Of a stretch of 64,000 nucleotides of DNA, positions 1-64,000 are shown in pieces (the stretch's first letter is position 1; every line of letters starts with the position of its first letter). The position numbers and the translations under genes were made by a program. The stretch covers positions 50,035 to 114,034 of IMG/VR virus record IMGVR_UViG_3300043313_001352, one strand, 5' to 3'. This DNA comes from a virus. The notes below the pieces were generated by a model, which saw nothing but the letters and a program-made list of their open reading frames with translations, was not told the DNA's origin and did not search any database.

Positions 1-315
1 ACCGTCGGCACCCTGTCCCAGGACGGCCGGGTCTCACTGTGGACGGTCTCCCCTGAAGGCGGGCTGACCCGTGCCGACAACCGGCTGTTCGGAAACGCCA
101 CTGGGTTCGACCTGGACACCCCCATCGAGCAGCTCAACCTCCAGGTGCGCACCTTCAACCTGCTCAAGCGCGAAGACGTCAACACGGTCGGCGACCTGCT
201 GACGTTTACGCACGAGAAGGGCGACGAGGAGATGCTCGCGATCCGCAACATGAGCCAGAAGAACGTCGACGAGATCAGGAACTGGGCCACCAGGCTGAGG
301 AGCGAACGACCGTGA
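1..315 (+). CDS. RNA polymerase alpha-subunit C-terminal domain-like protein (5' truncated by window; absent from ORF track)
   Basis: Frame 1 is open from base 1 to TGA at 313-315 and translates ...LDTPIEQLNLQVRTFNLLKREDVNTVGDLLTFTHEKGDEEMLAIRNMSQKNVDEI..., matching the alpha-CTD pattern (IEELxLxVRxxNxLKRxxIxTVGDL...LLxIRNFGxKSxxEI). Confidence 0.8.
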   Translation, partial: TVGTLSQDGRVSLWTVSPEGGLTRADNRLFGNATGFDLDTPIEQLNLQVRTFNLLKREDVNTVGDLLTFTHEKGDEEMLAIRNMSQKNVDEIRNWATRLRSERP

Positions 316-533
316 GCGACGAGAAGCAGCTGCCGCCGGGAGAGAAGCGGTTCATCGCCAAGCCGCGGACCCAGGGCAAGCACACCACCTGGAACGTCTA
401 TGACCGGCAGCGGGCGAGCTTGCCAGCGAGCTTGCCAGGCTTCGGTGTGGTCGCCTCCGGGTTCACTGACGAAACCGAGTGCCAGGCTGAAGCTGACCGT
501 CTCGCCGCGTTCGTCGAAGGAGCCACCCAGTGA
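312..533 (+). CDS. hypothetical protein
   Basis: GTGA overlap with the upstream stop; GC3-rich codons. Confidence 0.7.
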   Translation: MSDEKQLPPGEKRFIAKPRTQGKHTTWNVYDRQRASLPASLPGFGVVASGFTDETECQAEADRLAAFVEGATQ

Positions 534-838
534 GCATGCTGCTGAAGACCGCCCTGGTGCTGTACATGCTCGCCACCGCAGCGACCGGTGCGTTGTCGGC
601 CTTCGCCATCGCGGTCGACGCCTGGCCGTTGGCGATCGCCATCATCGCGGTCTGGATGTTCGGCTGGAGCCCGCTGGTGATCGTGGGCTACGCCGAGCTG
701 GAGCGGCGCCTCGACGCAGAAGCTGGAGCTGGCCCGCCTGCGCAAACGTCAGTGGGACGTCATCGGGCCGACGGCCCAGCTGACCCAGCTGGCGACCAGG
801 TGGAGCGGTTCCATCTCCTTGAGGAGCTGGCCTCGTGA
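530..838 (+). CDS. membrane protein (2 TM)
   Basis: Hydrophobic N-terminal half; 4-bp overlaps on both sides. Confidence 0.7.
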   Translation: MSMLLKTALVLYMLATAATGALSAFAIAVDAWPLAIAIIAVWMFGWSPLVIVGYAELERRLDAEAGAGPPAQTSVGRHRADGPADPAGDQVERFHLLEELAS

Positions 839-1158
839 GCCCGATGCACGGCGCCGACGGTCAGGACCCGTCGGTCCCGCCGAACAGCCGGACCGATGAT
901 CAAGAGCTGCTCGACACCAAGCACCGTCGGTTGGCCCTGGTCGGTGTCCTGGAGCTGGTGCAACGTCAACACACCGACGCGGTCGACCTGGTCACCGTCG
1001 TCGACATCCTGGGCTTGAGCGATCAGCTCGACGAGCTGGCTGGAGCTGGGCGGTCAGCTCGACGAGCTGGGGAACGTCATCGACGTTTGGCCGCAGCTCG
1101 CCAGGCAGCTGGCCTGGCGGAGGCCCAGCTCGACGGGACCGTCGGGCGGGTGGAATAA
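835..1158 (+). CDS. hypothetical protein
   Basis: GTGA overlap, operon context. Confidence 0.55.
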   Translation: MSPMHGADGQDPSVPPNSRTDDQELLDTKHRRLALVGVLELVQRQHTDAVDLVTVVDILGLSDQLDELAGAGRSARRAGERHRRLAAARQAAGLAEAQLDGTVGRVE

Positions 1159-1297
1159 CGTCACTGACTTTTCCGCTGTAGCTAGCACCGTTGCGCCAGC
1201 TGAAGCTACCCGTCGGTCGACATCCCGTGGACCGGTCGGTTAGAGTAGTACAAATCAACCATCAACATGAACCATCAACGACATGAAGGACAGCACC

Positions 1298-1831
1298 ATG
1301 ACCCGATTCATCACCGTGCACGTCGGCTGCGACTGGCCGACCTGCGAGACCGTCGCCCCTGAAGGCGAAGGCATCGTCATCGAGAAGGTGCTGTCCATCG
1401 ACGGCAAGCAGGGACGGTCGTTCCTGCTCTGCAAGAAGCACGTCGACGAGTTCGAGTCGGTCGTGCTGCCGTTGATGCAGGCCGGGGTCAAGGTCGAGCA
1501 GCCCAGCTCCAGCTCGCGGTCGCGGTCGAAGTCGGCCGGAACGTCATCGACGTCCGGCAGCTCAAGCCCAGCTGCGCCGCTGAAGGCCGACGAGGATGGC
1601 ACCCATCCGTCGCTGGTCTGCAAGGTCGACGGCTGTGAGCGTCACGGTCGCCCGCTGTCCAACCGGACCGGGATGGCCCAGCACGCCATCCGTAGCCACG
1701 GCTACGCCGATCTCGCCGCCTACGAGGCGGAGTTCGGGCCGGTCGCCACCGTCCCGCGCAAGAACACCAAGAACACCTCACCGTCGGTCGAGGGCACGGT
1801 TGCCCCGGTCGACGAACCATCCATCAGCTGA
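1298..1831 (+). CDS. Lsr2-like (dimerisation domain) protein with C-terminal C2H2-type zinc finger
   Basis: The N-terminus ...VLSIDGKQGRSFLLCKKHVDEFESVVLPLMQAGVKV resembles the Lsr2 N-domain (FGLDGxxYEIDLSxxNxxKLRxxLxxWxxAGRRV). The C-terminus has CKVDGC...HAIRSH. RBS GAAGGA precedes ATG 1298. Confidence 0.6.
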   Translation: MTRFITVHVGCDWPTCETVAPEGEGIVIEKVLSIDGKQGRSFLLCKKHVDEFESVVLPLMQAGVKVEQPSSSSRSRSKSAGTSSTSGSSSPAAPLKADEDGTHPSLVCKVDGCERHGRPLSNRTGMAQHAIRSHGYADLAAYEAEFGPVATVPRKNTKNTSPSVEGTVAPVDEPSIS

Positions 1832-1849
1832 AGGTCCCAGGAGGCCACC

Positions 1850-2602
1850 ATGAGTACCCCGACGCACTACGAGCGAGCTGCCGCGGTCGCGGATGAGCTG
1901 CTGGCTGCGCACGAGCGTGGTGAGTCGGTCTCCGCGATGGCCGAGGAGCACGGTCTCCGTCGCGAGGCGATCGCCAGCGAGCTGGCCAAGCACGGCATCG
2001 GTGAGCCGTCGCCCGCACGGGAGGCGGTCCTGGAGTACGTCCGGGCCAACCCCGGTCTGTCGGTCGACGACCTCTCGCTGCGCCTGGACCTGAGCAAGTC
2101 ATCGGTCTCCCGGTACCTGCGCGGGACGCCGGAGCATCGGTTGGTGGTCAGCCGCAAGGTCTCGCCGACGCAGCGGTTCACTGATCAGCAGATGGCGGAT
2201 GCTCTCAAGGCTGCGTTCCGGCAGCTCGACGATCGGTCGAAGGGCCTGTCCCGGAAGCGGTACCGCGAGATCATGGAGGGCCAGGACGTGCCCGCGGCGG
2301 CCACCTACATCCGTCGCTACGGGACCTGGTCGGAGGCGTGTCGGTTGGCCGGGGTCACCGCGGCGAAGGCCCGGCGGACCAACTACGTCCAGGACTGGAG
2401 CAACGACCAGATCGTCGACGCGGTCGCCGAGTTCGTGAACACCACCGGTCAGCTCAGCTACCACGCTTACGCAGCGTGGGCGCGCGAGCACGACAAGCCG
2501 TCGGGTCCCCTCCTCGTCCAGAGGCTCGGCGGTTGGGCCAAGGCGAAGACCCTGGCCATGTCCCAGTTCGAGACCGACGACCGGACGGTTGCGGTCGCCT
2601 AG
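1850..2602 (+). CDS. HTH DNA-binding protein with homing-endonuclease-associated repeats
   Basis: HTH LSVDDLSLRLDLSKSSVSRYL, followed by two repeats of the type FTDQQMADAL...PAAATYIRRYGTWSEACRLAG and WSNDQIVDAV...PSGPLLVQRLGGW. RBS AGGAGG. Confidence 0.75.
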   Translation: MSTPTHYERAAAVADELLAAHERGESVSAMAEEHGLRREAIASELAKHGIGEPSPAREAVLEYVRANPGLSVDDLSLRLDLSKSSVSRYLRGTPEHRLVVSRKVSPTQRFTDQQMADALKAAFRQLDDRSKGLSRKRYREIMEGQDVPAAATYIRRYGTWSEACRLAGVTAAKARRTNYVQDWSNDQIVDAVAEFVNTTGQLSYHAYAAWAREHDKPSGPLLVQRLGGWAKAKTLAMSQFETDDRTVAVA

Positions 2603-2621
2603 CGCCTCTCCGGTAGAGGAC

Positions 2622-2669
2622 CAGCAGCCCCGTCTCACGGTCGCCATGTCCACTGAGGCGGGGCTGCTG
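2622..2669 (+). terminator. stem-loop terminator after the + strand regulatory operon
   Basis: Inverted repeat cagcagccccgtctca (2622-2637) / tgaggcggggctgctg (2654-2669). Confidence 0.6.
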
Positions 2670-3159
2670 TATGCCCTCTTGGCAAGCGGTTGCCGGTCTA
2701 GATAGGCTTAGGTCACCTTGGCCAAGGTGCCGTTGACAAAGCCGGTACCCTCACGCACGGGACGTCGTCGCGGCGGAAGGGTGCCGAACGGGACGTTCGG
2801 TCGCCTCGAATGGTCTGGTACCAGGCCGGTCGCCAGCTGGCGGTCGCCGATCGAACGTCACTGACGTTTATGCAGGGTGGCCCAGCTCACCGTCGCCTGG
2901 CGGCCTCTGCTGAGGATCCACCGATATCGCCCGGCAGCTCGGCGAGCTGGCGGCCAGCTGGGCGCCCCGGTGCGTTTCGTCAATGACGTTGGCGTTCAAC
3001 GGGCGCCTGGCGGCCCAGCTGGCCGCGGCCCAGCGACCTGGTCGAGGAGCTACCCGTCGGTCGCGATCGCCGATAAGGGTCATTATGTAAGCCAGATACC
3101 GGATAAGTCGGACACGGTCGACCCGTTGACGACGGAATCAGTTGTACAGCGGTACAGAT

Positions 3160-3789
3160 TCAGCGGTCGGGCGGGTGCACGGACGTCCGCTTCAGCGCCT
3201 CTGAGAAGCCCATAGCGGCCTTGCCGACGGACTGGAAGGACTCCCGCAGGCTCGGGTTGCTCCAGGCCGCTGCTGCGTGCGCCAGGGCGTCCAGACGGTC
3301 GTTCACGGCCGTGCGCCCAGCGGTTGCTTCGGCACGGTCGGCCTCGTCTTCCTCGATCGCCTGGCGGATCGAGTCCCACTCACCGTCGTGGCGGGGCGCC
3401 ATCGCCACCTCCAGGCGCACCAGGTAGAGCCCGTGCGGGTCATCGGGCAGGCTCATCTCCCAGGAGATGGACTCGCTGGTGTAACCGTTGGCATCCATGT
3501 AGCGCTGCGCGGTCGCCACCAGCCGAGCGCGGGCACCGTCGACCATCGCGGGCTCGTGCGCGTGATCACGCAGCAGCTGTTCGACGCCGACCCAGCGGTG
3601 CGGCTCCGGGCGCAGCGATCGCGGGCGCCGTCGAGGGCTCCCCATCGGTCCGTAGTCGTAGTCGGAGAACCCGGCCATGACCTCAGCGTAGGGCTCACCG
3701 TCGGCCAGGCGGCGCATCGCTGCGAACAGCTCGCGAGCGGTCGGCTCAACCGGTCGGCGCTCGGGGCGGAGATCCTCCAGGCTGATCAA
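3160..3789 (-). CDS. hypothetical protein
   Basis: ORF 3160..3843; the likely start is TTG at 3789, overlapping the upstream stop (TTGA). Confidence 0.6.
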   Translation of the reverse strand: MISLEDLRPERRPVEPTARELFAAMRRLADGEPYAEVMAGFSDYDYGPMGSPRRRPRSLRPEPHRWVGVEQLLRDHAHEPAMVDGARARLVATAQRYMDANGYTSESISWEMSLPDDPHGLYLVRLEVAMAPRHDGEWDSIRQAIEEDEADRAEATAGRTAVNDRLDALAHAAAAWSNPSLRESFQSVGKAAMGFSEALKRTSVHPPDR

Positions 3790-4412
3790 CGGTGTGCTGC
3801 ACACCTCAGCTCGGACTGCTCCTCGTCGATGAACACCGGCCACACATCAGCGGTCTCCCGGCACCGGGAGATCCCGCAGACACGGGCGCCGTCGACCCAG
3901 GCGAACCGTCGCTCCAGCTCCTGCTCGGCCCAGGCCGGGTTGCTCAGTGCGGCCCGGCGCTTGGACAAATGGGTCGAGAACGCCCTCAACCCGGTCAGGA
4001 ACGGGTGTCGTCCGTGGTCCTTGCGGTCGATCGGCAGCCGTTGGTTCCAGTAGCGGTTCGGTCGGTCGATGTCGGCGATCGGCCGGAACTCGACGCACGG
4101 ACACGTGGGGTGCACCACCGTGGTCTGCGTCTGCGCCTCCCGGTCCATCGACTTGGTCTCGGTCTGAAAGCCGCGGTCCGGCATCGCACCGACGCAGCCG
4201 TCGAGGATGGCACTCACGGTCACCTCCAGGCCGCCGATGTTCCGCGGGAACGGCGCCGGTACGTGATACGCACCGCCGATCGACTCGCCGTGATAGCGGT
4301 CGAGGTGGCCACACACGCAGATCTTGAACCAGTTGTGGTACCCAGCTCGCTCACGCTTCCTGGTGAAGAAATCCTGTCCGAAACTGTTCTTGACCTCGTC
4401 CGAGATGCCCAC
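3786..4412 (-). CDS. Cys/His-rich hypothetical protein (putative Zn-binding)
   Basis: Motifs CVCGH, CPCVEF and CGISRC...C; RBS AGGAG upstream. Confidence 0.75.
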   Translation of the reverse strand: MGISDEVKNSFGQDFFTRKRERAGYHNWFKICVCGHLDRYHGESIGGAYHVPAPFPRNIGGLEVTVSAILDGCVGAMPDRGFQTETKSMDREAQTQTTVVHPTCPCVEFRPIADIDRPNRYWNQRLPIDRKDHGRHPFLTGLRAFSTHLSKRRAALSNPAWAEQELERRFAWVDGARVCGISRCRETADVWPVFIDEEQSELRCAAHR

Positions 4413-4459
4413 GGTTGTGACTCCTATGTGCCAATCTGTTCAACGGTTGGTGTGATCTT

Positions 4460-4489
4460 ATCATAGTCAAACCAGGGTCGTACATGCAA
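4460..4489 (-). promoter_or_regulatory. SigA-like promoter for the 4412 gene
   Basis: Minus strand TTGCAT (4489-4484), 18-nt spacer, TATGAT (4465-4460). Confidence 0.55.
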
Positions 4490-4873
4490 ACCAGATTCAT
4501 ACCAGTAGATCAAGCAGGAGACGGCCCAGGAGACGGCCCAGCCTGCGCCCAGCCTGAACCATTCACGCAACTCATAGAACGGAATGCTTTTTGGGGGTGC
4601 CGCGTGACGAGCTGAGGCGACAAGGATCCGCGCCGACACCCTTTTTGGCTGGGCCACCACTGGGCCGTCCACTGCTTCATCACTGCTTTGATGTCCGTTT
4701 CCTCCCTAGTCACCTGTGCCTCCCGACCCCGTCCTCCCCCACCGTCGCTGACCCCTTAGAACCCGCACTCCAGATTGCTCGTCTGAACCCTTAGTCCCCA
4801 CACTTCCAAGTGGTTGTCCCCGTCCACCATCTCTAGGGATTCACCTGTCGGACGATGTGCTACTCAGATCCCC

Positions 4874-5401
4874 TCAGACCAGCCGCACCCCGACGAACAC
4901 CCTCGCCTTCCCGTCCCACGTCGCACCCGCCGCCAGCAGGTGCTCGCGCAGCACCTCGCGCTTCATCCGCAGACTTCCCGGCAGCTCCCGGAACCTCTCG
5001 CGCTCCGTGAACGCCAGCCAGGTCGCGAACGACACCTCCACGTCCCTCGGCGCCACGGTGTCCCCCTCCGGCCCCGTCCTCCCGGTCACCTCCACGCACG
5101 CCTCCCCCCACGCGCGCACCACCGGCTCCACCTCGGCCCGCCACTTCTCCTCGCGCGTCACCGCGCCGGGCACCGGCACCGTGTCGACGTGCACGTGCGT
5201 GATCCGCCACGCCCCCGGTCGCCCCAGCCAGGACTCGCGCTGGGTCTGGCTCATCAGCAGGAACCGCCCGAGTGCGGCCTGCCACTCCGCCCCGTACCGG
5301 GGCTCGGCCTTCCCCTCCGCGACCGCTGCGTCCCAGCACAGCCCCCAGCCCGCCAGCGCCTTGCTCAACCTCGCCGTCCCCACCATCTCAGCCGTCTCCA
5401 T
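4874..5401 (-). CDS. hypothetical protein (possible C-terminal winged-helix like primase-associated domains)
   Basis: RBS GGAGGAG before ATG 5401. The C-terminus resembles the tail of the 12314..14701 helicase (compare ACVEVTG...FVGVRLV with ACLEVTG...MVGGRLV). Confidence 0.6.
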   Translation of the reverse strand: METAEMVGTARLSKALAGWGLCWDAAVAEGKAEPRYGAEWQAALGRFLLMSQTQRESWLGRPGAWRITHVHVDTVPVPGAVTREEKWRAEVEPVVRAWGEACVEVTGRTGPEGDTVAPRDVEVSFATWLAFTERERFRELPGSLRMKREVLREHLLAAGATWDGKARVFVGVRLV

Positions 5402-5486
5402 CGTCGCTCTCCTCCACGTTGATTGGTGATTCACCTGTTGCCAACCTACCGAGCCCGCCCCGCTGGGCTAGGCTCTCCCCGCCCTC

Positions 5487-5838
5487 GGCAAGTCGGGGCA
5501 AGGCTTGGCTTGGCATGGCAGGGCAGGGCTCCCCCTAGGCCAGGCGCGGTCAGGCAGGGTTCGGCTCGGTCAGGCAGGGCAGGTTCGGCAGGGCGCGGTG
5601 TGCTGAGGTCCGGCGTGGCGAGGTGGGGCAAGGCACGGCAGGCTCGGAGCGGCTCGGCACGGCTAGGCATGGTGAGGCAGGCACACCCAGGCGGGGTCCG
5701 GCAGGGCACGTCAGCATTTGGCAGGGCATGGCAGGTGGGGCAAGGCTCGGTGTGGCCTGGCGGCGTACGGCATGGTTGGGTTCGGTTCGGCGTGGCAGGC
5801 ACGGTTAGGCATGGCAAGGTGAGGCGTGGCGAGGCGCG
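5487..5838 (+). ncRNA. orphan GGY-NN pentamer mini-array (putative guide RNA precursor, ~6 units)
   Basis: Reads ggcaa ggctt ggctt ggcat ggcag ggcag ggctc... with GGCA-GGY punctuation, the same grammar as the 21.6-25.6 kb array but on the opposite strand. Confidence 0.75.
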
Positions 5839-5885
5839 AGGGAACCCGCTCGCTCGTCGTCAGGGTGGTGTGTACTCTTCTCCCC

Positions 5886-6290
5886 ATGGGAGGGAACAAG
5901 CGCGGGTCGGTATTACGGTCACTGACCTGCCACTACTGCGGTGAGCGGGCCGAGGGCGAAGACCACATCGTGCCGCGAGCCGACCTGCCCAAGCCGCTCT
6001 CGAAGCTGCCCTACTGGTTCCGCGCCAACGACGTCGTTCCGGCCTGCCAGCCCTGCAACGGCGACAAGGCGTGGTTCAGGTCCGACTGCGTCTGCTCGCA
6101 CTGCACATGGGCTTGGTCCACCGCTCACGCGCTGTTCCTGCCCGAGGGCTACACCGAGCGCGGTTGGGTCGCCATCCAGCAGAACCCGACCATCGCGATG
6201 CCGCTCGCGGTCCCGCGCCCCGACCGGTCCGCCTACCCAGGCACCCGCGAAGGCCGGTCCGACCGCGAGTCCCAGGCCCTGTCGAACTAG
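5886..6290 (+). CDS. HNH endonuclease
   Basis: CHYCG...EDHIVP...NDVVPACQPCNGDK; leaderless start (TACTCT, 7 nt, ATG 5886). Confidence 0.85.
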   Translation: MGGNKRGSVLRSLTCHYCGERAEGEDHIVPRADLPKPLSKLPYWFRANDVVPACQPCNGDKAWFRSDCVCSHCTWAWSTAHALFLPEGYTERGWVAIQQNPTIAMPLAVPRPDRSAYPGTREGRSDRESQALSN

Positions 6291-6428
6291 TCTCCGCCCG
6301 CCGCTCCGACTAGCTCGGCAGGGCCGCTCGCGCTCTACCTAGACCACCCCGTCCCCCTGGCGCGAGCGTTGGTCAAATGAGAGAGTGCCAACTCATTCAC
6401 CTGTCACTCACCTCCTGGGAGTTCCTCC

Positions 6429-6908
6429 ATGCGCCGTCGACTCGCGCTCCTGCCCACCGTCCTCGCTGTCGCCTTCACCGGGCTGTTTGCCGCCGCACCA
6501 GCTCAAGCCGCACCACCGGTCGACTACACGCACCAGGGACTCAACGACGCGACGGCTCACATCGAGCTGAAGGGTCCGATCAAGGTCACCGGCAAGACTG
6601 CCACCGTCAAGCTCCAGGTCGACTGCACCAAGGGTCGTCAGGCCAGCGTGGGTGGTGGCGTGTACCTGGACCCAGACAACTCCTGGCCCCCGGTCTACTA
6701 CTACTACTCGCCCTTGACCAGTGCGTTCACCTGCACGGGTCATCCTCAGAACGTCAGCTTCACCGCGGTGGCGGGAGCAGGCCCCGCCGAGGGCAATCAG
6801 ACGCTGGCGCCGACCAAGGGCATCACGCAGTTCTACGCCTATGTCGTCTACGCCAACGAGGACGACGTGACCGATGACTTCATCGGAGGCACCGCTCGCC
6901 TGGGCTGA
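6429..6908 (+). CDS. secreted protein (signal peptide)
   Basis: MRRRLALLPTVLAVAFTGLFAAAPAQA signal peptide with an AxA cleavage site. Confidence 0.75.
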   Translation: MRRRLALLPTVLAVAFTGLFAAAPAQAAPPVDYTHQGLNDATAHIELKGPIKVTGKTATVKLQVDCTKGRQASVGGGVYLDPDNSWPPVYYYYSPLTSAFTCTGHPQNVSFTAVAGAGPAEGNQTLAPTKGITQFYAYVVYANEDDVTDDFIGGTARLG

Positions 6909-7373
6909 CTACCGCCCACCCCAGGCCCGGTTCACCTCGTCGAGCACCGTCCACGGCGCCCGCCCGGCCTCGTTCGAGGTGAACCGGACGATCCGCCAGC
7001 CCAGCGCCTCGATCTCGCGCTGCCGCTTGTGGTGCTTGGCCCAGGCTTCCTGCGGCCCGTGGAAGGCCAGCCCGTCGATCTCGATCCCGAGCTTGCGCCC
7101 GGCCAGCCCGAAGTCCAGGTAGTAGCGCCCCACGCGCACCTGACGACGCAGCCCGGCCAGTGCAGGCCACCGGTCCGGCGATGCCGTGTACGCCGCCCAC
7201 AGCACGTCCTCGGACGGCCCCACCCACGGTCCGCCGACCTTCTTCTCCCCCGCCCCGCCAGCCGTCCCAGCCACAGTGAACCGGCCGTCCTTGCCCCGCG
7301 CCCGCCCCCGCACCGGGGTCCCCCGGACCAGGATCATCCGGGGAGTCCGCACCACCCTGCGCCGCCGCGCCAT
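6909..7373 (-). CDS. DUF559 / Vsr-like endonuclease
   Basis: RRQVRVGRYYLDF...LGIEIDGLAFH...RQREIEALGWRIVRF. Confidence 0.85.
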   Translation of the reverse strand: MARRRRVVRTPRMILVRGTPVRGRARGKDGRFTVAGTAGGAGEKKVGGPWVGPSEDVLWAAYTASPDRWPALAGLRRQVRVGRYYLDFGLAGRKLGIEIDGLAFHGPQEAWAKHHKRQREIEALGWRIVRFTSNEAGRAPWTVLDEVNRAWGGR

Positions 7374-7441
7374 GTGTCCACGCTACGGGACCTTCGGCGT
7401 CACCTGTCGCTCACCTGCCGCAACGGTCTACCATCCTCACT

Positions 7442-7822
7442 ATGCGCGCCACTCTCTCGGGCACCCTCACTGGAGTCCTCTCAGCCCTGCTCACCGTCTC
7501 CGTGTTCGCCGCCCTGTGCCTGCTTGCCGCCCCCGCTCAAGCCGCCGACCACCGCCGCTGTGTCACCGTGCGTGAGTACCGCGCCGTACACGTCGGACAG
7601 CCCGCCCGCCGTGCGGTCCGGATCCTGGACGGTTACGGCGCCGAGGGTGACCTGGGCCGGGTCTACCGGATGTGCCGAGGCGGGCACGCGGTCATCGGGT
7701 TCTCCGGTGCCCCGGCGATCGTCACGATGAAGTTCCGCCTCGCCCCCGGCTCCGACCCGTGGGGCCGGGTCTACCTGCTGCCCAGCCTCAGCCCGGCCGC
7801 TCCGCTCTCCCAGCTGCTCTAG
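7442..7822 (+). CDS. secreted/membrane-anchored protein
   Basis: Hydrophobic N-terminus ending APAQA; leaderless start (TACCAT, 7 nt, ATG). Confidence 0.65.
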   Translation: MRATLSGTLTGVLSALLTVSVFAALCLLAAPAQAADHRRCVTVREYRAVHVGQPARRAVRILDGYGAEGDLGRVYRMCRGGHAVIGFSGAPAIVTMKFRLAPGSDPWGRVYLLPSLSPAAPLSQLL

Positions 7823-10354
7823 CCGTTCTGGACGACCCGCGCCGCTGCGGCGAGCGCCCGCTGCGCGCTGGTGTTCCCCGCGGCCTGCCGGGCCATCACG
7901 CCCAGCTTGCGGACCAGCCGGGTCCGCAGCCGCGCCTCGCTGCGCAGGACGTGCTGGTCGTAGACCATCACCAGCTCGTCGGCCACGTGCGCCTTGAACT
8001 CGTTTGCCGCGTCCGACCGGGACTCCCAGGTCCCGCACGAGCAGCGTCCGTGGTAGGGCCGGACCCACTGCAGCTCGTGCGCCCGGAGCACCCGCATGAT
8101 GGCCTTGGTCACCGAGTCCGGCTCCGTCACCGCTCAGTCACCTGTGCCTCGGGTCCGCCAGCCGGGCTCCCCACAGACCGTGCAGACCACCGAGTCGAAC
8201 GTCGTGATGGGGTACGCCCTGGACCCCCACACCGTCCGCCACCGGTGCGCCCGGTCGAAGCTCTGCCGCAGCACGTGCTGCCGGATCCAACACCTCACTC
8301 CACCACTGTCTCTTGGATCTGCTCGATGATGTGCGCCAGCGCACTGAACGCGTCGCGGTAGTTGATCTCCCGGAACGCGGGCGGCAGGTGGTTCTGGCCG
8401 GTCTTGAAGTCCTCGGGGCGCAGCGCGTCCGCTGCCGCTACCAGCTCGCGCACCCGCTGCAGCTTCGCCGCGTCCGACGCCTCCGGCTCCTTCGGTGGTG
8501 GCGGCGCCTCGCATCCGTCGCACCGGGCCAGGTGGTTGTCGATCACGTCGACCGGCATCGAGGCCAGCGCCGGGTCGTGGTTCTGCAGCTTGGCCTCGCG
8601 CCTCTTGCTCTCCCTGCTCATCACGTCACCGTCCTGGTTCGCTCAGCTCGTGCGGCCGGTCGCACACCGTGCGCACCCGCTGCACGGTGGCCCCGTCGTT
8701 GTCGGTGTACCAGCAGCCGTTGGCCGGGTTGTACAGGCACAGGGTCCCGTCACCGTGGGAGAACGCCCGCGACCAGGCCATCGTGGTGCCGTGCTCGTCG
8801 GTGCCGTAGTGCCCCTCGATCCCGTGCACCGGACAGTCCGGGGCCGGATTGGACGTCGACAGCGCGAAGCCAGGACCGCAGGTACACCCAGCCGCCAACG
8901 GACTCACCCCTGCCCTCTCACGGGTTCATCAGCTCCCTGGCCAGGTCGAGCACCTTGCCCGACAGCTCTTGACGGACCCGGACCTCGGCCATGTGCGAGC
9001 CCAGGTCAGCAACCACCCCGGTCACGTCCAGCACCCCGCGCAGGTGACCGATCGCCGCCATCAGAGACTCGGCGTCGTCCTCACGGATGTCCTTCTCCAG
9101 CACGACGGTCAGGGTGTGATACCGGTCCGTCATCGCTCACTCCGCGGCGTCCCGATCTTGCGGGCCGGTGACGCCGGACGTCCCCAGGTCCAGCCGCAGC
9201 TGTTGCACCACGGTGAGCGCCCGTCTCGGTGCTGCACCTCGTGGTGGGTCGGGCAGTCCGGCGCCCGCTCCCGCGCCCTCGTCAGCGCCTCTGACACCTC
9301 TGACGCCTCGGGCGCCAGCTCACCCTTGCGCCGCCCCACCGCGAGCGCGTCCCCGTCGTCGGGGTTGAGGTGGTTCGCCGCGTCCCACAGCGCCGCCCCA
9401 CGGGCGTCGCCCGAGCCGTGCTCGTCGAAGCGCAGCACCGCCGTGTGCCGCAGCTCACCCGCGGCCCGGTACAGGATCTCCACCTGCGCCGCCTGCTCGG
9501 CCGCGTCCACGATCGAGGCCACCGCCGGAGCCAGCGCCGCCACCTGGTTCAGGTCGGCCGCCACCTCGGTGACCTCATCGACCTGATCGACCTGCATGCT
9601 CCCGGCCACCCCGTCCCACCCGGCGCGCCCGATCAGCAGCAGCACCGCATCCGCGGTCTCCCGCGGTGTCTCCTCGCGGGTCTTCCCGTCCGCGATCCGG
9701 CGCGCGATCAGCCGGGACATCCCCTCGACGCTCGGCACTACTGCTCATCCTCCGGCTCGGCCGGTGCGAGCCCGGCCACCACCGCACGGGCGTAGGAGGC
9801 CCAGCGGGCACAGTTGCCGCACTGGTCGGCGGTGTAGCCGTCGCGCTCCATCCAGGAGAACTCGCGCAGGTGCTCCTCGTGGATCGCCTCCTTGGTCAGC
9901 GCCTCGACCACCCGGCCCCGCTCGATCTCCTCGGCGCCCTCGCGGACCGCGGCCAGCCAGCCGGGCGGGTCCGGGTAGGGCATTTCGGAGCCGTCCAGCC
10001 CGCGCAGCACCAGCATCGTCGGCACCCGCGGATCCTCGCGCAGCTCACGCAGCGTCGGCCGGACCGCCTCGTCCTCGATCGGCGGCACCGAGACCCGCGG
10101 TCCGTTCGGGTCCGGGGCCACCTCGTCCACCGGCCCAGGCTCGGGCGCCACCGGCGCCTGCTCGTCCTGGGTGCTCACAGCACCATCACCAGCCCGTACA
10201 CCACAGCAGCCATCCCGTTGATCATCATCGTGTTGTCGGCCTCCAGCCGTTCGGTATCCACGTCACCCGGCTCGCGCAGGTGGTGCATCCCGAGCACGTC
10301 ACCTGCTGCCATCGACCCGAAGAACACCCCGAGGATCATGGTCAGGTAGGGCAT
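7819..10354 (-). CDS. cluster of ~8 small co-oriented hypothetical genes (7819-8130, ~8134-8298, 8295-8624, 8626-8907, 8918-9133, 9130-9738, 9738-10178, 10175-10354)
   Basis: Abutting or 4-bp-overlapping ORFs with GC3-biased codons, several with CxxC motifs; typical phage accessory region. Confidence 0.6.
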
Positions 10355-10392
10355 GCGTGGACAATAGCGGTTCCCCACTGGAGAATCTGCCA

Positions 10393-10635
10393 ATGTCCGA
10401 ATCCGAGCCCGAATCCGAGTGCGAGATCTGCCAGCACCCGTTCGACCCGCACGCGATGATCGCCACCACCGGCAACCCCCTGGACGGCGGGGTGATGCTG
10501 TGCCCGGATCCGGGCTGCATGTGCTTCGCGACCTGGTCAGCACCAGGCAGCGACGGCCGGACCCAGGTGGTGCTCCCGGACGCCGAGGAGCTGGCCGCGA
10601 TGCGCGCCTTCATCCAAGGGATGCACCTGAACTAG
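10393..10635 (+). CDS. small Cys-rich hypothetical protein
   Basis: CEICQHPFDPH...CPDPGCMC. Confidence 0.6.
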   Translation: MSESEPESECEICQHPFDPHAMIATTGNPLDGGVMLCPDPGCMCFATWSAPGSDGRTQVVLPDAEELAAMRAFIQGMHLN

Positions 10636-10996
10636 CTGCCGTCCTCAGCCAGCCCGGAGACCACCGCCACCATCTCGTGCCCGAGCCCGTAGGCCACCGC
10701 GATCACGAACCCCACCAGCACCAGCACACACCCGGCGAAGAGGGCAGCCTGAAGCAGCCCCCGTGTCGTGATCTTCATCAGGCGGCAGGATCGCCTGGTT
10801 GCCCGCGCAGCGTCTCCACCAGGCAGCGCAGCCGGGTCAGCCGGATCTGCCGCGCCCGGTTGGTCTCCAGGCGCAGCTCGGCCTGCAGTCCGGCGTCCAG
10901 CTCGACCAGCAGCATCGCGGTGTCCGGTGGTGTATGTGAGACGCGCGCGCCCGACGAGACGGACGGGACGGGTGGGATGTCCATGGTGAGGACCAT
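10632..10996 (-). CDS. two small ORFs: membrane peptide 10632-10778 (48 aa) and hypothetical 10778-10996
   Basis: MKITTRGLLQAALFAGCVLVLVGFVIAVAYG... read directly from the sequence; 1-bp overlap between the two. Confidence 0.5.
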
Positions 10997-11038
10997 GCTG
11001 CCACCCCCGCCTGAGGCAGCGCTACTGGGCCAACACCC

Positions 11039-11731
11039 CTACGGCAGCGGGGCTCCCGGCTCCACCACGACCTCGGCGTCCACCGCTGCCTCGGCCTCAG
11101 CCGCTGCATCAGCTTCGGCCGCGGCCTGCGCCTCGGAGAGGATCGAGACCGCCTCGGTGTGCGCGTCCTTGAGTGCGTCCAGCCGGTCCTTGATCACCGC
11201 GGTGATGTCCACTGTGGCGATCTGGGCGTCCACCCGGACGTCGACGCCGCGCACGTAGCCGGTCCGGTCCAGGATCTCCGAGGCAGCCTTGGCGCGCACC
11301 CCCATCGGGGAGTCCTCGTCGTCCATCGCCATCTCCAGCGTGCGGGTCGCCTTGGGCACCAGCCGGGTCAGGTTGGTCGCGGTCTCCTTGGCCACCGCCT
11401 CGGCCAGCTCCGGCGGGGCGTAGTAGTCCACCCCCATCTGCCGGGCGTGGTCCAGGCAGTAGCGGCTCTTGGTCGGGTCGGCCAGCAGCACCTCGCACTG
11501 GATCCGCTTGGCCCCGGAGTAGTAGCCGATCCCGTCCTCGGAGTTGCGGTTGAACATGCACGCCCACGGGTTGAAGGTGCGCACCTCCCACGGCAGCCCG
11601 GCGTAGTAGTCCAGCTCGCTCTGCAGGAGCGGCTTGGCGGGCAGCCACGGGCGCGGCGCACCGGCGCTCGTCGTCCCCTCCTCGGGCTCAGGAAACGGCG
11701 AGGGCTCCATCCCCAGCGGTTCGCTTGTCAT
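11039..11731 (-). CDS. hypothetical protein, possibly terminase small subunit-like
   Basis: C-terminal LVPKATRTLEMAMDD...VRAKAASEILDRTGY helical motif seen in phage DNA-packaging/HTH proteins; Cys/His cluster N-terminal to it. Confidence 0.45.
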   Translation of the reverse strand: MTSEPLGMEPSPFPEPEEGTTSAGAPRPWLPAKPLLQSELDYYAGLPWEVRTFNPWACMFNRNSEDGIGYYSGAKRIQCEVLLADPTKSRYCLDHARQMGVDYYAPPELAEAVAKETATNLTRLVPKATRTLEMAMDDEDSPMGVRAKAASEILDRTGYVRGVDVRVDAQIATVDITAVIKDRLDALKDAHTEAVSILSEAQAAAEADAAAEAEAAVDAEVVVEPGAPLP

Positions 11732-11820
11732 AGTCGCAAGATACCAACCTTGGGCTCGATTGCACCCGTCTCAGTGGTTGCAGTTTTCCACAGGTTGTTG
11801 ACAAACCTGTGGACTCAGGG

Positions 11821-12317
11821 TCAGCCTGCGCCGCCGCACCGGGACACCGAGTAGAACCAGGACAGCTCGTGCAGCTCGGTGACCTTGGACTGCGCCGAGG
11901 TCACCGCGGCGGTGTCGAACGTCTCGTCACGCTCGCGCGCCGCGAGCACGGCCTCCCAGATCTCGGCCCGACTCGCGGCGCCGTAACCGTAGGTCACGTC
12001 TCCCCGTTGCCCTCGTGCTGGCGTGGACCGTCCTCCTCGACGCGCCGGAACGTCACCGGCGTGCCGAGCAGCTTGTAGATCTCCTGGGCCTTCTCGGCGT
12101 CGATCGCCACCCACAGCCACTTGTCCCCCCACGGCGACATCATCTCGATGTGGAAGTCCTCGCCGACGATCCCGGCCAGCACGTCGACGGCCTCACCGTC
12201 ACCGGTGGCCTCCTCCAGCTGCTCCAGCACCTCGGCGTCCAGCTCGGGTTCCTTGCCGTAGTCCTCGGCGCCCTCCTGGGTGGTCACCATCACCACCGGC
12301 TCGTTCATCTCGCTCAT
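11821..12317 (-). CDS. two small hypothetical genes (~11821-11997, 11994-12317)
   Basis: 4-bp overlaps downstream of the primase-helicase. Confidence 0.55.
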
Positions 12318-14701
12318 ACCAGCCTCCCGCCAACCATCAGCTTCCTCTTCTTGTCGTAGGTCATCCGCAGTGTTCGGCAGGTGTTCTCCAGCTCGTCGCG
12401 GGTCGCTGCCTTGCTGAGCTTGGGTGCATCCTCACCGGCGAACATCACCCAGGTGTTGAACGAGACCACCATGTCGGCGTGGGTGAAGGTGTCCAGCGCA
12501 CTGCCGGTGACCTCCAGGCAGGCGCCGGACCACTTCGCGAAGATGTTGTGCTTGGCCCGCTCGTCGGTGGCGGTCTCGGCCCACGCCGAGGTGTCGCCCC
12601 AGCCGTGCTCGGCCCACGCCTTGGCACCCTCCAGCATCCAGGCCAGCGCCAGTCGTAGCTCGGCCGGTTGCCGGGTGATCTGTGACCTCAGGTCGGGGAT
12701 CACCTCGCGCTCGCTCATCGAGTACTCGAAGGGGAAGAACTTCAGCCGCCGCCAGACCGCCTCGTCGGGGATCTCCAGCGCGTGGTTGGTGGAGAGCCAC
12801 AGCGAGCACTCCGGCACGAAGGAGATCTCCTCCTTGCCGTAGGGCAGCCGCCCGGACAGCGAGTCGCCCCCGGACAGGCTCTTCAGCATCGGCAGGTTGA
12901 CCTCGGCCTTCATCGGCGGCTCGGAGAAGGTCAGCACCCGCTGGCCCACGATCGCGGCCACCGAGAAGTCCGGGTTGCCCTTGTCCCCGAACAGCAGGTT
13001 GTGGCTCATCGCCTTGCCGTAGGAGCCGACCACCTTGAGCAGGATCTCGCTGAACGTCGACTTGCCCGAGCGGGTCGGGCCTTTCAGCACGAAGACCGCG
13101 TCCACGTCGCCGTCCACACCGCGGCGTCCGTACAGCGAGGCTCCGGCCGCGCGTTGCAGCAGCCGGAGGTTGTCGGGTCCCATCTGGTGTTCCAGGTCGG
13201 TGACGAACTTGTGGAACCAGCGTCCTTGCCCACCCTCGGAGGCCACGTCCCACAGGTGCTTGAACTCCCCACCTGGCCCGTCGTCGTACGGCGCCCCCAA
13301 CGCCTTCGAGACCCGCCTGGTCCGGGCGTCCAGCTCGCATTCACCTGTCCGCAGATTCACCAGCCGCCCGATCCCGGCCGTCACCGGCAGCCCGGCGATC
13401 CAGCCCTCGGCGTCCCAGTTCAAGGCCGAGGGCACCAGCACCCGCTCGTCGGACTGCAGGTCGCCCAGGATCGAGGCGGTGGGTCGCTGCTGGGCCTTGC
13501 CCGCCCACTTGAACGCGTCCTTGCTCAGAGTGTCCTTGCCGTCCAGCTTGGACTGCCTGCCCTCGGCCAGGTGGATGTCGGGCATGTCCATGCAGTAGGA
13601 CTTCAGCATCGTCTCGCTGCGCTCCGGCCCACCCCAGCCGGACTCGGTCCAGACCCGCCAGGACAACCCTGGTGTGTAGAGCATCTTGTCGCCGTGGGTG
13701 TCGATCAGCCGCCGTACATCGCCGCGTCGGGTGTAGGTCCGCGGATCCCCGCCCACCAGCGGAGTCCCAGGACGTGTCCGCCACGGGTCGTCCCGGTCGA
13801 TCCGGGCGACGTCGTCGACCAGCCCGGCCGCGGTCAGACGCATCATCAGCGCCGAGGTGGCATTGGTCAGTCCGGCGATCGGGTCGACCAGCACCTTCGA
13901 GCCGCCGGACCACTCATAGCCTGCCCTGGGCGCCAGTACCGCGAACGCGCCGTCACCGAGCACCCAGACCCCGGTGACCAGCTCGATCTGGGTGCGGCCA
14001 CCCATCACCGCCTCGGACTCCCCGATCCGGAAGAACCAGTGCTGGCCCCCCGACGGAGTGGTCTGGGTGAGCACGTGCCCGGTCATCTTGAACCGCGCCC
14101 TGGTCATCTCGGCGTGCTCGCCGACGTCGAGGACCACGATCTTGGACTCCGAGCCGGTCAGCACCGCCAGCCCGATCCACCCGGCCTTGACCCTCAAGTC
14201 CGAGGCGGGGAAGACCCGCTCGACGTCTTCTTCGACGCGGGCCACGCCCAGTCCGGAGACCAGGTGCTTGCCCCAGGTGGTGCAGGCTTCGCCGTCCTTG
14301 CAGCAGCAGCCGACCAGCCCGGAGGCTGCGGCGCCCGGCACCGCGTCCACCGGCATCCAGACCGGCGCGATCGCCCAGCCGAACTGGGTGATGTAGCCGC
14401 GTGCCCAGCGCCACAGGTTCTTGACCGCGTCCGGGATCGGTGGCTCGGCGCCCGCCGGTGGCACCCCCGGAGGAGTCGGCGGACGTGGCGGGGTCGGCGG
14501 GCCACCCACCACACCACTCTCACCAGGCGCCGGTGGCGGTCCTGGTGTTGAGGGCATCCCCACGCCGGGCGGGGGCGGTGCGGCGCTGTCCACGCTCACG
14601 GGTCCGGGGTCCCGTGCATCGTCGTGGTGAACGGGCTCTCCAGGGCCTCCAGCTCCCGCTCCCGGCCCCACTGCTCCATCCAGCTTGTCTCGTCCCGCCA
14701 T
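12314..14701 (-). CDS. bifunctional Prim-Pol primase / D5-like SF3 helicase (start uncertain)
   Basis: Prim-Pol motifs GLAVLTG..IVVLDVG and TPSGGQHWFF; Walker A GPTRSGKST; LKSLSGGDSLSGR...LWLSTNH...AVWRRLKFFPF. Confidence 0.9.
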   Translation of the reverse strand: MAGRDKLDGAVGPGAGAGGPGEPVHHDDARDPGPVSVDSAAPPPPGVGMPSTPGPPPAPGESGVVGGPPTPPRPPTPPGVPPAGAEPPIPDAVKNLWRWARGYITQFGWAIAPVWMPVDAVPGAAASGLVGCCCKDGEACTTWGKHLVSGLGVARVEEDVERVFPASDLRVKAGWIGLAVLTGSESKIVVLDVGEHAEMTRARFKMTGHVLTQTTPSGGQHWFFRIGESEAVMGGRTQIELVTGVWVLGDGAFAVLAPRAGYEWSGGSKVLVDPIAGLTNATSALMMRLTAAGLVDDVARIDRDDPWRTRPGTPLVGGDPRTYTRRGDVRRLIDTHGDKMLYTPGLSWRVWTESGWGGPERSETMLKSYCMDMPDIHLAEGRQSKLDGKDTLSKDAFKWAGKAQQRPTASILGDLQSDERVLVPSALNWDAEGWIAGLPVTAGIGRLVNLRTGECELDARTRRVSKALGAPYDDGPGGEFKHLWDVASEGGQGRWFHKFVTDLEHQMGPDNLRLLQRAAGASLYGRRGVDGDVDAVFVLKGPTRSGKSTFSEILLKVVGSYGKAMSHNLLFGDKGNPDFSVAAIVGQRVLTFSEPPMKAEVNLPMLKSLSGGDSLSGRLPYGKEEISFVPECSLWLSTNHALEIPDEAVWRRLKFFPFEYSMSEREVIPDLRSQITRQPAELRLALAWMLEGAKAWAEHGWGDTSAWAETATDERAKHNIFAKWSGACLEVTGSALDTFTHADMVVSFNTWVMFAGEDAPKLSKAATRDELENTCRTLRMTYDKKRKLMVGGRLV

Positions 14702-15978
14702 GGTCCCGAGAGCCTCCCCACCACCACGTCACTCCCGTCTTCACCTGCGCTGATACGACGACGTGCCTCGTCCACATCACCTGCGCAGGCGAGGTCGACC
14801 CAGGCACGCCACTTGCTGATCACCCCGACGCCAGCAGCCGTGCCCCGACGCCCAGAGCCCCGTAGTCCGGACGCGAACCCGGTCGCGGGGGAGTCCGAGT
14901 AGACCACCAATAGGTTCGGCATGTCGGCGTAGACCACGGCGGATCGCTCACCGGCGTCGAACCCGCTGCTTGAGCCCGCGTCGTCGAGCTTCCCCGGACG
15001 CTCCCAGATCTGTTCACGTCCGGCGGGGTCCGGGCCGGACACGCACCGCCACCCGAAGGGGACCAGCACGTCCTCCCAGCCCAGCACTTCATCCGCGATC
15101 CTGTCCAGGTCCCCGAGCACTGGGCCAACGCTGGTCCACTCCCCACCAGCCTCATCCGCGCCACCGGCCCCGTCGGTGTAACCAGGGGAGTAGCGCTCCA
15201 GCAGCCAGTCCAGGAAGTCGCCCTCGCCGGGCCAGTCGTCGGTAACGTCAGTGACCTGCGCGGCCAGAGCGTCAGTGACGTTTGCCAGGCTGAGACGCCC
15301 GTCCCAGCTCTTGGACGACCCTGGCCAGCGGATCACACCCGAGGGGCGGGCGGCATCCTCGTCGGGTCCGGCGCGCCAGTTCAGGGTGCCCGGCATCCGC
15401 ATCACCCGCGTGGTGTCCCAGACCCGGTCGATCTTCTTGGTCGAGGTCTCCCCGACCCAGCCGACGAGTGCCCGGACCAGGCGCGAAGCCTCCACCCCTG
15501 GCACCGGTTCCCTCAAGGGAACCCAGTACTGCAGCCCCCAGCCGGAGCCGATCACGAGACTCGCCTCCGCGAGCACGGGTCCCAGGCACATGTCCACGAT
15601 GTCCACGGCCTCACCGAGGTGGCTGAAGTAGTCGTCGCCCTCGCGTCCGGGCGCCTGGCAGTCGACGTCGAGCCACAGCGCTCCGGCGTGTCCACGCAGC
15701 GCTGCGCCGCCGCGCGGGTAGGGACGGCTCTTCGAGCCGTGCGGCTTCTCGGTGAGCCCGACGCAGCCCATGTAGATCTCGCGGCCCTGCTCGGACCACC
15801 AGGCCAGCTGCTTGATCGTGTCCGGGGCCAGCAGGGTGGCCACGTCCCAGTGCTGGGCGTGCCACTTCCCGCGTGGGCTCTTGATCGAGACCTCGACCAG
15901 CTCACGTCCAGCCGCCCATCCGTAGAGCCCCATGAGCACCCTGCGGGCGCTCTCAGGCGTGTGGTCCACCTCGGTCAT
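14596..15978 (-). CDS. RepB-like/AEP-family DNA primase
   Basis: ALWLDVD...SGWGLQYW...IDRVWDTTRVMRMPGTLN. Confidence 0.8.
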   Translation of the reverse strand: MTEVDHTPESARRVLMGLYGWAAGRELVEVSIKSPRGKWHAQHWDVATLLAPDTIKQLAWWSEQGREIYMGCVGLTEKPHGSKSRPYPRGGAALRGHAGALWLDVDCQAPGREGDDYFSHLGEAVDIVDMCLGPVLAEASLVIGSGWGLQYWVPLREPVPGVEASRLVRALVGWVGETSTKKIDRVWDTTRVMRMPGTLNWRAGPDEDAARPSGVIRWPGSSKSWDGRLSLANVTDALAAQVTDVTDDWPGEGDFLDWLLERYSPGYTDGAGGADEAGGEWTSVGPVLGDLDRIADEVLGWEDVLVPFGWRCVSGPDPAGREQIWERPGKLDDAGSSSGFDAGERSAVVYADMPNLLVVYSDSPATGFASGLRGSGRRGTAAGVGVISKWRAWVDLACAGDVDEARRRISAGEDGSDVVVGRLSGPWRDETSWMEQWGRERELEALESPFTTTMHGTPDP

Positions 15979-16078
15979 CGTCGCTCCGTCCTTAGCCCCG
16001 GCGCGTGCGGAGCACTGGTCAACGCTCACGGCTTGGGCGAGACAACACTACAGCGGATGGTCAGCCTGCTCCATCTGG

Positions 16079-16282
16079 CTACAGCGCTGTTTCATCACCG
16101 GATACTCGCTTGCGCCCGCGCTCCTTGTACAGCCAGGTGTACTCGGTTCGGCGCTGCTCGGGGCTCATCGCGAGGTACCGCTGGACCCGCACCGAGCGGA
16201 TCGTCATCACTCGCGACCAGGCCGTCAGCCAGTCGCTGGGATAGCGGTTGTGCATCGAGCGGACGTCCGAGACCAGGCCCAT
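16079..16282 (-). CDS. hypothetical protein
   Basis: ORF between the structural gene and the primase. Confidence 0.5.
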   Translation of the reverse strand: MGLVSDVRSMHNRYPSDWLTAWSRVMTIRSVRVQRYLAMSPEQRRTEYTWLYKERGRKRVSGDETAL

Positions 16283-16297
16283 CGCTCGACCCTAGAC

Positions 16298-16885
16298 CTA
16301 GAGGTTTCGGTTCAGCTGGATGGTCAGGTCGGCACCCGGCGCGTCGGTGGAGCCGACCTTCTCCACGTAGGCCGCGACGTAGGTGTTCATCGGGTGGTTG
16401 GCGACGAAGTCACTCTCGCCCAGCGTGGCCGAGACGTTCTGCCCGGCCGGGATCACCAGCTTCCCGGCCGCCAGGATGCTGGTCTGGGTGGTCTCGTCGT
16501 AGGTCGGGCCACTCAGCGTCCCGGCCACCACCAGGTCCACCTCGACATCGGCATCGGCCGGGGTGAGCAGGCTGGCCTTGGCCGACTTGAAGGTGGCCGC
16601 GCGCTCGGTGACGTTCCAGACCAGCGGCATCAGGATCGTCTGGGTCACGTTCAGCGCCCCGGTCAGGTACCAGGTGTTGGCCACCAGCCGAGCCTGCTCG
16701 ATGCTGCCGTCCGCCGCGGTCAGCCCGGCCAGCGTCAGCTCGACCTGGCTCATCCGGGCGGTCAGGTCCAGCACGGCCCGGTTCACGTCGTTGTGCAGCT
16801 CGGAGTGCGAGGGGTTCGTCAGCAGCGCGGTGTTGTCGATGTTGGTCGGCAGGCTGTACTCGACCCCTGCGGGGGTGACCGTCAT
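16298..16885 (-). CDS. virion structural / minor tail-associated protein
   Basis: Beta-rich, ends VEKVGSTDAPGADLTIQL as in phage tail-fibre C-terminal modules. Confidence 0.6.
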   Translation of the reverse strand: MTVTPAGVEYSLPTNIDNTALLTNPSHSELHNDVNRAVLDLTARMSQVELTLAGLTAADGSIEQARLVANTWYLTGALNVTQTILMPLVWNVTERAATFKSAKASLLTPADADVEVDLVVAGTLSGPTYDETTQTSILAAGKLVIPAGQNVSATLGESDFVANHPMNTYVAAYVEKVGSTDAPGADLTIQLNRNL

Positions 16886-16917
16886 TCAGCCAGGTTAGTC
16901 AAACACCGGGCGCCGGT

Positions 16918-17877
16918 CTATGCGCCGTCGAGCACCCGGACCAGCTGCTCGTCGTCCCAGGTGTGCGCCCCGGTCATGTAGTCCCCTGGCCGGACCTTGA
17001 CCGCCAGTGCCCGCGCTGCCATCCCGCGCGCCTCGACCCACCGCTCCTGGCCCACGTACAGGTCGACCAGGTCCACCACCGCGTCGCGCCGATCGGGAGC
17101 CTCGGCCAGCGCCTTGAGCAGCCACCGCTCCGGGTAGTGGTCCATCTTGGCCAGGTACCGGTACGCCTCGGCACGCTCGGCGGTCCAGGTCGCCTGCGGC
17201 ATCTCCAGGTAGGACACGAAGGTGTCCCGCGCGATCTCCCAGCGACCCACGAAGAAGTACTCGCGCGCCAGGTAGAACCGCTGCCGCGGGTTGCGCGGCT
17301 CCTCGCGTACCGCCAGCTCCAGCAGTTCCAGGTAGTTCCGGCGCGACTTCGTCGCGTCGGCGTGGTGCTCGATGGCGAACCCACCCGGAGCCGGGGGTGC
17401 GTCCAGGTCACCGCGCGAGGCCGAGGGCACCAGCACCTCGTGCACCGCACCGTGCCACTTCCAGCCCTCACGCGAGTAGCACCGGTCCGCGGTGAACTGC
17501 ACGTCGGGCACACCGGGCTCGATCCAGGACCAGACGTAGGTGTAGGACCACCGGCGCGGGTAGGGGTCCTCGACGATCGCTACCTCCAGTGCGGCGCGCC
17601 AGCCGGGCACCAGCACCTCGTCAGCGTCCAGGGTGATCACCACGTCGACCTCGGGTGGCAGCAGCGCCAGCCCGGCGTTGCGAGCCAGGTCGAAGCGCCA
17701 CGGCGCGACGTGGATCGGGGTCACGTCGATGTCCAGGTCACTGGCCAGCTCGACGGTGCCGTCAGTGCTGCCGGTGTCCGCGATCTGCAGCAGGTCTGCC
17801 TCCTCGGCCGACTCGGCCCAACGGGGCAGGTTCTTCTCCTCGTTCAAGGTGATCGTGTGCACGGCGATCACGCTCAT
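16918..17877 (-). CDS. glycosyltransferase family 2 with TPR repeats
   Basis: ITLNEEKNL...ADTGSTDGT...FDLARNAGL...LDADE...VHEVL, followed by TPR-like helices. Confidence 0.9.
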   Translation of the reverse strand: MSVIAVHTITLNEEKNLPRWAESAEEADLLQIADTGSTDGTVELASDLDIDVTPIHVAPWRFDLARNAGLALLPPEVDVVITLDADEVLVPGWRAALEVAIVEDPYPRRWSYTYVWSWIEPGVPDVQFTADRCYSREGWKWHGAVHEVLVPSASRGDLDAPPAPGGFAIEHHADATKSRRNYLELLELAVREEPRNPRQRFYLAREYFFVGRWEIARDTFVSYLEMPQATWTAERAEAYRYLAKMDHYPERWLLKALAEAPDRRDAVVDLVDLYVGQERWVEARGMAARALAVKVRPGDYMTGAHTWDDEQLVRVLDGA

Positions 17878-18301
17878 GCTGGCCTCGGTCCTGGGTTCTT
17901 GTTGCCCATCTTGAGGTTCATCGCCCGCCAGCAGGCGTCGCCCTCGGCGCCCTTCTGGTCGTGCGCGGGGTAGTCGTCACCGAACCAGCGTCGCCACCAC
18001 GGGCGCGATGGCAGCGGCTCCCCGCAGATCAGGCAGGTCCGCACCTCAGCCTCAGGCATCACGGCACCCGCGCCTATCCACGTCGGGCGATCAGCATGTT
18101 CACGTAGTCGACCACCTGCTCCAGATCGGTGGCGTTCTCGATCACCTGGACCAGCTCGGTGCTCTCCTCATCCGAGAGCGGCGGCAGTGGCGCGGGCTTC
18201 TTCGGGGGACGTTCCTGCACCGTGGTGCTCGGGTTGGCGGCGGCCTCGTCGGCCGTGACGTACTGCCCGGACTCAGAGGAACGACTACGGCTTCTGGACA
18301 T
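17874..18301 (-). CDS. two small hypotheticals (17874-18062; 18074-18301)
   Basis: The second carries the conserved RSSESGQYVTADEAAANPSTTVQE-type motif. Confidence 0.55.
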
Positions 18302-18394
18302 GGGATTCTCACTTTCTGGCAACCTGAGTGGTGTTCACACAACCTCTCAGACCACTACAGTGTTGGACAACCGCCGCCGTGTGAAGGGGCTCCC

Positions 18395-18979
18395 ATGTCG
18401 CTGTCCATGCACGAAGATCTGCTCTGGCCACAGACCCTGGAGACCGCCTCCGAACGGCACATCCTGGTTGCCCTCTACAAGAAGACAGAAAGGCTGGAGA
18501 TCGCAGTGACCGAACTCAGTCAGGCAGTGGAACAGCTCAAGACGTCGGTGGCCGATCTGGCCGACACCGTCAACTCTCAGGTCGAGCCGCTCCAGGAGGC
18601 CCTGGCTGCAGCGCAGCAGGCACTGGACGACTTCACCGTGGCCGACCTCGCCGAGGACGCCGACTTCCAGGCCGAGATCGACAGCCTCAAGTCCGACGTG
18701 CAGTCCAAGGTCCAGGAGGCCCAGGACGCGGCCAACCAGATCCAGGCGTCGGTCCAGCAGATCCAGACGGTGCGCGACGACATCGAGAACCAGACCGGCG
18801 AGGAGGCCGGTGCGACCGGTCCCGACGGCGGCGGTGAGGAGACCGGAGCCACCGGCCCGACCGGTCCCGAGGGTGGTGACGAGACCGGCGCCACGGGTCC
18901 CACCGGAGACGACGCCGGTGACACCGACACCGGAGCGACCGGCCCGACCGGGCCGGAGGAGCCCCCGGTAAACCCCTAG
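18395..18979 (+). CDS. acidic coiled-coil protein with collagen-like (GATGPTG) tail (start 18395 or GTG 18506)
   Basis: Heptad-rich region followed by 4 x ETGATGP(TG) repeats. Confidence 0.7.
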   Translation: MSLSMHEDLLWPQTLETASERHILVALYKKTERLEIAVTELSQAVEQLKTSVADLADTVNSQVEPLQEALAAAQQALDDFTVADLAEDADFQAEIDSLKSDVQSKVQEAQDAANQIQASVQQIQTVRDDIENQTGEEAGATGPDGGGEETGATGPTGPEGGDETGATGPTGDDAGDTDTGATGPTGPEEPPVNP

Positions 18980-19104
18980 AGCCCCATCGGGAGTGGCCCA
19001 GCTCCTGGTGGGAGATCATCCGGGGCTGGGTCCGCTACTGCTTCAACGTGATGCGCGGGCGCGTCTGAGGGCAGTGTTCATATAACCTGGCTCCAGGTGA
19101 TTCC

Positions 19105-20886
19105 ATGAGCCAAGTCGGCGTGACCCCTCTCGTTGATGCACCAGCTGTCGTGACCTACGGACAGGTCAAGGGACGGTTCGTGCAGTACGTCGCCGACACC
19201 ACCGACGTCGGCAACATCCCCGACGAGATCCCGCTCGAAGGCCGGGTCACCCTGACCCCGCTGACCTCGATCGTGCAGTTCCCGAGCACGGTGCCACCCC
19301 GGATGGCGGTGGCCTCCACGGTCCAGGCCGTGATCACCGCTGGTGACCTGAAGTCCGCCCAGGGCCAGGCGCTGTACGTGATCGCCACCGACCAGCCCGC
19401 TGGCATCCCCAACAAGGTGCAGTGGCGCGCGGCGTTCCAGCTCGCCGGGATCACCACCCAGCCCGCCCCGGTGGTCTTCGACGTGCCCGCCAACGGCGTG
19501 GTCGACCTGTCCTTGGTCGTCTCGGTGCCCGCCGCACCACCCGTGGTCACCGTGGTCAGCCACGTCGACGCCACCGCGGCTGCTGCCTCGGCTGCTGCTG
19601 CAGCCGCTTCCAAGACCGCCGCCGCCGCCTCCCAGACGGCCGCTGCTGGGTCGCAGACCGCTGCGGCTACCTCGGCCACCAACGCTGCCGCCTCAGAGAC
19701 TGCCGCTGCCGGGAGCGCTGCGTCGGCGGCTGCATCCACGATGAACAACGGCTTCCCGGTGATCGCCACCAACATCACCCCGAACCCGGACTTCGGTGTG
19801 GACGGCTCGCAGTGGAGCGTCAGTAGCCTGGTGCTCGGCCGCAGCACTGTGTGGTCTGAGACTGGCGGCGCATCCGGCAAGGTCACCACCAATGCATCGC
19901 CGTCCACGGCCAGCATCTGGCCGTTCCCTACCGCGACACCCCGGTTCCTCGCCAACCCCGGTCAGTACGTGCGGGTCATGTACCGCATCCGTTGCATCAC
20001 CGCTGGCCGAGTCAGCGTCAAGAGCGTCAACTACGACACCGGGGGCAGCACCGGACCCGGCACCATCAGTGGTGGCACCTACACGATGAACCCCGGTGAC
20101 ACGTTCACCACCGACGACATCCTCGGTCCGCTGCCCGCCAACACCGTGTCCTTCCAGCCGCGTCTCTACCTCTACGACCCGGCGATGGCCCCGCCGCTGG
20201 GTTCCACCGACTACCTCTACATCGACCGGCAGATGACCCTGCTCGGGGACAGCCCGCAAGCCGTCGCGCAGGCCGACTACTTCGACGGCACCGGACCGGC
20301 GACCAAGTGGACCGGCACCGTGCGCAAGTCCCCCTCGCAGCTGCTCAGCGAACGCGCCACAGACGGGGCCTTGGCGAACGCTGCCATCGTCGGCAACGGC
20401 TCCCCCGAAGCCAGGGTCGCCGCCCTGGTCGGCATGGAGTACATCGACCGGCTTGCCACCAACGGCGCGGTCAAGTGGATCAAGGCCACCGGCACCGGCG
20501 CGACAGGGTGGAAGGTGCTCTACGGCGATACTGGCGAGCGCATCGTGGACGCCTCCATGTTCCTGAACGGATGGACCAGCAACGGCAACATCGCTGCGCT
20601 TCGGCTGCGGCGCATCGGCACCATGGTCACGCTGAACGGGACCGTTGACTCGACCGCAGCCACTGCAACCACCTTGTTCCAGTTGCCGGTCGGCTTCCGT
20701 CCCATCTCCTACAAGTACGGCCATCTGTGGGACACCGCAAAGGGACCGCTGGCTCGCCTGGAGATGCGGGAGACAGGTTCAGTCGTCCAGGCCGGACTGG
20801 TGACACCTGGACCGTCATCCCTCGTCTTCGACTTTCCGCCCTTCGCCACGAACGACGTCTGGCCCGCGACCTTGCCGGGAGTCTGA
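19105..20886 (+). CDS. tail fibre / minor tail (receptor-binding) protein
   Basis: Actinophage minor-tail N-terminus, AAAS/T repeat stalk, CBM-like domain (NPDFGVD...), GNGSPE...GMEYID motif, C-terminal LRRIG...LPVGFRP domain. Confidence 0.8.
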   Translation: MSQVGVTPLVDAPAVVTYGQVKGRFVQYVADTTDVGNIPDEIPLEGRVTLTPLTSIVQFPSTVPPRMAVASTVQAVITAGDLKSAQGQALYVIATDQPAGIPNKVQWRAAFQLAGITTQPAPVVFDVPANGVVDLSLVVSVPAAPPVVTVVSHVDATAAAASAAAAAASKTAAAASQTAAAGSQTAAATSATNAAASETAAAGSAASAAASTMNNGFPVIATNITPNPDFGVDGSQWSVSSLVLGRSTVWSETGGASGKVTTNASPSTASIWPFPTATPRFLANPGQYVRVMYRIRCITAGRVSVKSVNYDTGGSTGPGTISGGTYTMNPGDTFTTDDILGPLPANTVSFQPRLYLYDPAMAPPLGSTDYLYIDRQMTLLGDSPQAVAQADYFDGTGPATKWTGTVRKSPSQLLSERATDGALANAAIVGNGSPEARVAALVGMEYIDRLATNGAVKWIKATGTGATGWKVLYGDTGERIVDASMFLNGWTSNGNIAALRLRRIGTMVTLNGTVDSTAATATTLFQLPVGFRPISYKYGHLWDTAKGPLARLEMRETGSVVQAGLVTPGPSSLVFDFPPFATNDVWPATLPGV

Positions 20887-21083
20887 TCACACCGCCCGCA
20901 TCGGGCAGTCCTTCGCGTGCCAGCCGTACTCACCGCAGTGCGTGCCGTCGGGGAACCTCGTCCCCGGACATGCCCGGACCTTGCGCAGATCCTCGCGCTC
21001 CTGTTCCTCCACGTACGCGGTCTCCGCTTCCTCGTCGCGGCGCCGGTACTCCTCGGCGAAGTCTGGGTCGTCGTAGTAGGAAC

Positions 21084-21554
21084 TCAGCTGGCTTCACCCG
21101 CGCTGGCACTGAGGTCGGTGAGCACCTCGTTGGCGAACTCCGCCATGTGCTCGTAGCGCTTCTTGAAGGATCGCCAGTCACGGCGCATCTGGCGCAGCAT
21201 CAGCTCGCGCTGGATCGGGTCCGTGATGACCTCCTCGATCGGCTCGTACGCCGAGGTCGGGCTGCCGTCTTCTCCACGGGTGACCCAGAACGCCCGGAGG
21301 TCGGCGCGCTTGTTGCCGACGTCGGCCTTGTACTTCACGCGCAGCAGGTTCCCGGCCTGGTGCAGCCGCCACTTGTGCGCGGCCACGTCGTCACGCCAGT
21401 CGAACCGGTGGTGCAGTGGGTGGTCAGGATTCGAGGCTTCCTCGACCACGACCTCTGGGGTCAGCAGCCCGCGCTTGTCTCGGATCGCCAGCAGCACGTC
21501 ACGCAGGTTCTCACCAGCGCTGGGCACTGGGGTCTCGTCGGTTCCGTTCGTCAT
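21084..21554 (-). CDS. conserved phage protein, putative accessory factor of the RAMP/GGY-NN array system
   Basis: LTPEVVVEEASNPDHPLHHRFDWRDDVAAHKWRLHQAGNLLR; directly follows the array on the same strand; RBS GGGAGG and possible -10 TACGAT (~21588-21583). Confidence 0.75.
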   Translation of the reverse strand: MTNGTDETPVPSAGENLRDVLLAIRDKRGLLTPEVVVEEASNPDHPLHHRFDWRDDVAAHKWRLHQAGNLLRVKYKADVGNKRADLRAFWVTRGEDGSPTSAYEPIEEVITDPIQRELMLRQMRRDWRSFKKRYEHMAEFANEVLTDLSASAGEAS

Positions 21555-21610
21555 TGCGTCCCTCCCGTTTCAGGTTGGTGAATCGTACCTCACCACACCC
21601 GTCTCGTCAG

Positions 21611-24600
21611 TAGCCGCGCCGGGCCACGCCGAGCCGTGCCCAACCATGCCTTGCCAATCCGCGCCTGCCGCACCTTGCCGCACCCACCTATCCATGCCGG
21701 TCCCAGCCTCACCACGCCTGCCTGGCCGCGCCACGGCGCGCCTTGCCCGGCCATGCCTTGCCAACCCCGCCTGCCTTGCCCGGCCGCGCCTAGCCTTTCC
21801 ACACCGCGCCTGCCCCGCCATGCCGAACCTGGTCACGCCTCGCCCAGACGGGCCTGCCAAGCCCAGCCCAGCCAAACCTTGCCTTGCCGCACCTGGCTGT
21901 GCCACGCCTGCCTGGCCGCGCCACACCCAGTCGTGCCAGGTCCCGCCTAGCCATTCCCTGCCTGCCTCGCCGTGCCTGACCGCACCCCACCATGCCTAGC
22001 CCCACCGCGCCTGCCATGCCGTACCAGACCTTGCCGAGCCAACCGGGGCTGCCTTGCCAAGCCCACCGCACCTAGCCCTCCGCGCTGCGCCTGTCCATGC
22101 CTAGCCCTGCCTGCCTCGCCATGCCGTACCGGACCCTGCCGGACCGGACCACTTCGGAACACACCTAGCCATGCCCTGCCGAGCCTGCCAAGCCACGCCC
22201 CACCGGACCCGACCACGCCTAACGCCACCTGGCCCCGTCAGTCCGTACCTAGCCACGCCTGCCTTGCCGTGCCGTGCCGGGCCTAACCCCACCCGACCAT
22301 GCCTTGCCTGCCGCGCCGCGCCCACCCGGCCATGCCTAGCCCCAGGTCACCTCGCCCAGCCTGCCTCGCCCAACCCGGCCATGCCTAGCCCTGTACGCCG
22401 CGCCACGCCTGCCGGACCAAGCCGCGCCTGACCGAACCAAGCCCCGCCGAGCCCACCTCGCCTGCCGGACCTGGCCGTGCCTGGCCTAGCCGCGCCCATC
22501 CATGCCCCGCCTGCCAAGACCCGCCGTGCCGTGCCATCGGTACCGAGCCCTACCAAACCACGCCTGCCGCGCCGTGCCAGACCGCTGCCGTGCCGACCAC
22601 GCCTAACCTTGCCCCGCCTGCCGTGCCATGCCCAGTCGCACCCTGCCGCGATCGCCATGCCCAGCCGTGCCGTTCCTGCCATGCCGGACCTCGCCCTCCC
22701 GGCCATGTCGTGCCCTGCCCCGCCTGCCCTGCCGAGACTGGCCGAGCCGTGCCATGCCTTGCTCACCTGGCCGTGCCGAGCCCGGACCCGCCTGCCTTGC
22801 CATGCCGGGCCGAGCCGTGCCTACCTGACCTAGCCCTGCCTGCCCAGCCACAGCTTGCCGTGCCTTGCCATCCGCGCCTCGCCTGCCGCACCCCACCTAG
22901 CCTGACCGAGTCATGCCCCGCCTGCCTCGCCTTGCCAGGACATGCCTTGCCACACCGCGGTGCACCAACGCCTCGCCTGCCAAGCCTTGCCTTGCCGTGT
23001 GCTGCCAAGCCGGGCCTGGACATGCCCACACGTGCCCTGCCGACCCGAACCACACCGAGCCATGCCTGCCGCGCCACGCCTTGCCTTGCCATGTCAACCG
23101 GGCCTGGCCCTGCCGCCCGCGCCTTGCCACGCCTGCCCGACCACACCACGCCTTGACCTACCCACGATGCCCCGCCTGCCGGGCCTAGCCCTGCCTTGCC
23201 AGACGATCCTGGCCGCGCCTGCCCTGCCTTGAGCGCCTTGCCTCGACCCGCCGTGCCAGGACTGCCGGACCGTACCGTGCCCAGCCTCGCCACGCCGTAC
23301 CTAGCCGCACCTGCCGGACCGTGCCTTGCCCAGCCACTCCATCCGTACCTAGCCTGCCGAGCCGTGCCTTGTCACGCCACGTCCCGCCCGGACTCGCCCC
23401 ACCGAGCCATGCCTGCCCAGCCGAACCACTCCTAGCCTGGCCATACCCTGCGCTGCCTGCCGTACCGAGCCACGCCGTACCGCGGAAGCCACGCCGATGC
23501 CTTGCCCCGCCTGCCGAGCCGTTCCTGGCCATGTCCCGCCGCGCCGTGTGCTGCCCCGCCTAGCCCCGCCTGCCGCGCCATGCCTTGCCGACCTTGCCTC
23601 GCCCAACCGTGCCAGACCTGCCCCGCCGCACCTAGCTGCACCGCACCAAGACCCGCCTGCCGCGCCTGGCCGAACCTTGCCATCCTTGCCCTCCGCGCCG
23701 CACCGAGACACGCCTGCCCAGCCCCGTCGTGCCATGCCTGGCCGCGCCCCACCTGACCAAGCCTGCCGAGCCGGGCCGCACCATCCTCGCCATCCGGTGC
23801 CGTGCCCCGCCTTGCCTGCCGCGCCGCGCCCTGCCAAACCTAGCCAAGTCGTGCCCTGCCATGACGAGCCGTGCCGGACCTGCCGTACCTCGCCACGCCC
23901 AGCTCCGCCGAACCTCCCGAGCCCAGCCATGCCTGCCGAGCCGAGCCGCGCCCCGCTTCGCCCTGCCAGGCCCGACCTTGCCATGCCTGCCACACCCGGC
24001 CTTGCCACATACTGCCGCGCCCACCGATCCTGGCCGCGCCCAGCCATGCCTGCCCGGCCCCGCCGCACCTCGCCATGCGCTGCGATACCACGCCACGCCC
24101 TCCGCGCCTGCCTGGCTCAGCCACACCGTCCCGTGCCACGTATCCCAGACCACGCCATGCCTGCCTCACCTAGCCCTGCCAAGCCCGGCCAATCCTGGAC
24201 GTGCCGGACCGAGCCAAGCCTGCCGGACCACGACGTCCATGCCCTGCCGCTGCCATGTGATGCCCTCCGCACCGAGCCACGCCTGCCTGACCGCACCAGA
24301 CCCGGCCGCACCCTGCCTAGACCACCGCGCCATGCCTGCCGTGCCGAGCCAGCCCTTGCCTCGTGAAGCCCAGCCCCGCCTCGCCGTGCCCAGCCAATCC
24401 GCGCCTGCCCCACCGATCCAAGCCCTGCCTTGCCTAGGCAAACCACGCCTGCCTGGCCTAGCCGGACCAAGCCGAACCCCGCCTATCCCCGACCCGCCTG
24501 CCGGACCGCACCTTGCCGTCCGCGCCGCGCCCAACGATGCCCAGCCACGCCTGCCGAACCGTGCCACGCCGTACGCCCCAAGCCGGACCCAACCTGCCCC

Positions 24601-25590
24601 GCCTCGCCTAGCCCAGTCTCGCCATGCCCAGCCTGGCCGTGCCCCGTTCACCGCGCCTGCCGAGCCTCGCCCCACCGACCTAGCCAACCCAGACCTAGCC
24701 TGCCGCGCCTCGCCCAGACAAACCATCCTCGCCGGACCGCCCGCACCTCGCTGCGCCAAGCCTGCCGCGCCACGTCATGCCACAGCTCGCCGCCCGTACC
24801 AAGCCTCGCCTGCCCCACCTCACCTAGCCAGGACGCGCCGGACAGCACCACGCCTCGCCACACCTTGCCTGCCGGGCCGCACCGAACGATGCCGAAAGCC
24901 ACCAAGCCCAATCATCCGAGCCGCACCACGCCTGCCTTGCCCGGCCGGACCGGACCGCGCCGTACCCGCCCCTGACAAACCCTGCCTAGCCCTGCCAGCT
25001 CCCTGCCATGCCTGGCCTGCCAGACCACGCCCCTCCGAACCTGGCCACACCATGCCCTGCCTCGCCTGCCGTGCCCGACCCTGCCAACGACGCCTAGCCC
25101 TGACACACCATGCCCTGCCTGCCACGCCGTGCCCAACCAAGCCCGGCCGGTCCCTGCGATGCCTTGCCATGCCAAGCCTGCCGTGACCCGCCTTGCCACG
25201 CCCCGCTTGCCCCGACGCACCTGGCCTTGCCTAGCCTGCCGAACCTAGCCGAGCCACACCATGCGTAGCCCCGCCGGACCAACCCGAGCCCCGCCCTGCC
25301 TGCCGCGCCTGGCCGTTCCCAGCCCACCAAGCCACACCGTCCCGGCCAAGCCTGGCCGTGCCAAGCCTGCCCAACCGCGCCTGGCCAGACCAAGCCAAGC
25401 CGTGCCATCCGCGCCTTGCCGACCACTCCGTGCCGCGCCCCGCCTGCCGGGCCTGGACTCGCCGTGCCATGCCTAGACCTGCCTGCCATGCCGCGACGAC
25501 CGGGCCAAGAATCCCATGCCCCGCCCCGCCTAGCCTGCCCCGCCGAGCGATGCCCTGCCGCGCCTAGCGTTGCCATCCCGTGCCTGCCGT
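21611..25590 (-). ncRNA. ~4-kb GGY-NN pentamer guide array (about 75-85 units of ~7-15 pentamers separated by GGCA-GGC); VIPR-like RNA array
   Basis: The + strand parses as NN-RCC pentamers (tagcc gcgcc gggcc acgcc gagcc gtgcc caacc atgcc ttgcc...) with a recurrent gcc-tgcc punctuation. The NN content is unique per unit, and the ORFs here are low-complexity artefacts. Confidence 0.85.
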
Positions 25591-25601
25591 GTCCGGACGT
25601 G

Positions 25602-25644
25602 GGACGAGGCAGGACGCACCCCCCAGTGGCGCCCTGCCTCGTCC
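25602..25644 (-). other. hairpin between the RAMP-like gene and the array (leader/processing or attenuation element)
   Basis: Perfect 12-bp inverted repeat ggacgaggcagg (25602-25613) / cctgcctcgtcc (25633-25644). Confidence 0.65.
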
Positions 25645-25659
25645 GGCTCTGAGCTGAGG

Positions 25660-26343
25660 TTACTTGACCTCGACCGAGCGCGTCGGGTCGATCATGAAGG
25701 TGCCCATGTCGCCCTTCTTCTCCGGGCGCCACTCACCGACGCCGACACCCAGGCCACCGGCCTCGATCAGCGAGAGCACGCTCTCGCGGGTCAGCATCGA
25801 CTTCACGTACGTCACCTCCAGCACCGTCGACCACTCGGTGAACTGCGGCCGGTAGCGCAGGTCGGTGCCGCCGTTGCCGACGCGCACGACGTCCTCGCGC
25901 ATGATCGGCTCGCCCTCGATCCGGACCATCATCTGGCCCTCGGTCTTGGACATCTCGCCGGAGAAGAACAACGTCTGCCGGAGGCTGACCATGGTCACGC
26001 TCTTGTCGAAGAACCTCGCAGCGCTGACGGTCGCGGCCTTGAACGCGATCGAGGGGAACCCGTAGCCGCCGTCGTCCATCTTGTAGGCCGCGGCCTCGTA
26101 GTCGCCCTCGGGGTCCTTGGGCGCCTTCGGGCTCTTGCGGCCCTGCATCGCATCCAACATCTGCCTCTTCGCCTTCTCGCTGAACTTGTGCATGATCAAC
26201 GGCGCGGAGCCGACGATCGGGATCAGCAGCGTCTCGGTGCCGATCCGGGAGATCTCGATCGCCGGTGCGCTCTCGTCCTCGGCGGGAGGAGGAGTCGCTG
26301 CGGTCTTCTTGGCTGCGGTCTTCTTGGCAGGCTTCGTGGCCAT
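25660..26343 (-). CDS. RAMP/Cas7-like RNA-binding protein (Vipr-like effector)
   Basis: GSAPLIMH (beta1), GFPSIAFKAATVSAA (cf. RAMP IPGSSLKGxxR) and a C-terminal Gly-rich loop GGLGVGVGEWRPEKKGDMGTF. RBS AAGGA before ATG 26343; lies immediately upstream of the array. Confidence 0.75.
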   Translation of the reverse strand: MATKPAKKTAAKKTAATPPPAEDESAPAIEISRIGTETLLIPIVGSAPLIMHKFSEKAKRQMLDAMQGRKSPKAPKDPEGDYEAAAYKMDDGGYGFPSIAFKAATVSAARFFDKSVTMVSLRQTLFFSGEMSKTEGQMMVRIEGEPIMREDVVRVGNGGTDLRYRPQFTEWSTVLEVTYVKSMLTRESVLSLIEAGGLGVGVGEWRPEKKGDMGTFMIDPTRSVEVK

Positions 26344-26437
26344 GTGTCGTTCCGTCCTTGAGGTTGTGTTCCCCACCTTGGGGAATCAGGTGACGGCAAC
26401 GTAGCACAGGGACCTAGACCATGGTGTGGAGACTCGC

Positions 26438-27364
26438 TCAAGACCAATACGAGTACGTGACTCTCAAAAGGAAGTTCCCAGCCGGTGAGTCCACCGAGTA
26501 GCCGAAGTAGCCGGGGTTGGTGCTCGGCCCCGGCCCGAGAGTGATCCCGCAGAACGAGCTGTACGTGATGACGGTGGCCGCCCAGCTGGTGATGTCGACC
26601 TCGAAGTAGGAGGAGTAGGTCAGATCCTTGCGGGTGCGGTTGGGCACGGTGTCCGCGGTGTTCCAGCTGCTGGGCTTGGTGGTCTGGTTGTAGAAGTCGC
26701 CGACCACCGCGACCCCACCGGCCTTGTCCGACCAGTACGCCCAGCCCGCGTTGCAGTCGAAGATCACCTTGGAGACCACCGCACCGGCAGGGAAGGAGGG
26801 GTTGAAGTACAGCAGCGACTTCCGGTTGCCGTGCGTACCGGAGTAGTAGCCCTGGTGCACGGCACCGTCGTGCCCGGTGCCGCTGATCTTGTTGCCCGCA
26901 CCGTTGTACGCCTGCGTCCAACCGACCGGAAAGTTCACGGTCGTGGTCTTCTGGGTCTGCACCGTGACCATCGCAGTCTCCGCGGACGAGGAGGATGCGT
27001 GCGTGGTCGAGCCGGTGAACTTGGCGTAGAACTTGGTGGAGGCGACCGGTGACGTGCTGATGGTGGCAGTGCCGCCACCCGGCGGTGCTGCCGCGGTGGC
27101 GAACTTCACCCAGGTGCTGGAGGAGCTGAAGTAGTAGAACTCGATGTTGCCGCCGTTGCGCCCAGTGGTGCTGGCCGTCAGCGTGAACGAGGAACCCTTG
27201 TGTATCGAGGTGGCTGACTTGGTGCACGTGGTCGTCGTCGAGATCAGGCCGCTGCTCCCACCGTCCTTGATCGACTCGTAGGTCGGTGCCTGCCAGTCAC
27301 CCGGTGCGAACCGCCACACCGCCCCGTCCCAGACCCGGATCGTGCCGGGTGCATAGCTGGTCAT
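26438..27364 (-). CDS. minor tail protein
   Basis: Ser/Thr/Gly-rich beta protein at the end of the tail operon. Confidence 0.7.
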   Translation of the reverse strand: MTSYAPGTIRVWDGAVWRFAPGDWQAPTYESIKDGGSSGLISTTTTCTKSATSIHKGSSFTLTASTTGRNGGNIEFYYFSSSSTWVKFATAAAPPGGGTATISTSPVASTKFYAKFTGSTTHASSSSAETAMVTVQTQKTTTVNFPVGWTQAYNGAGNKISGTGHDGAVHQGYYSGTHGNRKSLLYFNPSFPAGAVVSKVIFDCNAGWAYWSDKAGGVAVVGDFYNQTTKPSSWNTADTVPNRTRKDLTYSSYFEVDITSWAATVITYSSFCGITLGPGPSTNPGYFGYSVDSPAGNFLLRVTYSYWS

Positions 27365-29694
27365 GCTGCTCCCATCCTTGCGGCACCGGGCAGGTAGATC
27401 ACGATCACCCGGTCCCGGTAGACAGTGGCGTTAGGGCCTCCGTGGCCGTACTCGGTGCGGATCATGTACTTGGTCCCTGCGGTCACCGCCACGATCGAGA
27501 ACGTGGTGTAGGGGGTCCGGCTGGGCACGGTGTCGGAGGAAGAGATCGCCACGTCTCCAGCGAACCCGACGTAGCTGCCACCCAACCCGTCGCTGTTCAC
27601 ATCGCTGTAGGCCCCGCACCGCATCAACAGGTAGTCGTCATAGTCCGCACGCCCCGCCCCGGTGGAGATGGCGATCATCACGCCGTCGGCCGGTGGTGTG
27701 GTCACCACCCGGTAGGCGTTCGGCACAGCGGCGTACCCCGAGGCCAGCAGCGGCACGTTGTTCGCGGTCACACCCATGTAGCCGCCGGTCATCACCGTGA
27801 TCTTGGACTGCACCGTGGTGGCGTCCAGCCACTGGCTGAACATCGGCCAGGCAGCGAACGGGAAGCCCAGGTCCGCAGGCTGAGGTGTGGCACCAGGATC
27901 ACCGGACCACAAGAACCGCGGCGAGACCACGGTCTCATCCGGCAGCAGTCCCAGCGCCCGGTCCACGTAGCTGCGCGGTGTCACGTCACCGGCCTGCTCA
28001 GGCGGGTCGACCACCGGCCCGATCCGCATCGGCACCACCGGATCGGTGTCGGGCGGACTGATGTCCGAGGTGGTGATGTCGGGTGCCGTGATCGTGCCCT
28101 CGGACGTCACCCATCCAGGCTCCAGTCCATCGGCCATCCGCAGCTCACGTGGTGAGCGGATCACCTCGTGGGTATCGACCAGCACTTGTCCGGCCGTGCA
28201 GGTGATGAACGGACGGAAGAACACCGAGCCGGGCAGCGGGGTGACCGCTGCCTCCACCGCAGCAGTGGCGCCAGGAGCAGGTTCCTCTCCATCACCGACC
28301 GCGAGGTACCCGGCCACGTTCTCCCAGGACGGTTCGACGGTGTAGTAGCTCGACGTGGACATGCGCGGCTCGCCGTCCCACACGAAGGTCTCGTCCTCCA
28401 GCGAGACGGTGTCGCCGTCGAAGTAGGTGCGCCCGTTCGGCAGTGGGTTCTGGCCGAGCCGGAGCAGCACGTTGTCGAGGTAGGCCACCTTGCCTGCGGC
28501 GGGCGCCGCGCAGTCGAGGCCGACGAAGTAGTGGTGGCTTTGACCATCGTTCGGGACGGTCATCTTCACCTCGCTGTGGACCCACTGGTTCTTGGCGGTG
28601 ATCGTGGGGCTCTCACCGGCGAAGACGTAGTGCAGCTTGACGTCCGGGTTCCCGGCAGGGACGTAGATCTCGGCCGACAGCGTCAACAGCGAGCCCGGTG
28701 GGATCGCCTGGGTGTCGATCACGCAGTTGCTGTGCGTGGTCCCTGAGCCCAGGTTGGGCCAGGTCACCTTCACCGCCTGGCTCCCGGAGTAGTACCGCTC
28801 GGTGGCGTACTCCACCGTGCCGACCGCGCCGGATCCGAAGGTGGGGTTGGAGTGCCACTCGGGTCCTTCGCCCGCGGTGGGGGAGGCGTCCTCAGCGCCG
28901 GGCTTGGTGACCAGGTTCTGGGCGACCAGGATCCCGGTCTCCTTGGTCGGAACGATCGCCACCTGGTTGCTGCACATCACCGGCCCGAGCAGTTCGTGGT
29001 CGGCGTCGTAGCACAGCCAGCCCATCGACAGCGCGGCCGAGCTACCCAGCGCGGAGACTCGTGCGTTGCTGCGGTAGAGGTTGACCTCCGAGATCGGGAT
29101 CGGGTCGCCGTCCCAGTAGACCGAGCCACCGGTGCCGATCTGCCAGCCACCACCGACGGTCTGGCCGGGCAGCTCGGCGATGAAGGTGGACGGAGCATCC
29201 AGCTGCTCCCACAGTTCGCGGCTGTACTGCCACCACGAGGTGAGCGCGACGTCGGCGCCGCCCGAGCTGGGTGTCCCGTGGATGTGATCGGAGCGGGCCA
29301 GCGTGGCTGCGGTCCCGTCGGCTGCAGCAGCACCAGCGACCACCGACTCTGCGACCGGTCCGAACTTCGCATCCAGGCTCACTGCACTGGTGTCGTGGGA
29401 CCCGTCGTCGGTCACCGTGGCGCCCACCGATGCGGTGGAGCGGAAGTCGAGCGTGCTGCGCTGAGCACGGGCAACCCCGTCGTCGGTCACCGTGTCGTAG
29501 TAGGACCGACTGCTGATCCAGGCGGTCCCGTCCCAGTACTTCAGCACCTGAGGTGTGCTGGAGGTGTCGAACCAGAGCTGGCCCTTGGCCGGGTTGGCCG
29601 GTGCCGTGCCTCGGTTCTCGGCCCGTGCGCTGATCAGCTGGTTGTGCCGCAGGTCGATGTCGGTGGCGAACCATTCTGCAGCGGGCGTCGTCAT
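27361..29694 (-). CDS. minor tail protein with carbohydrate-binding-like module
   Basis: PANPAKGQLWFDT, ARSDHIHGTP, CBM-like region, YFDGD motif. Confidence 0.75.
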   Translation of the reverse strand: MTTPAAEWFATDIDLRHNQLISARAENRGTAPANPAKGQLWFDTSSTPQVLKYWDGTAWISSRSYYDTVTDDGVARAQRSTLDFRSTASVGATVTDDGSHDTSAVSLDAKFGPVAESVVAGAAAADGTAATLARSDHIHGTPSSGGADVALTSWWQYSRELWEQLDAPSTFIAELPGQTVGGGWQIGTGGSVYWDGDPIPISEVNLYRSNARVSALGSSAALSMGWLCYDADHELLGPVMCSNQVAIVPTKETGILVAQNLVTKPGAEDASPTAGEGPEWHSNPTFGSGAVGTVEYATERYYSGSQAVKVTWPNLGSGTTHSNCVIDTQAIPPGSLLTLSAEIYVPAGNPDVKLHYVFAGESPTITAKNQWVHSEVKMTVPNDGQSHHYFVGLDCAAPAAGKVAYLDNVLLRLGQNPLPNGRTYFDGDTVSLEDETFVWDGEPRMSTSSYYTVEPSWENVAGYLAVGDGEEPAPGATAAVEAAVTPLPGSVFFRPFITCTAGQVLVDTHEVIRSPRELRMADGLEPGWVTSEGTITAPDITTSDISPPDTDPVVPMRIGPVVDPPEQAGDVTPRSYVDRALGLLPDETVVSPRFLWSGDPGATPQPADLGFPFAAWPMFSQWLDATTVQSKITVMTGGYMGVTANNVPLLASGYAAVPNAYRVVTTPPADGVMIAISTGAGRADYDDYLLMRCGAYSDVNSDGLGGSYVGFAGDVAISSSDTVPSRTPYTTFSIVAVTAGTKYMIRTEYGHGGPNATVYRDRVIVIYLPGAARMGAA

Positions 29695-29891
29695 GCAACC
29701 ACCCGCTGCAGCCGATCACAGATGCAAACCTCGTCGTCACAGAAGCCGTACTGCGGGGCCATCGTCGTCACCCGGTGCTCGCGCACCAGCTGACGTCCGT
29801 GGTGGGTGTGCCCACACTTGCAGGGGTAGCCCGGTGTCACTGCGATCCAGTGCTCCTGGACCGTCCGGACGATGTCGTTGACGTTGCTCAT
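29691..29891 (-). CDS. small Cys/His-rich hypothetical protein
   Basis: CKCGHTHH...CDDEVCIC; 4-bp overlap. Confidence 0.5.
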   Translation of the reverse strand: MSNVNDIVRTVQEHWIAVTPGYPCKCGHTHHGRQLVREHRVTTMAPQYGFCDDEVCICDRLQRVVA

Positions 29892-30000
29892 CGCTGCTCA
29901 CGCTTCTCCCTGGTCTTGTCCGCTGCTCGGATGGTTGCCCAGACCACGCCGATGACGATCACGATGATCACCAGCAGCAGTGCACCGAGCACCCAGTTGG

Positions 30001-30495
30001 TCATGACAGGTAGGCCGTTCCGGCAATCGGCTCGGAGAAGTCGATCGTCAGGTTGTCGTTGTTGGTGTAGGTGACCGCGCCGCGCACGGTGTTACCGGCG
30101 GTGTTGACCACGCGCACCTGCGGCTTGTAGTGCATCAGGTGCACGATCGACCAGTGCGTCGCCGCGGTGGTCTGCGTGTGTTCATAGCGCGAGGGCGCCC
30201 CGGCCTCACCGTAGATCGGCACCCAGCTGGAGCCGTCGGAGACGAACGTCGGCTGTGGCACCAGCACCGGCGGGCTCTTGATCCAGACGTCACCAGCCAC
30301 CACGCCGGTGGTGGGCATACCCGCCTGGATGAACACATGCGTCGAGCGTCCTGGTGGTCCTGTGGGGCCGACCGGGCCGACCCCTTCAGCGATCACCAGC
30401 ATCTCGAAGTCGGTGGTGGCCAGCTGCACGTCGAGTGCGTCGACGCGCGGCTGCACCTCGACGTTCTGCTCGCCAGCACCACCGATGTCGACCAC
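30001..30495 (-). CDS. virion-associated protein
   Basis: Short collagen segment plus the C-terminal YEHTQ..WSIVHLM..PQVRVV..LTIDFSEPIAGTAYLS domain common in phage tail genes. Confidence 0.7.
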   Translation of the reverse strand: MVDIGGAGEQNVEVQPRVDALDVQLATTDFEMLVIAEGVGPVGPTGPPGRSTHVFIQAGMPTTGVVAGDVWIKSPPVLVPQPTFVSDGSSWVPIYGEAGAPSRYEHTQTTAATHWSIVHLMHYKPQVRVVNTAGNTVRGAVTYTNNDNLTIDFSEPIAGTAYLS

Positions 30496-30509
30496 TGCTC
30501 AGTCCTTCC

Positions 30510-30776
30510 TCACGCCTCGGGCGGGTTCACGCCTGAGGCTGGTCCGGCAACGACGTTGCCGTCTTGGATCTTGGAGACCACCGTGTTCCACGGTGTCACC
30601 TGGGACTCGACCCAGAACGCCGCAGCAGCCGTGATCGCACCGATGATCAGCGAGATGATCGCGACCACGTCCTTGTCCAGGCCGTCGATCAGTCCGAGCC
30701 CACCGTTGATCACCCCGAGCGCGGCCAGGATCGAGTAGACGATCACCACCGGGCGGTTGGTCGTGGCGTTGTTCAT
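30510..30776 (-). CDS. holin
   Basis: Two TM helices, VTP motif typical of actinophage holins, adjacent to the lysin. Confidence 0.75.
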   Translation of the reverse strand: MNNATTNRPVVIVYSILAALGVINGGLGLIDGLDKDVVAIISLIIGAITAAAAFWVESQVTPWNTVVSKIQDGNVVAGPASGVNPPEA

Positions 30777-30795
30777 CGTGTGCTCCCTGTTGTCT

Positions 30796-31203
30796 TCATG
30801 CCGCGGCCTTCTTGGTCGGCGGCTTGCGGTGCGGGATGGTGACCTCGTTGATGTCCCAGGCCCAGCCCGCGTACTTCAGCTTCGGCCAGTGCCGTGCAAA
30901 CCAGCCGATCGGCCGGGTCGCCACCCGCCCCCAACCTGCTGCGTCGGTGGAGCGCACCCGTCCTGCGCCCATCGAGATGGCGATGTGCCCGAAGCCGCGC
31001 GAGCCACCGGTCCAGTAGACCGCCGCGCCGCGCGGTGGCCGCTTGTCCCGGTGCTTGTCGTTGGTGTTGCGCCAGGCGGTGGCAGCGTCGGGGTAGCGCG
31101 CCGGGATCCCGGCCCACTGCCGGGACTGCTGCAGGCACATCCCCGGCGCGTTGCGGGTGGACGCGTTCGCGTTGCGGGCGGTCTTGGCCGCGTTGTTGGC
31201 CAT
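30796..31203 (-). CDS. endolysin, CHAP/NlpC-like cysteine peptidase
   Basis: GMCLQQSR...AATAW...PPRGAAVYWTGGSRGFGHIAIS...STD (catalytic Cys/His). Confidence 0.8.
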   Translation of the reverse strand: MANNAAKTARNANASTRNAPGMCLQQSRQWAGIPARYPDAATAWRNTNDKHRDKRPPRGAAVYWTGGSRGFGHIAISMGAGRVRSTDAAGWGRVATRPIGWFARHWPKLKYAGWAWDINEVTIPHRKPPTKKAAA

Positions 31204-31339
31204 CCTCAGCGCCTCTTCTCGTCGTCGTCCTCGGTGGCCGGGTCGTGGGGCTCGGTGGCCTCGCGGTCCTGCCGGTCCGGCTCGGGTGGTTCGTCGACCG
31301 GCTCTTCCTTCTGCCAGGGCGTGGGCATGGGTGGTCCTC

Positions 31340-32339
31340 TCAGTTGTCCGCGGGGTAGCTGATGTTGGCGATCGAGCACCAGGTCGCGCCGGTCATCGCG
31401 ACGTTGACCAGCACGTCGCCGTTGGTCATCAGGTTGATCCGGCTCGCTGGGTCAGCCGACGTGGGCACGCTGATCACCTGGTTGCCGCCGGGTCGGTAGC
31501 CCGTGGGCAGGGTGAAGAGGGTGCTGCCCACCGTGGTGGCGCCGGGCTTGAGCATGCCGCGGAGGTAGACGACGCTGCCGATCTTGCGGTAACCCGCAGG
31601 CTCCCAGGTCGGGGCGTTGTAGTTGGCCCAGCTGCTGAGCAGGATCGGAGTGGTCCATCCGGTGTCGGCGATCGCCCCCATCGGGCCACTCGGCCCTTCC
31701 GGACCTGGCAGGCCGGGAGGACCGATCGGACCGTCGCCGCCCAGGAGCATGTTCAGCGACTCTTGAGCAGCCAGGGACAGATCCAGGGTGGGCGGCACCG
31801 TCGGGACCAGGTCGATCTCGACGGTGACGTCGTTGGGCGGGATGACGACGTCGACATCCCATCCTGGAGGCTCTGGCATCGCTCATGCTCCTGCCGGGGG
31901 GTCCGGGATGTTCAGGGCCTGCACGGCGGTGAGGATCTTGGTGTCGTTGATCACGTCGTCGCGAGCCCCGAGGTCCGGGTTCTTGTTGATCGTCAGGGTG
32001 TCCTTGGCGTAGGCCCAGTCATCGGACCAGCCCGGCTGAGATGCGAACTCCCACTTCCTGTTGAACGCCCAGGTCTGCGGGTCGGGGATCCCTTCGCTTG
32101 CGGCACAGGCGGCGATCCTCATGGACAAGCTGCTGCTGTTCGCGATGTCAAGAACGGCTTGGTAGCTCACTGGCTTCTCCTCGGATGGTGTGTTGAAGGT
32201 CTTCGATCTGGAGCTTGAGCGTGGTGATCTCCATCTTCAGATCACTGTTCTCAACGGTCAGGTGAGCTGCACGACGTTCGCCCCCAGCAGTGATCTCGGC
32301 GATCCGTTGGAGGTAGAAGCTCTCTAGTTCTTCGTTCAC
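31340..32339 (-). CDS. three tail-associated genes (31340-31879 fibre-tip-like; 31883-32170; 32148-32339 coiled coil)
   Basis: 31340-31879 has a GPxG segment plus YRKIGSVVYLRG...LPTGYRP; the other two follow the giant tail gene. Confidence 0.65.
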
Positions 32340-32349
32340 ACGACGCTCG

Positions 32350-35300
32350 CTAGGTGTTGAGGAAGGAGGTCGTCAGGTAGATGACGTCACCGTTGGCCAC
32401 GGTGCCGATCGTGACTCCACCGCCAGAAGAGATCTGACAGTTGACTACCGTGTTGGTGCCGTTGCGGGCGAGGAGGTTGACGGAGATTACTGGGCGTCCA
32501 GCAGTCAGCGGGATCGTCGCCATGGTCGTACCCGAGCCTGAGGCGCGCGAGAAGGTTCCTCGGAAGTAGACCTGCTCTCCGATGATCTTGTACGCAGGCA
32601 CGATGTTTCCAGCACCCCACCCCGCTCCGTACGCGAAGGAGTTCCAGCCACCACCTTGCGCGGAGTCGGCAGGCATGGACTCATCAGTGGCCCACTCGAT
32701 CCTTCCGGCGTCGATGTTGAAGTACGCGACCAGCACCCAGTTGTTCGGCACCGTGAAGTCGCTGAGGTAGTTCGTGTACCGGAAGTTTGCGGCCAGTGAG
32801 GTCGCAGCAGACCCGAAGGGGATCTCGTACCAGAGAACGTCCCATGAACTCATAGGGACGCCTGCCGAGGTGACCGTCTTTTGAGTGGCCCCGCCGAAGT
32901 TCGGGATCACCGTGCCAACAGGCGGCATGGTGATCTCGAAGTAGCCAGAAGGGGCAAGGTTGACGCTTCTACCGATACTCATCGGCATGAACCGCGCAGA
33001 CCACGAGATGTTGTAGTTGATGTCAACGACCTTGACACCGCCACCAGAGAGTTGTGACTGGGCACGGATGGAGTAGTACAGCTGCTCAAACGCCTTGCCA
33101 GTGAAGGAAGTCGCGCCAGCGCCTCCGACGTCCAGGGTCTCGAAGTGAGCGACACCGTCACCAGTGAGCTTGATCTTGGGGAACCCGCCAGTGCCTGGTG
33201 CGTTGGACTCCCATGAGGCTGGAGACGCAGCGATGAAGCTGGTGAGCAGCGGCGGCGCATCGGTGTCACCTACGGCACCGACGAAGTTCGGGGTGCTGAC
33301 GGTCGAGTACGTCGCTCCGACTCCAGACGGCAGGAACGCAGGCTGCTCAGGCTGCAGGATGAAGTCAGTCCGGATCGGCGTGATGTTGAGCGCCGCCCGA
33401 GTCAGGTAGAACCGGAACGAGTTCACATCGTTGACAGTCCGTGCCGTGCCCTTACCTGCAGCCGGGTCTGGCAGGTCCGGCACCGTGACGGTCAGCCGAG
33501 CCCGCTTCTTCATCGTGATCGAGGCGTACGCCGAGGCGTTCGACTCCTGGATGGCCCCTTGGGAGTCGTACCAGGTGAACGCTCCCCACCAGATCGAGGG
33601 ATCCGTGGCTGCCCAGGTGATCCCGGTGTAGTTGTAGAACTGCGGGCCGTCAGTGGCCGGAGCGGCCGTGAACCTCGTGAACGCACCAGTCAGCACATCT
33701 CCACACGCGCTGACACTCCGGGTCGCTGGGACCGCTGGGAACTCCAGGTCGACCAGACGCGCGGGCGAGGCAGCGTCAGTGAAGACGTAGTTGTTCACCG
33801 TCCCGTGGATCACCCAGATGTCCCGGTCGGTCGTCTCGAAGCCCATCCGCTGCGAGGAGCCGTAGGTGACACCGCACAGATCCTCGTCCTGGGCGAAGAA
33901 GGATGAGTTGATGGTCTTCGTGGCGCTCGGGGTGATCGTGGTGTCGGTGAAGGCCAAGGTGGCGAGTTCAATGGTGCCACCGGGCCATGGTGCGAACATG
34001 TTCCGCTTGGCTTGCGCGACCATGTGTGCGCGGGTAGCACCGGTCGCTGAGAAGCACCGTCCCAGCCGCCATTGCCAGAACCAGGAGAAGGTACCGTCCT
34101 GACGCTCGGCCTTCTTGATCGGGGCGAGAGTGCCCGAGGTGTTCATCGCTGAGTCGTCCCAGCTGGTGATCATGTACTTCTCGTCGCGGGCTCCAACGTA
34201 CCCAGCGGTGCGGAAAAATCCGTTGGTGACCTGTCGCTCAAGCCCACCAACAGCGATGACTGAGTTGCCATGGAAGGTGTAGTACGCAGCTGTCTCCCCG
34301 TTGCTGTTCGCGACGCGGGGGACCTGCCACCAGGTGGTCCCCTTCTTCATCGTCGCGTCGTCGAAGAATGTGTTCGCACAACGGAACGAGCCAGTGGACT
34401 CAGCACTGTCCAGGTGGAAGCCCCAGAACGGGTCACACCACTGTCCCCGTGCGAACGCGGACTGGGGGTAGTCCGTGCCCAGCGAGGGACCTGAGGTGGC
34501 ACCCACGGTCTGGGTCTGCAGGATGGTCTTGGAGCCCATCGCGAAGGTCGACTGGCCGCGGACATCCATCCCCTGGCCGACCGTGAGCCCGCGTGCCATG
34601 ATCTGCGCGTCGATCACCGAAGGCTTCTGTGGATCGTTGGGCAGGTCGACCCGGATCGAGACACCATCGGAGCCGTACTGCCTCAAACCCTCGCTGGACA
34701 GCTCCATCCGCTGCCCGGACTCAGCCGTCTTGATCTTCCCGATGATGGCGAGGTCAGCGTCCAGCTTCGCGCCCTTGATCTGAATCGCGTCCACCAGGTT
34801 GGTGTAGATGTAGCCGTCGGAGATGTCGGCCTCGGTGATCTGACGCAGGGTGGCCGAGCCAGCAGTACCGGGAGCAGCGGAGTTGAACCCGCCACCGATC
34901 TTGGCGTCCTTGGCGACGATCCGCACGTAGTAGGTGACCGAGCCGTCCTTGACCAGGAAGGTGCCGTCCGCCAGCTGCTCACGGATCGTGTAGGAGGTCG
35001 CCGTGGTCTCGATCTGCAACGTCGCTGCCGATGGCGTGAACGTGGCACCGGTGGTAGCGCAGTGCACCTCGTAGGTCACCGTGTCGTGGTTGAGGATCGC
35101 AGGCCACTTGATCCCCAGCGAGGAGACCGAGCCCGTCACCGTAGCTGCGGGTGAGGACGCAGGCGCAAGAGCATCGGGCGTGGCGGCGTTGTACGCCGAG
35201 TCAGCCGTGGCCGGGACGTTCGAGCTGGCCACAGTGAGCAACAGGTCGAAGATGCCAGAAGCAGCCGGGATGTCTGTCTCAGGCACCAGCGTGGTGTTCC

Positions 35301-38300
35301 AGCCTGTCTGCCAGGTGTCAGGTGGCAGGGTGTGTGAGATCTCGGCATCCACTGCTGTGATCTTCGGGTACTGCCAGTAGTTGCTGGCTGCCTGCGAGGT
35401 CAGGATGATGACCAACGTCCCGGTGGAGATGCGTCGAGCTACCCGAACCCCAATCGGCAAGTTGCCGGTGTTCACTCCCGTCGCGTTCGCGACTGAGGGC
35501 GGTGGACCTGCGTAGGAGTAACCGGATGTCTCCAGGTTGAAGGTCCCCTGGGTGGAGGCGTAGTTGAACCCCGAGAGCTTGATCTTGTACATCCGGTTGG
35601 TGAACGTGATCGGGGTGTCGATCACGATGTTGCCCGTCAGGTTCCCAGCCGCGTTCGCGTAGCTGGTCACGTCTCGGAACAGCTTCCCGTTGGCCCCGAT
35701 CAGCGAGATCTTGGGCAGCGCCTGAGAGGCAGCCGTGTAGGAGGAACTCTTGGAGACCCCGGTGTAGGTGAAGGTGAGGTTCGAGTAGGTGATCTTGTTG
35801 GTGGTGTACAGCTCGGTGTTGGTCAGGTAGCCAGGCTCGGTCGGGACCCAGGGAGCCACTGGAGTTGCCACCACCGGTACGGCAGGTGCTGCTGCTCCAA
35901 CAGGAGTCACCGTGGCGTAGTACGGAGTGACCGCCGTGATGCTGACACCCTGGGCACCAGCACCACCGGTCGAGCCCTGTGCTCCCGTGTAGGAGACAGA
36001 CCAGGCGAAGGTCTTGGTGAAGCTGACACCTCCGACCGTGATCGGAACCGTCAGAGTGCCGCTCTGGGTCACCAGAGCCGTCGTGACCGTGGCTGTGAAC
36101 TGCGCCGTCAGACCGGGGTTGTTCTGGTACGTGATCGTCATGCCGGTCGGCGCACCAGTGATCGTGCCGATCGTGGCGGACTGCTGGACGGCGCCCTTGT
36201 ACGCCAGCACCTGACTGGTTGTGAACCCGGCCACTGCAGCAGAGACGGTGCCGGGGAACACCTGAGCTTCGTTGGTCAGGACGACCGTGACTGCGTCCGC
36301 GCCTACGAAGCCAGAAGAGCCGTCGGAGATCTTGGAGATCGTCATGGTGTCGGTGACACCCGACGCGCCCGTTGCCTTGATGGCCAGAGTCTTCGCAGTC
36401 ATGATCGCGCCGGTGACGGTCACGACATTGCCCGCCACCGAAGCGTAGATCGGAGCAGCACCAAAGGTGCCGCCGTCTGCACTGAACGTCCACGTCGAAA
36501 TCGTGGTGCCGGTGGGAGTTCCGGTGATCACTGCCGTTGCAGGAGTTGTCGTAGCAGGTGCGACTGTGAAGTTGTCCAGCCTGCCAGCGTTGACGCCGAA
36601 GTTGTAGAGACCGTGTCGGGTGCCTGTGTAGGTGGCATCGGTGGCGGTCACTACCGTCACGTCGTTGATCTTGCCTTGCAGTGTTGAGCCAGACGCGGTG
36701 ATGGAGACCTTGTCGCCGAGCACGGCCAATGCCGTGGACTGGCCAATGGTCGTGTACGTCTCGGCACCGTACGCCCCTGCTGACCGATAGATCTGCAAGG
36801 ACCCGTTGTTGTTGATGACCAGCACGTAGCCGTTCAGGTTGGTCAAGTTGTGCCGGAACGCTATCCCTCCAGAGAGTAGGCCGGTGATGACAAAGGAGAC
36901 GGTGACGTCCGCGGTGCCACACTCCACGTCCGCGTAGGACTGACCACCCGTAGCGCCAGCCGTCGCGATGTACGCCTTGCCGCCGCTGACACCCCACACC
37001 GAACTGTTGTCGTTGCGCCACGCCTGACCCGTCTCAGTGGTACCGAGCGAGGTGGTTGAGTCTCCACGGTTGAACGAGTCGAGGATCGTGGGAGCAGGAG
37101 CAGACAGTGCCTGTGTGGTGGCGGTCAGGTCAACGATCGTGGCCGCCGCGCCAGTCGCTCCACCCGCACCTGTGAAACTCAGCGCCCACGTGAAGACCTG
37201 GTTGAACGTCATTCCGCCCACGGTCACTGGGATGGTGAACGTTCCAGTCGCTGTTGCCAGAGCAGTCGTCACCGTGAAGGTGATCAGAGGTGCTGTAGTC
37301 CCGTTGTTGGTCACCGCTGCTGTGATGCCGGTAGCGCCACCAGTGATCGTTCCGACCGTGGCTACCTGAGCCACCGTGCCCTTGTACGCGATGACCGTCG
37401 TGGTCGCTGTCGTAGCCAGCGCGTTGGTGAGACCAGCAGGGAAGCTCTGTGACTCGTTGGACAGCAACACGGTATAGGCGTCTGCTCCTGCGGGACCTGA
37501 TGGTCCCGTGCCTCCGGTGGCGCCAGTTGCACCGGTGAGCACCTTCGCCACCGTGAGCGAGTCCGCGACACCCGCGTTGTTGCCTGCCCGCACCGCGATC
37601 GTGCTGGCCGTCATCGTCGCCCCGGTGATGGTCACCACGTTCCCGGCGATCGACACGCCAGGTGGTGCTGTCCCGGACCAGGCACCGCTGTTGACGCTGT
37701 AGTCCCACACCGTGATCGTGGTGTTGACCGGGGTGCCCGTGATGGTTGCCGTGGCCGGGGCGGTAGCACCGGTCCCACTTGCAGGAGAGACCAGAACCTG
37801 AGCCGTCGAGGTCAGCGTGATCGTGGCAGCGTTAGATCCAGGAAGACCCTGTGGACCTTGGGTCTGGGTCCACTCGTACAGGTTCGCATCGGTACTCTCG
37901 ACGGCGGTCGTCTGGTTGTACGCGAGGCCCATGTGAGTGCCCACAGCGCTGTCGGTGACGTTCTTGACAGCGTGGTAGACCTCCTTGATGAAGACCTTGA
38001 TTCCGACAGCCTTGTTGTACGACAGGAGAGCGAGACGGACAGCAGTGGGAGCGCCCGCTGGAACGGTTGCCACACCGCTGTAGTCCGCGTAACTCGTGGT
38101 GATTCCACTGGGCTGCAAGCTAGTGAAGCGAACGACTTCTGTAGTACCGGCAGCGTTCAGCAGGATCGCGTAGATCCCCGACCCATCCCCTATGACGGTG
38201 CTTCTCATCCTGATGCGGAGGTAGATCACGTCGCCCGGAACCACGTCAAGCGTCTGCATGGCCGTGGCGCCATTCGTTGCGAGAAGGCCAGAAGTGAGGG

Positions 38301-41300
38301 CGAGAGCACCTTCGGTTGCATCCCACGCGACCGTGTGAGCAGCGTTGTACCACTGCATCCCGTTAACGCTGCGCTGCCAGTCAGCGGGCAGCGTCGGGTC
38401 AACCGTGTCCAGCTTGGCGAAGTCACCGTTACGGATGATGTCGTTGCCGTACTTGATCCAGGTGTAGGTGGGCTGTCCGTTAGGACCAATGGGACCTTGC
38501 ACGCCCTGGTTTCCCTGGGGACCTTGGATCAGTGACCAGTCATAGTCGGTGTAGATGGACGACTCAGTGGCAGAGGACTTGTTGTAGGCCAAGCCCATGT
38601 AGATCTTGCCTGCAGGTAGGTCACTCATCCCCGTCGAAGGCGTGTCCGCGTACTTCAGCCACGTGTAGGTGGGCAGACCGTTCGCGCCGGTCGGACCTTG
38701 GATCCCTTGAGACCCGGTGGCACCGGTGAAGGCCAGCGACCAAGAGAAGATCTGGTTGAAGGTCAGCCCGCCTACGGTCACCGGGATGGTAAAGGTCCCC
38801 GTGGCCGTGCTCAGTGCTGTCGTCACGGTGAAGGTGATCAGTGGCGCGGTGGTGCCGTTGTTGGTCACCGCTGCGGTGATGCCGGTAGCGCCACCGGTGA
38901 TCGTCCCGACCGTAGCGGTTTGTGCCACCGTGCCCTTGTAGGCGATGACGGTGGAAGTGGCAGACCCCGCTAGAGCGTTGGTGAGCCCAGCAGCAAAGCC
39001 CTGAGACTCGTTGCTGAGGAGGACCGTGTAGGCGTCAGCACCTGCAGGTCCAGTGCTGCCAGTAGAGCCGGTAGCACCGTCGGAGACCTTCGCTACGGTC
39101 AGCGTGTCACTGTTGCCGGAAGCCCCGATCGCCTTCACCGCGATGGTCTTGGCCGTCATGGTCGAGCCAGTGATCGTGACCACGTTCGATGCAGCGGGCC
39201 TGGAGACACCAGGTGGAACGGTCCCGGAGAAGGCAGCTCCGTCCACGCTGTACTGCCAGCCTGCCGTGGAGTCCGGGATCGTGGTGTTCGTCGCTACAGC
39301 CGTCACTGTCGCAGTCGCGGGTGTGATCGTTCCGCCTACACCAACTGCCAGCACCTGCGTGCTCGCTGTCAGGTCGACAGTCGAGGCAGGAGCACCAGCC
39401 ACACCCTGGGAGCCTTGTGGACCCTGAGGGCCTTGGATGAGCGACCACTCATAGTCGGTAGGAACGGTCGTCTCGGTAGCAGTGGTCTTGTTGTAGGCAA
39501 TACCGATGTAGGTCTTGCCTGCGGGCAGGTCGGAGATGTCAGCGACGATCGGGGTAGCGCTGGTGGCGTACTTGATCCAGGTGTAGGTGGGCTGTCCGTT
39601 CGGACCAGTCGGACCTTGCAGACCGGTGTTGCCCTGTGGGCCAGTAGTCAGGTTCCACTCATAGTCGGTGTAGATGCTGGACTCGGTAGCAGTGGTCTTG
39701 TTGTAGGCGATACCCAGGTACGGCTTGCCAGCAGGCAGGTCGCTCATCCCGGTGGTAGGCGTGTCGGCGTACTTGACCCAGGTGTAGAGCTGCTGCCCGT
39801 TCGGCCCGATCGGACCTTGCACACCTTGAGACCCGGTCAGACCCAGCGACCAGGAGAAGGTCTTGGTGAAGGTGATCCCACCGACGGTGATCGGCACCGT
39901 CAACGAACCTGAGGTGGTCACCAGCGCGGTGGTCACCGTGACGGTGAAGCCAGCCGCCGTCGTGCCGTTGTTGGTCAGTGCCGTAGTCAGACCAGTGACC
40001 TGCCCGGTGATCGTGCCGATCGTGGCCGTCTGCTGAACAGTCCCCTTGTACGCCAGCACCTGGCTGGTGGTTGATCCAGCGACAGCTGCGGTGGTGGAGC
40101 CAGGGAACACCTGGGCTTCGTTGGTCAGCTGCACGGTGTAGGCATCAGCGCCCGCACTGCCGTCCATGGACTTGGCCACGGTCAAGGTGTCAGCGACCCC
40201 GTTGGCGTCGGACATGCGCACCGCGATCGTGCGCGCGGTCACGGTGCCGCCGGTGACGGTGACCACGTTGCCGCTGCGCGAGACGCCCGTGGGGACCGAG
40301 GTCGAGAACACCCCACCGTCGACGCTGTAGTCCCACACCGTGATCGTGGTGTTGATCGGGGTGCCGGTCACCACGGCCGTCGTGGGCGTGGTGGCCCCTC
40401 CGGTCGCCGGGGAGGTCAGAACCTGGCTGGTCGAGGTCAGGCTGATGGTCGCAGCGGGAGTGCCAGGCACGCCGTTGGCACCGATCGGCCCGGCGAACGA
40501 CAACGACCAGCTGAACACCTGGTTGAACGTGATGCCGCCTACCGTGACCGGGACGGTGAAGGTCCCGTTGGCAGTGACCAGCGCGGTAGTGACCGTGAAC
40601 GTGATCAGGGGTGCCACAGTGCCGTTGCTGGTCACCGCGGCGGTGATGCCCGTGGCTCCGCCGGTGATCGTCCCGACGGTCGCGGTCTGCTGCACCGTCC
40701 CCTTGTAGGCGATCACCGTCGTCGTCGCCGTTGCGGCCTGAGCGTTCGTGGTACCAGCGGTGAAGGTCTGCGACTCGTTCGAGAGCACGACGGTGTACGC
40801 GTCGGCTCCTGCCGCACCGGTCGCACCGGTCGAGCCGTGCGCGGAGACCGAGTAGGCAGTCGACGTCGTGGTGTCGGAGTAGGTGGTGATCGTGCGCGTC
40901 CACAGGAACTGTCCAGGGATGGTCGCCTGCGGCGTCGATTGCCACGTCCCGACTGGTGCCGTCGTGCCGGTCGAGCCGACCTGGTAGGTGACCGCAGTGC
41001 CGGTGACACCGACACCTGGTGCCCCGGTGGAGCCCGAGGTGCCGTGTGCGGAGACTGAGTACGCCGTCGAGCTGGTGGTGTCGGAGAAGGTCGTGACCGT
41101 CCTGGTCCACAGGAACTGCCCAGGGGAGGTGGCCTGCGGACTGGACACCCAGGTGCCTGTCGGCGCAGTGGTGCCGGTTGAACCCACCTGGTAGGTGACG
41201 GTGGTGCCGGTGACGCCAACGCCCGGCGCTCCGGTACCGCCAGTGCTGCCGGTGGCGCCGTCGGAGACCTTGACCACGGTGAACGTGTCGGCCAGCCCAG

Positions 41301-44300
41301 CAGCATCGGCCATCTTGATCGTGATGGCCCTCGCCGTCATGGTCGTGCCGGTGATCGTCACGACGTTGCCGGTGCGACTCACACCCGCAGGAAGCGCGGG
41401 CAAGAAAGTGGCGCTACCGTCCACGCTGTAGGTCCAGGCCGTGATGGTGGTGTTCGTGGCGACACCTGTCACGGTGGTCGTTGCGGGAGTGGTGGCTCCC
41501 CCGGCTGCAGGGACCGCCAACACCTGCGAGGTAGCAGTCAGCGAGATGGTCGGAGCAGCGGCACCAGGCACACCCTGGGAGCCTTGTGGACCTTGCGGTC
41601 CTTGGATCAGCGACCAGGTGTAGTCGGTAGGAACCGTGGTCTCCACGGCAGTGGTCTTGTTGAACGCGAACCCGATGTAGGGCTTGCCTGCCGGGGTATC
41701 GACCAGCCCGCCGCCATTGATGTCATCGGCGTACTTCACCCAGGTATAGGTGGGCTGACCGTTAGCCCCAGCAGGCCCCTGGATGCCCATGTTCCCCTGA
41801 GGCCCCTGGATCAGGCTCCAGTCATAGTCCGTGTAGATGCTGGACTCGGTAGAGCTGGTCTTGTTGTATGCCACACCCATGTAGGTCTTACCGGCAGGCA
41901 GATCGCTCATCCCAGTAGTCGGCGTATCGGCGTACTTCAACCACGTGTAGAGGCTTGCTCCGTTAGCACCAGTCGGACCCTGGATGCCTTGTGATCCTGT
42001 TGGACCTGGTGGTCCTTGGATGAGCGACCACTCATAGTCCGTGGTGATCGTGCTCTCTGCAGCCGTGGTCTTGTTGTACGCGATGCCCATGTAGGTCATG
42101 CCGACCGGAGAGTCACTGATCTGTGGAGTGGTGGGCGCTCCGTTGGGCGCGTACTTGATCCAGGTGTAGGTCGGTTGCCCGTTGGGACCGATCGGCCCCT
42201 GGATCCCCGTGTTCCCCTGGGGTCCCTGAATCAACGACCATTCGTAGACGTTGTAGTTGACGCTGTCCTCGGTCTGGGTCGTCTTGTTGTAGGCGATGCC
42301 CATGTACTTCTTGCCCGTGGGGTCATCGTTCATCCCCGTGGTGGGGGTGTCCGCGTACTTGATCCAGGTGTAGGTCGGCAAGCCATTCGCACCGACAGGC
42401 CCCTGGATGCCCTGTGAACCCTGAGGGCCTTGCGGACCCTGGATGAGTGACCACTGGTAGTCGGTGGGGATCGTCGTCTCGGTGGGCGTGGTCTTGTTGA
42501 ACGCGAGACCGATGTAGGTCATCCCAGCCGGTACATCCACGATCTGGCCAGCGGTGGGGTTGCCGTTCGGTGCGTACTTGACCCACGTGTACGTGGTGAC
42601 ACCATCAGCCCCAGGAGTACCTGGGATGCCCTGGTTTCCTTGTGGACCCTGGATCAAGCTCCAGGTGTAGTCGGTGTACACCGTGGTCTCAATCGCTGAG
42701 GTCTGCCCAACCGCGATCCCCATCCAGGTCTTGCCCGTAGGAGAGTCAGACATGTCAGCAGGGATCGGAGTAGCGCTGGATGCGTACTTCAACCAGGTGT
42801 AGTAGGTGATCCCCGGAGAGCCTTGGATGCCCTGAGAGCCAGCGGGTCCTGGTGGGCCTTGGATCAAGGCCCACTCATAGTCGGTCGTGACCGTGGACTC
42901 TGTGGCCGTCGTCTTGTTGTACGCGATGCCGATGTAGCTCATCCCGACCGGCGAGTCGCTGATCTGGCCGGTGGTGGGTGCTCCGTTGGGCGCGTACTTG
43001 ATCCAGGTGTAGGTCGGTTGCCCGTTGGGGCCAGTGGGTCCTTGCACACCGGTGTTGCCCTGGGGGCCTTGAATCAACGACCAGCCATAGTCGGTGTAGA
43101 TGCTGGACTCGGTGGAGCTGGTCTTGTTGTACGCCAGACCCATGTAGGTCTTCCCGGCTGGGAGATCGCTCATCCCAGTCGTCGGTGTGTCGGCGTACTT
43201 CAGCCAGGTGTACATCGGCTGGCCGTTGGGACCGGTCGGTCCTTGGATTCCTTGTGACCCGACCGCGCCAGCGAGGCTCAGCGACCAGGCGAACGCCTTG
43301 GTGAACGACTTGCCGTCTGCCGTGATAGGCACCGTCAAGGTGCCGTTGACGGCCGTCAGCGCCGACGTGACATCAATCGTGAAGCCCGCCGTGGTGGTGC
43401 CGTTGTTGGTCAACGCGGTGGAGATACCTGCCACCTGGCCGGTGATCGCACCGATCGTGGCCGGGATCTGGGTGACGCCCTTGTAGGCGATCACCTGGCT
43501 GGTGGCGCTCGCGCTCACCGCAGCTGTGGCCGTTCCCGCGAAGCTCTGCGCCTCGTTGGTGAGCAGGATCGTGTACGCATCGGCGCCAGCCGGTCCGGTG
43601 CCACCTGCTGCGCCGTCGGAGATCTTCGCGATGGTCATGGTGTCTGCGTTGCCAGCAGCGTCAGCTGCCTTCACCGAGATCGTCTTGGCCGTCATCGTGG
43701 CACCAGTGATGGTCACGCTGTTGCCGGTGCGGCTCACTCCGGCAGGGACCGTTCCGGAGTAGGTGGCTCCGTCCACCCCGTAGGTCCAGTTGATGATCGT
43801 GGTGTTGATCGCTGCCCCGGTCACCGTGGTCGTGGCTGGGGTCGTCGTACTACCGCTCGCAGGCACGGCCAGCACCTGCGAAGTAGCCGTCAAGGTGATG
43901 ATGGCTGCGTCGGATCCAGGTGGGCCTTGGAACAAGCTCCACTCATAGTCGGTGGCGACGGCGCTCTCGACGTCGGTGCTCTTGTTGTAGGCGATACCGA
44001 TGTAGGTCTTGCCTGTCGGGGAGTCGCTCAGCCCAGCTCCGGTGGCGCTGTCGCCGTACTTGATCCAGGTGTAGGTGGGCTGACCGTCGGGACCCGCCGG
44101 GCCGGGTATGCCGGGCTCGCCGGGCTCTCCGGGCGTACCGGCGGGACCAGGCGTGCCACGGATCGGACCGATGTTCGACCACCCGGTGCCGGTCCACTTC
44201 ACACCATCGCCGACCGCAGCAGCGGTGCCGTCCATGGCCGGAGGGACCCAGCCAGGCACCGGCGTACCGACGATCCAGATCTGGCCCGGTAGGGGAGCGG

Positions 44301-44700
44301 TGGGTGCCGTCTGGGGTGTGGTGCCGATGATGCTGACGCTGGCGCCGCTGTTGCCCGTCAGACCGGACGGACCAACCGGTCCCGTGGGTCCGGTGGCTCC
44401 GCGCGGCCCGGTCGCACCGATCTGGCCTTGCGCACCCTGGGATCCTGTCGGCCCCAGCGGACCAGGGACGCCGACCGGGCCAGTCGGTCCGGTCGGACCC
44501 AGAGCACCCGGTGTGCCGACCGGCCCGGTAGGGCCAGGAACACCCTGTGGCCCCTCGGTGCCGGGGATGACCAGGTCGATCTCATTGGGATCGCTGGAGA
44601 CCAGGTTGACGCTGACCCGCGGCTCTCCGGAGATGATGTCCAGCTCGATCTCCCCCAGGACGCTGGACAGCGTCACATTGTCCGTATTGTCAACGGTCAT
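32350..44700 (-). CDS. giant (4116 aa) tail fibre/adhesin with collagen-like and tandem beta repeats
   Basis: Gly-X-Y segments alternate with >12 copies of TYTW(I/L)[22 protein letters not shown]...DY.WSLIQG and Ig-like DAYTVxLxNE repeats; CBM-like, FN3-like and C-terminal tip domains. Confidence 0.9.
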
Positions 44701-45083
44701 GGCGCACCCGAGTTCGTGACGTCGATGACGCAGAGCACGTCACCCTTGGCCACGGTGCGGATGTCACCGTTGGGGAACGTCACCTCCAGGTCCCAGATCC
44801 CCTTGAACTCCGAGCCGTCGCCCTGGGCTGGCAGCGTGGCGGTCTCGGTCGGTGACAGGCTGAGAATCACCGCTTCGTTGGGGAAGTCAGGATCAGGGGT
44901 GGTGACGAAGTCAGCCACCGCCACACGGTCGGAGAGCTTGGCGACCTGGGCTTGGAACTCGTACTCGGTCAGCGGCAGTGCGTTGGCGGTGTCCGGGTCG
45001 ACCACTCGGATCCGGATCCGGAAGGTGTCTCCCGCCACGAAGGACAGGTCGACCACATCGGGAAGCTGACTCAGCGAAGCCAT
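44697..45083 (-). CDS. tail/baseplate adaptor-like protein
   Basis: [10 protein letters not shown]...LSLSPTET...WDLEVT...RTVAKG (BppU-N-like pattern). Confidence 0.65.
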
Positions 45084-45098
45084 CTCGTCACGTCCTTG

Positions 45099-46307
45099 TC
45101 AGTGCCACGTCGGGGGGAGTTCGGGGGAGGTGTACTTCCACTTGACGAGCACCTTCAGCTGCCAGTCCGCGTCGACACTGGTCGTGGGCGCCGACGCCCT
45201 GGCCGAGCGAAAGACGGCGTAGCCGTTGTAGCCCGTGGTCGAGCTGCCCGAGGCGGTGCCGTTGTAGATCAACATGCCGTTGTGCAGCGGAGCTGGCTTG
45301 ATCCACTCGGTGGCCCAGGCAGTCAGCTTGGAGATGGCCGTGTCGAGCCGGGCCTTGTTGACGGCCGGGGAGACGAACGTGGTTCCGTCCGTGGTGCCGC
45401 CGTAACCAGCAGGCCGCGCGGTGACGCTGCGGTTGATCTTGGAGGGGTAGACCTTGATGGTCGGGGTGCCACTACCACCCGGCTTGCGGTAGATCTGAGC
45501 GATCTTGGCGTCGCTCAGCACGACAGTGTTGAGCACGTTGGTGAGTTCGTCCGCGGAGATGCCAGGGTGCTTGCCGACGATCCAGTTGCTCAGCTGAGTG
45601 CGCGCTGTGCTGTACTCAACGGCGCCGCGGGCGTTGCGGGTGGCTGCAGTGCCCGAGATGTACCCCTGTTGGACGTCGTAGCGGGTGCCCCAGTTGTAGC
45701 TGGTCGTCCAGGAACCCGTCCCGGCAGCGTTGATAGTCATCGGGTCAGGCTTGCCCGCCGGGAATCCAGTCGGGTCGGCGCCGTAGCTGGGGTTCTGGAA
45801 CACCCGCGCGTCGTGCCCGGTGAGCAGGACCGGCACCGTGGTGGAGTAGGAACTGGTGGCGTAGGTGCCGTCGGCCATCGTCCGCCTGGCGTGGATCTTG
45901 AACTGGTACTCGTAGTTCTGCTGCAGGACGCTCACCGACATGGAGTTCTGCGGGGTCCACTCGTTCGGGTTGGGGAGGATGGTCTCTTGTGACCACGCAG
46001 CGTTGGCCACTGTGGTCGGTCTGCCCTTGTAGCTCACCTGGTACTCGATCGAGGGAGCAGCGCCGGGCGGCGGCGTCCAGGCCAGCTTGCAGGAGAGGTG
46101 CGTGGCCTCGGTGATCCGCAGGTTGCTCGGCGGTATCTGGTAGCGATCGTGGACGATCTTGAGGCTCACTCCGGCCTGACCGGGGACCTTCACCGCGACT
46201 AGCACCATCAGCACCTCGGGGGGTGCTGCGCTGATCCTGTTCTCCATGGCGCGGTAGATCCGATTGACCAGCTTGGGCTGCCCGCCGCGGATCGCGTAGA
46301 TCGGCAT
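45099..46307 (-). CDS. minor tail protein with FN3-like domain
   Basis: PPSNLRITEATHLSCKLAWTPP...YQVSY...YEYQFKIHA. Confidence 0.7.
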   Translation of the reverse strand: MPIYAIRGGQPKLVNRIYRAMENRISAAPPEVLMVLVAVKVPGQAGVSLKIVHDRYQIPPSNLRITEATHLSCKLAWTPPPGAAPSIEYQVSYKGRPTTVANAAWSQETILPNPNEWTPQNSMSVSVLQQNYEYQFKIHARRTMADGTYATSSYSTTVPVLLTGHDARVFQNPSYGADPTGFPAGKPDPMTINAAGTGSWTTSYNWGTRYDVQQGYISGTAATRNARGAVEYSTARTQLSNWIVGKHPGISADELTNVLNTVVLSDAKIAQIYRKPGGSGTPTIKVYPSKINRSVTARPAGYGGTTDGTTFVSPAVNKARLDTAISKLTAWATEWIKPAPLHNGMLIYNGTASGSSTTGYNGYAVFRSARASAPTTSVDADWQLKVLVKWKYTSPELPPTWH

Positions 46308-46313
46308 GGCGAC

Positions 46314-46559
46314 CTAGGTGGAGACCACGAAGATGATGTCGCCTTCGACGTAGGTAGCGCCGGACGTCGGGATGACCGTTTCGTACTTGATCTTCTTCTG
46401 GTAGTTGGCCGTGGTGTCGTTGACGACACTGACGTCCTTGTCCAGCTTCTTGTTGAGCGCAGCGTCGATGCTGGCGTTCTGCCTGGTGAAGTCCCCAGGA
46501 ACGTCAGCCAGGTCGTTGGGACCGGGCGCGTACAAGCTGTAGGGGCCTGCTGTGGCCAT
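46314..46559 (-). CDS. small virion protein
   Basis: RBS GGAGG; tail-type N-terminus. Confidence 0.6.
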   Translation of the reverse strand: MATAGPYSLYAPGPNDLADVPGDFTRQNASIDAALNKKLDKDVSVVNDTTANYQKKIKYETVIPTSGATYVEGDIIFVVST

Positions 46560-46616
46560 GCGGGCACCTCCGTGCGGGTGCAGAGTGTGGGTTTACTCAA
46601 ACACAGAGTAGCCGCA

Positions 46617-49265
46617 TTACCGGTCGAGCACGCACTCCAGGACGTCTTGGGTGGAGGTGTTCGAGCAGTCCCCCAGCGCACGGCACAACGCCGTGGTGAG
46701 GGCCGCCAAATCCAGCACGGTCTGGTCGAGTTCTCGCTTCGTTGACGAGCTGAGCATCTTGGTCATCGCGTCGTTGATCAGCGGGTCGTCGACCTCGGTC
46801 ATGCCGGTGAGGATTCCGTAGCCGAGGGGTGTCATTAGAAACAGTGTCAAGCACCGTTCCTCATCCTGGCAAGCGTGACCTGGAGAACGTCGTCGACTTC
46901 TGTACCAGTCGCGGCGCCGATTCCAGTCGCGTCACAGATCACCACTGTGCGGTCCTCGGTGACCCCAACCCAGCCCCACTTCAGCTCGGCGTCCTCCGCG
47001 GCCCCGAACGCGTCCCGGCTGGTGGAGAACCAGCCGGTCTCTCGGACCGCCAGCGCCAGGGTCTCCCGGTCGTTGGTCCAACCGGGGTGCGCCAGGATCA
47101 GCGCAGTGGGCTCGTCAGCCAGGTCGATCTCGTCCCACTCGCCACGCCGCAGCATGGCTCCATCATGGGGCCTCGAACTCACCGGGCCAGCGGGCTACCA
47201 TCCGGACGTCCTCGAAGTCGCGGGTGCTCAGGTGCTGCAGGGTCTCGTGCTGCCAGCGCTTCAGCTGGCAGTGCAGGTCCACGGCCGCCATCGCGCCCAT
47301 CTGCACGGTGCGCCGCGACGCGCACTGCTGGTTGGCCGGATCGTCGGGGTCAGGGGGTCTGGTGCTCACGTCTCCACCTTCCGCACGCTGACCTCGACCT
47401 CGAACTGGGCCTCCTCGACGTCGAGGTGCTGGGTGCCCTGGACCTCGATCACCATGATGTGCTCGCCGTGCTCGACCTGGACCAGCCGGTACTGGCGCCC
47501 GTCGCTGACGTTCATGTAGCCCTTGAACCACTCCTCCAGGGTGGCCATCGCGTCGTAGGCGATGTCCTCCTCACTGATCTGGTGGACCATCGACGACCTC
47601 CCCCTGGACCGTGTCCGGGCTCTGGGAGTGCGCCAGCCGGGACATGTACTCCCGGACACCGGTCACCTGCTCGATCGGAACCTGCGCGCGCCACTTCACG
47701 GTGACCTCGGGCCGGGTCTTGTGGAAGGAGTAGCGCAGCTCGTCGGTGGTGATCTCGATGCCCATGGTGGCGTTCAGGTCGCTGACGATGTTGGCGATGA
47801 ACTCCTCGGCCTTGACGCGGGCGACCTTGATCGCCTGCTGACCGGAGGCACGGAGCCGGATCTCGATCCGACCTTCGTCCGAGACCTGCCAGATCATGAC
47901 GCCTGCGGTGCCTGGGAAGCCTTCTTGGCGGCGTTCAGCTTGCGGGTGCCCAGCGCCCGGCGCAGCTGCTCGTGGCGCAGGATCTCGCGCGGATGCTCGG
48001 CCAGACCCATCTCGCTCATCAGGTAGCCCTCGGGGTACTTGTACTGCGCGCCGAGCACTTCGAGCCGGTAGACGCTCCATCGGTCCACCCGCATCAGGAA
48101 CCGGTCCCGGCGCTCGGTCTCGCAGTTCTCGCACTCGAAGTGCCGCTCGACCAGGTCTCCGCCTTCGAGCTTCTCGGTGATGTGCAGGTCGATCGTGACC
48201 CGCCATCGGTGCTGGATCCCTCGACACTGCAAATAGGTGTCGGAGTAGCTCTGCAAAGCAGAGACCAGGGAGTGGGCGGGGTCTGCGTTTCTCGTGGCAG
48301 CGGGCATGTATCCGTCGCTTCCGTCATTAGTGGTCATTGTGACTTTGCCACCTTACACACCAACCTTGGTTTAAGTCCGGTCCTTCAAGGAAAGGATGGC
48401 CCAGGTCACGGCGCTCAGTCCAAAAGCCAGGACCAAAGCCTGCTCGCGCAGCACCGCAGCAGCGATCGACAGGATGGTCAACAGCCCCGCCAGCACCGCA
48501 GCCCAGGACACCCGCTGGATCACCTGCGTGGCCTAGGCCGTGCTCGTTGCGCCGGTCAGCTCGTCGGCGAGTTTGCGGTCGAACTCGATCCGCGCGATGC
48601 ACATGGTCTGGGACCCGTCGTCGGCGCGCGGCTCCTCGTAGAACTCGATGTGCGTGGACCACGGCAACGTTGCCTCCGGGTCCTCCACCAGGATCCGCCA
48701 CCGTTCGGTGGCGGTCATGATTGCCTCGTTGATCGTCAGTGCCGAGAACTCCAGCTTCACTCCACCGGTCATTGCGTCACTTCCTTGTCGTCGTTCGGAT
48801 TGGTACCTGTCGTTCGAGCTTGCTTGCTTCGTGCCGCGTGCCCAGCCCGGTCCCGTGGCCACCCTCGTCGGTGTAGACCACGATGACGCCGCCGCGCAAC
48901 GCCGAAACGTACCCGAGCTTGCCGTTGTGCACCGCAGCGGTGCCGGTGTAGGCATCATGCCGCACTCGGACCACATCACCGGGCGTCAGCGAGTTCGGCA
49001 GGATCCGTGCCCAGGTGTGGGTGCGTGTGGTCAGCTTCTCCTCGCTCCAGAACTCCTCGGTCAGCGGCTTGCCGAGCAGCAGCTGGGCGATCACCGGCAT
49101 CGCCGCCGCGGTGCGCTCGTAGTCGGCCTCGCCGTAGGGGATCAGCGTCTCGTAGACCTTGCGGGTCAGGTGCGCGACGGTGCTGTCTTCGTAGCCCGCT
49201 TCTTTGAGCTGCGCACGCGCCCAAGCGAGTCCGCCAGGACCGAAGAGAGGGTGTCGTGATTCCAC
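46617..49265 (-). CDS. cluster of small hypothetical genes (46617-46850, 46847-~47156, 47366-~47590, 47571-47897, 47894-48307, 48533-48772, 48777-49265)
   Basis: Overlapping co-oriented ORFs; 47894-48307 has CRGIQH...CENCET (Zn ribbon); 48777-49265 has an SH3-like C-terminus. Confidence 0.55.
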
Positions 49266-50188
49266 ATGGTCTCCTTGAGGTGAGCGGCCTGAGCTGCTGC
49301 CAGGTCGTGGTGCACGAGATCGCCGAGCCACTCCACGTCATCGGGAGTCAGATAGTAGGGGCTGGTGACACCCATCGCCCGGCCTTCGTCGGTGTCGCAG
49401 AGGTACACAGTGCCCGCGTGAGCGACGTACAGGGGTGTGGGGGTCCACCAGCCCGGCATCCGCTCGATCGCGCCCTGGTGGACGCCCCTGGCCACGCTGT
49501 AGACCTTCGCCGGGTTGGCCATGGTGGTGGAGTCGATCGGGATCACCGGCCAGTTCACCCGCTCCGGCTCCAGCACCTGCGGGGAGTAGTGCCGGTCGGT
49601 CAGCCACAGCATCGCTGGCTGGGGCGGGTACACCAGCCGCGGCAGCTCGATGGCGGAGGAGACGTCCACCGGCACCACCTCGCTGACGATGCTGATCCGC
49701 TTGGCGGCGATCGCCGGGCTGGCCCAGGGGTGCAGCGGCATCAGCACCGGCGGCCAGACTTCTTCGGCGAGCACGGTGAGGGCGGCGGTGATGTGGGTGC
49801 GCTGCTTCTTGGTGAGGTTGCGGGACTGCTTGACCCGCTTGCTCATCAGGTACGGCGAGTACAGCCGGTCCAGCTCGCGGATCGCGCTCTGTGCCGCGGC
49901 TCGGGTCTTGTTCAGGTCGGGATCGTCGACGAAGAGCAGCAGCGGCGTGTCGTCGAGCAGCGCCTGGCCGATCACCTCCAGTCCGACCAGGGCGTAGGTC
50001 GCGCCCGGAGACAGGGCGGAGGTCACACCACCGATGATGAGGTCGGCGTTGTCAGGCGCCTCGGGACCGCGGTAAACCGCGTGGTCCATCGTGGTCAGCG
50101 CCCGCTCCAGCGTGCGCGCGAACGTGACTAGCTCGCGCGCACGCTGGGACACCATCCGAGGACTCATCCCGGTGATGTGGATCCTCAC
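49166..50188 (-). CDS. hypothetical, possibly GT-B-fold glycosyltransferase-like protein
   Basis: Start GTG 50188 with RBS AGGAG; MRIHITG...LLLFVDDP...GWWTP pattern; weak assignment. Confidence 0.4.
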   Translation of the reverse strand: MRIHITGMSPRMVSQRARELVTFARTLERALTTMDHAVYRGPEAPDNADLIIGGVTSALSPGATYALVGLEVIGQALLDDTPLLLFVDDPDLNKTRAAAQSAIRELDRLYSPYLMSKRVKQSRNLTKKQRTHITAALTVLAEEVWPPVLMPLHPWASPAIAAKRISIVSEVVPVDVSSAIELPRLVYPPQPAMLWLTDRHYSPQVLEPERVNWPVIPIDSTTMANPAKVYSVARGVHQGAIERMPGWWTPTPLYVAHAGTVYLCDTDEGRAMGVTSPYYLTPDDVEWLGDLVHHDLAAAQAAHLKETMWNHDTLSSVLADSLGRVRSSKKRATKTAPSRT

Positions 50189-50211
50189 ATCTCTCCTAAT
50201 CGAACACTTGT

Positions 50212-50976
50212 TCAGAAGGGCGGAGGCTCCGTGGAGCCGGTCTTGCGCTCCTCGACCACCCACTGGTCCGCGCCACCACCGGCAGGAGCCGCAGCAGGCT
50301 GCAGCTCCTGGGCCGGTGGCGGTGCCCCGTTGCCCTGCGCAGGCTGCGGGGGTGCCTGCGCAGGAGCTTGTGCTGCCGGGGCCGCGGGAGCCTCCTGCTG
50401 CGCCGGAGGCTGCGGGGGCGCTGCCGGTGCTGCGGGAGGAGGTGGTGCTGAGGCGGACGGCGGTCCAGGCGGTGGCGGCGTCGAGGTTGCCGTGGCCTGC
50501 GGCGGAGGCGGCGGACCACCCGGCGCCGAGGCACCCATCCCAGGAGGCGGACCACCGGGGGCACCACCACCCGCACCGAGCGGGTTCCACTGCTTGATGT
50601 TGTTCCGCGGCACGCCCTGCCACTCGCGGATCGTGACCTTGGCCCGGAACTGACGGCCCAGCAGGGCATCGGCGATCTGCTGGTTGGTGGGCTTGGTCTT
50701 GAAGAACTCACCGGTCAGGCCCGCTGCGGCCATCTGCCGGAAGAACACGTTCAGCGCGTCGGGGTTGTCCATCGTCAGCGTCTGCTGCGTCCAGACCTTG
50801 CGCCCCGCGTGCGGACCGTTGAGCACCTCGGTCGTGATCTTCCACATCGGCTTGTCCGTGCTGGACTTGGTCGCCTCCGTCTCGATGATCTTGACGTCGT
50901 AGTCACTCTGCGGGATCGGAGCGAAGTCGCTGTTGTCAGCAGCGTCCATCAGCTCATCCCACGGGATGTCAGCCAT
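50212..50976 (-). CDS. single-stranded DNA-binding protein (DUF669-like) with Pro/Ala-rich tail
   Basis: FAPIPQSDYDVKI...GPHAGRKVW...LLGRQFRAKV..REWQG..RNNIK; tail ends PPF. Confidence 0.8.
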   Translation of the reverse strand: MADIPWDELMDAADNSDFAPIPQSDYDVKIIETEATKSSTDKPMWKITTEVLNGPHAGRKVWTQQTLTMDNPDALNVFFRQMAAAGLTGEFFKTKPTNQQIADALLGRQFRAKVTIREWQGVPRNNIKQWNPLGAGGGAPGGPPPGMGASAPGGPPPPPQATATSTPPPPGPPSASAPPPPAAPAAPPQPPAQQEAPAAPAAQAPAQAPPQPAQGNGAPPPAQELQPAAAPAGGGADQWVVEERKTGSTEPPPF

Positions 50977-51002
50977 GCAGTCTCACCTTCCTTTCGTGGG
51001 GC

Positions 51003-51743
51003 TCAGGTGGCCCCGTAGACCTTCTCGATCATGTGTGTGATGTTCAGATCGTCTGACTCGACGACCGTTCCCAGACGTCCACCGACGCGCTCTCCGGCGA
51101 TGAACTTGCTGCTGGACTTGATGTGCATCCGCCGGTAGGACACCGGGGGTGCGGATGGATCCGTGCTCGGCCACTCCTCGATGGCCAGGTAGCCGGTGAT
51201 GTCGTACAGGTACGGCGCGGTGACCGCCGACTGGCCCTGCAGGTAGGGACGACGTACGCCGTTCTGCTCGCGCGTCATCGCGGTCAGCACGACCGCCTGC
51301 AACGGGTTGCTCGGGTGCATGGTCAGGTCGCGCAGGTCCCGCATCAGTCCGGTGATCGCCCGCAGCAGCTCGCCCCAGGTCTGGAGCTGCAACTGCTCAC
51401 GTCCGGCGATCGACTCGATCGCCTTCACCTGCAGCTCGGAGATCGAGTCCACGATCACCGACCTGAACGGGTGCTTGCCGGACTGCAGCCACGCGTACGA
51501 CCTCAGCATCTGGTCGTACGACGTGGTCACCACCACGCAGGTGTCCCAGGAGCCGTCGTACTCCGGCGGCTCCGAGGTCATCGGGTCCCAGTACTTCACC
51601 TTGATCGGCAGGAACTTGTGCCCACCTTCGACGTCGTGCATCAGCCGTGGCTCTGGTGCACTCACCGCGAGCGTCGACTTTCCGGTCTTCGACTCGCCGT
51701 GGATCATCAGGGTCAACGACTTGTTGATCCCATCAGCTGGCAT
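51003..51743 (-). CDS. AAA_24 / Sak4-like recombinase ATPase
   Basis: HGESKTGKST Walker A, VIVDSISE Walker B; adjacent to the SSB. Confidence 0.85.
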   Translation of the reverse strand: MPADGINKSLTLMIHGESKTGKSTLAVSAPEPRLMHDVEGGHKFLPIKVKYWDPMTSEPPEYDGSWDTCVVVTTSYDQMLRSYAWLQSGKHPFRSVIVDSISELQVKAIESIAGREQLQLQTWGELLRAITGLMRDLRDLTMHPSNPLQAVVLTAMTREQNGVRRPYLQGQSAVTAPYLYDITGYLAIEEWPSTDPSAPPVSYRRMHIKSSSKFIAGERVGGRLGTVVESDDLNITHMIEKVYGAT

Positions 51744-51762
51744 GGCGTCACCTCCTCTTCCT

Positions 51763-52113
51763 TCACTCGTTGTCCTTCCAGGGGTACTGGTCCTTGGCGT
51801 TCACGTGCGCGGCCACCAGCCGCGCGCCGGTGATCTCCATCCCGCCGCCGAGGTGCTCGAACATCTGCCCGAGGTGGTCGACGTCGCAGGTGAGCAGCTG
51901 GTCCTCGTCCAGCTCGACGCTGGTGTTGCCGACGATCCGATTGCCGACCCGGCGGATGCTGCTGACGATCCCGACGATCTCGCTGCCGTCCTGACCGATC
52001 TCGTCGGCCCGGCGCATCAGCGGGATCGGGTCCTTCCAGGTGATCGTGTCGGGCGTGAGCATCCGGCCGTCGATGGTCCACTCGCCCTCACGCAGCAGCT
52101 CGTAGGTGGGCAT
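51763..52113 (-). CDS. small protein resembling the N-terminus of actinophage capsid maturation proteases
   Basis: EGEWTIDGRMLTPDTITWKDPIPLM...GQDGSEIVGIV..IRRVG. Confidence 0.4.
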   Translation of the reverse strand: MPTYELLREGEWTIDGRMLTPDTITWKDPIPLMRRADEIGQDGSEIVGIVSSIRRVGNRIVGNTSVELDEDQLLTCDVDHLGQMFEHLGGGMEITGARLVAAHVNAKDQYPWKDNE

Positions 52114-52835
52114 CAGCGGTTCTCCCCGCGCCGTCGGTAGCGGTCCCAGGGCTTCATGTTGGGTGGCGCCGAGGGTCGGTTGGGCCGGGGAGCCCGAGCA
52201 GGCGGGAGTTCCTTCTTCACCCACGGCGGGCGCAGCATGGTGGCGCTCTGCCGGACCGCGGCGCGGTAGTAGCCCTGCTCGATCAGGTCGACCTCGGCCA
52301 GCGCCTTGAGCAGCTTGCGGTACTGGTGCCAGCTCATCAGGTGGTCGATGTAGAGGTGGTGGTGCCCGGTCCGGGTGGACTGCACCAGCGTGGCCGGGAA
52401 GTCCAGGTCGAGCATCACCGTGTGCTTGCCGGTGTACTTGCCGTTCTCGATCACCGCCGAGGAGACCATCTCGGCGTTCGCGCCGTTGGACTCCACCAGC
52501 GCCTCGACCGACCAGGTGCCGTAGCCGTCGTCACGCGTCTGGGTCTCCTTGCGGAAGAACGGGTGCGCGTACTTCGAGGGGATCGTGCCCTGCAACAGCG
52601 GGCCAGGGCCGCAGATCGCGCAGTTGACGTGCTCGAAGGTCGCGTCCGGCCAGATCTGGTGCTCCTGGTCCTGGATGAACCGATCGTTCTCGTCGAGGGT
52701 GATCGCCGCCTTGATCGGCGCGCGGTTCTGGATCTTGTGCCGCAGCGGCGTCGACCTCACGTAGACGAGCCGGACCAGCACCGCCAGCAGGGTGCACCAG
52801 GCGATGATCGTGCCGATGCCGAACAGCGCGTTCAC
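52113..52835 (-). CDS. membrane-anchored protein with AEP-like motifs
   Basis: N-terminal TM helix; C-terminal VMLDLD...STRTGHHHLYID. Confidence 0.5.
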   Translation of the reverse strand: MNALFGIGTIIAWCTLLAVLVRLVYVRSTPLRHKIQNRAPIKAAITLDENDRFIQDQEHQIWPDATFEHVNCAICGPGPLLQGTIPSKYAHPFFRKETQTRDDGYGTWSVEALVESNGANAEMVSSAVIENGKYTGKHTVMLDLDFPATLVQSTRTGHHHLYIDHLMSWHQYRKLLKALAEVDLIEQGYYRAAVRQSATMLRPPWVKKELPPARAPRPNRPSAPPNMKPWDRYRRRGENR

Positions 52836-53371
52836 AGCTTGTCCATGTCGTGCAGCTGCCAGCGAGGGATCACCCAGAGGGGAGGCCCACCCCAGGCAGG
52901 TCGTGGCTCCCAGCTGAACTCGTCGCAGTGCTCGCGCCCGTCCGACCAGCCGACCAGCACCACGTGCACACCGTCGCTGAGCACCTGGCCCAGCACGTAG
53001 ATACGGTCTTCTGGCTCATGGGGCCGGATCAGCAGTTGGCGGTCGTCTGCGTCGACGGTGTGCACCACGTAGCGACCCTCGATGCCGAACCGAGGATCAC
53101 CTGGCTTGATCCCGATCTGCCCATCTTCAGGGAAGGGAATCTCCGTCGCAGCACAGAACGCCATCCGTCCCAGGAAGTTCTGCTGCTCGTCGTTGTACTG
53201 ATCGCGGGGTGTGCGTTTCGGATCACGCCTGCTGTAGTCCTCGCCGTGCTCGCGTGCATCGTCATGTCGACGCGTGCTCAGATGCTGGGCCTGTGCCCAC
53301 TCCTCGTCGGTCATGGCGACGTACCAGACGTTCTCGCGCCACCCGAGATTGCTCACCACGTAGCGCCTCAT
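52832..53371 (-). CDS. hypothetical protein
   Basis: ATGA overlap at 53368-53371. Confidence 0.6.
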   Translation of the reverse strand: MRRYVVSNLGWRENVWYVAMTDEEWAQAQHLSTRRHDDAREHGEDYSRRDPKRTPRDQYNDEQQNFLGRMAFCAATEIPFPEDGQIGIKPGDPRFGIEGRYVVHTVDADDRQLLIRPHEPEDRIYVLGQVLSDGVHVVLVGWSDGREHCDEFSWEPRPAWGGPPLWVIPRWQLHDMDKL

Positions 53372-53784
53372 GACGGCACCTCGTCGTAGTCGACGATCCA
53401 CCGCCGGGCCAGCTCGCACAGCGCCACGAACACCGCGTCCTTGTCCTGCTCGTGCGGTTCGAGCTGGTCGAAGGGCACCATGTCCGGATGCTCCTTGAGG
53501 ATCACGCTGCGCTTCGGGCCTTGCTTCCAGCCCATCTCCTCGTACGCCTTGACCCAGTCGTCGTGCAGCTCCTCGGGGCTGGACTTGCGGTCCGCGCTCA
53601 TCATCATCTTGATGACGTTGAGGAACTGGGTGCGGAACTTCTGGTCGCGCTGGGGCCACGGTTCCGGCACGACGGGCGCGTTCGCGGCCACGGCCTGCAG
53701 CCGAGCGCCCTCGTAGACGAAGATCGCCTGGCGCTCCAGCAGGGTGCCTTCGGGCCAGTGCACGGGCTCGTTGTCGTTCGTCAT
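53368..53784 (-). CDS. RyR-domain protein
   Basis: PEELHDDWVKAYEEMGWKQGP...KEHPDMVPFDQLEPHEQDKD. Confidence 0.8.
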   Translation of the reverse strand: MTNDNEPVHWPEGTLLERQAIFVYEGARLQAVAANAPVVPEPWPQRDQKFRTQFLNVIKMMMSADRKSSPEELHDDWVKAYEEMGWKQGPKRSVILKEHPDMVPFDQLEPHEQDKDAVFVALCELARRWIVDYDEVPS

Positions 53785-54722
53785 GTGTCGTCCTTCTCGT
53801 CCTTGTAGTAGGCGTACGGATCGGCCCGCACGTAGAGGTCGTTGAGCATCGACTCCACGTCGGAGCCGTCATCCATCAGCGGGCACACCTGGAAGAACGG
53901 GCAGTACCACGAGCAGTCCCGCGTCGGTGTCGGGTAGGCCAGCGAGCGGTGATCCTCCCCGGAGTCGAGGCCGTCGCGCACCCAGAGCAGGTCGGTCAGG
54001 ATGCCCTGGGTGCGGGTCCAGAACGAGCGCAGCGTGAACACGTTGTGCCGGATCTCGTGCTGGCGGTAGAACGGCGGCTTGGCCCGGACGCCGCGCTTGA
54101 CCTTCTTGATCAGCCTGAAGACGCCACCGGCGAGGCGCTGGTCCTCATCCGGCCCCTTGCGATTGACGAAGTCCAGGGTCTGGTAGGTCATCAGCTGGGG
54201 GTTCATGTGCCCCCACTTCGGGAAGTCCTCCAGCGACGCGGTGGTCTTGTGGTCGAGCACCAGGTTGGCGCCGTCGCGCAGATCTTGGACCCGCAGGTCG
54301 ATCTTGCCGATCAGCTCGACCCGGCCGCCGAGCATCGGGGTGGCCAGCACCTCCTCGACGCCGATGATCTTGTAGATCGAGTCGATGCCTTCCTCGGCCA
54401 CCCAGTCCTGGTAGCCCTCCAGCATCAGCCGCCCGAGTTCACCCTCCTGCTCCAGGGTGGTCAGATCTTGGCCGATCGAGGCGGCCAGCATCTTGTCCTC
54501 GGTCATCAGCAGGTCGTACTGCTCCAGCAGCGGGCCGGTTCCCTTGTAGTAGACCTCCAGCGCGGCGTGCACCCGACTGCCGAGCGCGAGCGCACCGGTG
54601 ACCACCGGCTCGCGGGTGTGCCAGCGCTCGTAGTACTGCAGGTACCAGCGACGGCGGCATCGCAGGAAGGTCTGGATCTCCGAGTTCGAGACCCGGATCG
54701 GCTCTGCTGTGGCGGTGTCCAT
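53781..54722 (-). CDS. Cas4-like/RecB-family PD-(D/E)xK exonuclease
   Basis: SNSEIQTFLRCRRRW, GSRVHAALE, GKIDL..VLDHKT, QLMTY, CSWYCPFFQVC. Confidence 0.88.
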   Translation of the reverse strand: MDTATAEPIRVSNSEIQTFLRCRRRWYLQYYERWHTREPVVTGALALGSRVHAALEVYYKGTGPLLEQYDLLMTEDKMLAASIGQDLTTLEQEGELGRLMLEGYQDWVAEEGIDSIYKIIGVEEVLATPMLGGRVELIGKIDLRVQDLRDGANLVLDHKTTASLEDFPKWGHMNPQLMTYQTLDFVNRKGPDEDQRLAGGVFRLIKKVKRGVRAKPPFYRQHEIRHNVFTLRSFWTRTQGILTDLLWVRDGLDSGEDHRSLAYPTPTRDCSWYCPFFQVCPLMDDGSDVESMLNDLYVRADPYAYYKDEKDDT

Positions 54723-54727
54723 GACGC

Positions 54728-55209
54728 TCACTGCTCCGTCTCGTGCTGGTTCATCAGCAGCACCGAGTGACCGGTGCCCTCCATGTGGGCCTCGACCCAC
54801 GACGTGCGGATGTCCTTGTTGTCGAAGGGCATCGGCATGAAGTCCTCCGGGTGGTCGATGATGGTGCGGAGGTCGCCGTTGCACTGGACGCAGATCGCCA
54901 GGTACCAGATCTTCACGGCGGGGTCAGCCCCTCGGGTGAGTCCGGGATGCCGATGAAGTCGATGTCCTTGCCGATCGAGTTGAAGACCGCCTTCATGTGC
55001 ACGAACAGCTCGGCCATCGCCTCGACCTCGTCGTCGTAGCCGTGCAGCACGATGCCGCCGCGCTCGGTGTCGTGCAGGAAGATGCTCGCCTTGACGTCGG
55101 CGTTCTCCGGCCGCTCCAGTGGCACCGTCATCTCGGCGCACAGGTCGGTCAGTCGGTCCACCGGGTGGTCGTGGCTGGTCACGTCGTCGTCGCTGATCTC
55201 GTCGCTCAT
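54728..55209 (-). CDS. two small hypotheticals (54728-~54916; 54913-55209)
   Basis: Overlapping ORFs in the operon. Confidence 0.55.
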
Positions 55210-55216
55210 GTCGCTC

Positions 55217-56026
55217 CTACTGCCTCGGGAAGTCGGTGACGGCCACCAACGTGCGTTCCACGAACTGGATCTTGTGATCGCTGTTGGCGGCCAGTGACCA
55301 GCGCCGCTTGATCGTCACGTCCGAACCGTGGCTGTGCTGGAGGTGGTCGATGCCCTTGGGCTGCCGGTCGGCCACGAACAACGCGGGCAGCAGCGAGCCT
55401 GGGTAGTACCAACGGGCCTTCTGGGTCAGCTCGGCGTTGTAGTCCCCGCCGATGCTGACCACGTCCCACAGGTTGGCTCTGGTCTTCGGGCCTGGGTCCT
55501 GCACGCTCATCATCCGAGCCGCGAACGAGACCACGTCCAGCCAGTACTGCCCGATCGCCCAGTCCTTCCACTGCGCCAGCGCGGCCGAGTCCTTGTTGCG
55601 GGGGTTGGCCTCCGGCAGCACCCCGTGAGAGGCGGTGTGCACGTTGATCCGGAGCACCTTGTACCCGCTGGCCTTGTGAATCAGGCCGACCCAGGTGAAG
55701 TCCCGCTCAGGGTTCACGTTCGAGGGCACGCCCATTGCCTTGGCGCTCGCGTGCGCGTTGACCACGCCCTCGCTCACTTTGCCCCCGATGTTGGCCTGGT
55801 CGAAGGTGGCGCGCCTCCACGAGATCGGGTTGCCGCAGCTCGGCGGATGGTAGAGCGCCCGGTGCGCGTCGGCGCAGTGCTTCTTCACCGCGGCACGTGC
55901 CGCGGCACTGGCGCACTCCTGGTAGCCGGTGATGTCACCGCGGGCGGACTTGGCCAGATCCTGCTGCCACTTCGCGGCGGGGAGCGTGCGCAGGATGTTG
56001 TGCGTGCTGTCGATGTAGGTCGCCAT
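55217..56026 (-). CDS. endonuclease/exonuclease/phosphatase (EEP) family protein
   Basis: THNI, GYQE, NVH, GGDYN, IDHL and SDH motifs. Confidence 0.8.
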   Translation of the reverse strand: MATYIDSTHNILRTLPAAKWQQDLAKSARGDITGYQECASAAARAAVKKHCADAHRALYHPPSCGNPISWRRATFDQANIGGKVSEGVVNAHASAKAMGVPSNVNPERDFTWVGLIHKASGYKVLRINVHTASHGVLPEANPRNKDSAALAQWKDWAIGQYWLDVVSFAARMMSVQDPGPKTRANLWDVVSIGGDYNAELTQKARWYYPGSLLPALFVADRQPKGIDHLQHSHGSDVTIKRRWSLAANSDHKIQFVERTLVAVTDFPRQ

Positions 56027-56546
56027 CAGGTCTCCTCAACCAGAGGTGCGGTCACTTCACGAACCAGGTCGCGCAGCAGGTCGGCCGGGTACAGCTCGCA
56101 GCCCACGCAGTCGCCCGCGTCGTAGGTGGCGACGTTGCCGTCCCGTGCCACGCACGGGGTCATGTCGGACTTGGCCCGCGGGCAGCCGACGTGCTCGGGA
56201 TCGTCGTTGTAGCGGCCGTAGCCGAGGAGGCCCTTCACGGCGCCGACCCCGTGTCGGCCGCGTCGGCCGGGTCGTTCTTGACCATCGTCAGCAGGTGGTT
56301 GGTCGCCTCGTTGAGCATGTCGTAGGTGGCCTCGGCTGTCGGCACCTGCCACGAGTGCGCGCTCCAGACCAACTTCACTGCCGAGAGGGCCATCTCGCGC
56401 GTCGTGCCGGTGATGTAGGCCAGGTAGTGCGCCTGCATGCCCTGGGCCAGCGCACCGATCGCGGTGTTCGGGATGTAGATCGCAGGCGGCGTCGGCGGCA
56501 CCACCGGCGGCGGTGTCGGGGACGGGATGCTCTCGCCGAGGTTCAT
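56026..56546 (-). CDS. two small hypotheticals (56026-56238; 56235-56546)
   Basis: Overlapping ORFs; the first is Cys-rich. Confidence 0.55.
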
Positions 56547-56661
56547 GAGTGCGCCCCCAGCATCGCCAGCAGCCCGGCACAGAAGAGGATCACGCTGATC
56601 GCGGCACCGAGCACGAAGATCCGCAGCGCGGGGGAGTGCACGGGTCGGAGGTGAGGCTTGG

Positions 56662-58632
56662 TCACAGTGGTGCTCCCGTCAGGAACTTTCGCATCAGGTC
56701 GGCGTCGTGCACGATCTCCTCCAACATGTCCCGCTTGCGGTCCAGCGAGACCAGCTGGGCCATCTCCACGGTGCCGGGTGTGACGTAGTCGATCTTGGTG
56801 ATCGACTCGTGGTCCTCCGAGCCGATCCGGTGTGCGCGGGCGATCGCCTGGTCCATCTCCACCGGGCTCCAGTTGCGCTGGATGAACACCTCGACACTCG
56901 CCTTGGTCAGGGTGATTCCGGTGCCACCGGCCTTGATCGTGGACAGCACGTACTGGAAGTCGCCGCGCTGGAAGTCGTCGATCGCCCGGTTGCGGGCCTC
57001 CTCGTCGATCGCGCCGGTGATCATCCCGTGCCGGATCGGACCGCCCTTGTTGGCCGGGTTCTTGTGCAGCCGCTCGGAGAGCATCTCGATCAGCTGCCGG
57101 GACTCGGCGAAGACCAGCACCGACTGACCCTCGAAGTCACCCAGGTCGCCCATGAGCGCGTCCAGCTTGGACGAGGGGTTCTGCAGGAACAGGTGCTCCT
57201 CGTCGCGGTACAGCGGCTCGCCGGTGTAGGCGTCGACCAGCTTCTCGCGGGCGGTCACCATCGGCATCCCGGTCTCCGGGTCGGTGCTGTGCTTGGCGCC
57301 CCAGTACTTCCACTTGCCGGTCTCTGGATCGACCGGCACCAGGTGGGTGGTGCTGGCCGTCATCTGGACCTTGACGATCCGCAGGTCGCCGTGGGAGGAG
57401 GCCAGCTGCATCAGCCTCGCCACCTGCACCATCGGATTCGCGGCCAGCAGCACCCCGGCGTCGAGCTTGGCGATCATCAGGTCGCGCATCTGCTCGTAGC
57501 TCTTCTTCTGGGTGGGGTTCATCTCGACGTCGCGCTGCTCGGGCACGATCGGCGGCAGGAACGGGAGCACCAGCTCCTTGGTCATCCGGCGCAGGTGCGG
57601 GTCGACGCCAGCGTGGAACTCCACCTCGTGGGTGGGCTTGATCCCGTTGACCTCCATCCCGCCCCAGATGTTGAAGGTGAAGTTGATCAGCCGCTCCACC
57701 CAGGCGCTCTTCGCGGGCCACTCCAGGGAGTCGATCCAGTGCAGCACCGGCCACAGCTCGGTGGGGTCGTTGGCGATCGGGGTGCCGGTCATCGCGAACC
57801 GGATCGGGGAGTCGCCGGACGCGGCCCACAGTGCGCGGGTCTGCATCGAGTGCGGGTCCTTGGCCCGGTGCGCCTCGTCGGCGACCACCGCGGCGAAGTC
57901 GATCTCATTCAGCTCGCGCTGGTGGACCTCGCACTGGGCCTGCTTGACGGTGCCGGAGCCGCCGCACTCCACGCACTTCTTCAGCGCGTGCGAGCCGAAG
58001 GCCAGCAGCCGGGAGTGGGTGCGCAGCGCCTCCCAGTTCAGGATCACGAACTTGGCCCCGGAGCGGATCTTCTTGCGGCGCTGCTCGGCCGAGCCGGAGA
58101 CCACCGCGATCTGCACCTCGGGGTCGCCCCACCAGATCCCCAGCTCCCGCTCCCAGGTCCGCTTCATCGTGTTGGGGCACACGACCAGCACCTGGCCGTC
58201 GAGCTGACCGGTGTCCTGGAGCTTGCGCAGCGCGAGGATCGCCTGGATGGTCTTGCCGGTGCCCATCTCGTCGGCCAGCAGCGCGCGCCGGACCAGCGCC
58301 AGGAACTCCACACCAGCCCGCTGGTAGGGGTAGAGCCGCTCGTCGCCCTCCAGCCCGGCCCCCATCGACTCACGCAGGTGCATCGCCGGGTCGATCACGT
58401 CGCGCTTGCGCGCCCAGGCCCACTTGGAGAGGTCGTCACCGACCTCCAGGTCGTCGCCGAAGACGTCGCGCATCGCCAGGCACGAGGTCCAGGCCAACGG
58501 CACCGACCACTTGCTGTCGTCTTTGGACCAGCGCGCTCCGGGCAGGGTGCGGACCAGATCCTTGGCCGTGTACGGGGATGCGATGGTGATTCGGTCACCC
58601 CGGCGGGGGTGGACGTCGGCCTCGATCCGCAT
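56662..58632 (-). CDS. SNF2-family DNA helicase
   Basis: LLADEMGTGKT, VVADEAH, MTGTP, QAIARAHRIG. Confidence 0.92.
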   Translation of the reverse strand: MRIEADVHPRRGDRITIASPYTAKDLVRTLPGARWSKDDSKWSVPLAWTSCLAMRDVFGDDLEVGDDLSKWAWARKRDVIDPAMHLRESMGAGLEGDERLYPYQRAGVEFLALVRRALLADEMGTGKTIQAILALRKLQDTGQLDGQVLVVCPNTMKRTWERELGIWWGDPEVQIAVVSGSAEQRRKKIRSGAKFVILNWEALRTHSRLLAFGSHALKKCVECGGSGTVKQAQCEVHQRELNEIDFAAVVADEAHRAKDPHSMQTRALWAASGDSPIRFAMTGTPIANDPTELWPVLHWIDSLEWPAKSAWVERLINFTFNIWGGMEVNGIKPTHEVEFHAGVDPHLRRMTKELVLPFLPPIVPEQRDVEMNPTQKKSYEQMRDLMIAKLDAGVLLAANPMVQVARLMQLASSHGDLRIVKVQMTASTTHLVPVDPETGKWKYWGAKHSTDPETGMPMVTAREKLVDAYTGEPLYRDEEHLFLQNPSSKLDALMGDLGDFEGQSVLVFAESRQLIEMLSERLHKNPANKGGPIRHGMITGAIDEEARNRAIDDFQRGDFQYVLSTIKAGGTGITLTKASVEVFIQRNWSPVEMDQAIARAHRIGSEDHESITKIDYVTPGTVEMAQLVSLDRKRDMLEEIVHDADLMRKFLTGAPL

Positions 58633-58739
58633 CGTGCGACCGTACCCTTAGACACGGAGGTCTGATAGCCCCTCACCCGGCGTGTCGCGACACCAATCTG
58701 GCGAGAATCCTCAACCCAGTATGGGGAATCTCAAAACTA

Positions 58740-59252
58740 TCAAGGTGTGACGGGCGGTGCGCAGGCAGTGACCAGGTCCGAGATGGTTCGGTGTCCAGAG
58801 CGCTTGACCAGGGCCTGGATCGCCTGGACGTGGGCGCTGGCGCGCTTGACCGACGCGGTAGCGCGGGCGCGCTGCCCGTCGATCAGGCGGTCGGTGGCGG
58901 TGTCGTAGTTGGTCATGCCCCAGAGCAGGTGGTCGTTGACCCGGACCAGGTAGCGGCAGTTCTGACTCTGGCGCTGCAGCGCGCTGCGCTGGCTACTGGT
59001 CCGCGACAGCACCTGGGAGGTGTGGGCCAGTCGGTCCTGGGTGGTGTGCAGGGCGGTGCCGGTCTCGCCCAGGGCCTCACGGGTCAGGGCCAGACTGGTC
59101 CGGGTCTCGGCCAGCTTGTGCTCGGCGGCGTCAGCGCGGGCAGCCTCGTGCCGGGCGTGCAGCGCCATGGTCACGCCGAACACGATCCCGACTGCGATCA
59201 GCACGGCGAGGATGAATCCGAAGGCGATGCGGCGCAGCGTGGGGTAGTCCAT
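58740..59252 (-). CDS. membrane-anchored coiled-coil protein
   Basis: N-terminal TM helix followed by heptad repeats. Confidence 0.7.
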   Translation of the reverse strand: MDYPTLRRIAFGFILAVLIAVGIVFGVTMALHARHEAARADAAEHKLAETRTSLALTREALGETGTALHTTQDRLAHTSQVLSRTSSQRSALQRQSQNCRYLVRVNDHLLWGMTNYDTATDRLIDGQRARATASVKRASAHVQAIQALVKRSGHRTISDLVTACAPPVTP

Positions 59253-59425
59253 CTGTCGCTCCTGTCGTTGTGTCTTGGTGTCCGGGCGTCGTTCTGCCTG
59301 CAGCAGGTGCCCAGAGTAGCCCAGCACACCGGGCCGACAGGCCGTTCTGGTCTAGTCCGTCGCAGAAAGTTGCCGCAGATTCAGGGGGATGATCGGCCGC
59401 GTGCACCTATAAGGGAGCAGGCGAC

Positions 59426-60382
59426 CTACAACTGCCGGACGAGGAACTGCTCCAGCTCCTCCAACTGAGCCCGCGTCGTGGCCCACACCTCCTCGGCGCG
59501 GAGGCCCGCCAACGCGGCGTACGCCGAGTAGACGCCTGGGTCCGAGAGCGCCGTGATCGCCTCGGCCCAGTGCGCCGGACGCTCCGGGTCGCGGAAGAGG
59601 CCCGCGTAGCTGAGCGACTCCTGGAGTCCAGGGGTGGGGCTGGCGATGACCGGGATGTTCGAGGAGGCAGCCTCCATCCCCACCCGTCCCCAGGACTCGT
59701 AGAGGCTGGGCACCAGCAGGATCCGGGTGCGGGCGTAGATCTCTCCGGCTGGGTCGGTGGTGGGCGCGATCACCTCGACGTTGCTCGGGACCACCTTGGG
59801 GATGCCCTGGTCCCCGTAGCCGCCTTGCACGGCCAGGAAGCGGGTGTCGGGCAGCAGCCGGGCCACCTCCCAGAGCAGTTTCCCGTTCTTGAACAGGTTG
59901 ATCTGGGTCACCAACGAATCTCGCCGGTGGACGGCGTAGTGGACCGGGTGCACCGGCGGGTAGACCACCTGGCGGGGCAGCTCGGGCCTGATCGTGGCGC
60001 ACTCCTCACCCAGCCACTGGGAGTTGAAGATGAGCCCGGTGAGGGTCCTGGCCCGCCGCACCACGGTCTTGGTCGTCCGTGCGTTGTTGTGCAGCACGGA
60101 CACGATCGGCAGGTCCATCTTCCGCGCCGCGATCATCGCCACCGAGGTGACGTCGTGATGGGTCAGCAGCACGTCGGCACCCTTCGCCACGCCCACGATG
60201 TCAGTGCTGTAGATGTGCGGGATCGAGCTGAGCGGGGAGTCCCCGTCGGTTTCGTCCAGGTGTGGAATGACCACCGCGACGGTGTGCCCGCACTGGTCGA
60301 AGTGGGTGAGCATCGCCTTGAGCATCTGCTCCGAGCCCGCAAGATCGGTCACCGGGCGGTGCAGGACCGCGGTGATGTTCAT
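59426..60382 (-). CDS. glycosyltransferase (GT4 / GT-B)
   Basis: AGSE, LLVPSLYESWGRVGMEAASSNIPVIAS..PGLQE. Confidence 0.9.
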   Translation of the reverse strand: MNITAVLHRPVTDLAGSEQMLKAMLTHFDQCGHTVAVVIPHLDETDGDSPLSSIPHIYSTDIVGVAKGADVLLTHHDVTSVAMIAARKMDLPIVSVLHNNARTTKTVVRRARTLTGLIFNSQWLGEECATIRPELPRQVVYPPVHPVHYAVHRRDSLVTQINLFKNGKLLWEVARLLPDTRFLAVQGGYGDQGIPKVVPSNVEVIAPTTDPAGEIYARTRILLVPSLYESWGRVGMEAASSNIPVIASPTPGLQESLSYAGLFRDPERPAHWAEAITALSDPGVYSAYAALAGLRAEEVWATTRAQLEELEQFLVRQL

Positions 60383-60666
60383 GACGAGGTGTCGCCGACG
60401 TCCGAGCCGGGCTCGGCAGTGCCGGTCTGCTCGTCAGTGCGCTCGGACTCCTCGGCCGAGACCAGCATGTCGCCGAGCGTGGTCACGCTCGCGGTGAACG
60501 CCCCGAAGAGCACGAAGATCGAGACCCACAGGTTGGAGACGTCGGGGAAGACGAAGACCACCAGCCCGATCGCCAGCGCGTTCGCAGCCAGCGTGATCAC
60601 CGCCCAGGCGATCCGATAGCGCTTGATGAACGCGACCAGCTTGGACGGCCGCGGTCGGTGGGCCAT
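60379..60666 (-). CDS. membrane protein (2 TM)
   Basis: Two hydrophobic helices. Confidence 0.65.
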   Translation of the reverse strand: MAHRPRPSKLVAFIKRYRIAWAVITLAANALAIGLVVFVFPDVSNLWVSIFVLFGAFTASVTTLGDMLVSAEESERTDEQTGTAEPGSDVGDTSS

Positions 60667-60747
60667 GCCTCATGTTAGCTAAACACGCCGGGTAGCAGTC
60701 CGGCCCGCCCCCGAGCGGTGGGGACGGGCCGGTGGGCTACTGCTGGA

Positions 60748-61671
60748 TCAGGCAGCGGGTGCGCACTTGGCGCCCTCGTCCGACCAGTAGAACCAGTCGC
60801 CGTTGCCGTTGGCCTTGCCAGGGCGGTACGGCTTGTTCACGCCGCGCGTGGCGAAGTCGTGCTCACCACCTGGCGTGTTGGAGTGGACCTTCCACAGCGG
60901 GTCGTTCAGGTCCGGGATACCGTCGTGGTTGGCGTCCAGGCCGTTCTTGGTGAAGTTCCCGGTGTAGTTGTGCCAGACGCCCTTGATCTCGTCCTTGCAG
61001 GGCGGGATGCACTCGCCGGACTGCGTCAGCGTGATGTCGTCGATCGCGAAGTCGTTGCCGGAGTAGGCGGTGCCGTCGTTCACGATCTTGACCGTCATGT
61101 TGGCGGCGGGCACGACCGAACCGCTGATCGCAATCTGGTTGGCCGGGTCGTTCGAGAGGACGGTCTGCGAGCCGATGAGCTGGTTGTTGACGAACACGCT
61201 GATCGCAGCGCCGCCGTCCGAGGCGGCCGACAGCGGCAGGATGTTCGTCATGTTCGCACCGAAGGTGTAGCGCACCTGCGAGAGCGGGTTGTCACACACC
61301 GTGCCGGTGGCGCTGGCCTCCAGCACCTTCTGGTCCAGGCTCAGGTTGCCGTTGACGATCAGCATGTTGTCGCCGCCGTCGTAGTTGGCCCAGAACTCGT
61401 GGAAGGCGTTCGGGTTGGACCCGATGACGTACGTGCCGGGGTCCCACATCGAACCGGCGGGCCGGTTGCCGTCGGTGGCCTGGCCGAGGAACGTGGTGTG
61501 GGAGAAGTCGGTCGTCTCGCCGAGATCGGTCAGCAGCGTGGACGGCGTGGCGGTGTCGAAGTTGATGTTGAGGATCTGGTCGCCGTCAGCGGCATCAGCC
61601 GGTGAGGTGACGAGGGCGAGCGGAGCGGCGACCACAACGGCCGCGGCCAAGCCCGTGAGTATCTTGCGCAT
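60748..61671 (-). CDS. secreted protein with beta-sandwich/CBM-like domain
   Basis: Signal peptide MRKILTGLAAAVVVAAPLALVTSPADA; GNDFAIDDI motif. Confidence 0.75.
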   Translation of the reverse strand: MRKILTGLAAAVVVAAPLALVTSPADAADGDQILNINFDTATPSTLLTDLGETTDFSHTTFLGQATDGNRPAGSMWDPGTYVIGSNPNAFHEFWANYDGGDNMLIVNGNLSLDQKVLEASATGTVCDNPLSQVRYTFGANMTNILPLSAASDGGAAISVFVNNQLIGSQTVLSNDPANQIAISGSVVPAANMTVKIVNDGTAYSGNDFAIDDITLTQSGECIPPCKDEIKGVWHNYTGNFTKNGLDANHDGIPDLNDPLWKVHSNTPGGEHDFATRGVNKPYRPGKANGNGDWFYWSDEGAKCAPAA

Positions 61672-61795
61672 GTCTTGCTTCTCTCTGTCGTTTGAACGGG
61701 ACATCCCGAGCTGCGAGACAAGTTAGCGCAAGATCCATACAGATGTGTGGAGTTGTTGAAAACTCCAACGTAGAGGTGCTGGAGGTCTAGACCAG

Positions 61796-62266
61796 CTAGG
61801 AGGCGAGGCCCTTGGGACGCTCGCGCGGGTTGTCGATGTCGTTCCAGGCCGCGCTGGGCACCCAGCCCTGGCGCTGCGCCGCCTCGATGCTGCGGCGGCG
61901 CAGCCCGGTCTCGGTCTGCCCGCGCAGCTCCCCGCGCAGCCACCGCCCCCACAGCACCTCGTGGGCCTGCTCGATGCGCTCCGCGGTGGTGCGCAGCACC
62001 AGGTCGCGCCGCAGCACCACGCTGACCGCGGCCGGGGTCACCCAGCCGCACACCGCGGCGATCTCGTCGAGCTTCCAGCCCATCAGCTTCAGCGCCTGGA
62101 TCCGCCGCTGGGAGCCGGTGGCATCGACCCGACGTCGGCCGTCGTTGCCGTGAATGGCGACGTCGGACTTCCACTTCTGGTTGTAGGCGTAGATCGCTGC
62201 CCGGCAGCAGTGCTCGCGGCACCCGGCCACCCAGCCACTGGTCTGCCCGTGCTGGATCTCGGTCAT
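61796..62266 (-). CDS. actinophage HTH-type DNA-binding protein
   Basis: HG...GCR..C motif, VDATGSQRRIQAL..MGW, WVPSAAWNDIDNP. Confidence 0.7.
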   Translation of the reverse strand: MTEIQHGQTSGWVAGCREHCCRAAIYAYNQKWKSDVAIHGNDGRRRVDATGSQRRIQALKLMGWKLDEIAAVCGWVTPAAVSVVLRRDLVLRTTAERIEQAHEVLWGRWLRGELRGQTETGLRRRSIEAAQRQGWVPSAAWNDIDNPRERPKGLAS

Positions 62267-62387
62267 CCGCGCCCCTCGTCATCCGTCGTTCGTCCTGCGT
62301 CGTTGGCGAGATGGTAGACCAATCCGCGTCACGTTCTGCTCCGAACCTCGTTACGCATGTAGGGGTAGGAGCAGTGGGGGCACCCCA

Positions 62388-62419
62388 GAGGCCCCGGACC
62401 CTTGCGGGTCCGGGGCCTC
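62388..62419 (-). terminator. 14-bp stem GCAA-tetraloop hairpin after the TROVE gene
   Basis: gaggccccggaccc-ttgc-gggtccggggcctc. Confidence 0.7.
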
Positions 62420-62432
62420 GTCGTGGAGCGAG

Positions 62433-64000
62433 TCAGCTCTCCCAGGGCCAGTTCTGGTCCACGCCGACCTCGATCTGGGGGATCAGCCCCCAGCTCTGGT
62501 CGGTCAGACCACCGAAGCTGTGCCGGGTCGGACCCGACTCACCGTGGGCCGCACGGTAGCCCGCGACGTTCCAGGTGTAGCAGAACACGTCGTCCGGCAG
62601 CAGCGTGTCGAGCCCACCGCCGAGCGAGTCGTAGTGCGCCTGCTCGTCGGTGACGATGATGACCCGCTTGTGCACGTCCGGCTGGAAGTGCTCGCGCACC
62701 GCCTGCATCGTGGCCGTGCCACCCATCGAGGTGAACTTGGCCATGTGCTCCAGCACACCCTTCGACCGGTCGACCTTGACCACTGCCGAGCCCGTGCCGT
62801 ACTGCACCAGCGTCGGACGCTCGGCCCGCAGCGCCAGCGCCGAGCTGAACAGCGCCGCCTGCTCGTAGGGGAACGTCTTGCCCCGCTCCGAGCCGCCCCA
62901 GGGCCACATCGACCCGGACATGTCGGCCAGGATCAGCGTGCCCCCGTCCAGGCTCGGCACGTTCGCCAGCGAGTACTGCAGCCCCGCGCTGAGCGACGTC
63001 GCCCAGTGGTTGCCCTCGGTGGCCTTGAACGCGGAGTAGAACCGGAACGGGAACTGCCGCGACCGCTTCACCTCGTCCTGGTCAGCCAGGATCGCCTTGA
63101 CGTGCTTGACCACGTCGGAGGAGATCTTGGCCTCGTCGAAGTTGCGCAGGTTGCGGAGCAGGGCCATGTAGCCCATCCCGTGCTGGATGAACAGCTTCCA
63201 CTGGTCGGCCTCGGACACGCGCTCGAAGGTGCGGTCCTCGGTGCTCTCACCCAGCCAGGACTTGCCCCACTCCCACTGCCCGGCCAACGCCTGCAGCCAG
63301 CGGAACTCCGGATCCGGCTCACCGGCGAGCACCTGCCGCACGAACGCGTGCCGCTCAGCGATCGCCAGCTCGTTCAGCGCCTGCCGGTTGGTGATGGCCT
63401 TGAGCATCGCCAGGTCCGCCTCGGGAGTCTCCCGGCGTGCGTGACGCCGGTCGAGCAGCCAGCCGAACAGCGCCGACTGCTCCGGCCCCTTGGGGGTCGG
63501 GTGAGTCAGCTCGACCACGTCACCCAGACGCATCGCGCCACGGTTGCCGTCGTAGCGCAGCGCCGCACGCTGGTTGAAGACCTTGCGCGCCGCATCAGCG
63601 ACGCCTCGCTTCACCGGCATCGGCAGGTTGCGCCCGTACCGGGTCTGCCAGTAGGCGATGAACTCGCCGGGCTCGTCGGCACGCAGGCACGCAGCCGCGA
63701 TCACCTGCCGGTTGAGCCCAGGCGCGAGCGGGGCCGTGAGGCGCTCGCCCTTCTCAGGTGCCTCGGAGACACCGGCGTCCAGGCGGGCCTTGACGAACTC
63801 GGCCGCGACCAGGATCGAGACCGAGCGCATGTTGGCCTTGGCCCGCAGCCACTCGACGAAGTTGCGCACCCACTGCGGGTCTTCGAGCGTGACCCGCTTG
63901 ACCAGCTCGCGGAGTCGATTCTCGCGATCGCTGGGAGACTCGTAGAACGTCGGCTCCAGCGTGGTGGACACGGCGCTCAGGTACAGCTCCGCCTTGGGCT
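62433..64000 (-). CDS. TROVE/Ro60 (Rsr-like) RNA-binding protein with vWA domain (5' end beyond window)
   Basis: The frame stays open to the window edge (PKAELYLSAVST..TFYES); RADEPGE, MALLRNLRN, FPFRF, vWA DMSGSM...TDEQ. Confidence 0.9.
   Translation of the reverse strand, partial: PKAELYLSAVSTTLEPTFYESPSDRENRLRELVKRVTLEDPQWVRNFVEWLRAKANMRSVSILVAAEFVKARLDAGVSEAPEKGERLTAPLAPGLNRQVIAAACLRADEPGEFIAYWQTRYGRNLPMPVKRGVADAARKVFNQRAALRYDGNRGAMRLGDVVELTHPTPKGPEQSALFGWLLDRRHARRETPEADLAMLKAITNRQALNELAIAERHAFVRQVLAGEPDPEFRWLQALAGQWEWGKSWLGESTEDRTFERVSEADQWKLFIQHGMGYMALLRNLRNFDEAKISSDVVKHVKAILADQDEVKRSRQFPFRFYSAFKATEGNHWATSLSAGLQYSLANVPSLDGGTLILADMSGSMWPWGGSERGKTFPYEQAALFSSALALRAERPTLVQYGTGSAVVKVDRSKGVLEHMAKFTSMGGTATMQAVREHFQPDVHKRVIIVTDEQAHYDSLGGGLDTLLPDDVFCYTWNVAGYRAAHGESGPTRHSFGGLTDQSWGLIPQIEVGVDQNWPWES

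Follow-up and report, generated by a model that had tools for sequence, protein, structure and literature searches.

Organization of the locus

The window, i.e., the whole 64,000-nucleotide stretch of viral DNA analyzed here, carries on its minus strand a vipr gene, then a 'staggered' vrRNA array, then a vap-type accessory gene. The vipr gene (25660..26343, - strand) encodes a 227 aa Cas7/Csm3-like RAMP (P0001, phrog_4652), the predicted guide-binding subunit. No Pfam family was found in this protein; its AF2 model (pLDDT 90.6) had only Cas7-family RAMPs as top fold matches, including Csm3 (9g9a_D, Z 11.4, 151 residues, 3.7 Å) and Cmr4 (Z 11.2). The family profile (45 members) matched PDB 36pp_D, annotated as 'SUSP1 Vipr protein', with an E-value of 1.4e-12, and the Vipr family has a conserved glycine-rich segment, GVGVGEWRPEK. 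A leader (25589..25659, - strand) separates the vipr stop codon from the first array unit and contains a 12-bp inverted repeat (GGACGAGGCAGG / CCTGCCTCGTCC) that can be read from the sequence. The vap-type gene (P0002, 156 aa, phrog_15946; 21084..21554, - strand) stands directly after the array, and its AF2 model (pLDDT 87.7) gave weak winged-helix-like fold matches (Z 5-6). In 113 of 118 IMG/VR loci vipr is immediately followed by a homologue of P0002, a same-strand array was present in 103 of the 120 IMG/VR loci carrying the protein motif, and phages of Gordonia, Mycobacterium and Pseudomonas have the same arrays adjoining homologues.

VIPR is a CRISPR-related, phage-borne, RNA-guided DNA silencer described in 2026 (bioRxiv 10.64898/2026.04.26.720920; 10.64898/2026.04.26.720927; 10.64898/2026.10.15.759431), with a Vipr RAMP, a vap gene, GGY/NN vrRNAs, a one-nucleotide skip rule and transcriptional silencing as the hallmarks given in these three preprints. 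The present locus combines a Vipr homologue, GGY/NN pentamer guides, an adjacent vap gene and the one-nucleotide skip rule. Self-targeting at ≥80% NN match, which VIPR arrays avoid, was likewise absent for the longer units: across the 114-kb contig one 7-word unit reaches 6/7 and no longer unit reaches ≥80% NN. The locus is thus a VIPR system of an uncultured soil phage, and not a new kind of system, since publications of 2026 already cover the class together with its code and the mechanism of silencing.

Architecture of the vrRNA array

The array (21590..25588, - strand, the same as vipr) consists of ~74 abutting GGY-NN pentamer units with GGCA|GGC junctions. It forms a ~4 kb tract (~21,590-25,650) of a five-letter repeat, in which lag-5 identity is 0.52 vs. 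~0.26 in the flanks and GCCTGCC occurs 66 times; a lag-3 signal was absent from the tract in the same autocorrelation scan, and a coding repeat was therefore dropped as its identity. The tract was parsed into 715 pentamers and 119 four-letter words, GGY-NN (- strand) accounting for 580 of the 715 pentamers, and contains 74 units of at least 7 words (median 10 words; 9-16 words in 57 of the 74). At the junction the GGCA|GGC word is a four-letter step that moves the pentamer phase by one, and no structured tail separates the units, nor is there the invariable structured 3' tail that follows each repeat tract in type II VIPR. Because the units abut through GGCA|GGC alone, the array fits the variant that the legend of fig. 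S18 in 10.64898/2026.04.26.720920 calls 'staggered', with a one-nucleotide overlap of consecutive guides and no spacer, rather than type II; from this legend we infer that the two architectures are the same.

The size of the array, which is new, amounts to 74 guides, far above the median for 103 other loci, which is 5. A homologous mosaic array of 67 units was found on a related contig (L004). Blocks aligned between related arrays show conservation of GG and of the GGCA junction (0-3% substitutions). The NN positions of other related arrays diverge by 17-19%, at near-neutral rates, so that many guides may be short-lived. A second, small vrRNA array of six units (5490..5840, + strand), G-rich on the + strand, lies upstream of an HNH gene; no vipr gene stands beside it, and its HNH-like unit had no match in IMG/VR.

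No Rfam family matched the main array, and megablast of the region against phages gave no match. The stretch is present in soil DNA runs only, with no RNA holder listed. Other readings of the tract, as a TRAP-like ring-binding RNA, an R-loop or G-quadruplex origin element, or a Rho or protein sponge, were abandoned in view of the neighbouring Vipr homologue and the verified code, and the Tweety gp54 repeats were rejected as an equivalent, their 12-bp period setting them apart.

Guide code

For decoding, each word was read on the + strand as NNRCC or NNCC, with NN as codon positions 1-2 and TGCC as the separator of units; where a dinucleotide was ambiguous (7 of the 16), the choice of amino acid was free. 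Each of the nine peptide strings quoted in the preliminary description was reproduced in its place by this rule (9/9). Nine guides were searched in all, of which three had exact matches and six had none. The exact pattern scans of public collections with these three guides yielded 10 matches. Every one lies at the predicted family motif, reads in frame and is on the sense strand, the skipped base of the guide falling on the codon wobble position in 10/10. By our own estimate, ~0.02-0.07 matches per 22-base pattern would be expected by chance in 596 Gb, and control patterns in reversed order had 0 matches. The variable dinucleotides are, then, a gapped, codon-phased guide code. All three verified targets are matched on the sense strand; published systems bind either strand, and three cases cannot settle the point.

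Beyond single guides, HExxH-type units were found in 8 arrays vs. 1.03 in shuffles, a number reached by 0 of 300 shuffles, and a guide of another phage (L119) spells the SNF2 motif I, LLADEVGTGKT; no Walker A and no DEAD boxes were recovered by the motif panel over the arrays. Decoded strings are weakly shared between unrelated arrays (10 common 6-mers vs. 2.3 in shuffles). When all 570 units from all arrays were compared with 2.7 Mb of local sequence, they stayed at the shuffled level except for the cyclase and L119 SNF2 units. A comparison of all units of the window with the four new target loci and with the six loci of the cyclase singled out no guides beyond the three already known. The 12-codon IVGLGGTGTYIL had no match in metagenome contigs.

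Targets of the guides

The guide RPASILITTLA (24055..24108, - strand) spells a conserved motif of CBASS CD-NTases. Its NN-x pattern had 6 exact matches in 596 Gb of genomes, all six being in-frame cyclases (PADLOC Cyclase PDLC00780, E 1e-106 to 1e-112; Pfam SMODS and DncV-like), which bears out the CD-NTase/SMODS-like attribution made from the sequence. Solirubrobacterales genomes hold four of the six, and the Nocardioidaceae that had been suggested as hosts are not supported. At one locus (L132) the cyclase stands beside a patatin CBASS effector (PDLC00757, E 2e-96) and an AbiJ-like gene, i.e., the CD-NTase with adjacent effector that characterizes CBASS, with a formyltransferase gene (with ACT domain) within 3 kb and no phage gene recognised in 8 kb. 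Among the closest cyclase cluster representatives (54-100% identical), 112 of 120 are compatible with the guide at ≥9/11 codons, a figure that is an upper bound because compatibility was scored at the level of amino-acid classes. The matched clade itself occurs in 1 of 121 sampled Solirubrobacterales genomes. Four genomes carrying the matched cyclase (G001-G004) had no site for five other guides at ≤3 mismatches, and there is hence no single genome in which sites for more than one guide were seen.

The guide SIVGLGGTGTYILD (22116..22185, - strand) reads the Rossmann motif of a ThiF/E1 family. Its 11-codon core, GLGGTGTYILD, had 3 exact matches in metagenomes (L134-L136), 3/3 in in-frame DUF6791+ThiF proteins, and over the whole unit 12 of 14 NN matched. 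In L135 the neighbours of the E1 gene are Multi_ubiq and DUF6527 genes, and this multiubiquitin/E1 operon adjoins the candidate defence system PDC-M71 (PDC-M71A/B). The E1-E2 fusion by a CD-NTase that defines CBASS Cap2 was not found, similarity to Cap2 being weak and local (E ~1e-5). Since the matched proteins are DUF6791+ThiF and belong to a multiubiquitin/DUF6527 operon without a cyclase, the proposed E1-like target is confirmed as the E1 of a multiubiquitin operon (3/3), and its association with CBASS falls away.

The third guide, (T)RFTLAHE[CW]AH[IM] (23992..24050, - strand), spells the HExxH motif of M78 (ImmA/IrrE) peptidases. A single exact match was obtained in IMG/VR (L133:8726-9463:-), with RFTLAHECAHI in frame and 11 of 12 NN matched over the whole unit, in a gene with Pfam Peptidase_M78 (E 9e-15) and capP as the best PADLOC model (E 6e-15), in agreement with the ImmA/IrrE assignment. 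This gene is located on a viral contig.

The other decoded guides were without matches in the collections searched. The candidate second 'E1' unit, A[CW][DE][FL]I[FL]LAA[DE]T (23662..23714, - strand), had no exact match in IMG/VR (as A[CW]DFIFLAADT), none at ≤3 mismatches in the four genomes G001-G004 and none in the E1 genes of L134-L136. The adjacent guides AAL[KN]Y[KN]VL[IM][DE]VG and VST[HQ]P[DE]S[DE][HQ][IM] (23821..23933, - strand; the pair at 23821-23880 and 23885-23933), putatively aimed at MBL/ComEC genes, had no exact match in IMG/VR, none in G001-G004 at ≤3 mismatches and none in 401 Solirubrobacterales genomes at ≤1 mismatch (VSTHPDSDHI in the case of IMG/VR and the 401 genomes), an absence that leaves targets possible; two arrays contain H-x-[HD]-x-D-H strings (vs. 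0.12 in shuffles), but these are the present array and its close relative L004. No match in IMG/VR was found for the putative PD-(D/E)xK guide KPVVIVELKT (22516-22565), and two guides that had not been flagged before had no site in G001-G004 at ≤3 mismatches. For the putative GIY-YIG-like (21670-21718) and SF2 (22366-22409) guides the decoded strings were reproduced. Altogether, three of the nine family attributions in the preliminary description were verified by exact matches, and four were searched without a match. The identified targets, i.e., the CBASS cyclase, the multiubiquitin-operon E1 and the ImmA/CapP-like M78 peptidase, are all defence or mobile-element genes; to call the array an anti-defence repertoire is an extrapolation, because ~70 guides are without a known target and targets are in hand for 3 of ~74 guides only.

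Comparison with known systems

The reference type II VIPR systems are those of Escherichia phage SUSP1 and a Pseudomonas fulva prophage (10.64898/2026.04.26.720920; structures in 10.64898/2026.04.26.720927; PDB 36pp). Common to these and the present locus are a small lone RAMP, vap, guides of 9-16 GGY/NN pentamers, the wobble-aligned skip rule, phage carriage and the lack of self-targeting. They differ in that the present array has no structured 3' tail per guide, has 74 abutting guides where type II has one to a few, appears to belong to a phage of actinobacterial soil taxa, and has chromosomal anti-phage defence genes among its identified targets. A precedent for the targeting is vrRNA4 of SUSP1, whose guide footprint covers the active site codons of a satellite recombinase (10.64898/2026.10.15.759431); there as here invariant positions are read and the wobble is skipped, so that escape would break the enzyme, but its target is a recombinase of a rival satellite, as opposed to a CBASS cyclase, an E1 and an M78 peptidase.

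The backbones of Class 1 CRISPR (Csm3, Cmr4, Cas7, Csf2) have the same RAMP fold (Z 8-11) and share with VIPR a protein that polymerises on the guide RNA and a periodically interrupted base pairing, whereas VIPR has a period of 5 nt (6 nt in the CRISPR backbones) with a sequence-specific GGY anchor, and lacks Cas10, Cas5, Cas6, Cas1, Cas2 and a repeat-spacer array. Phage counter-defence is likewise the role of the protein anti-CBASS factors Acb1 and Acb2 and of the Racr RNA anti-CRISPRs (PMC10651486), the latter also RNA-based; these break down or sequester the signal or imitate CRISPR repeats, unlike the programmable repression of defence genes proposed here.

Interpretation and alternative explanations

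We favour, with a probability of roughly 70%, the reading that this VIPR locus carries guides that repress host defence genes and regulators of rival elements. At least three of the ~74 guides spell conserved motifs of defence or mobile-element genes, reading invariant codon letters in motifs for catalysis or nucleotide binding, and by analogy with the class the phage probably switches such genes off. DNA binding, silencing and filament formation have been shown for the class (10.64898/2026.04.26.720920; 10.64898/2026.04.26.720927), and it is for the class that the term 'programmable transcriptional silencer', used earlier for this locus, stands; silencing by the present phage is what we infer. 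As described in print for VIPR systems, the protomers of Vipr would polymerise along each GGY-NN guide, sequestering the GGY triplets and presenting the NN dinucleotides, which would pair with double-stranded DNA, every third base being skipped, and binding of the guide would block transcription. The phage may express its panel of 74 guides early, with host defence genes and rival-element regulators repressed as the outcome. As the targeted motifs cannot change without breaking the enzyme, escape from motif-directed guides should be costly, and one guide could cover many diverged homologues.

According to a first alternative, the array would serve in warfare between elements only, the genes being targeted as part of rival prophages, satellites or plasmids and not as defences of the host. 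Mobile elements often carry CBASS and ubiquitin-like operons, ImmA-type peptidases are regulators of prophage switches, and the matched cyclase clade is rare in the sampled Solirubrobacterales. As natural targets the preprints name other VIPR loci, satellites and the lysis-lysogeny regulators of prophages (10.64898/2026.04.26.720920; 10.64898/2026.10.15.759431), and the M78 match on an IMG/VR viral contig fits this published inter-phage role as well as it fits anti-defence. Against this stand the L132 cyclase, with its patatin effector, AbiJ-like and formyltransferase genes and no phage gene in 8 kb, and the L135 E1 operon, which adjoins another candidate defence system. We consider this alternative unlikely; it overlaps with the anti-defence reading, because the silenced genes are anti-phage either way.

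It is considerably less probable still that the guides act on RNA, antisense to the target mRNAs, by blocking translation or by cleavage rather than by binding DNA. Such a role would suit the nearest solved relatives, Csm3 and Cmr4, which bind target RNA, as well as the sense-strand position of every exact match, the array RNA being antisense to all three verified targets because it is transcribed with vipr; yet three of three targets on one strand would arise by chance in one case out of four, and experiments on the class have demonstrated binding to double-stranded DNA, with targets on both of its strands and repression whichever strand was targeted (10.64898/2026.04.26.720920; 10.64898/2026.04.26.720927). 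A chance origin of the motif resemblances, through permissive decoding of random spacer dinucleotides, is already close to refuted, as the freedom left by 7/16 ambiguous dinucleotides, the 6/9 searched guides without a match, the weak sharing of strings between unrelated arrays and the match of most units to 2.7 Mb of local sequence, no better than that of shuffled ones, are opposed by 10/10 exact matches in frame, in sense and in the predicted family with 22 specified bases per pattern, by empty reversed controls, by an HExxH enrichment that no shuffle attained and by a rule experimentally shown for the class (10.64898/2026.04.26.720920).

Implications for VIPR and its phages

That guides are aimed at host defence genes is new, as this class of targets was not found in the three 2026 bioRxiv preprints. 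The guides that read conserved motifs of chromosomal anti-phage genes exactly suggest that VIPR is used against host immunity besides rival elements, which would make it the first anti-CBASS strategy to be both programmable and guided by nucleic acid. More tentatively, and at somewhat less than even odds, VIPR may also be a form of RNA-guided counter-defence, in which many guides of the ~74-guide panel are aimed at the catalytic motif codons of host immune genes, CBASS cyclases and E1s of ubiquitin-like conjugation among them. If this is true, a single infection would shut down the transcription of several defence systems in diverged hosts of the Solirubrobacterales, and such programmable anti-defence would differ from the protein inhibitors and sponges described to date. 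The array, with its 74 guides and the 67 of its relative, is a rich natural catalogue of the genes that a soil phage finds worth silencing.

Structure of the array and its neighbouring genes

The window, 64 kb long, forms the right-hand portion of one 114-kb virus contig, and the sequencing runs containing this stretch were of soil-metagenome DNA only. A strict 5-nt period extends from ~21,590 to 25,650 (lag-5 identity 0.52 vs. ~0.26 in the flanks), while lag identity revealed no 3-nt period across this tract, which is therefore not protein-coding. Its + strand consists of NNRCC words with a four-letter TGCC about once per ten words (GCCTGCC occurs 66 times), and its − strand, on which both flanking genes lie, of GGY-NN words with GGCA/GGC junctions. 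Of the 715 pentamers in this main array, 580 have the form GGY-NN; together with 119 words of four letters, they make up 74 units (counted at ≥ 7 words) with a median of 10 words.

The vipr gene lies directly upstream of the array (25,660-26,343, − strand), its 227-aa product (P0001) belonging to phrog_4652 and to no Pfam family. The predicted structure (pLDDT 90.6) had exclusively Cas7-family RAMPs as top matches in two fold searches, e.g., Csm3 (9g9a_D, Z 11.4, 151 residues, 3.7 Å) and Cmr4 (6s6b_I, Z 11.2), and a profile built from 45 members of its family matched PDB 36pp_D, "SUSP1 Vipr protein" (E 1.4e-12). Directly downstream of the array (21,084-21,554, − strand) is the vap-type gene, whose product (P0002, 156 aa, phrog_15946) gave a weakly winged-helix-like model.

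These are the components of the published VIPR class, i.e., a Vipr RAMP protein, vap genes and vrRNAs of 9–16 GGY/NN repeats, known in seven types, for which dsDNA binding and programmable transcriptional repression, a one-nucleotide skip rule (the skipped base being the wobble position) and "staggered" arrays with a one-nucleotide overlap between guides were described (10.64898/2026.04.26.720920); filament and triplex structures are provided in 10.64898/2026.04.26.720927. The locus is a very large, new member of this class, whose logic the preliminary description appears to have reached from the sequence alone.

There is also a small 6-unit array at 5,490-5,840 on the + strand, opposite to the main array and upstream of an HNH gene (~5886-6290, +); it is an orphan with no adjoining vipr gene. 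One of its units decodes to T[DE][DE]H[IM]VP[SR]T[DE][FL]P, similar to GEDHIVPRADLP in the neighbouring HNH gene, with which it agrees in 8/12 NN (10/12 at amino-acid class level in our reading), below the 80% NN used in the literature as threshold for a VIPR guide-target match, and it had no exact match in IMG/VR. Elsewhere on the contig, one open frame extends over 4,116 aa (32350-44700, −), with a G+C of 0.60–0.68, mostly 0.61–0.64, below most of the contig.

Conservation and turnover among related loci

Related loci (n = 120) were collected from IMG/VR using the protein motif GVGEWRPEK. A same-strand GG-periodic array adjoins the vipr homologue in 103 of the 120, and a P0002 homologue is situated directly 3′ in 113/118; vipr homologues with similar arrays are also present in Gordonia phages Pipp, ODay and Trine, mycobacteriophage Saal (cluster F) and Pseudomonas phage LESphi2. 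The typical related locus has a ~365-nt array of 5 units and the biggest one 28, the counts being 74 for the window and 67 for its close relative L004. The Vipr of L004 is 96% identical to that of the window, and its array is a mosaic of units common to both and replaced ones. In aligned blocks of related arrays, substitutions affect 0–3% of GG and junction positions and 4–19% of Y and NN positions, with gain and loss of whole units as a further mode of turnover. Judged from these alignments, array evolution agrees with a scaffold-plus-code RNA.

Gene 43 of Gordonia phage Pipp (MN234179.1; L001 6611-6880), annotated as "hypothetical protein", coincides with an array of GGY-NN pentamers that immediately follows the vipr homologue (gene 42); it is probably no gene but a vrRNA array. 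Saal and 26 more records of mycobacteriophages of the genus Cheoctovirus (cluster F) carry a Vipr homologue (45% identical), annotated as hypothetical in all; Saal has a 300-nt GGC-NN array (L003 5551-5850) upstream of gene 51, gene 52 being the vap homologue. In the LESphi2 array (L005 2560-2930, upstream of P21_9), a short hairpin follows each of three blocks of ~11 GGC-NN pentamers, a tailed guide architecture in contrast to the staggered one of the window. Many of the close Vipr homologues among the protein matches listed are on very short contigs (~1–2 kb); the repeats may interrupt assembly, so that metagenome assemblies may under-represent arrays.

Decoding of the guides and exact-match test

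For decoding, the two N letters of every NNRCC or NNCC word on the + strand were read as the first two positions of a codon, with the third left free. This rule reproduced all nine peptide strings quoted in the preliminary description, though with free choice at seven ambiguous dinucleotides. Most units matched small local sequence sets no better than shuffled ones. As the decisive test, exact NN-x patterns specifying 20 to 24 bases (22 in each of the three guides with matches) were scanned in public collections, where we estimate 0.02–0.07 chance matches for one 22-base pattern in 596 Gb. All ten exact matches were on the sense strand, in frame and in the family predicted beforehand, which cannot be chance; a reversed-order control pattern had zero matches in IMG/VR. 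Four genomes each had a single site without mismatches for the cyclase pattern, and none for its reversed control. Over whole units, NN agreement was 11/11 for the cyclase guide, 11/12 for the M78 guide and 12/14 for the E1 guide, all exceeding the 80% threshold. In the phage's own genome, none of the guides reached ≥ 80% NN except one trivial 7-word unit.

The guide RPASILITTLA (24055-24108) had 6 exact matches in genome contigs (Solirubrobacterales 4, Rhodopirellula 1, Sandaracinus 1), each in the reading frame of a CBASS cyclase, the six being homologous (PADLOC PDLC00780, E 1e-106 to 1e-112; Pfam SMODS and DncV-like), bearing out the CD-NTase/SMODS reading proposed for it. Its footprint falls on the most conserved stretch of the matched clade, which is sporadic (1/121 sampled Solirubrobacterales genomes). 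Among the 120 closest cyclase cluster representatives (54–100% identical), 29 have guide-compatible codons at 11/11 positions, 62 at 10 and 21 at 9, counts made at amino-acid class level and thus an upper bound, as Arg, Ser and Leu each have two codon families. At one cyclase locus (L132), the neighbours of the cyclase gene include a gene for a CBASS effector of patatin type (E 2e-96) and one resembling AbiJ.

The ImmA/IrrE assignment of RFTLAHE[CW]AH[IM] (23992-24050) likewise held, with 1 exact match in IMG/VR, reading RFTLAHECAHI in frame in a Peptidase_M78 protein (E 9e-15; top PADLOC model capP, E 6e-15). This target is located on a viral contig, and it may just as well serve a rival prophage as its switch protease. 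For GLGGTGTYILD (22116-22185), 3 exact matches in metagenome contigs, each lying in frame on the Rossmann motif of a DUF6791+ThiF protein, agree with the proposed ThiF/E1 motif; a CBASS-associated E1, one of the two settings suggested for it, was rejected (the target is not Cap2) since the matched E1 sits in a multiubiquitin/DUF6527 operon, which in one case (L135) adjoins the candidate defence pair PDC-M71A/B.

The second unit attributed to E1 (23662-23714) had no exact match in IMG/VR, none at ≤ 3 mismatches in the four cyclase-bearing genomes, and no agreement with the E1 genes matched by the 22116-22185 guide. No match was found for the two ComEC/MBL units in 401 Solirubrobacterales genomes, IMG/VR or the four genomes, for the PD-(D/E)xK unit in IMG/VR, or for two previously unflagged guides in the four genomes. 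The observation itself is thus real, and three of the nine family attributions (CD-NTase, ThiF/E1, ImmA/IrrE) were verified by exact in-frame matches.

Guide motifs in other arrays

HExxH-type strings, such as VYRFTIAHEIGHLVIH in L011, occur 8 times over all arrays vs. 1.03 in shuffles (0/300 shuffles reached 8). M78-peptidase HExxH guides recur across several phage lineages (L011, L024, L034, L040, L078, L081, the window and L004; 8 arrays, 1.03 expected). A unit of L119, from an unrelated phage, spells the SNF2 motif I LLADEVGTGKT, one NN off LLADEMGTGKT in the window phage's own helicase (56662-58632, −; 656 aa from ATG in a 661-aa open frame); going by this near-match, phage helicases may be VIPR targets.

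Targets in relation to known VIPR systems

The natural VIPR targets named in 10.64898/2026.04.26.720920 and its methods are satellites, prophage regulators and other VIPR loci, as well as viruses for host-borne types, and one guide lies on the active-site codons of a satellite recombinase (10.64898/2026.10.15.759431); no reference to CBASS or anti-defence turned up in searches of the text of these two preprints. The proposal that the guide repertoire is aimed at defence genes was right in kind and is partly supported in extent, by the three guides with exact matches. An anti-defence target class, as suggested by the sequences matched, would be the point of interest of this locus beyond the known VIPR class.
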